Assembly (NCBI RefSeq): GCF_006345805.1
Contig: NC_042997.1
Span: forward strand, 206,646,001-206,710,000
Length of the DNA stretch: 64,000 nt
Origin: Octopus sinensis
Lineage: Eukaryota
Direction of reading: 5' to 3'
Shown: positions 1 through 64,000 of the stretch, one piece after another
Numbering within the stretch: position 1 is the stretch's first letter
Layout: every line of letters begins with the position of its first letter
Translations under genes and position numbers: made by a program
The notes under the pieces: generated by a model
Seen by the model: the letters and a program-made list of their open reading frames with translations, nothing else
What the model was told of the DNA's origin: nothing
The model's database searches: none

Positions 1-2140
1 AAGCAATGATATTCCCCTATAGTTACCACAATCATTCCTGTTGCTCTTTCCCTTATAGAAGACCATCATTACTGTATCTCTCCAGTCCTCAGGTACAGAT
101 TCATTAGCCCATATCCTGCCAAACAAAGAGTGAAGTTGCTGCAGAATTTTCTCACCAACATGCTGTATCAACTCCGCGTGTATTCCATCCATACCTGGAG
201 ATCTCCCATTATTCATCCTTGAGACAGCTACCGCAACTTCTTCCAACTTTGGTGGTTCTGCAAGAGCCGCCTTCACAGGTAATCCAGGGATGAGATTGAG
301 AACATCATCACTAACTATGGACTGCTGATTCAAAAGTTCATCAAAGTGTTCTCGCCACTTTCACAGAATTCCTTGTGAATCACGAAGAAGTTCTTTACCA
401 TTCCTGCTTCGAAGTGGTGTCATTAGAGAAGTTGGTCCATAAACTTCTTGCAAAAGACCATACAACAGCTTTGTGTTATTGGAATCCGACGACGCCTGTA
501 TCTCATCAGCCTTCTTACTCCACCACGTATCCCTCATCTGAGAGAACCTCTGCCTCACACGTGATTTCACATCCTTGAGTTCCCTATGCAACACTTCCTT
601 TTCCTGTGGCTTTGCTGACAAATAGCATAACAAAGTATGTATTTTATCAGCCAATAAATCATCTATATGTTCGTCATTTTCTTTAAACCAATCTTGATGC
701 TTTCTTTGTATCAATCCCAGAACTTTCGTGCCTATATCATAAACTGACTTTTTAAGCTGTCGATCAATCCTTCCCAATATCTGCAGCATTCATTTCCTCT
801 CATAAAGTTCTCTTCACACTATTACACCTAAGACAATCAACATTCAGTTTTTTGGGTAGGGTAATACCTGCAGCCTGGGTTTTATGTTTTGTGACTAATT
901 TCACCTTTGCACGTACTAGGCAGTGGTCAGTTCAACACTCGGCTCTACGAAGAACATGAACACACTGCACGTCTCGTCTGTCACGCACCCTAATAAGGAT
1001 GTAATCCAGAATATGCCATTCTTTAGATGCAGGGAGCATCCATGTGGTCTTAAGCTTATTCTTTTGCTGAAACATGGTATTGGTAACACACAGACTCAGT
1101 TCCTCACACATCTGCAGCAAAAGCATGCCATTACTATTACATTTCCCCACCCCATGCTTTCCAATTACAGTTCATGTGTTAAAATCCCCTCCCACTCTAG
1201 CATTAAAGTCACCCAGTACATTGACTTCGTCTGCCCGAGGGATATTTCTTATAATACCCTTCAAAGCATGGTAGAAAGAAACATTTTCGTCATCAGTATA
1301 GCATATAGTTGGCACATACACACTCACCAAGGTCACATAATTTCCTTTAACCAAAGAAGTGGCATTTGCTGTTAAGGCTACTCTTGTGGACAAGTTAGAA
1401 GATTCCCAGTCGGGATTAACAAGTGTTTTAGGTCCATAACCAGTGTAAGCTATGGACCTAAGACGCTCGTTAATCCCGACTGGGAATTCTTTCAACTTGT
1501 CCACAAGAGTAGCCTTAACAGCAAATGCCACTCCAGCCTCTCTTCTAAACTCTTCATTCATCCCCTTCCAAAAGAATGTATATTTTCCATAAGATTCTGT
1601 AAGATGACCATCTCCAGCTAATCTCATCTCAGATAAAGCAACGATGTCAAGATCATAGCATTGAAGCTCCTTCGCAACAAGAGCAGTCCTTCATTCAGGA
1701 CATTATGAGGACTTGTGGTCAAGCAGTGTCCGTACATTCCAACAGCCAATATTCAATATTTTATTTGGTTCTATCATAGTAGCACGATGATGGCTGGGTT
1801 CAGACTGTGATGCTCTGGAGCCCCTGCCGGGCCAGACTCTTTCATCTGATGTGTTTCCAGAGTCCTTACTGCCATTTATTTTTATATTGTTTTGGCACAT
1901 CATTGATTGTTTGCTTTTTAAGGCTACAGCCAGCCATTCAGCTGAGACTCGCAGCACTCTCAACAATCATCAATGTTGTTATCATGCAATGCTTGTGCAA
2001 GAAGATTCTTTCTTAAAGTGAAGAAAGGCTGTGCACTGAGTCAATCTCACTCACTAACCACTCAGCCGCAGGTTTTATGTTGGAGTTATCCCAGTTACCC
2101 GAGCTGCTTTCTCCTAGAAGGATGCCCTAACAAGGGCTAG
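1..2140 (-). mobile_element. Decayed RTE (BovB-like) LINE: 5' part, APE endonuclease and start of RT; continues off the left edge
   Basis: [59 protein letters not shown]; LYKGKSNRNDCGNYRGISLL at 1-70; multiple stops and frameshifts. Confidence 0.88.
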
Positions 2141-2393
2141 GGGTCCTTCACTCCCAATGGTTTAACCGCGTGATCAGGTATTCGGTCTGATTATTTCTAT
2201 GTCCCTGTGCAAGATACAGCCATAAACTAGATAAAATAGATATAAGGGGAAAAAAAAAAAAACACATAGAAAACATACATAAATATACGATATGGAATAT
2301 ATAAAAAAAACTATAAAAAATATATATAATGAGCAAACTATAAAAATATACAATATATAAAATCAGTGAGAAAAAGGGGCATATTCAGCTATT

Positions 2394-2767
2394 AAAGTCT
2401 TATCACGCAAATACTTATTTATTCTCTAAATTTTGTCTTAGATTGTCTGACGGAGAACTCTCAGATTTTTCAAGTCTATTTTACTATTTGACTATTATCA
2501 ACACTTGCTGTCTCATTAAACTAGGATTAGTAGACCCTCTTCCTAGTTCGAGGTGCTTAGTTCATGCATTTCCTTAACCCAACATATTCATTGATTCATT
2601 CATGAAAGTCTTATCACACAGTCACTTAGTTATTCTCTAAATTTTGTCTTAGATTGTCTGACGGAGAACTCTCAGATTTTTCAAGTCTATTTTACTATTT
2701 CACTATTATCAACACTTGCTGTCTCATTAAACTAGGATTAGTAGACCCTCTTCCTAGTCCGAGGTGC
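2394..2767 (+). repeat. Two tandem copies (period ~211 bp) of an AT-rich block upstream of the RTE; homologous (inverted) to ~49800-49980
   Basis: aaagtcttatcac...ttttgtcttagattgtctgacggagaactctcagatttttcaagtc...gaggtgc at 2394-2556 and 2605-2767. Confidence 0.85.
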
Positions 2768-5700
2768 GCCTGCTCTCCCACCCCCTCCACCTGTACCGGA
2801 AGTTCCTATCGTTCCTATCCTTTCTCATCCCTGGGTTGCTTCCCATGAACACTGCAAAAGGCATTTCACCATCCCCACCCCCAGTCTCGGTCTATCTCCT
2901 ATGTAAGGTAATGTTCATATAGCGTAAAATATGAAAGGGTAGTGTTATGCAGGTTGAACTGAAGGCTACTGTATTGCTTGCCCATGAATACTGCCAAATG
3001 CAAGTTTTCTTTTCAGGTACATGAAGCTACTGTCCCCCGCCCCAGGGTCTCATGGGCCCACACCTCCCACACCCTCAGGGTTCGCACTCTCAACGTTGGC
3101 ACACTGAAAGGTAGGTCTAGTGAGATCATTGAGATACTTGAACGGAGATGTGTCGATATGTGCTGCATTCATGAAGTGGAGAGGAGGTTCTGCTAGGTTC
3201 CTCACAGGCAAAGAACACAGGTACAATATTTTCTGGGCTGGGAACACTGACAGGGTTGGGGGCGTGGGTATACTTCTCACTGAAAAATGAGTAGATAAGG
3301 TAATTGAGGTAATCAGAGTATGCGACAGAATACTTAAGATTAGATTAGTGCTTCACCATGGATTAGCAACCATTATATTGGGCTATGCCCTTCAACCGAG
3401 GCTACCCGATGGACAGAAATACAGATTCTATGACACCCTACTGCAGACTACCTTGTTGACGAACAACAGGGACCTTCTCTTTGTGGCTGGTGACTTCAAT
3501 GGACATGTTGGACAACATACAGAGGTCTTCTGTGGCATACATGGAGGCTACGGTTATGGTTCCCACAAAAGAGGAGGGAACCAAGCTGCTGGAGTTCTGC
3601 AATGGAAATGATCTTATGGTTTGCAACACTAACTTCAGGAAACCTACCAGTCACCTACCGATCAGACAGACATACTAGCCAAATTGACTACATTCTTGCC
3701 AGGAAAAGGGAAAGATGGCTGCTTATAAATGCCAAAACCTTCCCAGATGAAGAATGTACCCCACAACATAGACTGGTACCTAGTGAATTTAGGATCAAGA
3801 CTAAGTGAATGCCTAGAAGACAACCAGCATGGAGAAGAAGGGTCTGGAAGATATAAGATCCTGTGAATGGACAGAGATTTAGAGACATATTACTCGAAGC
3901 CTTTGACGAAATAGAAGGAGATATAGCTTCACATGGTGTAGAAGACAACTGGAGGTTTCTACGGGATGACATGCTGAGAGCCACTGACCAGATCTGTGGA
4001 TGGTGCAAAGTCCCCTCTTGACTCAAAATAACATGGTAGTTAAACAATGTTGTAAACAGGACTAAAAGAGAAAAGAGACAGGCTTGGAAGGACTGGAAGA
4101 ACGGTGGAAGCAGGGAACTGTATCAGACTGCCAAAAGGAAAGCTAGGAGACAGGTTTATTTAGGCAGGGGGGAAGTAGATAAGAAAAAATTTACCAATGT
4201 TCTGCGCCGTGAGGACCAAAGACTTGAGGTATTTCATGTTGCAAGACAGTGTATGAGAGAGAATCTTGATGTGGTAGGAGAGAAATATGTTCACAAGGAT
4301 GATGGTTCTCTTGCACTAAACGAGGCTGCAAAAAGAGAGATTTGTAGATGCCACTATCAAAGGTTGCTGAATAAAGAAAATGAATGGGAGAAAGAGAATC
4401 TGCCGAATGTCGACCCAACAGAGGAACCAGCTATCCAAGTTGACAGTATCTTGGTAGATAAAGAAATATAAAAAGTATGAAGACAAGGAAAGCCCCCGAC
4501 CCATCAGGAATTACTATAGAGATGCTCAAAATATCTGGCAGTGTCAACATTAGCCTTGTCACCCGTATAGTTAACCAGGTGATACACGAAGGAGTCATAC
4601 CCAATAACTGGTGTAGCAGCATAATAGTAAACTGCTACAAAGGTAAAGGTGATGCTTTAGATACAAATAATTACAGAGGTATCAAGCTGTTGGATCAGGT
4701 AATGAATATCACGGAGAGGGTCATAGCCCAACTAATTGGAAAAAAGAGTCAGTTTGGATGAGATGCAGTTTGGTTTCGTGCCAGGGAAAAGCACCACCAA
4801 TGCCATATTTCTGGTGAGACAGCTGCAAGTGAAATACATAGCCAAAGATAAAACTCTGTACCTGGCTTTCATTGACATGGAGAAAGCCTTTGACAGGGTC
4901 CCCCGATCCCATATCTGGTGGTCAATGAGGAAACTAGGGATAGATGAATGGCTAGTGAGAGCCATGCAAGCCACGTACAGGGATGCTGTCAGTAAAGTGA
5001 AGGTTGGCAATGAGTACAGTGAAGAATTCTGGGTAGAGGTAGGGGTCCACCAAGGTTCCGTCCTCAGCCCGCTCCTGTTTATCATAGTCCTCCAGTCAAT
5101 AACGGGGGAATTTAAGACAGGATGCCCCTGGGAGCTCTTCTATGCTGATGACCTTGCTCTAATTGCTGAGTCACTATCAGAACTGGAGGAGAAGTTTCAA
5201 ATGTGGAAACAAGGATTAGAATTGAAGGGCCTTAGAATCAACCTAGCTAAAACCAAAGTCCTAATAAGTAGTAAGGCAGGCAAACCACAAACGCCTTCAG
5301 GTAGATGGCCCTGTTTGATCTGTAGTAGAGGCATAGGTAGAAACTCTATAAGATGTACCTAGTGTAAGCTATGGACACATAAGAGGTGCAGCAATATCGA
5401 AGGAAGGCTAACTGGGAGGATAGCTTTTGTATGTGGCAGATGCTCAGGAGCTATAAATAACATTGAAATTGTGCAGAGAACAACTTCTGCCACATTCCAG
5501 GGAGAAAAACTAGAAGTAGTTGATAGCTTCCGTTACCTAGGTGACCAAGTCTGTAGCGGAGGAGGGTGCGCTGAAAGTGTAGCTACTAGAATAAGAATAG
5601 CCTGGGCTAAGTTCAGAGAGCTCTTACCTCTGCTGGTGACAAACGGCCTCTTGCTCAGAGTAAAAGTTAGACTGTATGACGCATGTGTACAAACAGCCAT

Positions 5701-6684
5701 GCTACATGGCAGTGAAACATGGGTCGTGACTACTGCGAACATGCATAAGCTCGCAAGGAATGAAGCCAGCATGCTCCGATGGATGTGTAATGTCAGTGTG
5801 CATACTCGACAGAGTGTTAGCGCCTTGAGAGAAAGGTTGGAGCTAAGAATCATCAGATGTAGTGTGCAAGAGAGAGATGACTTCGCTGGTATGGTCATGT
5901 GGCGAGAATGGATGTGGATAGCTGTGTGAAAAAGTGCCACACTCAAGCGGTTGAGGGAACCTGTGGAAGAGGTAGACCCAGGATGAGGTTGTGAAGCATA
6001 ACCTTCGAATATTGGGTGTAACCGAGGCAATGACTAGTGACTGGGACCTCTAGAAATATGCTGTGCTTTAGAAGACGTGGCAAGTGCAAGTGTGACCATA
6101 ACCTTGTGGCATATGCTAGGGGTGTAACCAGTCCACTTATGCGTGCCTTTCCTTCATTGGACACTAAACTCTGCTTGCGAAGACCAGTTGAGGCAAGTGA
6201 AATCGAAATCAAATTTGATGACTGGCATCCGTGCTTGTGGAGTGCTAAGAGTTCCATACAAGTGAGATTATTGCCAGAGCAACAAGCTGGCCTCCGTGCC
6301 GATGGCACGTTAAAAATACCATTCGTGCATGATTGTTACCTGCGTCACCTTACTAGCATTTGTGCTGGGGGCACATGAAAAATAACATTCAAGCGAGGTC
6401 ATTGCCAGTGACACTGGACTGGCTCCTGTGAAGGTGGAACATAAAAAGCACCATTTGAGCGTAGCTGTTGCCAGTACCACTTAACTAGCCCTCATGCCAG
6501 TGGCACATAAAAGGCACCCACTACACTCTCGGAATGGTGGGCGTCAGGAAGGGCATCCAGCTGTAGAAACTCTGCCAGATCAGATTGGAGTCTGGTGCAG
6601 CCATCTGGTTCGCCAGACCTCAGTCAATCGTCCAACCCGTGCTAGCATGGGAAGCGGATGTTAAACGATGATGATGATGATGAT
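2768..6684 (+). mobile_element. Near full-length decayed RTE LINE (PHD-containing family) with 3' UTR and (GAT)n tail
   Basis: APE (LNVGTLKGR, VAGDFNGHVG, QIDYIL); RT (DMEKAFDRVP, GVHQGSVLSPLLF, FYADDL); PHD-like CxxC motifs; ends gttaaacgatgatgatgat. Confidence 0.92.
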
Positions 6685-6814
6685 ATAATTACATACATAT
6701 TGGATGGCTGTTGACTCTTAAGAGTTCCTTCACTCTTTGACGGGTCTTGTTTTTCATCCCACAGGGTGTCCAATAAACACCCACCTTACTAATACATACA
6801 TGCATGCATCATGA

Positions 6815-7420
6815 TTAAATACAACTGAGAGAGAATACTGTACCAACACAAACGATGAAACATACAAAAGTGATGCAGAAACCTTTCTCTATAGCAGTAG
6901 ATAAACTGCAGAACTGGAAGGGACCTAACAGGAGGATATTGGTACAAGAAGCTGACATTTGTAAAGAAACCAATTGATATGTAAGTTCAAAAGGAGTATG
7001 GAAGGTCAGGCTGATATGCCACATTGGCTTGCTACAGCAAGGACAAAATCTTGTTGCCAAACATGAAATCACCGAGATGGCAGGAATCTACAGGCCCACG
7101 CAAGTTGCCACAACCAATTCCTCCAGGTCCATTGTGAGTCGAACAACATTGTGACTGATGAACAATGCTGATGGAAAGAAAGGAGTGTGGGGATGTGCCA
7201 AACAACTTTTAATAAACAAAGCCGTCCTGTCTGAAGTAAGAAAACAACGCAGAAATCTTGTGACAGTATGGCTTGTCTATAAGAAGGCATTCGACTCTAT
7301 CCCTCATTCATGGCTGTTGGAGTGCCTACACCTGGCAAAGGTACCTTCCACTCTAATTGTGAGTCTCTGTAGAGAGACTCACAAAGACATGGACAACAGT
7401 TCTCACCCTTCCAACTGAGA
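6815..7420 (+). mobile_element. R4/Dong-like (RLE) non-LTR RT fragment
   Basis: GVWGCAKQLLINKAVLSEVRKQRRNLVTVWLVYKKAFDSIPHSWL. Confidence 0.75.
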
Positions 7421-7447
7421 ACTTTTTTGCTTAAAACATTAAAACAG

Positions 7448-7745
7448 GCTTCAGATGGTGTAGATTCCAGTAAGTTGGGAATTTGGTGTGAAAAAAATGT
7501 TTTTGAGGGAGTGGAGAGAGGAGTTTCAGAAATTTGTTTCCTCATGACTTTTTGTAAAATGGTTATTTTTAAATGAAAATTTCCACAAATACCTTTAAGA
7601 GTCTGTATATTACGATAATAAAATAATTAAATATGAAAATAAAAATGCAGACATAAATACTGATCCATGTCAGATATTTGTTTTGAAACATTTTTTATTT
7701 TTTACAACAAATTCCAATAGAATTGGAATTTATACCATCTGAAGC
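7448..7745. mobile_element. Putative ~300-bp MITE
   Basis: Imperfect terminal inverted repeats gcttcagatggtgtagattccag / ttggaatttataccatctgaagc; no TSD identified. Confidence 0.55.
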
Positions 7746-7922
7746 ATATTTATAGAAAATCTCATTAAAATTATGTTTTTCTTAAAATTATGAGGAAAGA
7801 AATCCGTTGTGACACACAAGTATAGGAATGGTGCAGGTAATGCTCAGGCTAGTTGCTGAATATCATTGCACATGTGTGACCAGAAGTCCATAATAAACAT
7901 GTAATCTTTAAACTTTAATCAA

Positions 7923-7965
<43 letters not shown>

Positions 7966-8424
7966 TATATATATATGCATATATGTATGTATATATGGTG
8001 AATTTTAAAGCCTTTCTTGTAAGTTTTCTTTCACCAGATCAGACTGGAGCCTGGAGCAGCCCTTGGCTTCCCAGACCCCGGTCGAACCATCCAACCCATG
8101 CTAGCGAGGAAAACGAACGTTAAACGATGATGATGTATATATCACTCATATGGCAGTGTTGTCTGCTTCACACAATTTACCTGCTTACCACATCACATGA
8201 CTCAGGCTGATGGTCATGTGATAAGTAATTTCTAAGAGGGTAACCTGTTCAAGGAAAGAAACTTGGTTGTTCAGTTGAAGAAGGCTTCCAGAGCTAAATG
8301 GCCTCTCGTAAATACTTTAGAGTCAGGCAACGCTATAACTCTTGGTTCAACATTATTGGACATAAGAAAATAAAACACTTATTTCAAGAAATTTCTCTCT
8401 AAAGAATGATTAGTAGAAAATGTA

Positions 8425-8950
8425 AATCATCATCATCATCGTCATTTAACATCCACTTTCCATGCTGGCATGGGTTGGACGATTTGACTGAAACTGATAG
8501 GCTGGAGAGCTGCACCAGGTTCCAGTCAGATTTGACACAGTTTCTACAGCTGGATGCCTTTCCATATGCCAACCACTCCAAGAGTGAAATGAGTGCTTTT
8601 TATGTGACATTGGCACAGGTGCCATTTACATGACACTGTGTCTTCCTGGGTCTACCTCTTCTACGTGTTCTTTCCATATTTAGAGATTGTCACTTTTTTT
8701 ACACAGTTCTTCCTTGTCTGTATGCATCACATGACCACACCAGCACGTTCGTCTCTCTTGCACACCACATCTGATGCCTCTTATTTCCAACTTTTCTCTC
8801 AGGATGCTTACACCTTGTCACACTGACATTGCACTTCCAGCAAAGCATACTAGCTTCATTTCTTTCAAGCCTATGCATGTCCTCCGTGGTCACAGTCCAT
8901 GTTTAACTGTTGTGTAGCATGGCTGTTCACACACAGGTAGGAGCCAACAG
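8425..8950 (-). mobile_element. RTE LINE 3' fragment with (GAT)n tail
   Basis: MTTEDMHRLERNEASMLCWKCNVSV; (ATC)n tail and conserved 3' end on the minus strand. Confidence 0.8.
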
Positions 8951-8959
8951 AGGTAGAAA

Positions 8960-10638
8960 CTTTTGGAACTTTGCATCATGAGTATCAGAGATTTGAAGAG
9001 TTTCAAATTGCAAGAGTGTGTAAGAGAAAGTCACAATGTCATAGGAGAGAAATGTGTCTGCAAGGATAATGGCTCACTTGCATTTAATGATGCAACAAAG
9101 AAAGAGACTTGGAGAGATCACTATCAAAGGTTGCTAAATGAAGAAAATGAATGGGAGAGAGAGACCCAAATAAGGGACCAGCTATCCAAAATGACAGTAC
9201 CTCGGCAGATAAAGGAATTAAGGATATGAAGACAGGGAAAAATCCCAGCCCATAAGGAATCACTGCAGAGATGCTCAAAATATCTGGCGGTGTAGGCTAT
9301 AGTCTAGTCACCTGTATAGTCAACCAGGTGATACGCGAAGGAGTCATACCCAATGACTGGTGTAGCAGCACCATAGTCAACTGCTAAAAAGATAAAGGTA
9401 ACGTATTAGATAGGAGAAATTACAGAGGTATTAAATTGTTGGATCAGGCGATGAAAGTCACTGAGAGGGTCATAACCCAACTAATTAGGGATGGAGTTAG
9501 TTTAGATGAGATGCAGTTTGGGTTTGTGCCAGGTAGAAGCACCAATGATGCTATATTTCTGGTAAGATAGCTGCAGGAGAAATACCTAGCGAAAGATAAA
9601 CCCCTGTACCTGGCTTTTGTTGACATAGAGAAGGCCTCCAACAGGGTCCCCAGATCCCTTATCTAGTGGTCAATGAGGAAACTAGGGATAGATGAGTGGT
9701 TGGTGAGAGCTGTATATGCCTTATATAGGGATGCTGTCAGTAAGGTGAGGGTTAGCAATGAGTATAGTGAATAATTCAAGGTGCAAGTAGAGGTTCACCA
9801 ATCATCAGTCCTCAGTCCCCTCTTATTCATCATAGTCCTCCAGGCAATAACAGAGGAATTTAAGACAGGCTGCCTCTGGGAGTTCCTCTATGTCGATGAC
9901 CTTGCTCTGATATCTGAATCACTACCGGAACTAGATAAGAAATTTCATGTACGGAAGCAAGGTCTGGAATCGCAGGCCCTTAGAGTTAAGCTTCCAGAAG
10001 CCAAAGTCTTAGTAAGCAGGAAGGTGGACAAATCACAAATTCCTTTAGGTAGATGGCTCTGCTCAATCTGTAGAAAAGGTGTACTCTATAAGCTATGGAC
10101 ATGTAAGAGGTACAACAATATTAGAAGGTTAACAGGGAAAATAAGTTATGTATGTTGAAGGTGCACTGGTACAATAAACACCGAAAGTATAGAGAAAATA
10201 GATTCTTTCACATGCCAGTGGGAGTATCTAGAAGAAGTCAATAGCTTCCATTACCTAGGTGACCAAGTTTGTATCAGGGGTTGAATGCTCTGAGAGTGTA
10301 GTGGCTAGAATAAGAATAGCCTGGGCAGAGTTCAGAGACCTCCTACCTCTGCTGGTAACAAAGTGTCTCTCTTTCAGAATGAAAGGCAAACTGTATGATG
10401 CATGTGTACAAACAGCTATGCTACACAGTAGGGAAACATGGGCTGTGACTGTTGAGGATATACCTAGGTTTGTAAGAAATGAAGCTAGTATTCTTCACAG
10501 GATGTGTAATGTCAGTGTGCATGCATGACAGATTGTAAGCATCTTGAGAGAAAAGTTAGGCATAAGAAGCATCAGGTGTGATGTGCAAGAGAGACGACTG
10601 CATTGGTATGGCCATGTGATGTGTATGGATGAGGACAG
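8960..10638 (+). mobile_element. Decayed RTE LINE RT fragment
   Basis: SSVLSPLLFIIVLQAITEEFKTGCLWEFLYVDDLAL; RIRIAWAEFRDLLPLL; many stops. Confidence 0.88.
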
Positions 10639-10762
10639 CTTAAACGAGGGACATAGTCATACGGCATAGAATGCTTTTTAACTCAACAGACGCCAGTGAT
10701 TGGTTGAAATTGAAGAAATTAAAGACCAAATATCTTACAAACTATAGAATTTTCTCAATAAA

Positions 10763-11500
10763 TGAACTTGGCACGTATGTGAGCACACATGTGTATGAGA
10801 CTAATGTGTATAAGTATCTATGCATGTGTGTATCTATGTCCATGCTTTTGGTTTATGTGTGTGTGTATAAGTCTATGCGATGTAACTGTGTGTGCAAGCA
10901 AGTGGATGTATATAAAGCTATTGTGTGTGTTCATGCGTGTTGGTGCGTACATGTGTATATATATGAAGCTAATGCGCACATATCTTGTGTGAGTGTGTGT
11001 GTCTGTGCACCACAATTTAATGTCCATGGCTGGGTGTCCTTCCTGTAGCCAAGTGCTACATGTTTCCAAATGAGGGAATATTTCTCCACTATCAGACATG
11101 TTTTTCATGGAATACTGGAAATGACACAACATCACTTGTGTGATGGTGATGTTCATTTACAACCATCGTGTGCTGTCAACACCTGGCTACTCACCCCCCC
11201 CCCACACACACATATGTATATATATGTATGTATGTATTACAAAATATAAAGTTATATCTTGAGTGACAACAACACTCAAGATATACAACGGACTGGAAAT
11301 AGAAGTGCTCCAATGAGCTGTATACACTTTTTATAAAAAAGTATATATGTATGTATAAATGATGAGCTTCTTTCGGTTTCTATCAATGAAACCCACTCCC
11401 AAGGCTTTGGCCAACCACTGACCTAAAGCAGAAGACACTTGTCCAAAATGCTGTGAGTGGAATTGAACCTGAAACCACGAGGTCAGGAAATTAGCTTCTC
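10763..11500. repeat. TG-rich block plus SINE remnant, paralogous to 39655-40250
   Basis: Same composite order and shared diagnostic variants in both copies. Confidence 0.8.
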
Positions 11501-11519
11501 AACAACATATGTATCTGTT

Positions 11520-12870
11520 TTTTCTAGCGGTGTCATATGAAATTGTCACCCATAATTATGATCCTAGTATCGATCTATTGCATTTCAATCTGTTTTAGGG
11601 GTGGGGGGAAGGGTATCTTTTTTTCTTCACAAATGTAAATAAACCCAATGTGTTTCTTAAACGAGGGACATAGTCATACGGCATAGAATGCTTTTTAACT
11701 CAACAGACGCCAGTGATTGGTTGAAATTGAAGAAATTAAAGACCAAATATCTTACAAACTATAGAATTTTCTCAATAAAGCCAAGAGAAAAAGATGTTTT
11801 ATAAACACATTCTACCAGTATACAAAGTTTAACATTTTTTAGTTAACTAGAAATTATGTTTAAAACTGCCGGTCAAACCGAAAAGATCCAAATAATGTTT
11901 TCTTTTGACACTTTCTACCAGTATACGAAGTTTTAGAGTGTTTGTTGAAAACTGCCGTTCAAAAGGAAAAGATCCCCTTTATGTTTGTCCCCTCTGTGGG
12001 CAGTAAAGAAAAAAAAAATGGAATGAGACGGCATTCGGTAAATTCCGTAAATTCACTGAACGAACACATGGCAGAGACGTAAAGGGACCCGTCCGCCCCT
12101 TTAGATAAAAAAAAAATTGTTTTTATGGAATCCCACGTTTTCGGCTATGGAGATTTCCGATTTTGAAAAGAAAAACTGTTTGTAAAATTTCAATTAAAAA
12201 AAGACCAAAAAAAAACCCCCGGAGATTACCGCAACCCCCCGAATCAGAAGATAGTCGAAGTATATCGCTGAGTCATTTTGGCGATATGAAGTGGTCTGGG
12301 CGATCTCCATAAATTCACTGAACGAACACATGGCAGAGACGTAAAGGGACCCGTCCGCCCCTTTAGATAAAAAAAAAAATTGTTTTTATGGAATCCCACG
12401 TTTTCGGCTACGGAGATTTCCGATTTTGAAAAGAAAAACTGTTTGTAAAATTTCAATTAAAAAAAGACCAAAAAAAAAAAACCCCAGAGATTACCGCAAC
12501 CCCCCAAATCAGAAGATAGTCGAAGTATATCGCTGAGTCATTTTGGCGATATGAAGTGGTCTGGTGTCGACGGATCTATGTTTCGAGAAATTTATGGATT
12601 TACAGCGAAGAAAAGATTCCCAGAATTTCTTATAACATTTCTCAAACCCTTTTGCCCAAGTTTATTCCCAACGGACGTTTCAGTCGTGAAAAGAAAAACA
12701 CTTTCATTTCACTTTGTCACATATTACTCTGAAGGAAATTACTCTGAAAAGAAACCTTTGCAGAAAAGAAGGTGAGTAGATTCATTCCATATTTCTTTCA
12801 TTATGTTATCGCAGTTTTGTGAGATTTGGCTGTTATTTCTAGCATAATTCCTCTGTTCATTTTCAGGCAG
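11520..12870. repeat. Unclassified dispersed repeat containing a ~262-265-bp tandem duplication (12048-12299 / 12310-12564)
   Basis: Near-identical taaattcactgaacgaac...gaagtggtctgg blocks; motifs shared with 23510-24110 (agggtatctttt, ttcacaaatgtaaataaac). Confidence 0.6.
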
Positions 12871-13043
12871 CAGGATGAAGGAGAATTGCCAACTTTGTTC
12901 AGCTACAACAAAGGACATAAAAAACTTTATTGATATTTAAGGGCACAAATTTTGATTCAGTTCCTAGAGATGCCAATATTTTAATATTACATTTCTTCTC
13001 TCACCTAAATGTAAATACAAAGACAAGAACGAGAAGACATATA

Positions 13044-16000
13044 TTTTACTTTGAAAACAAAAGATTCTAACCTTTGAAACTATTTTTGCCTTGGCTTTTT
13101 GCTGCCTTCGGAAAATTTGTATCATCTTTGATGTTTTTCAATCAATTATCTTTTATGTTTAAATATATGAGAGGTTCGTTTTCGATTCCAAAGAGCATCG
13201 GTTCCTTTAATCTCGCCATTTAGATGACATGAAACTCAAAAAAGCTCTCACAAAGATTTTACCTTGATCAAAATTCTAAACCTTTGAAACTATTTTTGTC
13301 TTGGCTTTTTGCGGCCTTCGGAAAATTTGTATCATCTTTGATGTTTTTCAATCAATTATCTTTTATGTTTAAATATATGAGAGGTTCGTTTTCGATTCCA
13401 AAGAGCATCGGTTCCTTTAATCTCGCCATTTAGATGACATGAAACTCAAAAAAGCTCTCACAAAAATTTTACCTTGATCAAAAGATTCTAAACCTTTGAA
13501 ACTATTTTTGCCTTGGCTTTTTGCGGCCTTCGGAAAATTTGTATAATCTTTGATGTTTTTCAATCAATTATCTTTTATGTTTAAATATATGAGAGGTTCG
13601 TTTTCGATTCCAAAGAGCATCGGTTCCTTTAATCTCGCCATTTAGATGACATGAAACTCAAAAAAGCTCTCACAAAAATTTTACCTTGATCAAAAGATTC
13701 TAAACCTTTGAAACTATTTTTGCCTTGGCTTTTTGCGGCCTTCGGAAAATTTGTATAATCTTTGATGTTTTTCAATCAATTATCTTTTATGTTTAATATA
13801 TGAGAGGTTCGTTTTCGATTCCAAAGAGCATCGGTTCCTTTAATCTCGCCATTTAGATGACATGAAACTCAAAAAAGCTCTCACAAAAATTTTACCTTGA
13901 TCAAAAGATTCTAAACCTTTGAAACTATTTTTGCCTTGGCTTTTTGCGGCCTTCGGAAAATTTGTATCATCTTTGATGTTTTTCAATCAATTATCTTTTA
14001 TGTTTAAATATATGAGAGGTTCGTTTTCGATTCCAAAGAGCATCGGTTCCTTTAATCTCGCCATTTAGATGACATGAAACTCAAAAAAGCTCTCACAAAA
14101 ATTTTACCTTGATCAAAAGATTCTAAACCTTTGAAACTATTTTTGCCTTGGCTTTTTGCGGCTTCGGAAAATTTGTATCATCTTTGATGTTTTTCAATCA
14201 ATTATCTTTTATGTTTAAATATATGAGAGGTTCTTTTTCGATTCCAAAGAGCATCGGTTCCTTTAATCTCGCCATTTAGATGACATGAAACTCAAAAAAG
14301 CTCTCACAAAAATTTTACCTTGATCAAAAGATTCTAAACCTTTGAAACTATTTTTGACTTCGCTTTTTGCTGCCTTCGGAAAATTTGTATCATCTTTGAT
14401 GTTTTTCAATCAATTATCTTTTATGTTTAAATATATGAGAGGTTCGTTTTCGATTCCAAAGAGCTTCGGTTCCTTTAATCTCGCCATTTAGATGACATGA
14501 AACTCAAAAAAGCTCTCACAAAGATTTTACCTTGATCAAAAGATTCTAAACCTTTGAAACTATTTTTGTCTTGGCTTTCGGCCTTCGGAAAATTTGTATC
14601 ATCTTTGATGTTTTTCAATCAATTATCTTTTATGTTAAATATATGAGAGGTTCGTTTTCGATTCCAAAGAGCATCGGTTCCTTTAATCTCGCCATTTAGA
14701 TGACATGAAACTCAAAAAAGCTCTCACAAAAATTTTACCTTGATCAAAAGATTCTAAACCTTTGAAACTATTTTTTTGCCTTGGCTTTTTGCGGCCTTCG
14801 GAAAATTTGTATAATCTTTGATGTTTTTCAATCAATTATCTTTTATGTTTAAATATATGAGAGGTTCGTTTTCGATTCCAAAGAGCATCGGTTCCTTTAA
14901 TCTCGCCATTTAGATGACATGAAACTCAAAAAAGCTCTCACAAAAATTTTACCTTGATCAAAAGATTCTAAACCTTTGAAACTATTTTTGCCTTGGCTTT
15001 TTGCGGCCTTCGGAAAATTTGTATCATCTTTGATGTTTTTCAATCAATTATCTTTTATGTTTAAATATATGAGAGGTTCGTTTTCGATTCCAAAGAGCAT
15101 CGGTTCCTTTAATCTCGCCATTTAGATGACATGAAACTCAAAAAAGCTCTCACAAAAATTTTACCTTGATCAAAAGATTCTAAACCTTTGAACTATTTTT
15201 GCCTTGGCTTTTTGCGGCCTTCGGAAAATTTGTATCATCTTTGATGTTTTTCAATCAATTATCTTTTATGTTTAAATATATGAGAGGTTCTTTTTCGATT
15301 CCAAAGAGCATCGGTTCCTTTAATCTCGCCATTTAGATGACATGAAACTCAAAAAAGCTCTCACAAAAATTTTACCTTGATCAAAAGATTCTAACCTTTG
15401 AAACTATTTTTGACTTCGCTTTTTGCTGCCTTCGGAAAATTGTATCATCTTTGATGTTTTTCAATCAATTATCTTTTATGTTAAATATATGAGAGGTTCG
15501 TTTTCGATTCCAAAGAGCTTCGGTTCCTTTAATCTCGCCATTTAGATGACATGAAACTCAAAAAAGCTCTCACAAAGATTTTACCTTGATCAAAAGATTC
15601 TAAACCTTTGAAACTATTTTTGTTTGGCTTTTTGCGGCCTTCGGAAAATTTGTATCATCTTTGATGTTTTTCAATCATTATCTTTTATGTTTAAATATAT
15701 GAGAGGTTCGTTTTCGATTCCAAAGAGCTTCGGTTCCTTTAATCTCGCCATTTAGATGACATGAAACTCAAAAAAGCTCTCACAAAGATTTTACCTTGAT
15801 CAAAAGATTCTAAACCTTGAAACTATTTTTGTCTTGGCTTTTTGCGGCCTTCGGAAAATTTGTATCATCTTTGATGTTTTTCAATCAATTATCTTTTATG
15901 TTAAATATATGAGAGGTTCGTTTTCGATTCAAAGAGCATCGGTTCCTTTAATCTCGCCATTTAGATGACATGAACTCAAAAAAGCTCTCACAAAAATTTT

Positions 16001-19000
16001 ACCTTGATCAAAAGATTCTAAACCTTTGAAACTATTTTTGCCTTGGCTTTTTGCGGCTTCGGAAAATTTGTATCATCTTTGATGTTTTTCAATCAATTAT
16101 CTTTTATGTTTAAATATATGAGAGGTTCGTTTTCGATTCCAAAGAGCATCGGTCCTTTAATCTCGCCATTTAGATGACATGAAACTCAAAAAAGCTCTCA
16201 CAAAAATTTTACTTGATCAAAAGATTCTAAACCTTTGAAACTATTTTTGCCTTGGCTTTTTGCGGCCTTCGGAAAATTTGTATCATCTTTGATGTTTTTC
16301 AATCAATTATCTTTTATGTTTAAATATATGAGAGGTTCGTTTTCGATTCCAAAGAGCATCGGTTCCTTAATCTCGCCATTTAGATGACATGAAACTCAAA
16401 AAAGCTCTCACAAAAATTTTACCTTGATCAAAAGATTCTAAACCTTTGAAACTATTTTTGCCTTGGCTTTTTGCGGCCTTCGGAAAATTTGTATCATCTT
16501 GATGTTTTTCAATCAATTATCTTTTATGTTTAAATATATGAGAGGTTCTTTTTCGATTCCAAAGAGCATCGGTTCCTTTAATCTCGCCATTTAGATGACA
16601 TGAAACTCAAAAAAGCTCTCACAAAAATTTTACCTTGATCAAAAGATTCTAAACCTTTGAAACTATTTTTGACTTCGCTTTTTGCTGCCTTCGGAAAATT
16701 TGTATCATCTTGATGTTTTTCAATCAATTATCTTTTATGTTTAAATATATGAGAGGTTCGTTTTCGATTCCAAAGAGCTTCGGTTCCTTAATCTCGCCAT
16801 TTAGATGACATGAAACTCAAAAAAGCTCTCACAAAGATTTTACCTTGATCAAAAGATTCTAAACCTTTGAAACTATTTTTGTCTTGGCTTTTTGCGGCTT
16901 CGGAAAATTTGTATCATCTTTGATGTTTTTCAATCAATTATCTTTTATGTTTAATATATGAGAGGTTCGTTTTCGATTCCAAAGAGCATCGGTTCTTTAA
17001 TCTCGCCATTTAGATGACATGAAACTCAAAAAAGCTCTCACAAAAATTTTACTTGATCAAAAGATTCTAAACCTTTGAAACTATTTTTGTCTTGCTTTTT
17101 GCGGCCTTCGGAAAATTTGTATCATCTTTGATGTTTTTCAATCAATTATCTTTTATGTTTAAATATGAGAGGTTCGTTTTCGATTCCAAAGAGCATCGGT
17201 TCCTTTAATCTCGCCATTTAGATGACATGAAACTCAAAAAAGCTCTCACAAAAATTTTACCTTGATCAAAAGATTCTAAACCTTTGAAACTATTTTTGCC
17301 TTGGCTTTTTGCGGCCTTCGGAAAATTTGTATCATCTTTGATGTTTTTCAATCAATTATCTTTTATGTTTAAATATATGAGAGGTTCGTTTTCGATTCCA
17401 AAGAGCATCGGTTCCTTTAATCTCGCCATTTAGATGACATGAAACTCAAAAAAGCTCTCACAAAAATTTTACCTTGATCAAAAGATTCTAAACCTTTGAA
17501 ACTATTTTTGCCTTGGCTTTTTGCGGCCTTCGGAAAATTGTATCATCTTTGATGTTTTTCAATCAATTATCTTTTATGTTTAAATATATGAGAGGTTCGT
17601 TTTCGATTCCAAAGAGCATCGGTTCCTTTAATCTCGCCATTTAGATGACATGAACTCAAAAAAGCTCTCACAAAAATTTTACCTTGATCAAAAGATTCTA
17701 AACCTTTGAAACTATTTTTGCCTTGGCTTTTTGCGGCCTTCGGAAAATTGTATCATCTTTGATGTTTTTCAATCAATTATCTTTTATGTTTAAATATATG
17801 AGAGGTTCTTTTTCGATTCCAAAGAGCATCGGTTCCTTTAATCTCGCCATTTAGATGACATGAAACTCAAAAAGCTCTCACAAAAATTTTACCTTGATCA
17901 AAAGATTCTAAACCTTTGAAACTATTTTTGACTTGGCTTTTTGCTGCCTTCGGAAAATTTGTATCATCTTTGATGTTTTTCAATCAATTATCTTTTATGT
18001 TTAAATATATGAGAGGTTCGTTTTCGATTCCAAAGAGCATCGGTTCCTTTAATCTCGCCATTTAGATGACATGAAACTCAAAAAAGCTCTCACAAAGATT
18101 TTACCTTGATCAAAAGATTCTAAACCTTTGAAACTATTTTTGTCTTGGCTTTTTGCGGCCTTCGGAAAATTTGTATCATCTTTGATGTTTTTCAATCAAT
18201 TATCTTTTATGTTTAAATATATGAGAGGTTCGTTTTCGATTCCAAAGAGCTTCGGTTCCTTTAATCTCGCCATTTAGATGACATGAAACTCAAAAAAGCT
18301 CTCACAAAGATTTTACCTTGATCAAAAGATTCTAAACCTTTGAAACTATTTTTGTCTTGGCTTTTTGCGGCCTTCGGAAAATTTGTATCATCTTTGATGT
18401 TTTTCAATCAATTATCTTTTATGTTTAAATATATGAGAGGTTCGTTTTCGATTCCAAAGAGCATCGGTTCCTTTAATCTCGCCATTTAGATGACATGAAA
18501 CTCAAAAAAGCTCTCACAAAAAGTTTACCTTGATCAAAAGATTCTAAACCTTTGAAACTATTTTTGCCTTGGCTTTTTGCGGCCTTCGGAAAATTTGTAT
18601 CATCTTTGATGTTTTTCAATCAATTATCTTTTATGTTTAAATATATGAGAGGTTCTTTTTCGATTCCAAAGAGCATCGGTTCCTTTAATCTCGCCATTTA
18701 GATGACATGAAACTCAAAAAAGCTCTCACAAAAAGTTTACCTTGATCAAAAGATTCTAAACCTTTGAAACTATTTTTGCCTTGGCTTTTTGCGGCCTTCG
18801 GAAAATTTGTATCATCTTTGATGTTTTTCAATCAATTATCTTTTATGTTTAAATATATGAGAGGTTCTTTTTCGATTCCAAAGAGCATCGGTTCCTTTAA
18901 TCTCGCCATTTAGATGACATGAAACTCAAAAAAGCTCTCACAAAAATTTTACCTTGATCAAAAGATTCTAAACCTTTGAAACTATTTTTGACTTCGCTTT

Positions 19001-20200
19001 TTGCTGCCTTCGGAAAATTTGTATCATCTTTGATGTTTTTCAATCAATTATCTTTTATGTTTAAATATATGAGAGGTTCGTTTTCGATTCCAAAGAGCAT
19101 CGGTTCCTTTAATCTCGCCATTTAGATGACATGAAACTCAAAAAAGCTCTCACAAAAATTTTACCTTGATCAAAAGATTCTAAACCTTTGAAACTATTTT
19201 TGCCTTGGCTTTTTGCGGCCTTCGGAAAATTTGTATCATCTTTGATGTTTTTCAATCAATTATCTTTTATGTTTAAATATATGAGAGGTTCGTTTTCGAT
19301 TCCAAAGAGCATCGGTTCCTTTAATCTCGCCATTTAGATGACATGAAACTCAAAAAAGCTCTCACAAAAATTTTACCTTGATCAAAAGATTCTAAACCTT
19401 TGAAACTATTTTTGCCTTGGCTTTTTGCGGCCTTCGGAAAATTTGTATCATCTTTGATGTTTTTCAATCAATTATCTTTTATGTTTAAATATATGAGAGG
19501 TTCGTTTTCGATTCCAAAGAGCATCGGTTCCTTTAATCTCGCCATTTAGATGACATGAAACTCAAAAAAGCTCTCACAAAAATTTTACCTTGATCAAAAG
19601 ATTCTAAACCTTTGAAACTATTTTTGCCTTGGCTTTTTGCGGCCTTCGGAAAATTTGTATCATCTTTGATGTTTTTCAATCAATTATCTTTTATGTTTAA
19701 ATATATGAGAGGTTCTTTTTCGATTCCAAAGAGCATCGGTTCCTTTAATCTCGCCATTTAGATGACATGAAACTCAAAAAAGCTCTCACAAAAATTTTAC
19801 CTTGATCAAAAGATTCTAAACCTTTGAAACTATTTTTGACTTCGCTTTTTGCTGCCTTCGGAAAATTTGTATCATCTTTGATGTTTTTCAATCAATTATC
19901 TTTTATGTTTAAATATATGAGAGGTTCGTTTTCGATTCCAAAGAGCTTCGGTTCCTTTAATCTCGCCATTTAGATGACATGAAACTCAAAAAAGCTCTCA
20001 CAAAGATTTTACCTTGATCAAAAGATTCTAAACCTTTGAAACTATTTTTGTCTTGGCTTTTTGCGGCCTTCGGAAAATTTGTATCATCTTTGATGTTTTT
20101 CAATCAATTATCTTTTATGTTTAAATATATGAGAGGTTCGTTTTCGATTCCTTTTATCTCGCCATTTAGATGACATGAAAATCAAAAACTCTCTCTCACA
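13044..20200. repeat. 212-bp satellite array, ~34 copies
   Basis: Period of 212 measured at several points (e.g. 13488/13700, 19180/19392); highly homogeneous monomers with no unique spacers. Confidence 0.98.
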
Positions 20201-22170
20201 ATAAGATGATGTTCCTGGTAAGTACAAAGGAAACTGTTTTGAAAACATTGATAGACTTTAAGTCCATAGATTTCAAAATAAATACCACTTTCTGCATGTT
20301 GTTTTATGAGTTTATGAAGAATTCAGAGCTTTTGTCGAAGTTTCTTTGAATTAATACTTCTTCATCAGAAAGTTCATCCGTCTTTAAGCTTTCCTTCTAG
20401 CTTCCAATGTTCGGTAGTACTTCTACAGATTTGCGAAACTTTGGGAATAAATGGCCTATGGGACTTAGATTTCATAATTTACCAAATGTTGAATTTTCAT
20501 CGAAATCTATTCGTTTTCCCAAATTTTTTATGGCAGAAGGAAGAGAAAATTTAAAGTCTTCAACTTTCTTTCGAACCTCGTCAATTTTTCAATTGTTGTT
20601 CATCTTGAAAGCCGAAAAAATTCTTCTGCATATCGATTTATTGATTCTTAAACCTGTCCTGATATCGAAAATATCTACTACTGTCCTTTCAGTTTTTTTT
20701 TCAAGTTCTTTAATTGATAATTTGTATACCCCCATTACATGTTGCGAAAACATCAGAGTTCAATAATTTGGAGGTTATATCTGTGGAATCCTCATCAATG
20801 GAAAGAAGCTTATATAATTCTTTAGATGAATCATTTCCTAAGAAAAATAGGAACTCAAGGCTTTCCCAGAAAGTAAAATTCTTTCAATACATGCCTGAAG
20901 TGATAACCATCTGGTAGGTACATGCCGAAGAATCTCTCCATATCCTGTCTCTGCAAATAAATGAAAGTCTTTAAGAGTTTCTGTTCTTTTTGCCGATACT
21001 GAAAAATGCCCAGATATCTTTAGGATAATATTTTCTACATCACCATAAGTAGGCGAGCTGGCAGAACCGTTAGCATGCCGGGCGAAATGCGTAGCCGTAT
21101 TTCGTCTGCCGCTACGTTCTGAGTTCAAATTCCGCCGAGGTCGACTTTGCCTTTCATCCTTTCGGGATCGATTAAATAAGTACCAGTTACGCACAGGGGT
21201 CGATATAATTGACTTAATCCGTTTGTCCTTGTTTATCCCCTTGTGGGTAGTAAAGAAACATAATATTTTCTACATTTAAGTTTTCCAAAGCACTTTTTAC
21301 TGAATTATGTAAAATGTGTGCACTGCAATTGGCTTTAATAACACTGTTATTTAGTGTGAGAATGTTAGAATATAAAGAATGCTTTATTCCAAAATTGCAA
21401 CTTGTATTATCTGCAGTAAAACCTGAAAGTCTTTCCCAGTCGAGTTGCAAATTGCCCAAAATCTTTCTCAAACGTCCTAAACATTCCATCTACACTTTCA
21501 TCAGCATTCTCAAAAAAGTCAATAAGGTTATTATTCTCTGCACCATGTTCCATATTGAAATATTGAACACATACGGGAAACCTTTCCCCGTTTGTTTGTT
21601 TTTTTTTGTGTGTGTGCCTAGAAATATCAATTTTGAAGGCAAAACTATAGAGGAGGATCATGTTGTTTCGAATATTTCAATGCTACCTCTAATGCTTTTT
21701 TGATGTAACACATTCGTAACTATGGCCTCCGATTTGGTCCGACCACAAGATATCTTTCCAGCTACTTTGGAATCCTGGTAAAATTTTGAATTTAATTTCA
21801 AGCTACAATCAAGGGAGTTGTAGGAATGATTGTGTTTAACTGCATGATATATATATCTGAGCTACTTCTCAAGCAATTACATTATCTTCTTCTTCTTTTG
21901 TATTGGCTTTTACGAAAAATTTATCAATTAAAGATTTAGAAAGTGAAGCACTGCGGTTACTTTTATGCCTATCAGAAGTCTTGTGTTGTTTGATAGCTAC
22001 AACAGCCATACAGCCAATTTTAAAGGTCCTATTACGAGTAATGCATTTTGCCTCTTGTTGCTAACCGTTCATACTCCTTTTCCAGTTTTTGTTATACGAG
22101 CACAATCTCTTCTTTTTCGCTGAGGGTTCCCCGTCACTACAAAATATTAAGCAGTCGCTGCTGTCCCGCC
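20150..22170 (-). pseudogene. hAT transposase pseudogene
   Basis: HAVKHNHSYNSLDC...KISCGRTKSEAIVTNVL; FPVCVQYF; GFTADNTSCNFG; ANCSAHILHN (CxxH); LRHVPTRWLSL; PGTSSYCER...MSSKWRDKRNR (dimerization domain); numerous stops and frameshifts. Confidence 0.88.
21041..21259 (+). mobile_element. tRNA-derived SINE inserted in the hAT transposase, with 16-bp TSD
   Basis: ataatattttctacat at 21025-21040 and 21260-21275; box-B-like gagttcaaattcc; related copies at ~24660-24858 (-) and ~44655-44880 (+). Confidence 0.9.
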
Positions 22171-24659
22171 TTACAAATGCATTAAAACCTTATGGAAGAA
22201 AATAGTTTATTTAGCATTGAAATAAAATATATGTTCCAAAGCAAGGTCGAGAGTCGATGATGAATCATATACGCGCACAGACGCCATTAGAAGATATTTC
22301 AAATATGTGACTATAGCTTAGGCTATGGTAGGTCTATTTAGCTTCTGAAAAAAGCAAATTCTGCTAGCGCATAAAGCCCAGAATTTCTTATAACTTCAAA
22401 CTCCTATATTCTCTAGCCTACTTCTTTGCCATTTAATGGGTGTGTGTGTGCAAGAGAGCTAGCATCCAACTGAATGAGCGACAAGCAGTGGGCCTCACAG
22501 GCTTGCGATGATGTCACTAGCTATATTGAATTTGAAAATAATAATTACTCATTGTAATTTTTCACCAACCATGACTATATTAAGTAAAAAGATAGTATGT
22601 GGCCCAACAAACATGTATGTAAAGTGTGCACAACTTAGAATGTGAACTGAAATTGAAATGCTAGCACTTGAAAAGTTGGTACATTCTTGTAACAATGTAA
22701 AAATTATCATGTCTCGAAAACACACTTTCAATTAATATTGTTATCTGATATTAACATGAAATATTGGCACTACTGTTACAAGTTTTCTCACATAGATTTC
22801 ACTGTTCTTCTGATATTTATAACAAATTATGGCTTGATTTTGTGAAGGGCCTCATCACTACCTTGTTGTATAATACGCCATATTTGTTTTGGTTGTTCTT
22901 CTTCGTGAGTCCCAGCTCATTTCAGGCAGAGTTATTGCCTTTCCAAATGGCCAACGGCACCTCCTTTTTTATTGTTTTATTTTTCTTTTCTTTTTTCTTG
23001 GTGATGATTCTCATATTTAGTCACATAGTTTACGATTTTCTCGTTTTCCCAAAATGAGTGCCTTCGGTTTTGAAATGGAGAATCGAGTTATACATAAAAC
23101 GAGGCTAATTTTACACCCTGGTCTGCGGTCTGCCGCTCTGTGCTTCTGGTATTGTGCACAGAAGCAGAGTTGACAGTCCGTACTTGCACAAGAAGTAAAC
23201 GCTTTTGCAGTCACATCTTGAGAGCGGGAAATTGAACTAACAGTCAAAACGATTTCAAATCTCAATAAAGGACAAGTGCTGAATAAAGGACGGTTGGCAA
23301 CCCTAGCACGAAGTGGCGAGGGGTGTATGGATCAGTTTTGGAATTTCCTCATAGAGAATTTGAAATTAATTATCTACCCCCCCCCCCATGTTTTTAATCG
23401 GCAAAATTACGGCATGAGTACCGTTACTGTCAACCAGGAGCACGTGCTTTTGTTTACATTTGAAGAATAAGATTGTCGCTTTCCGTAAATTAAAAATTTT
23501 GTAAAAAATATATGTGGGGTGGCGAGGAAGGGTATCTTTTCAAGTCGGCGTAAAAGCGAGACAGAGAGCACGATTGGATCGGGGAAGTTCTTTTGAAGTT
23601 GGCCTCTGTGTGAATGCTACAATTTTGTTCCTGCTGCTCACTTGTTCTTTCTCTGGGTTTATTTTTTTTATGTTTGTTGGCGATTTAATGATCAGATTCA
23701 TAGATACGTTATTATTATTATTATTATTATTCGTTTATATTTGTTTTGAAATGTATTGTATAAATACAGGCCCGTAATTCTATTCTTGAAGCCCTTGGAT
23801 GCAGAGACGTTTGGAACTTAAAATCTTTCGTTTTGCACGCACACACACACACACACACACAGTGACACGCAAGCACAGACACACACACGCAAGCACACAC
23901 ACACACAAGCACTCGCACATTAATTCTTCAGATTCACGCTAACTTCAAAAGAACCTCCCTCATACAATCGTGCTCTCTCTCTGTGTCTCTTTTGCTTTCA
24001 CGCCGACTTCATTTCCCACCAACACCATATGTAGTAAAAATATTAAAAAAATTTACGGAAATCAACGATCACCTTCACAAATGTAAATAAACATACGTGG
24101 TTTGTAACTAGCAGTCGTGTGTTCTTGTAACGAAAGATCACCTCTTAATCTCTATTCTTCCACGCTAATTGAAAAAAAAAAAAAAGAAAATTCGAAAAAA
24201 GTTAAAATTTAAAAATGAGGAGGGAGGGACTTAATATTTTGAAAAAATGGTTCATTGCATATTCAAAAAAAAGGGCGATTTTCGTGCTGGTGTACTTGTA
24301 AACATTAACTTTATAAAAGGCAGGCTGTGTGTGTATGTGAATGTAATTTATGCATGTCCATAAATTAGCACGCAAATTTTAGGACATTGGTCATGACCAT
24401 GGCTGTGCTTTTGTCAACTTATTTTCCCAGAAGCAACCGCAAATAGCAGTAAAAATCGATTTTCAACCATAGCTTTTTAGCAATTTCCACGTCAGTGAAA
24501 TCCTTAAGTTTGCTAACATTAGTTTAAGTCCCCTGTATAGCAATGGCAAAAAAGGAAATCAAAAGGTAAATTTTGAGATTAACACTCGCACGATTTTCAC
24601 TAAGAAAAAAAAAAAAAACGGATTTTTTTCATAGAATCTAGTTACCTGAGAGAGAGAAT

Positions 24660-24858
24660 AAGGCCAGCAATTTCATGGGAGGGGGTGAGTTAATTATATT
24701 GTACCCCAGTGTACAACTGGTACTTATTTTATAGACCTGGAAAAGATGAAAGGCAAAGTCAACTTTGATGGAATTTGAACTCAGAAAGTAAAGCCAGGGG
24801 GAATGCTGCTAACCATTTTGCCCAGCATGCTAATGGTTCTGCTAGCTTGCCGCCTTCA
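24660..24858 (-). mobile_element. SINE of the same family as 21041-21259
   Basis: Reverse complement reads aggcggcaagctagcagaaccattagc...gagttcaaattcc...gactttgcctttcatc. Confidence 0.8.
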
Positions 24859-25447
24859 GCCTGCATTTTATATTAAAAGGGTAAAGAACCCCTTTCAGTC
24901 ATGAATGACCGTGGGATTGCACCTAGAAAGTTCTCCTCCAAGGCACAAGTCCAGGCAAGGTTTGTTTATGGAACACCAGCAGTCACCCATCCATACCAGC
25001 CTCCTCTCTCCCCACCACCAATGTTATCCAAGGGAAAGGCAAAGGGGCCAATACAGCTTGGTACCAGTGATGTGGAAACTCATTGCTACAGCTCACTGAA
25101 CAAGGAGCATTGTGAAAGAAAGTGTCTTGTTCAAGAACATAACACACAACCCAGCCTGGAAATTGAACTCATTACCTCATGATTGTGAGCCCGATTCTTT
25201 AACCACTGAGCCAGGCACCTTCATGTATTTTAATATTTAGCAATAATTATTTCTAAAGTAAAAAAAGATAGAAAATGACAACAACACTGTGTGAATGATA
25301 GAAAAATATTCTATTGAATAGTTTTATTCTTACAAAAGACCCTGGGATTGCACCTAGAATTAGAGAATTTCCTTTATTTTCTTTGTCTTTCTTCTGTTAA
25401 ATATATTCCTGTTCACATTATATGTGTTTTCTGAATTCCAATTATAT

Positions 25448-25716
25448 TCAATGATTAGAGAATGTAATCAAATAATTAGGATATGCCTGAGAGTCATGGA
25501 AACTAACATAAATATTGGGTCTGTGAATATTATCAACAGCAGAATTGTAAGATTCCTGTAAAACTTTTAATCCGTGTTGTCCTCGCATCACTCTTCCCAC
25601 AAGAACACTGCATTGGTATATTCTCTTTGTTCCTTGATGGTCAGGAGTAGAATAGGTATCACTTGCAGAATATTGGATGTCTCTGGCAAAATAAACACCT
25701 TCACCATATGCTGTGG
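25448..25716 (-). CDS. PARP14: PARP14-like gene, terminal coding exon (not in the supplied ORF track)
   Basis: Manual translation after the tract tatatcttttttctctcttcttag|: (A)TAYGEGVYFARDIQYSASDTYSTPDHQGTKRIYQCSVLVGRVMRGQHGLKVLQESYNSAVDNIHRPNIYVSFHDSQAYPNYLITFSNH, TGA stop at 25448-25450. Phase matches the upstream exon. Confidence 0.93.
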
Positions 25717-25786
25717 CTAAGAAGAGAGAAAAAAGATATATATGTATATATATATGTGTGTGTGATGATATATATATATATATATC

Positions 25787-27873
25787 GTGCCAGGGAAAAG
25801 TACCACTGATGCTATATTCCTGGTAAGGCAGCTGCAGGAGAAATACCTAGCCAAAGATAAGCCCCTGTACCTGGCTTTTGTTGACATGGAGAAAGCCTTC
25901 GACAGGGTCCCCCGATCCCTCATATGGTGGTCAATGAGGAAACTAGGAATAGATGAATGGTTAGTGAGAGCTGTGCAAGCCATGTACAGGGACGCTGCTA
26001 GTAAGGTGAGGGTTGGAAATGAGTACAGTGAAGAATTCCGGGTAGAGGTAGGGGTCCACCAAGGCTCAGTCCTCAGCCCCCTCCTATTTATCATAGTCCT
26101 CCAGGCAATAACGGAGGAATTCAAGACAGGATGCCCCTGGGAGCTCCTCTATGCTGATGACCTTGCTCTAATTGCTGAGTCATTATCAGAACTGGAGAAG
26201 AAGTTTCAGGTGTGGAAGCATGGTTTAGAATCGAAGGGCCTTAGAGTCAACCTAGCTAAACCCAAAGTCCTAATAAGTAGGAAGGTAGACAAATCACAAA
26301 CGCCTTCAGGTAGATGGCCCTGCTCGATCTGTAGAAAAGGTGTAGGTAGAAACTCTATAAGATGCACCAAGTGTAAGCTATGGACACATAAGAGGTGCAG
26401 CAATGTCATAGGAAGGCTAACTAGGAAGATGGTTTTTGTATGTGGCAGATGCTCGGGAGCATTAACCTCTGAAAATCTGCAGAAAACAACTTCCGTCACT
26501 TTCCAGGGGGAAAAACTAGAAGTAGTTGATAGCTTCCGTTATCTTGGTGACCAAGTCAGTAGTGGGGGTGGGTGTGCTGAAAGTGTAACGGCTAGAGTAA
26601 GAATAGCCTGGGCAAAGTTTAGGGAGCTCTTACCTCTGTTGGTGACTAAAGGCCTCTCGCTCAGAGTAAAAGGCAGACTGTATGATGCATGTGTACGAAC
26701 AGCCATGCTACATGGCAGTGAAACATGGGCCGTGACTGCTAAGGACATGCGTAAGCTCGCGAGAAACGAAGCCAGTATGCTCCGTTGGATGTGTAATGTC
26801 AGTGTTCATAGTCGACAGAGTGTAAGTACCTTGAGAGAAAAGTTGGACCTAAGAGGAATCAGATGTTGTGTGCAAGAGAGACGATTGCGCTGGTATGGTC
26901 ATGTGGTGAGAATGGATGAAGATAGGTGTGTGAAAAAGTGCCACACCCTGGCAGTTGAGGGGACCTGTGGAAGAGGTAGACCCAGGAAAACCTGGGTCGA
27001 GGTGGTGAAGCACGACCTTCGAACTTTAGGTCTCACCAAGGAAATGACCAGAGACCGAGACCTATGGAAGTATGCTGTGCGTGAGAAGACCCGGCAAGAC
27101 CAGTGAGAACAATCAAAATCAAATCATATATCAGAAAGCAGGGGTTAAGTGACCCATCCGTTCGTGTCCGCTGTCAGCCTCATCTGGCACCCGTGCCGGT
27201 GATACGTAAAAAGCACCATTCGCTCGTGGCCGTTTGCCAGCTCTGCCTGGCCCCGTGTCGGTGGCACGTAAAAGCACCATCCGTTCGTGTTCGTTGCCAG
27301 CCTCGCCTGGCCCCGTGCCGGTGACACGTAAAAGCACCGTCCGTTCATGGCCGTTTGCCAGCTCTGTCTGGCCCCGTGTCGGTGGCACGTAAAAGCACCA
27401 TCCGTTCGTGGCCGTTTGCCAGCTCTGTCTGGCCCCGTGTCGGTGGCACGTAAAAGCACCATCCGTCCGTGTCTGTTGCCAGCCTCGGCTGGCCCCCGTG
27501 CCGGTGACACGTAAAAGTACCGTCCGTTCGTGGCCGTTTGCCAGCTCTGTCTGGCCCCGTGTCGGTGGCACGTAAAAGCACCATCCGTTCGTATCCGTTG
27601 CCAGCATCGCCTGGCCCCGTGCCGGTGACACGTAAAAGCACCATCCGTTCGTGGCCGTTCACCAGCTCTGTCTGGCACCTGTGCAGGTGGCACGTAAAAA
27701 ACACCCACTACACTCGCGGAGTGGTTGGCGTTAGGAAGGGCATTCAGCCGTAGAAACACTGCCAGATCTGACTGGGCCTGACGAAGCCTTCCAGCTTCAA
27801 AGACCCCAGTTGACCCGTCCAACCCATGCTAGCATGGAAAGCGGACGCTAAACGATGATGATGATGATGATGA
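25787..27873 (+). mobile_element. Young 5'-truncated RTE LINE with an uninterrupted 439-aa RT/PHD C-terminal ORF (25787-27106), minisatellite 3' UTR and (GAT)n tail
   Basis: DMEKAFDRVP, HQGSVLSPLLF, LYADDL, C4HC3 motif, GRGRPRKTW; no internal stops; begins abruptly after a (TA)n run. Confidence 0.95.
27140..27700 (+). repeat. 60/61-bp minisatellite (~9 units) in the RTE 3' UTR
   Basis: gtaaaagcacc anchor at 27268, 27328, 27389, 27450, 27511, 27572 and 27632. Confidence 0.95.
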
Positions 27874-28535
27874 TTATATATATATATATATATTTATATA
27901 CATACGTACATATATATAAGGGAGATTTTATCATTATATGTTTTTATGAGTTTTGGTTTGTCATGGTAGTTTTATTAAGGAATTCGTAGTAATTTGTGTC
28001 TATTTGCGATGTCTGTTGTTTTATTGCATGTTTTCATTCATAATTTTTAAGTAATGTTCGTTTTACCAAGTGAATATAATTTTTAATTCCATTTGTTCCA
28101 TTTCTCCATTCATAATTTTAAATGATGTCCGTTTCTAGAGCGGGAATGTGGGTTGTATGTGTGTGTGAGGGAGTATGAATAAGTATTGTGTTGAAGTATT
28201 TGGCTATTTTATTTATTTATCGTTGCCTAGACGTTTTTATGTGTATGTATAGGGATATATATATAGGTGTGTGATTTAGTGTATGTATTTAGATATGGTT
28301 ATATATAATTAGTTATATGTGTATGGGTGTATATATAGTTTATTTTTTGTTTTGTTTTATATTTTATATTTTATATTTAATTGTTGAAAGGTTTATTTTA
28401 GTTTATATATTGATTATATATGGATTATATATAGGTTATATATAGATTATATATTTATATTTTTTCATTAATACTTTAATTATTTTAAAATTATTAATTT
28501 TATATTTTAAAATATTGATATTTTAGATTGGAAGT

Positions 28536-28578
28536 CCACCTGAAGATTGTCGATTAGGACAAGAAACAATTGTAGTGG
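28536..28578 (+). ncRNA. Minimal type I hammerhead ribozyme (Penelope-like-element type)
   Basis: ccac-CUGAAGA-ttgtc[gattag]gacaa-GAAA-caattg-UA-gtgg: intact core, 4-bp stem I, 5-bp stem II, palindromic ACAAUUGU stem III, GUA cleavage triplet. Confidence 0.85.
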
Positions 28579-28743
28579 CGGTTTTTTTGACTTTTTATTA
28601 AAATTTTATGTATTGATTAAGTCTTTCCTTGTTTGTTTTGCAAAATAGTGGTTTTGTCTCTAATAATATTATATAATATTTTACTATAAAATTGGATTTA
28701 ATCCTAAATCTGATTTTTTTCCCTGTAAATTTGATTTATTCCC

Positions 28744-28809
28744 TAATATTTATTATATATATATATATATATATTTATATACATACGTACATATATATAT
28801 ATATTTATT

Positions 28810-28883
<74 letters not shown>

Positions 28884-29063
28884 TATATACATACATATAT
28901 ATATACATACATATATATATATATATTATATAATATATATATTTATATACATACATACATATATATATATATATGTATATATATATATGTATGTATGTAT
29001 ATAAATCATCATCATCATCATCGACGTTAAACGATGATGATGATGATTTATATACATACATAC

Positions 29064-29104
<41 letters not shown>

Positions 29105-29213
29105 CATACATACATATATATATACATATATATATATATATACACATACATACATATATACATACATACATATATATATACATACATACATATATATATA
29201 CATACATATATAT

Positions 29214-29246
<33 letters not shown>

Positions 29247-29277
29247 TACATACATACATATATACATACATATATAC
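28744..29277. repeat. Compound (TA)n/(TACA)n microsatellite
   Basis: Directly visible; accounts for the Y/I-rich ORFs in the track. Confidence 0.97.
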
Positions 29278-29437
29278 GACAGGCTTCTTTCAGTTTCCGT
29301 CTACCAAATCCACTCACAAGGCATTGGTCGGCCTGGGGCTATAGCAGAAGACACTTGCCCGAGATGCCAAGCAGTGGGACTGAACCCGGAACCATGTGGT
29401 TGGTTAGCAAGCTACTTACCACACAGCCACTCCTGCG
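29277..29437 (-). mobile_element. tRNA-derived SINE head (same family as the SINE split by the Tx1)
   Basis: Minus strand reads ggcgcaggagtggctgtgtggtaagtagcttgctaaccaaccacatggttccgggttcagtccca (box A/box B). Confidence 0.88.
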
Positions 29438-29499
29438 CCTTAACACATTTCACTCATCCACTCACCCCATATCCATATTCACCATACACATCAAAATCT

Positions 29500-30070
29500 A
29501 ATTCCAAAAGATGATAAAAGAGTCAGTGAGAGAAGATCATTTGAGATATCTAAATGGAGTTCCTCTGTGATGGCACCACTGCTGGTTTATCAGATTTCTG
29601 CACAGTTATTAAATGTCCCTTAACCAATTTCTAGGCCGTAGCAGACATTGAATATTTCAATGAGAGTTAACAACACTGGATTGATTATCTCAGTATATCT
29701 ATAATTGACAAACTCAGAATGGTGATTGCTAGGCCTGGTGTTCGCTTATTGATATTTCTGTCCAGTCCTGCAGACTCTCCACTATACCTAGTCCTTCTTT
29801 CTCATAACATTATCCCTCTGGAATTCCACCCCTTCTCTTATCTTTCCTGCAATATTTTCATTTACAAAGGTTCAAGAGGAACATTAATGGATGGGGACAT
29901 ACCCTTCCTCCCAATCCAAATAAAAGTGTTGGTTCCACAATAATAAAATACACCTGGTTTACTCTAGAGCAGATATTAGGAAGGGGACCTGGCAGTAGAA
30001 ACGATGCCAAACATGGAATGTGTAAGCAACATGACATCCTCTCTGTGTGAGAAAGGATTCTAAACAGCAA
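29500..30070 (-). mobile_element. Highly decayed L1/Tx1-like RT remnant
   Basis: GRVCPHPLMFLLNL resembles the RQGCPLSPLLF motif; otherwise weak. Confidence 0.4.
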
Positions 30071-30154
30071 TCAATGTGGAGAGTGACTGTCCAGCTCAGG
30101 ACAATAGGAAGGGTGGGTAGATGAGGATGATGATGTTGATTATAATATACTTAC

Positions 30155-30332
30155 CATTTCTACCACAATAGCTATGGTTGAATCCTGATTTATTTATTCC
30201 CTTAACAGCTCTTTCAGCAGTACCATGCCAAAGGCCATCAACTTCATTTGTAATGTTTGGATTTTTTGCCTCAAACTTTCTTTTCAGTGCTTGGTATCCC
30301 TGGTACAATGTTTTATTTTGAATTCTCTCAAT
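30155..30332 (-). CDS. PARP14: PARP14-like gene, catalytic exon containing the HGT histidine
   Basis: tttctacag| acceptor and |gtaag donor; phase 0-1, 178 bp. Encodes IERIQNKTLYQGYQALKRKFEAKNPNITNEVDGLWHGTAERAVKGINKSGFNHSYCGRN. Confidence 0.92.
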
Positions 30333-31140
30333 CTGTAGAAAAGGAAAATACATTTATGAAAAGACAATCAGTTCACTTCTTTGACAAGGAAATAACATTT
30401 GTGGTGAAAATCCCCAACCCTATCTGTTTTTTTTTTCTTTTTTTATTTGATACCAATTTTGATTCAACTGTAATTTTTGGTAAGGCATAATAGTTTAGCT
30501 GCAAAATGGTGTTGCATTTACAATTCAATGCAAGAAATTAAAGCAGAGGTATTTTTGTTGAGCAAAGATTTCTTGTGAATATCCAAAAACACATAAAACC
30601 ATCCCAAAATAGGTTCATACATCTTCATCATCATCATTTAATATCCACCTTCTATGCTGGCATGGGTGGGATGGTTTGACAGGATCTGGCCAGCCAGAGG
30701 CCTGCACCAGACTTCTGTGTCTGTTTTGGCAGGCTTTTTATAGCTGGATACCCTTCCAAATGCCAACCACTTTACAGTGTGGAGTGGATGCTTTTTAAAT
30801 GGCACCAGCACAGACAGGGTCACCAAGTAACTTGCAAGACAAGGATCCTTTGAGAAGGGAGGGGGCATTGGAGGAGGGGATCTTGTGTCAGATGTTGAAA
30901 CCTTTCATATAACCTTTCATAGTGAGACAGAAATAGGGGTCTTGTTGTAAGGAGGTACAAGGTTACCTGGCTGGTGCAGGGACAGATATAGATAGATCAG
31001 GAACGAGGCTAGAAACAACTGTGCTGTCACAATGGACATACAATGAAATTTTAATTTTTTATACAAACAAAATGTCTCTTAAAATTTTCTTAACAGCATG
31101 CCATCCAATATTGTTTATAAATAAAAGTAAAAATACTAAC

Positions 31141-31274
31141 TTTGATTATACGATAGGAAGGCAAATTCCGATGGAAAGTGGCTTGGATGTCATCATATTC
31201 TGGTCCATTTGTGACTGGAACGATTTTAATTAATTCCTTGTCTCCCATTGGTGACCATGTATCAGGGGTCACTT
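31141..31274 (-). CDS. PARP14: PARP14-like gene, exon at start of catalytic domain
   Basis: ctctag| acceptor and |gttagt donor; phase 1-0, 134 bp. Encodes VTPDTWSPMGDKELIKIVPVTNGPEYDDIQATFHRNLPSYRIIK, matching the PxxW...EYxxV segment preceding the ART core of mono-PARPs. Confidence 0.85.
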
Positions 31275-31411
31275 CTAGAGTTCAAACAGAAATCAAATAT
31301 TTCAGAATTAAAATAAAATTACGAACCCTTTTTCTGTTGAAAGTTTAGAAAAGAAAACAAGAATATTTTGATTAATAGACAAAAAATACTGAAACACAGC
31401 ACTGTAGTTTT

Positions 31412-31457
<46 letters not shown>

Positions 31458-31489
31458 CAGTAGCAGCAGCAAATGATTGCCGTCCACTT

Positions 31490-32590
31490 GTGACCGAGGA
31501 AGACCATTGCTGACCTTCAGTAACATTGTGTGCTCTAGGACTAACTTATATTTTGCATTTGCGGCCCCAGTGGTAGCTAATGAGCCCTGCTCTTGACAAG
31601 CATACACAACTGCAAACATTGCAAACCTAGCTTTACCCATTCACTACACCAGCTGTGCGCTTTTGAGCAGCACACTCAAGTTCTTCATGCAGAACAGGTG
31701 CTCTCTCAAAGGTGTTGACCCCACATCCTTAACCTGCTTCGTCCTTCTGTGCATATCACAGGCCTTTAATGAGGGCTTGACACAGTCCTTAAATTGCAGC
31801 TTTAGTTTCTGCCGGGGTCTCTTTCCATCCACAAGTTCTCCCCCCCCCCCTATAGCATCTGTTTAGGGATCCTGCTATCCTTCATTCTAATAAGGAGTCC
31901 AGTCCAACGTAACCGCTGCTTGTGCACCATCACCTCAATACTCAAGATATCAGCTGTCCTAGGACCTGTGTGTCTGAAGCTTTTAAGGTCCAGCCAACAT
32001 TCAGAATGTCTCTTAGACATCTCTGATGGAAGCATTCAAGGACTTTTACATGACGTTTGTAAAGGGTCCATGTCCCACATAAGTAAAGGAGTGATGTCAG
32101 TACACATGCACGGTACACAGCAATTTTTGTTTACCTTGTGATGCCATGCTGGGACCAGACACGAGGCTGAAGAGACCGGAAGGAATTAGTTGCTCTCTGC
32201 AGCCTGAAAGATATTTCCTCATCCAGGGAGCAAGAACGGCTGGGTGTGCTGCCCAGGTAGACAAACTTGTCTACCACATTCAGTATTGTTCCTTCAACCA
32301 AGATAGCTGATACCACATATGGGTTTCCTGGTGCAGGCTGGAACATTACAAAAGTCTTGTCCAGGCTAATGCTGAGTCCACATGCCTTGCAAGAAGCAGA
32401 AATACGATTCATGAGTATTTGCATGTCATCCACTGTATGAGTGAGTAAGTGACAGTCATCTGCATAAAGGAGGTCATTATTAAGAGACTGGAAAAGTTCT
32501 GAATTGGCAGAAAATCTTGTGTCTGGACATTCTTTCTTTGCTCTGTATTGTTGTCTCACTCTTATAACACACACAAACACTTGTTGCACG
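31490..32590 (-). mobile_element. RTE (BovB-like) RT 3' fragment
   Basis: DLLYADDCHLL...GLSISLDKTFVMFQP...VVDKFVYLGS; RLRWTGLLIRMKDSRIPKQML; GKRPRQKLKLQFKDCVK. Confidence 0.88.
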
Positions 32591-33119
32591 CACTGTTGTT
32601 AGTACTTAAAACGGACACACGGACACACTTGTCACACACACTCAGACAAACACTCTGCTAGCACTCACACACACTCTTATTGTACACTTCTGTAAACAAA
32701 AGTCTTTCTTTTCTCAAACAGTAGAACGGTTGTGTTTTTCTCCTTATTCTTTACTGGCACTCTTTATTGCTTCATTCCATTTATTTTGGCTTATTCTTTG
32801 TGGGACAACCATGCAGCTTTTAAAAGGAGACATTTCTGTCACCATCTCCTTTACATAGGGTCGTTCACTACAAACTCATAAAGCAAAATAAGCCGAATAT
32901 GCTCATTTGTCACTTTCATTATAGCTTCGAAGAAATAATTGTTAAAATTGAACTGCACTCCTCAAAATGTGCACTAAGAATAAGGGCATGATAAAATTAC
33001 TACCTGCCTTTATAGCAAGTTGATGCAGGTAGTTCATCCCGACTCTATCTGATTTTAGTTCAGGCAATTGAGAAAACCGTATTATTTATGGGATGACCCA
33101 ATATATATATATATGTATA

Positions 33120-34740
33120 TCATCATCATCATTGTCGTCGTCCTTTAACGTCCGTTTTCATTGCTGGCATGGGTCAGACGATTTGTCTGATGGGTGGAAA
33201 GTCAGAAGGCTGCACCAGGCTCCAATCATATCTGACAGTTTCTACAGCTGGATGCCCTTCCTAACATCAACCACTCCACGAGTGTAGTGGGTGCTTTTTA
33301 CATTCCAGTGGCACAAGTGCCAATTAGGCGGTACTGGCATTAACCATGCTTGAATGGTGCTTTTTATGTGCCATCAGCAGAGGAACCAGTCAAGCGGCAC
33401 CAGCATCGACCATGCTCAAATGGTGCTTTTTACATGCCACCAGCATGGGTGGCAGTCAGGCGGTACTGGCATTGGCCACAACAATGATTTCATTTGACTC
33501 AACAAGTCTTCTTAAGCACAGTTTATTGACCAATGATTGACAGGTACTCTTAAATGGGCTGGTTATGCTACACTGGCCACGGTTATGGTCCCACCTGGCT
33601 TCCCAAGTCTTCTCAAGCACAGCATATCCCCACAGTACTCAGTCACTTGTTATCGCCCCTGTGAGGCCAAACATTCAAAGGTCATGCTTCACCTCCTCAT
33701 CTCAGGTCTTACTGGGTCTACCTTTTCCACAGGTTCCCTCTAATGCTAGGGTGTGACTCCTTTTCACACAGCTGTCCTCATCTATATGTAACCCATGACC
33801 ATACCAACACAATCATCTCTCTTGCACACCATATCTGATGCTTCTTATGTTAAACTTTTCTCTCGGGGTGCTCACACTCTGACATGTATGCACACTGACA
33901 TTACACATCCAGTGGAGCATACTAGCTTCATTTCTTGCAAGCTTACACATGTTTTTAGCAGTCAGAGCCCATGTTTCACTGCCATGTAGCATAGCTGTTC
34001 ACACACATGCATCATACAGTCTACCTTTTACTCTGAGTGAGAGGCATTTTGTCACTAGCAGAGGTAGGAGCTCTCTGAATTTTGCCAGGCTATTCTTATT
34101 TTAGCAGCTACACTCTCAGAGCATCCACCCCACCCCACCACTAACTTGGTCACCTAGGTAATGGAAGCTATCAGCTACTTCTAGTTTTTCTCCCTGGCAT
34201 GTGACAGAAGCTGTTTTCTGTGCATTTGCCACACACAAAAACTATCTTCTCAGTTAGCCTTCTTTTGATATTGCTGCACCACTTATGTGTCTAAAGCTTG
34301 CACCGTGTACATCTTATGGACTTTCAACCTATACCTTTTCTACAGACCAAGAAGGGATTTGTGATTTGTCTGCCTTCCTACTTATTAGGACTTTGGTTTT
34401 AGCTAGGTTGACTCTAAGGCTCTTTGATTCTAGACCTTGCTTCCACACCTGAACCTCCTCCTGTTGTTCTGATAGTGACTCAGCAATTAGAGCAAAGTCA
34501 TCAGTGTAGAGGAGCTCCCAGGGGCATCCTGTCTTGAATTCCTCCATTATTTCCTGGAGGACTATAATAAATAGGAGGGGGCTGAGGACTGAACCTTGGT
34601 GGACCACTACCTCTACCCTGAATTCTTCACTATACTCATTGCCAATCTTCACCTTAATGATAGTATCCATGTAGATAGCTTGTACAGCTCTCACTAACCA
34701 CATCTATCTTGAGTTTCCACATTGACCACCAGATAAGGGG
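33120..34740 (-). mobile_element. RTE LINE 3' fragment with degenerate minisatellite UTR and tail
   Basis: HQGSVLSPLLFIIVLQ...LLYTDD; (ATC)n tail at ~33120. Confidence 0.85.
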
Positions 34741-34914
34741 GACTAGCTTTAAAAGTTGAACTCCTAGCAGACTTTTCAGCTCACTCATGAAGAGGGCTCA
34801 TTGGGCATGTCGTCCAAAACTAAAGGGAGCTAAATAGCATGATTATGATACATCTATAATGAGTATACGCCCTAGTAGCTTTTGATCAGAAGTTAGGATG
34901 AATGAAAATTAATT

Positions 34915-35940
34915 CTAAGGTGAGGGTTGGCAACGAGTATAGTGAAGAATTCAAGATAGAAGTAGGGGTTCACCAAGAATCAGTCTTCAGTCCCCTCATT
35001 CATTATAGTCCTCCAGACAATAACAGAGGAATTCAAGACAGGCTACCCCTGGAAGCTCCTCTATGCTCATGACCTTGCTCTAATAGCCGAGAACTAGAGA
35101 CAAAGTTTCGGGTGTGGAAGCAAGGTCTAGAATGGAAGGGCCTCTGGGTATACCTAGCAAAAACCAAAGTCTTAGTAAGTATGATGCATGTGTGCAAACT
35201 GCCATGCTACACGGCAGTAAAACATGGGCCATGACTGCTGAGGACGTGTAAGCTTACAAGAAATGAAGCTAGTATGCACTTCTGGATGTGTAATGTCAGT
35301 GTGCATACACAACAGAGTGTAAGCGCCCTGAGAGAAAAGTTGGACCATAAGAAGCATCAAATGTGGTGTGCAAGAGAGATGACTGCGCTGGTATGGCTAT
35401 GTGTTATGTATGGATGAGGACAGCAGTGTGAGGAAGTGCCACTCCCTAACTGTGTAAGGAACCTGTGGAAGAGGTAGACCCAGGAAGACCTGAGATGAGG
35501 TGGCAATGACGGGAAAACAAGACCTTTGGAGATATGATGTGATTGAGAAGACTCTGCAACTAAAGTGGGATCACAGCCATGGTCGATGCCAGTGTTGCAT
35601 GTCTGGCCCATTTAAGAGTACCTTTGATGTGTCGGGCAATATGATATGCTTGAGAAATCCTGTTGAGTGAAGTAAAACCAAAATCGTAGCTGTGGCCTGT
35701 GACCCCTCACTCACTCCTGTTCCAGTGGTTTGTAAAATGCATCATCCAAATGTGGTCGATGCCAGGTCCACCTAACTGGCTCCCATGCCAGTGGCATGTA
35801 AAAGGCACCCACTGCACTCTCGGAGTGGTTGGCATTAGGAAGGACATCCAGCTGTAGAAGCATGCTGGCTCTCCAAACCTGTCAAACCGTCCAACCCATG
35901 CTAGTATGGAAAACAGACGTTAAAACGATGATGATGATCA
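34915..35940 (+). mobile_element. Internally deleted RTE 3' fragment
   Basis: RT motif remnants at 34915-35180, C-terminal remnants, conserved 3' tail ending (GAT)n. Confidence 0.8.
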
Positions 35941-36441
35941 TCATTATGAATCATTCTATTGTTCCAGTCCCAAGCTGAATTCCAACTGTTGGCCAATTTC
36001 TCCCAAAGTTCTTATCTCAATGTAAAATTAAAAAATTGAATGTCATTTATCTCTCCTCTGGATTTCTGACGTCAACTGACAAATGCCATCCGGGATGGTG
36101 TGAATCAGCCAAGCTTTACCTGCTAGAAATAACAACCTAAATGCTTTTAAATCAGATCTCAATGCTGGATGTTCGAGATTTTCAATCCTGAGATCATTCT
36201 AATTCCAAAAAGGTATATTTTTGAGCAATTGTACACTGAAATACAGACAGACAGAATTTCACTTTTATTATCTTTATATATAAAAGAGAAGTTGTGTGTC
36301 TGTCTACTCCGATTTAGATTCCTAACTACTCCCACATTTTGCGGTGCAGTTTAACCAAAACCGGGTATCTTATAGTCGTGATTCATATCGAGCCCTTCTG
36401 GGTATTAGCGCGCGTCTACGATGAGTCTACGATTTAAAAAA

Positions 36442-36541
36442 NNNNNNNNNNNNNNNNNNNNNNNNNNNNNNNNNNNNNNNNNNNNNNNNNNNNNNNNNNN
36501 NNNNNNNNNNNNNNNNNNNNNNNNNNNNNNNNNNNNNNNNN
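36442..36541. other. Assembly gap (100 N; true size unknown)
   Basis: Run of N. Confidence 1.
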
Positions 36542-39390
36542 CGGGGGCGTAGGTATACTTTTTGCAGGAAAATGGTTAGATAAGGTAACTGAGGTAGTCA
36601 GAGGATGTGACAGAATACTTAAGATCAGATTAGTGCTTCATCATAGGTTAGCAACCATTATCTCAGCCTTTACTCCTCAGCCACGGCTACCCGATGGACA
36701 GAAAGACCGATTCTATGACACCTTCTTACAGATTACCACATTAACGAATGACAGGGACCTTCTCTTTGTGGCTGGTGACTTCAATGGACATGTTGGACAA
36801 CATGCCAGGGGCTTCCATGGCATACATGGACGCTACGGTTTTGGCTCTTGCAATGAGGAGGGAACCAGACTGCTGGAGTTCTGTGATGCAAATGATCTTA
36901 TGGTTTGCAATACTTATTTCAGAAAAACCTGCAAGTCACCTAGTCACCTACTGTTCTGGCAGTATTGACTATATCCTCACCAGTAAAAGAGAAAGATGGC
37001 TGCTTATAATTGCCAAAACATTCCCAGGCGAAGAATGCACCCCACAACATAGACTGGTAGTTAGTGACTTCAGGATCAGGGCTAAATGGATGCCCAGAAG
37101 ATGACCTGCATGGAGGAGAAGGGTCTGGAAGCTTAAAGATCCTGGAATGGACAGAGATTTAGAGACATATTACTTGAAGCCTTTGACGAAATAGAAGGGG
37201 ATATAGCTTCACACGATGTAGAAGACAACTGGAGGATTCTACGGGACAACCTGCTGAGGGCCAATGACCAGATGTGTGGATGGTGCAAAGTCCCATCTTG
37301 AGCCACAATAAACTTGTGGTGGAACAATGTTGTTGACAGGGCTATCAGAGAAAAGAAACAGGCTCTGAAGGACTGAAAGAACGGAGGTAGCAGGGAATTG
37401 CATCAGACTGCCAGAAGGGAAGCAGATAAGAAAAAGGTATCTCGTGTTGCAAAACAATGTGTGAGAGTGAATCGTGATGTAGGGGAGAAATGTGTTCGCA
37501 TGAATGATGGTTCACTTGCACTAAACGAGGCTGCAAAGAGAGAAATTTGGAGATACCACTACAAAAGGTTACTCAATAAAGAGAATGAATGAGAAAAAGA
37601 GAGTCTGCTGAATGTCGACCCCACAGAGGGATAAGCTATTGGGAGATAAAGCGATTAAGGGTCTGAAGACCAGCTATCCATGTTGACAGTACCTTGGTAG
37701 ATAAAGCAATTAAGACAGGGAAAGCCCCCGGTCCATGAGGAAGAGATACTCAAAATATCTGGCAGTGTCGGCTATAGCCTAGTCACCCGTATAGTTAACC
37801 AGGTGATACACGAAGGAGTCATACCCAATGACTGGTGTAGCAGCACTATAGTCAACTGCTACAAAAGAAATGGTGACGCATTAGATACAAATAATTAATG
37901 AGGTATCAAGTTGTTAGATTAATTAATGAAGGTCATGGAGAGGGTCAGTTTAGATGAAATGCCGTTTGGGTTCATGCCAGGGAAAAGTACCACTGATACT
38001 ATATTTCTGGTAAGAAAGCTGCAAGAGAAATACCTAGCCAAAGATAAACCTCTGTACCTGGCTTTTGTTGACATGGAGAAAACCTTTGACAGGGTCCCAC
38101 AATCCCTTATCTGGTGGTCAATGAGGAAACTAGGGATAGATGAATGGTTAGTAAGAGCTGTGCGAGCCATGTACAGGGATGCTATCAGTAAGGTGAGGGT
38201 TGGCAACAAGTACAGTGAAGAATTCCGGGTAGAGGTAGGAGTCCACCAAGGTTCAGTCATTAGCCCCCTCCTATTTATCATAGTCCTCCAGGCAATAACA
38301 GAGGAATTCAAGACAAGATGTCCCTGGGAGCTCCTCTATCCTGACGACCTTGCTCTAATTGCTGAGTCACAATCAGAAATTGAGGAGAAGTTTCAGGTGT
38401 GGAAACAAGGTTTAGAATCAAAGGGCCTCAGAGTCAACCTAGCTAAAACCAAAGTCCTAATAAGTAGGAAGGTAGACAAACCACAAATCCCTTCAGGTAG
38501 ATGGCCCTGCTCGATCTGTAGAAAATGCGTAATTAGAAACTCTATAAGATGTACCCAGTGTAAGCTATGGACACAAAAGGGGTGCAGTAATATCAGAGGA
38601 AGACTAACTGGGAGGATAGTTTTTGTATGTGGCAGATGCTCAGGAGCAATAAACACTGAAAATGCACAGAGAGCAACTTCTGCCACATTCCAGGGAGAAA
38701 AACTAGAAGTAGTTGAGAGTTTCCGTTATCTAAGTGACCAAGTCAGTAGCGAAGAAAGGTGCGCTGAAAGTGTAGCTGCTAGAATAAGAATAGCTTGGGC
38801 AAAGTTCAGAGAGCTCTTACCTCTGCTGGCGACAAAGGGCCTCTCGCTCAGAGTAAAAGTTAGACTGTATGACACATGTATGAACAGCCATGCTACATGG
38901 CAGTGAAACAAGGGCTGTGACTGCTGAGGATATGCATAGGCTCGCAAGGAATGAAGCCAGTATGCTCCAATGGATGTGTAATATCAGTGTTCATACTCAA
39001 CAGAGTGTAAGTACCCTGAGTGAAAAGTTGGACCTAAGAAGCATCAGATTGGGGTGCAAGAGAGACGGCTGTGCTGGTATGGACATGTGGCGAGAATGGA
39101 TGAAGATAACTGTGTGAAAAAGTTCCACAACCTAGCGACTGAGGGAACCTGTGGAAGAGGTAGACCCAGGAAGACCTGGGATGAAGTGGTGAAGCCCGAC
39201 CTTCGAACATTAGGCCTCACTGAGGAAATGACTTGTGACCGAGACTTTTGGAAATATGGTGTGCATGAGAAGACCCGGCAGGACAAGTGAGACCATAACC
39301 TCGTATCCTATGCCAGGGGTGTAACCAGCCCACTTATACGTACCTTTCCTTCATTGGCCACTAAACTGTGCTTGTGAAGACCTGTTGAGG
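36542..39390 (+). mobile_element. RTE LINE (APE through C-terminus), decayed, 5' end in the gap
   Basis: VAGDFNGHVG; 326-aa RT ORF 37926-38906 with PHD; GRGRPRKTW. Confidence 0.92.
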
Positions 39391-40293
39391 CTCAAGAAGA
39401 CCTCTCCTCCACAGCAGAAGTGTATCAACTTTATGCTTAGAGAAAATAGGAAGTGTTTAACATTTTGAGCCTACTCTTTGACAGAAAGAATAGAAGAAGA
39501 GAGAGAGAATAGAAGAAACGTGTGTCAGAGTGTGACTACAAGCTGAAATGATGGGAGGAGGAGGAAGAGGTTGCTGAAGGGTGTCAGTGGCTCTGGCAAC
39601 CTAGGGAGACATCTATGAGTGCTGACTTGAGGTACGAGTGACAAGGGAGACAACTATGAACCTGGCATGTAGGTGAGCATACGTGTGTATGAGACTAATG
39701 CGTACATATATATACTCTATGAATTTGTGCATGTGTATGAGTATCTATGCATGTGTGTATGTATGTCCATGCTTTCGGTTTATGTGTGTGTGTGTGTTCA
39801 TGTGTGTGTGTGTGTTCATGTGTATGTATATGAAGCTAATGCACACTATCTTGTGTGAGTGTGTGTGTCTGTCCACCATAATTTAATGTTCATGGTTGGG
39901 TGTCCTTTTTGTAGCCAAGTGTCACATGTTTCCACATGAGGGAATATTTCCCCATGGTCAGACATGTTTTTCATGGAAAACTGGAAAAGACACAACATCA
40001 CTTGTGTGATGGTGATTTACAACCATCGTGTGCTGTCAACACCTGGCTACTAATCCTAACCCTAACCCTAACCCCACACACACACATGTATGTATAAATG
40101 ATGAGCTTCTTTCAGTTTCTATCAACGAAATCCACTCCCAAGGCTTTGGCCAACCATTGACCTATAACAGAAGACACTTGTCCAAAATGCTGTGAGTGGA
40201 ATTGAACCTGAAACCACAAGGTCAGGAAGCAAGCTTCTCAACCACACTTGGATCTAAAAAGAAACATTAACTATAAAAAATGGTATTACTAAC

Positions 40294-41715
40294 CTTTCTG
40301 CACAATGGCTGCTGCAACCCCACCCCAGTGTTCCAGTCTGCCATTTGCAGCATTAACAATAGCATCTGTGTCCAGAGTCGTGATGTCACCTTCCTTCAAC
40401 ACTATTTCACAGTTCTTATACTTAACATTAACTATTTCATCTGTTTCACTTCCTAAATCTGAATTTAATGATATTATGCTCTCAGATTGCTTCTGCATTT
40501 CACATAAGAAATTGTTTCCTTCTTCACTTTTCTGGGTTTCTTGAGATTTAAACGATTCAACATTTCTGGAATTTCTTGTAACTCTTTCCATTCCCCTAAT
40601 TTGCTCTTGTGTTCTTTCCAGGTGTAACACATTCTTCAATTTATTTTTTTCCCTGAATCCATCGATTCCTTGCTTAAAGTTATCAATTTTGTTTTTTATA
40701 TCATTAACTACAGCATCAACAGCAACAATAGAATTTTCTCCAATAAAACAGAAATCTAGAAACTCTTCTTTTACACTTTCAACAAATGTCAGCCACTTTC
40801 CATGATTTGGAGTATCCTTAATTTTGTCTACAAAATCCAGTGTATTGGCAACAAAAGTTTCTTTCATGATTTCTTCCAAAAGTGAAAGATGTGTTTTATC
40901 ACTTGCATAAAGTAATACTGAATCACCATCACCCGTTTCCCATGAACCGATACATTTCTTGTTTCTCAGTTTTACATCAAGATATTCTTTCACTGGTTTT
41001 TTATTTATGATCATTCCAGTATTTAAAGGCAAACACAGTTTCGATCTTACAACTGACTGAAGTATTTTATTCATATCCTTTTGACATTTAGCTATTTTCG
41101 AAGTGTGGCCTTCAAAAATAACTTTGTTACCATAAATTCCGACTTTTAGATCTTCAGATTGTCTTTCTGCCTGCTCACGAAATCTGAGACCAGATAGAAT
41201 ACGTTTTTCGTGAATATTTAAATCATCCTCACATTTCTTTCTAAGATTATCCAAAAGTCTGTTTTTCATTTTAATTACATTACTTTTATCAAATCCCAAA
41301 ATATGAGCTTGGAAATTCCGGTTATCAAAATAAAAATACCTTTGGTCGGCTTCACTGTTAAATGTTCTAACAATGTCCTCAAACATATCAGTTGGAACAT
41401 CAATAGTTTCAATAGTAATGGAATTTAATAAATCTTCCAAACATTTTTCAATTTCCTCAAAATTTTCTTCAGAATATTTTAATTTCAGTTTATTAAACTT
41501 GGAATCTTTCCAAATTACTTCAGCCCATTTCTTTAATTGGTCATTAACTTTGATTTTATGTTTCTGTAAGAAAGTCAGATGGAACTGGGAAGGTAGTAAA
41601 TAGTCATGGACTTGCTGGCTTGAAATGGTATTTTCTTCAGATGGTTCCCAGAACGGTTGAACATCTAACTCCACATCTTCCAATTGATGTCGTCTTCTAC
41701 AAACGTCCAGCACAA
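40294..41715 (-). CDS. PARP14: PARP14-like gene, 1422-bp exon: end of RRM, KH-like region and N-terminal part of macrodomain 1
   Basis: Lies within the 509-aa stop-free ORF 40289-41818. Pyrimidine tract plus ataatttag| acceptor (41716-41717) and |gttagt donor (40292-40293); phase 1-1. Ends in the macrodomain signature IVLKEGDITTLDTDAIVNAANGRLEHWGGVAAAIVQK. Confidence 0.9.
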
Positions 41716-41921
41716 CTAAATTATGAAAAAGTAAAAAGATAAAATCATTTCGTTGGTGAGGGATTAGGGGTGAGCTGGGGAGTTCAGTGGGTAAAGACAG
41801 AAAAGTATTTGAAGACAAAGTTATATGTTATTATTATAATACATTAGCAAACAGGAAAATATAATCAACATTTAACTGATACTAAGTAAACACTATCTCT
41901 ATTAATTATAATAAATACTAG

Positions 41922-42398
41922 AAACATCACTGGAATTTTGGTTTCAAATTTTGGCACAAGGCCAGATATTTCAGGAGAGTGGCTAAGTCAATTACATCAA
42001 CCCCAGTGCTCAACTGGTACTTATTTTATTGACCATAAACATCACTGGAATTTTGGTTTCAAATTTTGGCACAAGGCCAGCAATTTCAGGAGAGTGGCTA
42101 AGTCAATTACATCAACCCCAGTGATCAACTGGTACTTATTTTATTGACCATAAACATCACTGGAATTTTGGTTTCAAATTTTGGCACAAGGCCAGCAATT
42201 TCAGGAGAGTGGCTAAGTCAATTACATCAACCCCAGTGCACAACTGGTACTTATTTTATTGACCATAAACACCACTGGAATTTTGGTTTCAAATTTTGGC
42301 ACAAGGCCAGCAATTTCAGGAGAGTGTCTAAGTCAATTACATCAACCCCAGTGCTCAACTGGTACTTATTTTATTGACCATAAACATCAATGGAATTT
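41922..42398. repeat. 115-bp tandem repeat (4 copies plus a partial) built from a SINE 3' segment
   Basis: aaacatcactggaatttt anchor at 41922, 42037, 42152, 42267 and 42382; unit contains aggccagcaatttc...caactggtacttatttt shared with the SINE at 24660. Confidence 0.93.
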
Positions 42399-42975
42399 CT
42401 CATATCAAGATTAACAGCACATGACCTTGTAGGTTTCCAGATGTGACTTATTCAGAGATGCAAATATCATTAGCCACTAGAGGACATTCTCAATTGTTTT
42501 AGGTCGAACAACCGACAAAGAAATCTATGATATTAATCAGAATATTTGCTGCAGCCCATCTTTTATACCAAAAGAAAACAACGTATTTGTTAACACTTCC
42601 AATCAAATAAGATCAATAGCCTCAAGAGCCATTACTTGATTATTATCATTATTGTTGTTGTTGTTAAGGTTATTTTTATTGTTATTTTCAATTTTATTAT
42701 TATTATTATTGTTGCTTTTATTTTCATTGTCGTTGTTGTTATTATTATTATTATTTCCATCATCATCTTTCAGTTTTGTTTTCATTTCTAAGTGCCTTCC
42801 TGACACTTAGAGCAGAGAAACACACAGTATACATTGGTAGGCAATTAAAATAAACACGCTAACTCATTCATTTACAAAGTCATATGATAGAGAAAAAGGA
42901 GAAGAAAGACAGAGAAAAAATAAAAAAATACAAAAAGTAAACAAATAAAATAAAGGGGAAAAAAGGAAAGAAAAT

Positions 42976-44620
42976 TCACAGCAATGATGCTCTTCTCAAT
43001 ACGTGTGACCAGTTACCAGTTAAGACAATCTTTAGCACTTCCTGCCTGGATGGTAATTCAGGGATCGTTCTTAAATAATTTTCAGTTCCTTTTTTGATCA
43101 TTCCAAGTGCTCCTACAATCACTGGTATTGTAAGTGTCTTGAGATGCCACATCTTTTTTATTTTGATTACCAAATCTTTATGGAAATATTAATATTCCTA
43201 AAGGAGACTACGGCAGCTGTGCTGGATATTAATAGTTATCGCGAAGCTAATATGGCAGTCCAGAAAAATAGGACGAATGCTGCCATTGATTAGCTCCAAG
43301 AGGCCATCGCCTCTAGCTAGCTATGTGACACAGAAACCTGTGTCTATTATAACCTTCAAACAGGGGAGGTCTGCTGCTTCCCCTTGCTGGTCTGCCATCT
43401 ACAGACTAGTTTCAGGGTATTTGCCCCTTATCAATGAAGAGCAGCCGAACCAGGCAGGTGTCGCTAATCAAGGCTTCTTGGAGCTAATCAATGGTAACAT
43501 TCGTCATATTTTTCTGGACTGCCATATTAGCTTGGCGATAACTATTGATATCCACTACCGCTGACATAGTCTCCTTTAGAGAGACTTAGGAATATTAATA
43601 TTTCTATTTTTGAAAACCAGTGGATGTATTCCGCTGAATTTAGGTAAATAATCCTTCGAACAGATGGTCAGTAGCGACATCTGCCTGGTTCAGCTGCTCT
43701 AAATTGATAAGGGGCAAATACCCTGAAACTAGTCAGTAGATGCCAGACTGGTAACAGAAAGCAGCTGACCTCCCCTGTTCGAAGGTTATAATGGACACTA
43801 ATTTGTGTGTCACATAGCTAGCTAGAGGTGATGGCCTCTTGAAGCTAATCAAAGCTTTATATTTTCTGAGTTTATCAAATTCTTTTGCCGAGATATCATA
43901 GACACAAAATACGCTCACATCAATCAATAAACAGACTTTATTGTTTTGGTCTTTCACAACAATTTCTGGTTTATTTGCCTCGATGGTCACATCTGTACAT
44001 ACTGGGAAGTCCCAAAGAATCGTTACATTTTCTCCCTCTCTAACAGCCCCAGGGTGGTGCTTGTACCATTTATCAGCACTTTTCATTTTATAATGCCAAC
44101 ACATTATCTGCAATACCTTGATTTATACTATATAGGTGCTAAAACCTTACATCCAGAGAGTAGGTGGTCCACTATTTCTATATCATTGTTGCAGTATCAG
44201 CACTTTGGGTCTGCTCCATTTTTCATCACATTGGCTTGACAGTCCCAGGACAATAAGTTCTGATCTTGGGTAGCCAAGATAAAGCCTTCTCTCTCTCTGC
44301 CTTTAAGCTCTGAGCTCCCTAGACACTGATGGCTGTGCTTCTGGTCTACATCAGCTTGTTTGCTACGGGCCACATATTTGCCATGCAGAGGATTTTCTTC
44401 CCACCCATCATCCAATTGTTCAAGTGCATTTTGCTTTGCTGTTCATTTCACCTTCTTTGCAACTACAGTTGCTGCACATCTCTCATGCAGTTCAACCAGG
44501 GTATTATGTATAAACTCGCTTGAAAAAGTTTTTACTCTCCTTCATAATAGAATATAGCTTCTTTTGTCTTTCGGGGTTTCAACCAGCTTCAGCATCTAGT
44601 TGTTAGATGTTTCAAGATGA
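42976..44620 (-). mobile_element. R4/Dong-like RLE LINE 3' fragment, interrupted at 43182-43854
   Basis: NPLHGKY; ILWDFPVCTD...KPEIVV...LIDVSV; KMWHLKTLTIPVIVGALG. Confidence 0.85.
43183..43604. mobile_element. MITE with ~130-bp imperfect TIRs, followed by an inverted copy of its interior (~43660-43854)
   Basis: gaaatattaatattcctaa...ggcagtccagaaaaata...gattagctccaagaggcc is mirrored at 43475-43604. Confidence 0.8.
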
Positions 44621-45019
44621 TTCACCAATCATTATTATTATTATGATTATTATTAAGGCGGTGAGCTGTCAGAATCATTAGCACACTGAGCAAAATGCTT
44701 AGCAGTGTTTCATCTGTCACTAAGTTCTGAGTTCAAATTCCATTGAGGTTGACTTTGCCTTTCATCCTTTTGGGGTTGATAAATTAAGTAACAGTGAAAC
44801 ACTGGGATAAATGTAAGTGACTAGTAATCCCCCCCTTCCAAACGTGATCTCCCTTCTAGCAAAATTCTAAATTATTTTTCTTATTATTATTATTAAGTGG
44901 GCGAGCTACAACTGTTAATTTTTATGTTCTGGGTTTAAATTCCACTGTGGTTGAATTTGCCTTTCATCCTTTCAGGGTTCATTTTGTACACCATTATGAC
45001 AAATGTGGTTGCAGTCATC

Positions 45020-48000
45020 CTCATCGTCGTCATTGTTGTCGTCGTCGTCATCATCATCGTTTAACGTCCGCTTTCCATGCTAGCATGGGTTGGATGATTT
45101 GACTGAGGACTGGCGAACCAAATGGTTGCAACAGGCTCCAATTTGGTTTGGCAATAATTCAATAGCTGGATGCCCTTCCTAATACCGACCACTCAGAGAG
45201 TGTGGTGGATGCATTTATGTGCAACTGGTATGAGGGCCTGTCAGGTGTTACTGGCAACAGTCTCGCTCAAATGGTGTTTTTTATGTCCAATGAAGGAAAG
45301 GTATGCATAAGAGGGCAGGTTACACCACTGGCATAAGCCACAGTTTATGGTCACATTTGGCTTGACAGGTCTTTTCAAGTACAGCATATTTCTAAAGGTC
45401 TTGGTCACTAGTCATTGCCTTGGTGAGGCCTAATTTTCGAAGGTCATGCTTCACCACCTCATCCCAGGTCTTCCTGGGTCTACCTCTTCAACAGGTTCCC
45501 TCAACTGCTAGGGTGTGGCACTTTTTCACACAACTATCTTCATCCATTCTCGTCACATGACCATACCAGTGCAATCATCTCTCTTACACACCACAACTGA
45601 TGCTTCTTATGTCAACTTTTCTCTCGGGCACTTACACTCTGTTGAGTATGAACACTGACATTACACATCCATCGGATCATACTTCCTTCAATCCTTGCGA
45701 GCTTACACATGTCCTCAGCAGTTATGGCCCATGTTACACTGCCATGTAGCATGGTTGTTCGTACACAAGTGTCATACAGTCTAACTTTTACTCTGAGTGA
45801 GAGACCCTTTGTTGCCAGCAGAGGTAAGAGCTCTCTGAACTTTGCCCAAGCTATTCTTATTCTAGCAGCTACACTTTCATAGCACCCACCCCCGCAACTG
45901 ACTTGGTCACCTAGGTAACGAAAGCTATCAACTACTTCTAGTTTTTCTTCCTGGAATGTGGCAGAAGTTGCTCTCTGCACATTTTCAGTGTTTATTGCTC
46001 CTGAGCATCTGCCACAAACAAAAGCTATCTTCCCAGTTAGCCTTCCTTTGATATTGCTGCACCTCTTATGTGTCCATAGCTTACACTGGGTACATCTTAT
46101 AGGGTTTCTACATACACCTATTCTACATATCGAGGAGGCCATCTACCTGAAGGGATTTGTGGTTTGCCTGCCTTTCTACTTATTAGGACTTTGGTTTTGG
46201 ATAGGTTAACTCTAAGGCCCTTTGATTCTAATCCTTGTTTCCACACCTGAAACTTCTCCTCTAATTCTGATAGTGACTCAGCAATTAGAGCAAGGTCATC
46301 AGCATAGAGGAGCTCCCAGGGGCATCCTGTCTTGAATTCCTCCGTTATAGCCTGGAGGACTATGATAAATAGGAGGGGGCTGAGGACTGAACCTTGGTGG
46401 ACCCCAACCTCTACCCGGAATTCTTCACTGTACTCATTGCCAACCCTCATCTTACTAACGGCGTCCCTGTACATGGCTTGCACAGCTCTCACTAACCATT
46501 CATCTATCCCTAGTTTCCTCATTGACCACCAGATAAGGATCGGGGGACCCTGTCAAAGGCTTTCTCCATATCAACGAAAGCCAGGTACAGGGGCTTATCT
46601 TTGGCTAGGTATTTCTCCTGAAACTGTCTTACCAGAAATATGGCATCAGTGGTGCTTTTCCCTGGCACGAAACCAAACTGCATCTCATCTCCCTAATCAG
46701 TTGGGCTATGACCCTCTCCGTGACCTTCATTACCTGATCCAACAACTTGATACCTCTGTAATTATTTGTATCTAAAGCATCACCTTTACCTTTGTAGCAG
46801 TTGACTAGTATGCTGCTACACCAGTCATTGGGTATGACTCCTTCGTGTATCACCTGGTTAACTATACGGGTGACTAGGCTATAGCCGATACTACCAGATA
46901 TTTTGAGCATCTCTGCAGTAATTCCTGATGGGCCAGGGGCTTTCCCTGTCTTCATACTTTTAATTGCTTTATCTACTAAAGAACTGTCAACACAGATAGC
47001 TGCTCCCTCTGTTGGGTCGACATTCAGCAGACTCTCTTTATCCCATTCATTCTCTTTATTGAGCAACCTTTCATAGTGGCATCTCCAAACCTCTCTCTTT
47101 GCATCCTCATTTAGTGCAAGTGAACCATCATCCATGCGAACACATTTCTCTCCTACAACATCACAATTCTCTCTCACACACTGTCTTGCAACACAAAATA
47201 CCTCAAGTCTTTTGTCCTCACGGCACAGAACATTGGCAAATTTTTTCTTATCTGCTTCACCTCTGGCTAAATAAACCTGTCTCCTAACTTCTATTCTGGC
47301 AGTCTGATACACTTCCCTGCTACCACTGTTCTTCCAGTTCTTCCAAGCCTGTTTCTTTTCTCTAATAGCCCTGTCAACAAGATTGTTCCACCACCACGTT
47401 ATTTTGGGTCAAGAGGGGACTTTGCACCATCCACAGATCTGGTCAGTGGCCCTCAGCAGGTTGTTCCGTAGAAACCTCCAGTTGTCTTCTACATCGTGTG
47501 AAGCTATATCCCCTTCTATTTCGCCAAAGGCTTCAAGTAATATGTCCCTAAATCTCTGTCCATTCACAGGATCTTTAAGCTTCCAGACCCTTCTCCTCTA
47601 TGCTGGTCATCTTCTGGGCATCCACTTAGCCCTGATCCTCAAGTCACTAACTACCAGTCTATGTTGTGGGGTACATTCTTCACCAGGGAAGGTTTTGGCA
47701 TTTATAAGCAGCCATCTTTCCCTTTTCCTGGTAAGGATGTGGTCAATTTGGCTAGTGTGTCCGCCAGAACAATAGGTGACTAGGTGACTGGCAAGTTTTC
47801 TGAGGTTAGTATTGCAAACCATAAGATCATTTGCATCACAGAACTCCAGCAGGCTGGTTCTCTCCTCATTGCGGGAACCAAAACCGTAGCCTCCATGTAT
47901 GTCATGGAAGACCCCAGCATGTTGTCCAACATGTCCATTGAAGTCACCAGCCACAAAGAGAAGGTCCCTGTCATTTGTCAATGAGGTAGTCTGCAAGAGG

Positions 48001-48400
48001 GTATCATAGAATTGGTCTTTCTGTCCATCGGGTTGCTCTGGCTTAGGGGCATAGGCCGATATAATGGTTGCTAACCCATGATGAAGCACTAATGTAATCT
48101 TATGTATTCTGTTGATTACTCTCACTCCCTCTATTAACCTTATCAACCCATTTCCCCACAAGAAGTATACTCATGACCCTGACCCCGTCAGTGTTCCCTG
48201 CCCAGAAAATCTGACGAAAAATAGGGACTTCCGGTACAGATGGATGGGGAGGAAGGGCGGGCATACCGTGAACTAGCAAACATGGATGAGAGCATCTGGA
48301 TACACATTTCTTTGGAGGAGGTAAAAAAATAAATTTTGAGTATGGGAATCCGAGTGCATGTGCTAATTTATATAAGGTGCCATTGGTGGAAGAAGTCTTG
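45020..48400 (-). mobile_element. Near full-length decayed RTE LINE (PHD family)
   Basis: APE ORF 47607-48161, RT ORFs 46629-47312, 46118-46522 and 45612-46142; (ATC)n tail at ~45020-45060. Confidence 0.93.
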
Positions 48401-48419
48401 GCGAAGTAAGTGGTAATCA

Positions 48420-49745
48420 AAAGAGAGACAGAGACAGAGAGAGACAAAGTGAAACCAAGAGAGAGACAGAGTGATGCTGTGAGAGAGACAGAATGAGGCC
48501 GAGGGAGAGACAGAGTGATGCTGTGTGAGAGACAGAATGAGGCCGAGGGAGATACATAGTGAAACCGAGAGACTGACAGAGTGAGGCCAAGAGAGAGAGA
48601 CAGAGAGAAGCCAAGAGAGAGACAGAGTGATGCTGTGAGAGAGACAGAATGAGGCCGAGGGAGATACATAGTGAAACCGAGAAACTGACAGAGTGAGGCC
48701 AAGAGAGAGAGACAGAGAGAAGCCAAGAGAGAGACAGAGTGAAACCGAGAGAGAGACAGAGTGAGGCCAAGAGAGAGACTGAGTGAAGCTGAGAGAGAGA
48801 CAGAGTGAAACCGAGAGAGAGACAGAGTGAGGCCAAGAGAGAGAGACAGAGTGAAACTGAGAGAGAGACAGAGTGAGGCCAAGAGACAGACAGAGTGAAA
48901 GCGAGAGAGAGACAGAGTGCGACAGAGAGAGAGACAGAGTGAAACTGAGAGAGAGACAGAGTGAGACAGAGAGAGAGACAGATTGAAGCCAAGAGTGAGA
49001 CTGAGTGAAGCAGAGAGAGAGACAGAGTGAAGCCAAGAGAGAGAGAAAGTGAAACCAAGAGAGAGACAGAGTGAGGCAAAGATAGAGAAAGAGTGAAACA
49101 GAGAGAGAGAGACAGAGTGAAGCCAAGAGATAGACATATTGAGGCCAAGAGAGAGACAGAGTGAAGCCAAGAGAGAGATAGAGTGAAGCCAAGAGAGAGA
49201 TAGAGAGAGGCCAAGAGATAGACAGAGTGAAAGCGAGAGAGATCAGAGTGAGGCCAAGAGAGAGACAGACTGAGGCCAAGAGAGAGACTGAGTGAAGCTG
49301 AGAGAGAGACAGAGTGAGGCCAACTGAGAGACTGAGTGAAGCTGAGAGAGAGACAGAGTGATGCTGTGAGAGAGACAGAATGAGGCCGAGGGAGATACAT
49401 AATGAAACCGAGAGAGATACAGAGTGAGGCCAAGAGAGAGAGACAGAGAGAAGCCGAGAGAGACAGACTGAGGCCAAGAGAGATACAGAGTGAAGCCGAG
49501 AGAGAGACAGACTGAGGCCAAGAGAGATACAGAGTGAAGCCGAGAGAGAGACAGACTGAGGCCAAGAGAGATACAGAGTGAAGCCGAGAGAGAGACAGAC
49601 TGAGGCCAAGAGAGATACAGAGTGAAGCCGAGAGAGAGACAGACTGAGGCCAAGAGAGAGACAGAGTGAAACCGAGAGAGAGACAGACTGAGGCCAAGAG
49701 AGATAGAGTGAGGCTGAGAGAGACAGAGTGAGGCACAGAGAGAGA
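48420..49745. repeat. GA-rich degenerate minisatellite (~22-bp gagagagacagagtgaggccaa-type unit)
   Basis: Directly visible; source of the S/L-rich ORFs. Confidence 0.95.
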
Positions 49746-50109
49746 GGGGGTAGTGGTCAGAACACGAGGGAGAAAAATATTCTTTTGGGATTTGTGTAGC
49801 ATAGTTTAACGAGACAGCAAATGTTGATAACAGTAAAAATAGACTTGAAAAATCTGAGAGTTTTCGGTCAGCCCATCTAAGACAAAATTAGAGAATAAGT
49901 AACAGTGTGATAAAACTTTAGTAGATGAATGAATGGATATATTGCGGTTAAGGGAAATCCATGAACTAAGGTTATCTTAAGGCAACAAAGAGGTGAATCA
50001 TGATTAAACGAAATAGCAAATGCCATAGGGAAAAGGTGAGTCAAACTTTCACACATAACTTTAGCAAATAGTGACAGAATTCCATTGTGATTAACTGCAT
50101 TTGAAAATT

Positions 50110-50250
50110 TGGTTGCATTTCAAAAGTGTTACATGAAATTTACTGGCATGTCATGGAAAAATATCCTTATTTCAAACAGGTATTTTCTCAGTTGCCTATT
50201 GTAGCCTTTAGACAGAATAAGAATATAAGAGAATTATTGACCTCTATTTC
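50110..50250 (+). mobile_element. Penelope-like element remnant (RT-to-GIY-YIG linker)
   Basis: EIYWHVMEKYPYFKQVFSQLPIVAFRQNKNIRELL matches the PLE linker pattern W...FxxxPxxAYRRxKNLRDxL. Confidence 0.6.
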
Positions 50251-51399
50251 TAACTCTGAGAAAATGAACCGTGAGGGTAATAAAATGAAAATCAGAATAG
50301 AAATATAATCAGGAAAATATATACAACAAATGTTACAAAAGAAAAAAGCATGAGCAAAAGGCATACAAAAAACAATGAACACTACAAAATTTGAAAATAC
50401 AGCCAAAAAACAACATGATGGCTGAAAATGTTAACAACAGTTCAAAATAAAACTTTAGAAAATCAAGAAAGCATGTAAGAGTATCAGTAATCAAATGTTT
50501 TCTTTGTTTTTGGCAAAATTATTTTACTTCACTTTAAAAATTTTAATTTTCAGTTAGTTAACTATTTGTCGGTTATTTTCCTGAAATCTGAGTTTTCCTC
50601 AAATAAATGCAGATGTCATAAAGTTAATCAAAAGAAAATGAATATCATCTTTATAGCATTGTATTAATAATAAACTAACAAAAATAAATCTTTATTTCAA
50701 AAATCTTAAAACAATTTTTCTTTGATACGTGGGAATTTATGATAAAGCATCAGATTATTTTTATCAAATTTTATTTTAGCTGCAGTATTTTAAGCTGTTT
50801 TCCCTTATTTTAGACTTATTTCTTGGGTGAAATATGTCTAATCAGTATTGAACGGTTGGCTTATTTGAATATTTTATTTAATTAGCAACTCATTCAAATT
50901 CTATTTTAGTTGCAATGTTTTAAGCTCTTCTTTTTAGGCTTACTTCTTGTCTTTTATTTTTCCAGGTTTATTAAATACTTAAGAATATTGTTATCCCTTG
51001 CTCTCATTTTTCATTCTAGTTCAATATAGTCCTCCAGGCCATAAAAGAGGAATTCAATATGGGATGCCCATGGGAATGACTTTATGTTGATGACCTTGCT
51101 CTTACTGCAGAACCTATAGCAGAATTGGAGAAGAAATTCCATGGAAGCAAAACCTGGAGTTAAAGGGCCTTAAAGTTAACATGCCTGGCCAGTGCCTGTC
51201 AAACCATCCAAACCATGCCAGCAAGGAAGACGGATGTTAAACAATAATGATGATGATGATGATGATGTTTGGACTCTCAAAATGTGTGACGGTGGTGATG
51301 AAATGAGGAAAGCTTGCCGGGACAGAAATGCCAAGTTGTGAAATGATGAAGGTATTAGAACCTCAATGCAGTTACAAATATCTAGGAATGCTTGAGACA

Positions 51400-52250
51400 G
51401 ATGGAATTAAATACAACAATATGGAGAAAAGACAAAGAAAGAGTACCTGTGGTGAGTAACAAAAATATTGGCTTCAAATTTGAATGCCAGAAACAAAATT
51501 TCAGCAAAAAACCCACATGCAGTCATAGTAGTTCAGCGGAATGTTGAAGGAGTCAGAGAAGGAGCTAAAAGAGATGGACAGGAAGTCAAGAAAGCTCTTA
51601 ACGATGCATGGAGCCCATCATCCTCTTGCAGACACTGATTGCCTATTCAGGAAGAGAGGGAAATGGAGAAAGAGGACTGATAAGTGTGGAAGACTGCATA
51701 CGTACCAAACTCCAGAGCTTAATGAGATACGTAACCCAAAGTAAGGAAACCTTGCTAGACACAGTTAGGAATGAGAGAATATCGAAAGCAGAGAAAAAAA
51801 GGGGAAAAAAAAGAAAAACATTATGCAACAAGGGATTACACAATCAATTTGATAAAACCATAACAGAAGACACTGGAAAAAGTAGGTGGGATGGGCAGAA
51901 GAAAGGAACACTAAAGAAAGAGACTGAGAGCAGCACCATACTGGCAATGCAAGACCAAGCTTTGGCCACGAACTGCAGGGTCAATCTTTAGGAATGAGCA
52001 AGTGTCTCTGCTGTGCTACATCTGTAAAAGAGTGGATGAAACCATTACCCATATTATAAATGAATGCCCTAAACTTACCCATAATCACTACAAGATGTGA
52101 CAACATGATCAGTACCAAAAGAGCTATATTAGAAACTGTGCGAAAAGTGGAGTCTAGAGAGAATGTGGTATGAACACAAACTGGCAGAGTTGGAAACTTG
52201 AAAAATCCTCTAGGATTTCCCAATCCAAACAGAATAGGTGCTAGGGTATA
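51400..52250 (+). mobile_element. R4/Dong-like RLE LINE fragment
   Basis: DRKSRKLLTMHGAHHP...GERGLISVED...LAMQDQAL. Confidence 0.75.
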
Positions 52251-52299
52251 ACACACTGGACCTAATGGTGGTCAACAACATCCACACCACAAGTGCTAC

Positions 52300-52960
52300 A
52301 TAGACTAACAGATAAGGTTGCTTTTATGTGTGACAGATGTGCAAGAACAATAAGCACTAAGAACATGAGGGACCTAGACTCTCTCAATGCTAAGGTGGAT
52401 CTCTTAAGGTAGTAGATAGTTTCTGCTGTTCAGGGGACCAAATTAGTAACGATGGTGAATGCTCTGAAAATATTGTTTCTAGAGAAAGAATAGGCTGGAG
52501 GAAGTTCAGGGAGCCATTACCTCTGTTGGTAACAAAAGGACTCTCTCTCAGAGTGAAAGGTAGACTGTGTGATGGATGTGTGCCAACGGCTGTATTCCAT
52601 GGTAGTGAAACATTGGCTCCGAATACAGAAGACATGTGCAGACTAGAGAGAAATGAAGGCAATATGCTTTGTTGGATGTGCAACATCAGAGCGCACGACC
52701 AACAAAGCGTGACTGTACTGAGAAAAAGATTAGGCATAAGAAAGATTAAATGTGGCATGCAGGAGAGAAGACTGCATTGGTTTGGACATGTGATGTGTAT
52801 GAATGGAGACAGATGTATGAAGAAATGCTTGTCGTTGAAACATAAATGGCTTCTGTGGAAGAAGGATGCCCAGGAGAACATGGGATGAAGTAATGAGGAC
52901 CGATTTCAGGATGTTGGGAATCGTGGAGTAAATGACACTGGACTGAGATGTCTGATTATA
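52300..52960 (+). mobile_element. Old RTE C-terminal fragment
   Basis: VTKGLSLRVKGRLCDGCV...RLERNEGNMLCWMC. Confidence 0.8.
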
Positions 52961-53099
52961 TGAGGTTCTAGAGAAGATCCACCCATGTCAGTGCAACTGA
53001 GTACTAGAAGCATTGTGTCCCACCCAAACATAATGAAACATTGGAAAGCAAAATCTAAGAAAAGTGAACATCAGACATGGAATATTCCACGGTGATAGC

Positions 53100-53690
53100 T
53101 TATTTCCATTACTATTTGTATTGGCCATAACACCGCTCACTATGATACTATGAAAAGTTAAAAATTGCTTATGATTTGGGAAAAGGAAATGGTCAGATAA
53201 ATCATCTCCTTTTCATGGATGATATAAAGGTTTATGTGGAAAATGAGAAAAAACTTGAAAGTCTTGTATATACCATCCGGATTTTCTCAAATGACGTGGG
53301 TATGGAATTTGGGATAGAAAAATGTGCTATATTGAAAATGACACAAGGAAGATTTGAAAGAAGCCAGGGAATTGAAATGCCAAATGGACAAACAATGAAA
53401 ACGGTTGAGAAAGGACAGTGGTAAAAGTAGTAGGGAACATTGGAAACAGACGAGAAAAAAATAAAGAAATGAAACAAATTACCAGTAGGGAGTTAACAAG
53501 GAGAGTCAGAAAATTATTGCTAAATGCAAAAAAAGAAAAAAATGTTATTAAAGCAAAAAGTGCAAGAGCAGAACCTGTAATCAGATATGGAGTTGGAAAT
53601 GTAGACTGGAGCAAAAACGATAGAAAGAAACTGGAGAGGAAAACTAGAAATGTATGGAGCCCACCATCCAAACCTAACAATAATAGTTGC
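53100..53690 (+). mobile_element. R4/Dong-like RT fragment
   Basis: INHLLFMDDIKVY...FSNDVGMEFGIEKCA. Confidence 0.8.
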
Positions 53691-54039
53691 TTACTAATTG
53701 ATCCACCTTGTTAATTTGATGCCAGGATTGTAAAGAAAGGAGATGAAAAATGTTTTAAATCCAATCCCTTAAAATTTGAAATGGTGAGAATTTGGAGTAT
53801 CAGAACCGTAATGGTCGTGCTTATTATAATAATTGGGAACTGTAAGTAAAGATATAGACAAATGGTTGTAAGAGTTTGGTTGTAAGAGACATGAAAGATT
53901 ATCAGAAGGGTTTTGAGCACTTCAAAAATTAATAAAAGCTTATGGATATCTAAGGTTACAGGTAGTAACCTGCTATCCTAGGAGAAATAAGAACAACCCC
54001 GAAGCAAATTTAATAATAATGATGATGATGATGATGATG

Positions 54040-54843
54040 ATCCTTAAATAAACAGAGAGAATAAGGTTGAAGCTATCAACACCTGGGCAGTTTCACTCCT
54101 TAGATATGGAGCACGGGTAATCGCATGGACAGTAGGCAAGCTAAACAGCTTAGACAGAAAGATAAGGAAGTTGCTAACTAGATATGGGACACTCCTCACA
54201 AAAAGTGACACAGACAGACTGTATGTACCAAGAAAAAGAGGGGGAAGAGGACTTATTGGATGTGAGCACAGCATTAGAGCAGAAGAAAACAACATAGCAT
54301 GGTATGTAAAAAAATGCCACAAAACCACAATTATTGGAAGTAAGAAGGTCAGGCTTGTGTAGGATGAAAGATGGCAAAGATAAAGCACTGTACAAGCAAT
54401 TGAAAATAGGTGGGTAAAGAAAAGAATGCATGGACAATTTCATAGGGATGTTGAAGATAAGACAGACAGAGGAAAAAGATGGGTGTGGATGACTAAAAGT
54501 GATTTAAAACCAGAAACAGAGGCTCTAGTCTGTGCTGCCCAAGAGGAAGCACTAAGAACAAATTACATAAAATACAGAATAGATAACACAGCAGAAAGTG
54601 ATAAGTGCAGAATCTGTAAACAAAATGGTGAAACTGTATGGCATATTATCAGCCAATGTACGCCACTAGCCCAGAAGGAATATAAGAGACATCATGACAA
54701 TATAGCCAGGCTTGTCCACTGGACACATTGCAACAAGTGTGGACTTGACAGAGCGAAAAATCCGTATGATCACAAACCCGAAGGCATCATCAAAAATGAT
54801 AATGCAAAGATCCTGTGGGATTTTATGATTCACTGTGACCATG
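54040..54843 (+). mobile_element. R4/Dong-like RT-thumb, CCHC and RLE fragment, truncated by a SINE
   Basis: LYVPRKRGGRGL; CRICKQNGETVWHIISQC; HHDNIARLVHW; ILWDFMIHCDH. Confidence 0.85.
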
Positions 54844-54881
54844 AGGCGCAGGAGTGACTGTGTGGTAAGTAGCTTGCTTAC

Positions 54882-57800
54882 CTCCATTTTAGAGAGTGCT
54901 TCCAGTTACTGTAGTCACCATTTTGGAGCAAGTAAGACGTAACTTGTCATTGTGGATTAACTGTTTGTGTTCGTTGGAGTGGATATACCGTACGTGGTTT
55001 TGGAATTTTTATGCTTCCCTATCGGGAAGATAAGGTGTAAAGACCTTTTTAACTTCAATTGGGCATTGAAACTTTTTTCAAGCTGCTGTAAGCTTTTTTG
55101 TGCCAAACCCCCAAGGTGGGGGGGGGGAGATATGTTGTTATTGCGTGGATTACGTGTACTTTGGATTTTTTCTGCTTCTTTATCAGGAAGGTAAGTCAAA
55201 AAAACTCTTTTTCGTATAATTGAAACCTTTTTCAAGCCGTCGTAGGTTTTTTCTTGTGCCTCGCTCCGTAAAGGGGGGGGGGAAAGATTGAAACTAATTT
55301 GATGAACACTTTACAAAACTGTTTTGTGCATCAATAATTTTGACCAAACATGTCGGTGGAAATTTTAAAAGAAAAAAATTTCTGAAAGCACTCCCAATGA
55401 GAGTTATGTTAATAACAAAAAATTTGCTGACGTTTCGCTGTGGAAACAAAGACCATTGTGTTGAACAATGTAGAATTGAAAGATTATTTTTCCAGGATGA
55501 AGGAAGAAGACGGGGATCTCAAAATAACGCCCAGGTTTGATACTGAAGTAATAGAGAAGAGAACTGTGGTTTTCAGATCCTTCTGTATGGAAGGAAGACA
55601 TTTTAAGTGTTTTAAAGAAAATATTATTGAAAAATACCTTGCCCTGGTGTGGAACGATATTACTCATATTGCAAGGGGCGAAGTTTATGCAACCATTGAA
55701 GTCCGTTTCAAGATGGAGAAGTTGGCACAGGAGTATTTGGTTAGCCCCTTGAAGACAAAGGAGGTGGCACTTCTACCCCCTTACAGGGGAAGACATACTT
55801 CTCGTGTGAGGGTGACGGATGTGCCACAGGAAATAGACCCTCGGGAGGTGATGGCTGCCCTGTTGTATAACAGGACAGACAAAATACAATTTCTCCAAAT
55901 TTCATACTGGACAGGACAGATCATTTCAGCCATCATCCAAGGGAAACCGGAAGACACTGAAAACCTTCCGGACCGGCTACACATAGGTGAGAAAGAATTC
56001 AAGAGGAGGGTAAAAAGGTTACTTGCTTCGAATGTGGGGAAAAAAGGGACATTCGAAGCGATTGTGAAACAAAAACAAAGAAAGGAGAGGAAAACAAGAA
56101 AAAAGAGAAAAAACTGTTCCAGACACCAGTCCCCACAACTATTCAAAACATCCCCATATACTAGTCCCCACAAAAACAAATGCTCCCACTCCCCCTGTTG
56201 TGGTGCCACCCCCAAACAAAGTAATGAAAAGACCCAACCCCAGCATACACAAACCCCCACATTAATAAAAAAAAAACCCTGCCCACCTGATTTCTGAGGC
56301 ACCTTGTGTTTCAAACACAATGCCGCCAGACGACACCATGGAGGTGTCCAAAAAGGAATTCATAACAGTGTGCAAACGTTTACACGCACCTTCCCCACCC
56401 ACATCCTCCACAGGAAAAAAGACAACCATACAGCACAGATAACAAAAAAGAACCCGCTCCATCGCCCCAGAAAAAAATCACCAAATAATGACGAAACAAT
56501 TTTAATTGAGTATGACTTGAATAAGACAATTATTTGGAAGGACTAATTCCACAACACCATACGCTGAAACTTTTGAATCTAAATGACATACATATGAGAC
56601 GTGCCTGGATGGGGGGAGGCCTACACAGGCAGATGAAAGATAGGGGTCCGAGAGGCATCAAGAGGGCCACAGACTCGCCCGAATGCCCGGAGAAGGACAG
56701 AAAGGAGGAGGCCGACTCATGTTTGGTGAGGTCGGCCCCAGCATCTCCGAGTAAGGGTAAGTAGAGCCTTTGTTTTTTTCTCCCAGGTTTATGGCTTCAC
56801 TTAGCTTGGGGTGCTTAAATGTACGTGGTCTGAGCTCGAAGTTGAAGCAAGCTTGCCTCCTCGACGACCTCAGATCACATGATATACATGTGATGGTTGC
56901 TACAGAGACCAAGCTGGACAGTTTACAAACCTTCTCGCCCTTCCTGAATGGCTATGAGAAAAATCATGTCTCCTAGCCAGACCGGAGGCCGAGGGGGTGT
57001 AGTAGTACTCGTCCAAAAAGGCTTGACTCTGCAGAACAAGTACAGTTTATGTGGACCTCGAAGGTGGGCTGGTCGTCCTTGACATGACGTACAGTGATAG
57101 AGCCTTCAGGTTGATCGGAATGTATGCACCCTGTGCTAGACGATTACAAACTGATTTTTATCGGCACCTAGAAAACTTTCTTGTAACGTCAAAGACATTA
57201 GTGGTGTTAGGTGACTATAACACTATCATTGATGCACGCATCGATAGTGTAGGCTCGATTGATAGGAAAACGAACTCACGTCTCATAGATCTGCTTAAGC
57301 GATTTCAGCTTAACCGAATGTCCCCGAGTGAACCTGGATGAATGGCGATGGAAGGTTCGAGTCTTATTTAGATAGGATAGTAATAAGAGCTAGAGATAAG
57401 GCTAGCTTTAGTTGTCCACAGCTTGTTCAGGTATCCTAAACGAACCATAGAATGGTTAAGTGTAGGCTGAACGTAGATAGTGCAGTTAAGAGAGGATCCA
57501 AATACTGGAAGCTGAACAAGTCTATTTTGACTTGTGAGGCATACTGTAGCCGGATTAAGGAATTAGTACAGAGGGTGTTAACCAGCTCCGCGGTTAATAA
57601 CTGGTGGTGGTTCGCCCCCAAAAGAACCATTCGTTTCGAGGTTAGGTAGCTAAGACATGACAAGGCGAGAATAGAAGGGAAACTAGCTAAGGACTTAGAG
57701 GCGGTGTTGAGGTTGTGCTCTGCATCCCAGATTTTGGCAGCAAGAACAGCCTTGGACCGTCACCTTAGAGCCAAACACGAGGGATGTAGAATTCGGGCTA

Positions 57801-60800
57801 AAGTGCGAGTATTGGGCCATGAGGGAATTAATGTCACCGGATGGGCCCATATGGTAGAAACCCAGCATGGAAATGATGCCACAATTAGGTTTCTGACTGA
57901 CGATAGTGGGAGTTTGGTCGAAGGACGGGACGAGATGTGTGAGGCGCTTTACAAACACTTCGCCGAGTTGTTCGGGGGAGCGGGAGGCTGGATCATGGTG
58001 AGGACCTTAGGGACTTCCTGTCTGGCAGCCCGTGTCTCCCGGTGCGTGAGGCTGAGTGCTGTGAAGGGCCAATCACAGCTGAGGAGGTGATTGAGGTGCT
58101 GGGAGAATGCCCTAGGGAGAAGTCGCCAGGTCTCGATGGTCTACCCTATGAATTTTATAAGAATATGCCAGACTTGTTCGTGCACCTGCTGGCCAGTGTT
58201 TACGCCAATTAGCAGCAGAATAGGAGAATTCCCAAGTCTGCAAGCCGAGGGGTGGTGACGCTGATCAGAAAGGATCTGAGCAAGGGGGAAGAGATTAGTA
58301 ACTTCCGGCCCATAACTCTGCTAAACACAGAGTTAAAGATTTTGGCCTAGGTGTTAGCAAAAAGGTTGGCGCAGGTCGTGGACAGACTTGTAGGGAAGGC
58401 GCAAACTTGTGCCATCCAAGGCAGGTCGATCCAAAACAATCTCCATCTTCTACGTTACACCTTAGAGAGGGTAGGGAATCTTTCTGGTACAGGAGGGGCA
58501 CTGGTACATTTAGACCAGTCTAAAGCGTTTGATACGAGGGGCGTTCAATAAGTAATGCTCCTGACCCACTTCCTATAGCAGTAGAGCAACGAAACCTGGC
58601 ACAGATATTAGTCTTTGTCTACATAGAAAACACTCAGAGTTACGCATTTCTCCCATCGTTTGATGCAGCTCTGGAGACCGTTTTTGTAGAAGACCCGAGC
58701 TTGGTCCTCCAACCACGACGTGACTTCAGAAATCAAGGCTGCATCATCTGGGAAATGCTTTCCTTTCAAAAACAACTTCATGGATGGGAAGAAGTGAAAA
58801 TCAGAGGGTGCAAGATCAGGAGAGTAGGGGGGATGGGGGTGGAGATCATAGCCGCATGCCTGTGCTTCTGATCTGGCGACAAGCAAGATGTGGACCGGAG
58901 CGTTGTCCAGCAGGAGGAGGATGCCTTTGCTGATCTTGCCCCGCCTCTTGATTTTGATAGCTTCTCTTAATTTCCTCAAAAGTGAAGCATAATAGGCTCC
59001 TGTAATTGTGGTACCCTTTGCCAGGAAATCTGTCATCACTACTCCGCCCTGGTCCCAGAAGACTGTGAGCATGACCTTGCCAGCGGAGGGCTGAACCCTT
59101 GCCTTCTTTGGAGGAGGTGAGTCACGGTGCTTCCACTGCATTGACTGGGCTTTGGTCTCTGGATCATAGTGATGGACCCAGGTTTCATCCTGTGTAATCA
59201 GTCTTTTGAAAAATTTTGACTCATCTTCTTGGCACATCTCCAAATTCATCCTCATGCACTAGACGCGTTCTTGCTTCTGGAAAGGTGTGAGCAACCTGGG
59301 AATCCATCTTGCAGACACCTTTTGCATATCCAAGTGGTCATGAATGATAGTTTCCACAGACCCGGTACTAATCTTGACCTGATGGGCTATTTGGCGAATA
59401 GTTATGCATCGATCTTCCAAAATGGCAGCCTCAACTTGACGGACAGATGCCTCATCAATGGCAGAAGGGGAGGCGACCAGATCTGGGAGCTGTTTCCACA
59501 GAGTTCCGACCATGTTTGAATTCATGATGCCAGCGTTTTACAAGGTCATATGATGGGGAATCATCACCATAAGTTACTTTCATTTCATCAAAAGTCTTCC
59601 GTGGTGTGCGTCCTTTCAAATACAAAAACCGGATCACTGCTCGACACTCAACAGGCTCCATTTCATACTTGACTCAGTTCAAACACCTGTAAATCAGAAA
59701 CCGCAATTAGTCCAGAGCTGTAATTTGCCACGTAATCTGTAGAGATATAAATAATTGCACATGCAAAATTTCAGCTAGATCAAATAACTGCAAGTGGGTC
59801 AGGAGCATTACTTATTGAACGTCCCTCGTAGGGTCGACCACCGGTACTTGGCAGCAGTCCTCAAAAAGGCTGACCTAGGCCTGACCTTCTGCAGTTGGAT
59901 TGCTGCTTTGTACAACGACATCAAGTCTGCAGTCAAAATAAATGGATTTTTCTCAAAACCATTCAGGATCGAACGCTCAGAGCGTCAGAGGTGCCCCCGT
60001 CTCTGCTTTTGTATGTACTGACTCTTGAGCCATTGCTGCGGAAGTTGGAAGCACTAGGAGGCGCACCGCAAGATCTGTGGTGCAGAGGTGGAGCTACAGT
60101 ATATGTGGATGACATCTCCATAATCGTGGCGGATGAGAGCCAGCTTCCAGTGGTGGAAGAGGCCATCAAAAGTTACGAGGTGGTGTCAGGAGCAAAGGTG
60201 AACAAGGACAAGTCAGTCGGATTGCAACTCGGCACCTGGAGAGGCAAGCTGATGATGTCCAATAACGTTGTGGGGCATTGGACGAAAGGTCCTATTAAAC
60301 TGCTTGGTGTTTGGTTTGGAGCAGACCTCCAGGTAGGGATAAATTGGAGTGAGGTAGCCAGTAAGGTGACTGCTCTAACCCAGACCTGGTCTGGGCGGGC
60401 ATTATCCTTGCTAGGAAAGGCGGAGGTGGTGCAGATGTTTATAGCATCTGTTATCACCTACCGTCTGACCGTGGTGCCTTGCCCTGATTTGTGGCTGAAC
60501 AAGTTGGAGAGAATCCTTTTCCGCTTTCTATGGAAAGGAGGAAAGCCTCTTGTGAAGCGCTCTGTCTGCTGCCAGAAGCCACTAAAGGGTGGGCTAGGGA
60601 TGCCTTGGTTGAGGATGCGAAAATTCGCGTTAAGGTTGAGGTACCTCTGGCTTTACCTGGATGGAGAAAGGTGTAGTCACCGCACGTCCAGTTCTACCTT
60701 CTGAGGTTAACATCCTTAATGGACATTGGTACATAGATCAAGCAGAGACCTAAACTGGGAGAATGGCATTTGGAGTGCCATCAGGCACTTCAGCTACTCT

Positions 60801-61666
60801 CTCGGGCGGGCAATTCCGGCAGCAAAAGTTCCACCGCAGATTTTTATAGCAGGTTAGTGGGATTTATGTCTCAAGACGCCTTGGGGGAGACCCTGGGCTA
60901 CAATGAGAATCAGTTGAGCAACCTGTTCAGGAGAACATTTGGGCCGGGGTATATGGATAATTACCAGAAATCACAGTGCTTCTGTGCGGCGTTACCGGTT
61001 CGTGATAAGCTGTCAAGGCACAGAAGTGCCATCTCGGCCTCATGTCCGAGGTGCGGGCAGGACAGGGAAACCATCTTGTACGCACTTGTGCGAAGTCCGG
61101 AATTATCGGGATTGATAGCTTTCATGGAACAACTGTTGTCATCGATGGGAAGAGTACAGCTATCAGCTGAGTCCATCATCGAGATTTTGCTGCCTTCTTC
61201 CCTTAGCAAGGAAAGGAAGGCCTGTTTTTACTGCGTGGTAGCCATTTCAAAAGAAACGGTATAGAAGACACGTGTGAAAGGGATTGTGACGGTTACCTTT
61301 GTATCCGGCCAGGGGTTGCTCAACTTTTTTAGCTACCACCTCAGCAGCAAGATCAGGCTTGGGAAGCAGTACTTGTCACGTGAGAAATTCGTAAAAAAGA
61401 TGGAAGCCTGTAGTAAGAAAGCTGGGAGTGATTGGCACCAAGTAAGTGGAGCCCTGGAAGAAAAGCAAAGGCCCTTCCCTGATGTCGGATGCCTTTCCTT
61501 CGGTGTCACGTTGCATAACGCAAGGTATTTTATTTTATTTTATTTTTTAATTTTTCATATTTTTAATCGATTTATAATAACGCTTTAAGCTACTTCACCA
61601 TTCTATGTTTGTCTGTCCATGTTTGTCCCCTCTGTATTATGCCTACACGGCAAATTTATTGAAATA
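54882..61666 (+). mobile_element. Full-length decayed Tx1-like (L1 group) LINE with 15-bp TSD
   Basis: TSD aagtagcttgcttac at 54867-54881 and 61667-61681. ORF1 from ~55440 with a frameshifted degenerate knuckle CFECGKKRDIRSDC. ORF2 from ~56791: MASLSLGCLNVRGL (APE), LDQSKAFD-RVDH, YVDDI, KGGLGMP, CPRCGQDRETILY. Confidence 0.93.
58535..59828 (-). mobile_element. Complete 1294-bp mariner (DD34D, probably irritans-like); transposase has one frameshift and one stop
   Basis: 37-bp TIRs cgaggg(g/a)cgttcaataagtaatgctcctgacccactt with 1 mismatch; TA TSD at 58533-58534 and 59829-59830; WIPRLLT, TQDETW, LLDNAPVH, YSPDLAPSD with 34 residues between D2 and D3. Confidence 0.97.
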
Positions 61667-62045
61667 AAGTAGCTTGCTTACAAACCACATGGTTCCGGGT
61701 TCATTCCGACTGCATGGCACCTTGGGCAAGTGTCTTCTACTGTAGCCTTGGGCTGACCAAAGCCTTGTGAGTGTATTTGGTAGATGGAAACTGAAAGAAG
61801 CCTATCATATATATGTATATATATATGTGTGTGTGTGTGTGTATATGTTTGTGTGTCTGTGTTTGTCCCCCCAACATCGCTTGACAACAGATGGTGGTGT
61901 ATATACGTCCCCGTAACTTAGTGGTTCAGCAAAAGAGACCGATAGAATAAGTACTAGGCTTACAAAGAATAAGTCCTGGGGTTGATTTGCTCGACTAAAG
62001 GCGGCGGCGGCGGCGGCAGCGGCGACGATGATGATGATGATGATG

Positions 62046-62085
<40 letters not shown>

Positions 62086-62109
62086 TATTTATTATTATTT
62101 ATTATTAAT

Positions 62110-62715
62110 AAATAAATAAATAAATGCCCTGATGCAGTAATATTCCTTGATGCAGTACCAGGCAGTGGGTCTCGTGGCTTCTGATCTTAACTGATTGGAA
62201 GTGTTATCATGTACATTGTTTTGTCTTGGTATAAAAGATGGGCTACAGCAAATATTCTGCTCAATACCACAGATTTGCTTGTCAGTTGTTTGACCTTAAC
62301 CAGTTGACCATGTCTCCTAGTGGCTGACGATATGTGCATCTCTGATCACGAGCAGAAATAGTGGGGGAGCATCATAGCCATGTGTTGAGAGGGATTCTTT
62401 GGGGTTTTAATAATTCACCTTTGGAAACATGGGTGCTTTGTTCAACATCTTTAAACAACCCTTATTCGGGGACCTTTGGAGTGGAATGGGTTACTCGACC
62501 AGAAGAAAATTCTAACTGGGCCCCACCTGCAAGGTCATGCGCTGTCTATCTTGATATGAGATCACTATGTTGTGCACATATGGTTGCGAGGCATGTGCCT
62601 GGTGTACCCTTATAAGACGGGTAGTCATGATGGGTATATTGGGCTTCGTATATTTTACCCCAGTGTCACTTTGATGGCATGCACTGCTCTCTCACTCAAT
62701 GATAATAATAATAAT
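62110..62715 (+). repeat. Dispersed repeat ending in (AAT)n; partial inverted homolog at ~42400-42600
   Basis: Shared ggtataaaagatgggctacagcaaatattctg segment. Confidence 0.65.
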
Positions 62716-63250
62716 TTGATGAAGCCATTGCCCTTACTGTGAATGAATGCTCTCAACTTGCCCCTAACCAATATGAGTTGTGGTGACATGATGAGGTTGC
62801 AAAAGTGCTGCATTGGAAAGTGTGAGGAAAGTTGGGGTTAGAGAGAAGCAAAACATGGTACAAACAGAAACCACAGAGAATCACAGAGTCAGAGACCTGT
62901 AAAATCTTGTGGGATTTTTCAATTCAGAATGGGCCAAGTCCTTGAGTACAACAAGCCAGGCCTGGTCGTTGTGGACAAGGTGAACCACATGTGCTCTATA
63001 ACTGATGTTGCATACGCATTTGACCCACATTTAGTTAGGTGAACAAGTAGAACAATCCTCTTAAATATGCTGACCGTGAAAGAGGAGATAGTACTAATTA
63101 TATGGGGGCCCTGGGGACAGTATCAGAAGATATTAAGAGGAAAATGAGGACAGAGCGCCGAGTAGAGCTGTCTGCCACCTTGTCACAGGCCATTATCATC
63201 AAGAAAATATTCCATGGCTGAACAGAAGAGATAGCATGGTACCGTAGGCT
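62715..63250 (+). mobile_element. Decayed R4/Dong-like RLE 3' fragment
   Basis: HDEVAKVLHW and KILWDFSIQ remnants. Confidence 0.7.
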
Positions 63251-63357
63251 GTGGATAGCAAGCCTCCAGGAGTTCCAACAAAACCTGAATTAAAAGAATG
63301 ATAATAACTGATTCTGATAGGTAGACTAGACAAAGAGAGGAGAAAAAAATTACTTAC

Positions 63358-63591
63358 CATACGCCTCTTTAAAACTTATAATGTAAGTATCAGAGGTTTG
63401 TTGATGAACTGAAGAAATATCTCCACCAGAACTTCTTTCTCTGTCTCCAAAATAACTTTGAAGACTCTCAGAGCTGACATTTGAAGAAACGTTTTTCACT
63501 CGAACACTGTTTATTTCCTCAATTCTATCCACTTTCAGTTGATTTCCTTTTAAGGGGTTGTTTTGGCACAGCTTCTGAACATTCTCAAAAT
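63358..63591 (-). CDS. PARP14: PARP14-like gene, exon encoding RRM-like region (most 5' exon in window; gene continues beyond the right edge)
   Basis: ttgcag| acceptor at 63592-63593 and |gtaag donor at 63356-63357; phase 1-1, 234 bp. Encodes DFENVQKLC...INSVRVKNVSSNVSSESLQSYFGDRERSSGGDISSV...YIISFKEAY, resembling PARP14/PARP10 N-terminal RRMs. Splices in frame to 41715 to give IISFKEAY-V-VLDVCRRRHQLEDVELDVQPF. Confidence 0.8.
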
Positions 63592-64000
63592 CTGCAATAA
63601 ATACAATGAATGGAAATAAATAACAGATTAATTTCAACTCTTAAATGACTTTAGACGCACAAATTTAAAAATATGGAAAAAAAAAAAAACTTTGAATGTG
63701 TGCTGATGAGGTTTAATAAAGCTGAAATGGAACCATCAACAGATATTCTGGTAATAATAAACTATCCTATGATAAAACATGGTTACTCTTCTCGTTATCT
63801 AAATTCTACCGAAAGAAGACAAAAACTTTCTGACTCAAAAACTAAGTGAAAAAAAAAGAGACGTGATACTCTCCCCTGAAGTACATAGATTTTCCCTTCC
63901 TCTCTCTCTTCCCCCTCTCTCTCTCTTTCACTGCTATAATAGCAAGTCCAGCAAGCAACAAACACATGGAGATAGATTAAAATTTGGTAAAAGAATCAAA

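Follow-up and report, generated by a model that had tools for sequence, protein, structure and literature searches.

The 64-kb window analysed here, the whole 64,000-nt stretch of Octopus sinensis DNA, contains a tandem array which Tandem Repeats Finder placed, as one array, at 13058-20151 (period 212, 33.6 copies, 97% matches, score 13540). Splitting of the same region at the anchor GTGAGAG gave 34 minus-strand monomers, running from 20199 down to 13040, and intact relatives of the adjoining gene were matched by tblastn in each of them. By these 2 procedures the array consists of 34 head-to-tail monomers of ~212 bp on the minus strand at 13040-20201, a length of 7.2 kb in the assembly, in agreement with the original prediction of an array of 212-bp monomers at 13044-20200. 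Monomer length is very even along the array, and among the inner monomers the mean pairwise difference is 2.86 substitutions per 212 bp (1.35%, or ~98.6% alike). The sequence at the junction between monomers is …GGTAAAATTTTT followed directly by GTGAGAGC…, and its 27-nt form is CAAGGTAAAATTTTTGTGAGAGCTTTT. No open reading frame longer than 50 aa was found within the array on either strand, and an Rfam search of the window returned no match. The single-stranded fold of the monomer was not more stable than those of shuffled sequences (z=+1.7), so that a model of the duplication by hairpin-driven slippage is unsupported and was set aside. It should be noted that one-base homopolymer deletions are clustered in monomers m12-m27, with none in m02-m11, which suggests an unpolished long-read consensus in this part of the array; the figure of 34 is therefore the copy number as assembled.

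The monomers are homogenised within the array and show a higher-order periodicity, as is the case for satellite DNA. We observed that substitution distance falls to a minimum between monomers 5-6 or 11-12 units apart (p=0.009 in a permutation test on the distance range across lags). Thirteen distinct substitution haplotypes are present among the 34 monomers, and they come in recurring order, as can be seen from the variant string abcdd eff ghicddj gbckd ghbcdl gbcdll gm, where c comes after b for 4 of the 4 b monomers.

The gene adjoining the array is a decayed hAT transposase pseudogene at 20202-22150 on the minus strand, which corresponds to residues ~8-570 of intact relatives and is broken by frame changes and in-frame stops, at least 6 of each. 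In tblastn comparisons the pseudogene region aligned with residues 53-521 of one relative, P0011, and with residues 8-572 of another, P0019 (E=1e-37 to 1e-40), and a 61-aa piece of it found 185 relatives (best E=7.8e-19); members of the family occur in Lepidoptera and fishes. A Pfam comparison of the window's own sequence, which had been suggested as a check, was negative, in that none of 10 stop-free pieces of the parent gene matched a hAT domain; these pieces are short, and intact members of the family themselves score near the threshold. The hAT assignment was therefore made through the intact relatives. All 16 of the full-length relatives tested matched PF05699, the hAT dimerisation domain (best E=3e-10), with 6 of the first 10 exceeding the Pfam gathering cut-off, and the family profile matched the C-terminal domain of the Hermes transposase (E=2.3e-8). 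In the profile alignment the Glu of the C-E-R motif falls on a Hermes residue which we take to be the catalytic E572, and for an RNase-H-like DDE catalytic core there was only a weak collinear match to Hermes, in the region of the C..H...N and PTRW.S motifs (4.1 bits). The stop-free piece 20257-20111, which includes the predicted dimerisation-domain peptide PGTSSYCEREFLIFMSSKWRDKRNR, matched the family C-terminal profile with E=3.8e-5 when the window was searched in the form of all its 3,298 six-frame pieces. In the aggregate, the flank at 20200-22150, the PF05699 matches of its relatives and the Hermes match bear out the earlier proposal that the parent of the array is a hAT transposase.

The pseudogene is interrupted by a SINE-like insertion at 21041-21259 (21025-21275 with its duplications), with identical 16-bp copies of its target duplication on either side, at 21025-21040 and 21260-21275. 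The insertion is missing in 3 related elements from other assemblies (L006, L007 and L008), where its 2 flanks are contiguous. Related SINE copies were seen elsewhere in the window, which is dense in transposons.

Comparison of the monomers with the intact relatives defined the content of the repeat. The last 60-80 residues of these proteins aligned to each monomer by tblastn in 2 frames (E ~2e-5 in the window and 3e-8 against a consensus trimer), with P0011 contributing residues 511-549 and 552-588 of 590 and P0019 residues 603-643 of 644. The family C-terminal consensus, ...ERVFS..KWRDERNRCS..LIK.ELLIYFN...LLKAAKS.KKY.F*, is colinear along the monomer. The repeat unit therefore begins at the C-E-R motif, takes in the final ~63 transposase codons together with the stop codon, and ends ~26 nt downstream of the stop. 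Single monomer pieces did not reach significance against the family C-terminal profile (E=0.4-6), and the homology of the monomer consequently rests on the 2-frame tblastn alignments together with the continuity of the DNA with monomer m01. The original prediction had equated the monomer with the last ~200 bp of the transposase gene, as these alignments demonstrate. It had also cited 2 peptides, MSSKWRD*RNRCSLES and IKDDTNFPKAAKSQGK, which like the flank peptide are present and which come from 2 different frames of the consensus monomer; since P0011 aligns in both frames, the resemblance of the second of them to a hAT C-terminus is real homology.

The 2 edge monomers connect the array to the single-copy sequence on either side. 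Monomer m01 (20002-20201, minus strand) is continuous with the gene and keeps the C-E-R reading frame, with a Lys codon AAA at the site of the TAA of the inner copies and with the in-frame GA run intact; it also has a private 16-bp deletion. At the opposite edge m34 (13040-13251, minus strand) retains the ancestral in-frame TAG stop at 13069-13067, reading GGT TAG as opposed to the GGT TTA G of inner copies, and L006 has TAG at the equivalent place. Monomer m34 runs on into flank B, the element's own 3' non-coding tail (12898-13039, minus strand), which carries an AATAAA at ~12931-12926 and is collinear with L006 (positions 11258-11417, 71% identity, E=2.5e-44). Both boundary monomers are chimeric, with an outer part that is ancestral and an inner part that is homogenised. 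The un-homogenised edges differ from the consensus by ~8-15%, as estimated over very few sites; the first duplication may therefore be old, and need not postdate the death of the gene. The amplification had been described as a recent one from a dead transposon, and our observations bear out one half of this, namely that the last expansion was recent.

A direct search for inverted repeats between the 2 flanks gave nothing convincing, and the ends of the element in the window were located by use of the terminus of L008, the only complete element among the 3 relatives. L008 has a perfect 8-bp target duplication, CCTACATG, on both sides, and its terminal repeats begin TAGGGTTGCCAAC... In the window, the 5' terminal inverted repeat is at 23289-23305 on the minus strand (TAGGGTTGCCAACCGTC), and the 22 nt that begin there, TAGGGTTGCCAACCGTCCTTTA, are identical to the L008 5' end at 22 of 22 positions; this 22-mer is unique in the window and did not occur in 100 shuffles. 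The 5' non-coding region that follows (22151-23288, minus strand) is ~870 bp longer than in L008 and for the most part unalignable to it. The 3' terminal inverted repeat, at 12881-12897 on the minus strand, is degenerate (plus strand GAGAATTGCCAACTTTG, family consensus TAGGGTTGCCAACTGTG), and its agreement with the consensus, 13 of 17 positions, is at chance level from sequence alone. When aligned, it occupies the site homologous to the L007 and L008 terminal repeats. For the final 55 nt of each of these elements the best matches were at 12919-12886 (L008) and 12924-12886 (L007), with scores of 18 and 17, respectively, as compared with 9 +/- 1.3 for shuffled sequences, none of 500 of which reached these values. 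Immediately outside the 2 repeats, on the minus strand, are the copies of an imperfect target-site duplication, CTTCGTGC at 23306-23313 on the 5' side and CTTCATCC at 12873-12880 on the 3' side, which match at 6 of 8 positions. Thus, the degenerate terminal repeat that had been proposed at 12881 is exactly there, paired with the 22-nt family terminus at 23305 and the 6/8 duplication; the left flank is indeed the 3' tail of the element, 13039-12886 being collinear with related single-copy elements; and the array still lies inside its parent transposon. The 8-bp target duplication, the short terminal inverted repeats and, through the relatives, the C-terminal hAT domain are all features of hAT elements.

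Two other candidate boundaries were rejected. A putative terminal repeat pair at 13037-13055 and 22217-22234 (E=1.2) is AT-rich, overlaps m34 and has no target duplication. An 18-nt direct repeat at 12619-12636 and 22377-22394, considered as the target duplication of a retro-copied transposase transcript, has no A-tail, and one of its copies lies outside the defined element and the other inside it.

The related elements L006-L008, which are 67-79% identical to the octopus element at the DNA level, carry a single copy of the C-terminal segment ahead of the same 3' tail, and none of the 3 contains 212-bp repeats. L001, the contig encoding intact P0011, could not be used for this comparison, its DNA being too divergent and without recognisable ends. 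The octopus array is thus internal to a transposon: its monomer is homologous to a segment of the element, it is situated between the ends of that element, and the relatives are single-copy for the segment.

From these observations, we conclude that the array was born in situ from the 3' coding end of a hAT transposase gene, between the transposon's own ends. As to the events themselves, we infer that an autonomous DNA transposon of the hAT superfamily inserted here in minus orientation (12881-23305), with formation of an 8-bp target duplication, and that a segment of ~212-217 bp, reaching from the C-E-R motif to ~26 nt beyond the stop, would then have been tandemly duplicated in place. Most likely, the first duplication arose by slippage or was mediated by microhomology, where there is a short TGT/TAT(A)TGT match; the microhomology at the breakpoint is just 3-7 AT-rich bases and proves nothing. 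The duplicate would have expanded to ~5-6 copies with slight divergence, and blocks of 5-6 monomers would have been multiplied by unequal exchange between sister chromatids or homologues to give 34 copies. Unequal exchange and gene conversion would keep the inner copies alike, and the outer part of each edge copy would escape exchange and so preserve older states. The array is non-coding and most likely a functionless, neutral by-product within a dead transposon. We place the probability of this account as a whole at about 0.82.

Several other accounts of the array were weighed. The true locus could have far fewer or many more copies, a short repeat having been expanded or collapsed in the assembly, and the confinement of one-base homopolymer deletions to m12-m27 is typical of a long-read consensus that short reads cannot polish. 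However, expansion of one or two copies would not yield 13 haplotypes in recurring order, and both edges of the array join unique sequence collinear with single-copy relatives, so that such an artefact appears very improbable and is the least probable of these alternatives. We also think it improbable that a 212-bp or 5-6-mer circle was excised, amplified by rolling-circle replication to a concatemer and recombined into the same site. Such a route has been proposed for long-monomer satellites (PMC4935994, model figure legend), and the even monomer length and the block structure of the array are compatible with it, yet the boundary monomers are chimeric in the manner predicted for local unequal exchange, a second site or scar was not found in the window, the protein collection or the JGI metagenome contigs, and no observation requires a circle.

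Possibly, the first duplication was linked to the transposase, arising in faulty gap repair or template switching after an attempted excision and being enlarged later by ordinary exchange. The distance of the duplicated segment from the 3' terminus, ~160-370 bp, is one that repair tracts at a double-strand break would cover, and a duplication that includes the stop codon would presumably leave the first gene copy intact and permit later activity of the element. Against this, the junction is a simple head-to-tail join with no footprint, filler DNA or inverted segment, and there is nothing similar in the 3 other family copies; we consider the proposal unlikely. The least unlikely of the alternatives, though still a doubtful one, is that the locus is not a private, inert array, and is one member of a dispersed satellite family or has some function, for example in giving rise to small RNAs, as a chromatin element or as a centromere-related repeat. 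In monomer length and higher-order structure the array resembles a typical satellite, and the transposon density of the window is of the kind often seen in small-RNA clusters. On the other side, no further monomer was present in the remainder of the 64-kb window, nor in the related loci (60 kb), and the junction-spanning peptide and the junction DNA had no match among 5.8 billion predicted proteins and in JGI metagenome contigs, respectively, all of which are weak negatives.

The event is of an ordinary kind, though unusually well preserved, and represents neither a new mechanism nor a new class of element. Hermes and other hATs (PDB 2BW3, 4D1Q, 6DWW, 8EDG) share with the octopus element the 8-bp duplication, the short terminal inverted repeats and a C-terminal hAT domain with the S/C-E-R-x-F-S motif; the octopus parent family is nonetheless distant from Hermes, with a significant match only in the C-terminal ~70 residues, and the copy in the window is dead. 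Transposon-born tandem repeats are themselves well documented, usually through the resemblance of a dispersed satellite to the consensus of an element. Array formation between the ends of a class II element, with expansion by unequal exchange, is likewise a feature of the Tetris foldback element of D. virilis, a DNA transposon with internal tandem repeats that seed satellites, and of the DINE-1/Helitron elements of Drosophila. For the latter, central repeats that seed satellites have been tabulated (PMC9659126, Table 1). In both systems the repeats are non-coding, occur throughout the family and move with the element; in contrast, the octopus array is missing from 3 related copies, and its unit is the end of the transposase gene.

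Among satellites of Locusta migratoria, LmiSat15-190 and LmiSat34-299 match Gypsy and Polinton coding sequence, respectively, and LmiSat29-68 and LmiSat55-90 match non-coding parts of hAT transposons (PMC4935994). These resemble the octopus monomers in their homology to an internal part of a transposon, coding sequence included, and hAT elements are among the donors. In Locusta, however, the satellites are dispersed and are linked to consensus elements by database similarity, whereas at the octopus locus the donor copy survives along with its two junctions and the two ends of the transposon, and the donor segment, unlike those of the hAT-derived Locusta satellites, is hAT coding sequence. The 3' end of a transposable element served as the substrate of tandem amplification also for the PisTR-A satellite of pea, from the 3' untranslated region of the Ogre retrotransposon, and for the chicken HinfI/SCR1 repeat, from the CR1 3' UTR and part of ORF2 (PMC9659126), the chicken case thus including part of an open reading frame. 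Those donors are retrotransposons and the satellites are abundant, in contrast to the DNA transposon and the single known 7.2-kb array described here.

All stages of the process can be seen at the octopus locus, namely the donor gene, the exact boundaries of the unit, the un-homogenised edges, the layer of 5-6 monomers and the transposon ends, and the single-copy state is still visible in related elements. The locus thus provides a worked example for models of satellite birth and homogenisation. There is a small chance that a young octopod satellite family was founded by this array and is seen here before or just at its spread; were this the case, the origin of a satellite could be followed, base by base, to that part of a transposase gene which encodes the catalytic Glu and the dimerisation domain. 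Under the same reading, transcripts from one strand or the other of the array might also supply small RNAs for the silencing of the hAT family. Quite apart from this, the array may be of use as a marker for variation in copy number among octopods.

We observed a single tandem array at 13058–20151 with Tandem Repeats Finder (period 212, 33.6 copies, 97% matches, score 13540), and splitting of the minus strand at the anchor GTGAGAG delimited 34 monomers, with starts running from 20199 down to 13251 and a spacing of 208–214 bp, the first copy (198 bp) excepted. The location and size of the array in the original prediction were thereby confirmed, and the peptides quoted there were all found in the window sequence. 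In the monomer alignment, the inner copies (m02–m33) differed from one another on average by 2.86 substitutions per 212 bp, or 1.35%. The monomer adjoining the gene, m01, showed a private 16-bp deletion with GGAA on its flanks, and m34, at the opposite edge, diverged over its final ~30 nt. A search of the 64-kb window found no further monomer copy, and no ORF of more than 50 aa was present inside the array. The expectation that no repetitive protein results was thus borne out, although the reason offered, that 212 is not a multiple of 3, is incomplete: stops occur in every frame as well.

On the minus strand 5' of the array, from 22150 to 20200, stop-free pieces resemble a broken transposase. 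A hAT-domain HMM search had been proposed as a check; Pfam recognised none of the 10 stop-free pieces of this parent gene. Evidence that the parent is a hAT gene, as predicted, came through its relatives. A 61-aa piece (21444–21262) gave 185 matches among 1.84 billion representative proteins (best E=7.8e-19), including full-length proteins of 560–660 aa, and the Pfam hAT C-terminal dimerisation region, PF05699, was matched by all 16 full-length relatives tested (best E=3e-10) and above the curated cut-off by 6 of the first 10. A profile built from 16 relatives matched the C-terminal domain of the Hermes transposase (PDB 4D1Q, 2BW3, 6DWW, 8EDG) at E of about 2.3e-8. Named relatives were from Lepidoptera and fishes. 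In local tblastn searches, the segment 22126–20217 was aligned by residues 8–572 of P0019 and residues 53–521 of P0011, two intact full-length relatives, and these alignments revealed at least 6 frame changes and at least 6 in-frame stops. A SINE-like insertion at 21041–21259, with a perfect 16-bp target duplication (21025–21275 overall), breaks the gene further; it was found in none of the related element copies. Other SINE-like elements lie at 24688–24851 and 44654–44983.

Every monomer was aligned by intact relatives in two frames (tblastn), in keeping with the proposal that the monomer is the 3' coding end of the transposase. P0011 aligned through residues 511–549 and 552–588 of 590, one segment in each frame, and the second frame corresponded to residues 603–643 of 644 in P0019. 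The paired two-frame alignments gave Expect(2)=3e-8 on a consensus trimer, and E of about 2e-5 when searched across the whole window. In two monomers a chance one-base deletion puts the sequence back in frame, and their alignment to a relative is continuous, over residues 511–590 in one (42.5% identity, E=1.7e-6) and residues 528–588 in the other (45.9% identity, E=2.7e-6). The family C-terminal consensus, ...ERVFS..KWRDERNRCS..LIK.ELLIYFN....LLKAAKS.KKY.F-stop, is colinear along the unit. Judged from these alignments, the unit begins at the C-E-R motif and extends ~26 nt beyond the stop codon; in the Hermes profile alignment, the Glu of this motif lies opposite the catalytic E572 of Hermes. 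Among 3,298 six-frame pieces, the one at 20257–20111, which joins the flank to part of m01, matched the family C-terminal profile (E=3.8e-5) and was the only significant piece, those of the inner monomers giving E=0.4–6. The homology of the inner monomers rests on the two-frame tblastn alignments and on >95% DNA identity to m01.

For comparison, three related hAT copies (L006, L007 and L008) were taken from long contigs of ENA assemblies. These were 67–79% identical in DNA to the window element; each contained the monomer-equivalent segment exactly once, and none contained 212-bp repeats. In L006, the stretch that comes after the single segment is collinear with positions 13039–12902 of the window. 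L008 is complete (2,648 bp), with termini TAGGGTTGCCAACCGTC... and ...CATAGCTGGCAACCCTA and a perfect 8-bp target duplication, CCTACATG. The window 5' terminus, 23305–23284, was identical to that of L008 at 22 of 22 positions, was unique in the window and occurred in 0 of 100 shuffles. The 3' terminus, 12881–12897, is degenerate, and its match alone is at chance level. The terminal 55 nt of L008 and of L007, however, aligned best at 12919/12924–12886, with scores of 18 and 17 that 0 of 500 shuffles attained (9 ± 1.3), which upholds the predicted position of the 3' terminus at 12881. The octamers flanking the element, CTTCGTGC and CTTCATCC, are alike at 6 of 8 positions. Taken together, the 5' terminus, the positioned 3' terminus and the octamers delimit an element of 10,425 bp at 12881–23305, with the array inside it as predicted; surplus monomers make up about 6.9 kb of its length.

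Several further features were also observed. The 5' non-coding region (22130–23230) is ~870 bp longer than in L008; it could not be aligned to L008, matched no other sequence of the window and none of the fetched loci, and may represent an insertion that escaped recognition. A direct repeat of 18 identical nt, CCCAGAATTTCTTATAAC (~30 nt when gaps are allowed), occurs at 12619–12636, 245 bp beyond the 3' end of the element, and at 22377–22394 within its 5' region, and is unlikely to be due to chance. Just beyond the 3' end, 12044–12564 is a two-copy tandem duplication of ~263 bp (92–99% identity). On the L008 contig, ~8 kb 5' of the related copy, a called gene (572–904) encodes DUF4371 and FAM200/ZBED5 RNase-like domains and represents another hAT-type element.

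We aligned m01, the array consensus and m34 with the three related copies. In m01 the GAGAGAGAG run (C-E-R-E-F) is still in frame and Lys is still encoded by AAA; the inner copies are 2 nt shorter there and have TAA in place of AAA. At the other edge, m34 retains GGT TAG, whose stop codon L006 shares, in place of the GGT TTA G of the inner copies. Changes private to m34, GTTTTCAAAG, lie at positions where L006 supports the array consensus, GATCAAGG. This pattern is that expected of an A-X(n)-B structure built in situ, in which exchange never overwrites the outward portion of the copy at either end. Since divergence of the outer edge segments from the consensus is roughly 8–15%, over very few sites, as against 1.35% among the inner copies, the last expansion is recent, but the first duplication could be much older. 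Structurally, the original prediction is upheld on every main point. It also proposed a recent amplification, with the transposon already dead; the recency is supported, but death before the first duplication goes further than the evidence, because a stop codon within the duplicated segment would leave the first gene copy intact. To call the array a satellite is likewise beyond the evidence.

Ten recurrent variable sites set 13 haplotypes among the monomers, arranged as abcdd eff ghicddj gbckd ghbcdl gbcdll gm, with c following b in 4 of 4 cases. The possibility that an assembler expanded one or two copies into an array is ruled out by this ordered diversity. One-base homopolymer deletions were limited to m12–m27, at the array centre (14500–17900), with none in m02–m11, likely owing to an unpolished long-read consensus; the exact copy number is therefore provisional, subject to reads. 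Mean substitution distance was ~2.0 at lags of 5–6 and 11–12 monomers and 3.2–3.6 at lags of 2–3, 8–10 and 13–14 (permutation tests: range p=0.009, minimum p=0.05). The lag minima and haplotype order would fit an array that first grew to about 5–6 copies, which diverged slightly before blocks of 5–6 monomers were multiplied via unequal exchange. The breakpoints have only a short TGT / TAT(A)TGT match in common, which is compatible with slippage or microhomology-mediated duplication but is evidence for neither, and single-strand structure of the monomer was not unusual (z=+1.7). The junction peptide was absent from 5.8 billion predicted proteins and the junction DNA from JGI metagenome contigs, collections outside which the host genome lies.

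Transposon-derived tandem repeats are already well known, and the array is no new category. Their commonest donor segments are terminal repeats, LTRs and UTRs, and the few ORF-derived cases reviewed are all LINEs (PMC9659126), whereas the donor here is a hAT transposase. In the locust satellitome, some satellites match the coding sequences of Gypsy and of Polinton, and another two match non-coding parts of hAT elements (PMC4935994), in contrast to the hAT coding sequence duplicated here. The process is ordinary; the donor locus is exceptionally well preserved and provides a fully resolved example.

The window is largely transposon debris. At 41922–42398, a 115-bp unit (4.1 copies, 97% identity) matches part of the SINE family inserted in the hAT gene, and this second transposon-derived tandem array suggests that such a process is common in the genome. 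A LINE reverse-transcriptase ORF of 439 aa (25787–27106) is directly followed by a GC-rich array of 61/183-bp units (27154–27699; whole feature 25787–27699) that looks like the 3'-end tandem repeat of a retrotransposon. Further LINE reverse-transcriptase fragments lie at 4736–5929, 37926–38906 and 46118–47312, and a mariner-like transposase ORF at 58608–59255 (minus strand). At 48436–49745, a 22-bp unit is repeated ~59 times (77% matches); the strand skew between purines and pyrimidines is strong, and the repeat gives rise to spurious ORFs of 350–460 aa. On the minus strand at 40289–41818, a PARP14-like open frame of 509 aa ends at the start of a macro domain; its best matches, in Octopus vulgaris (77% identity), O. 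sinensis and O. bimaculoides, are 69–77% identical and show the window to be octopod, as the original prediction assumed, with none close enough to be the same gene.
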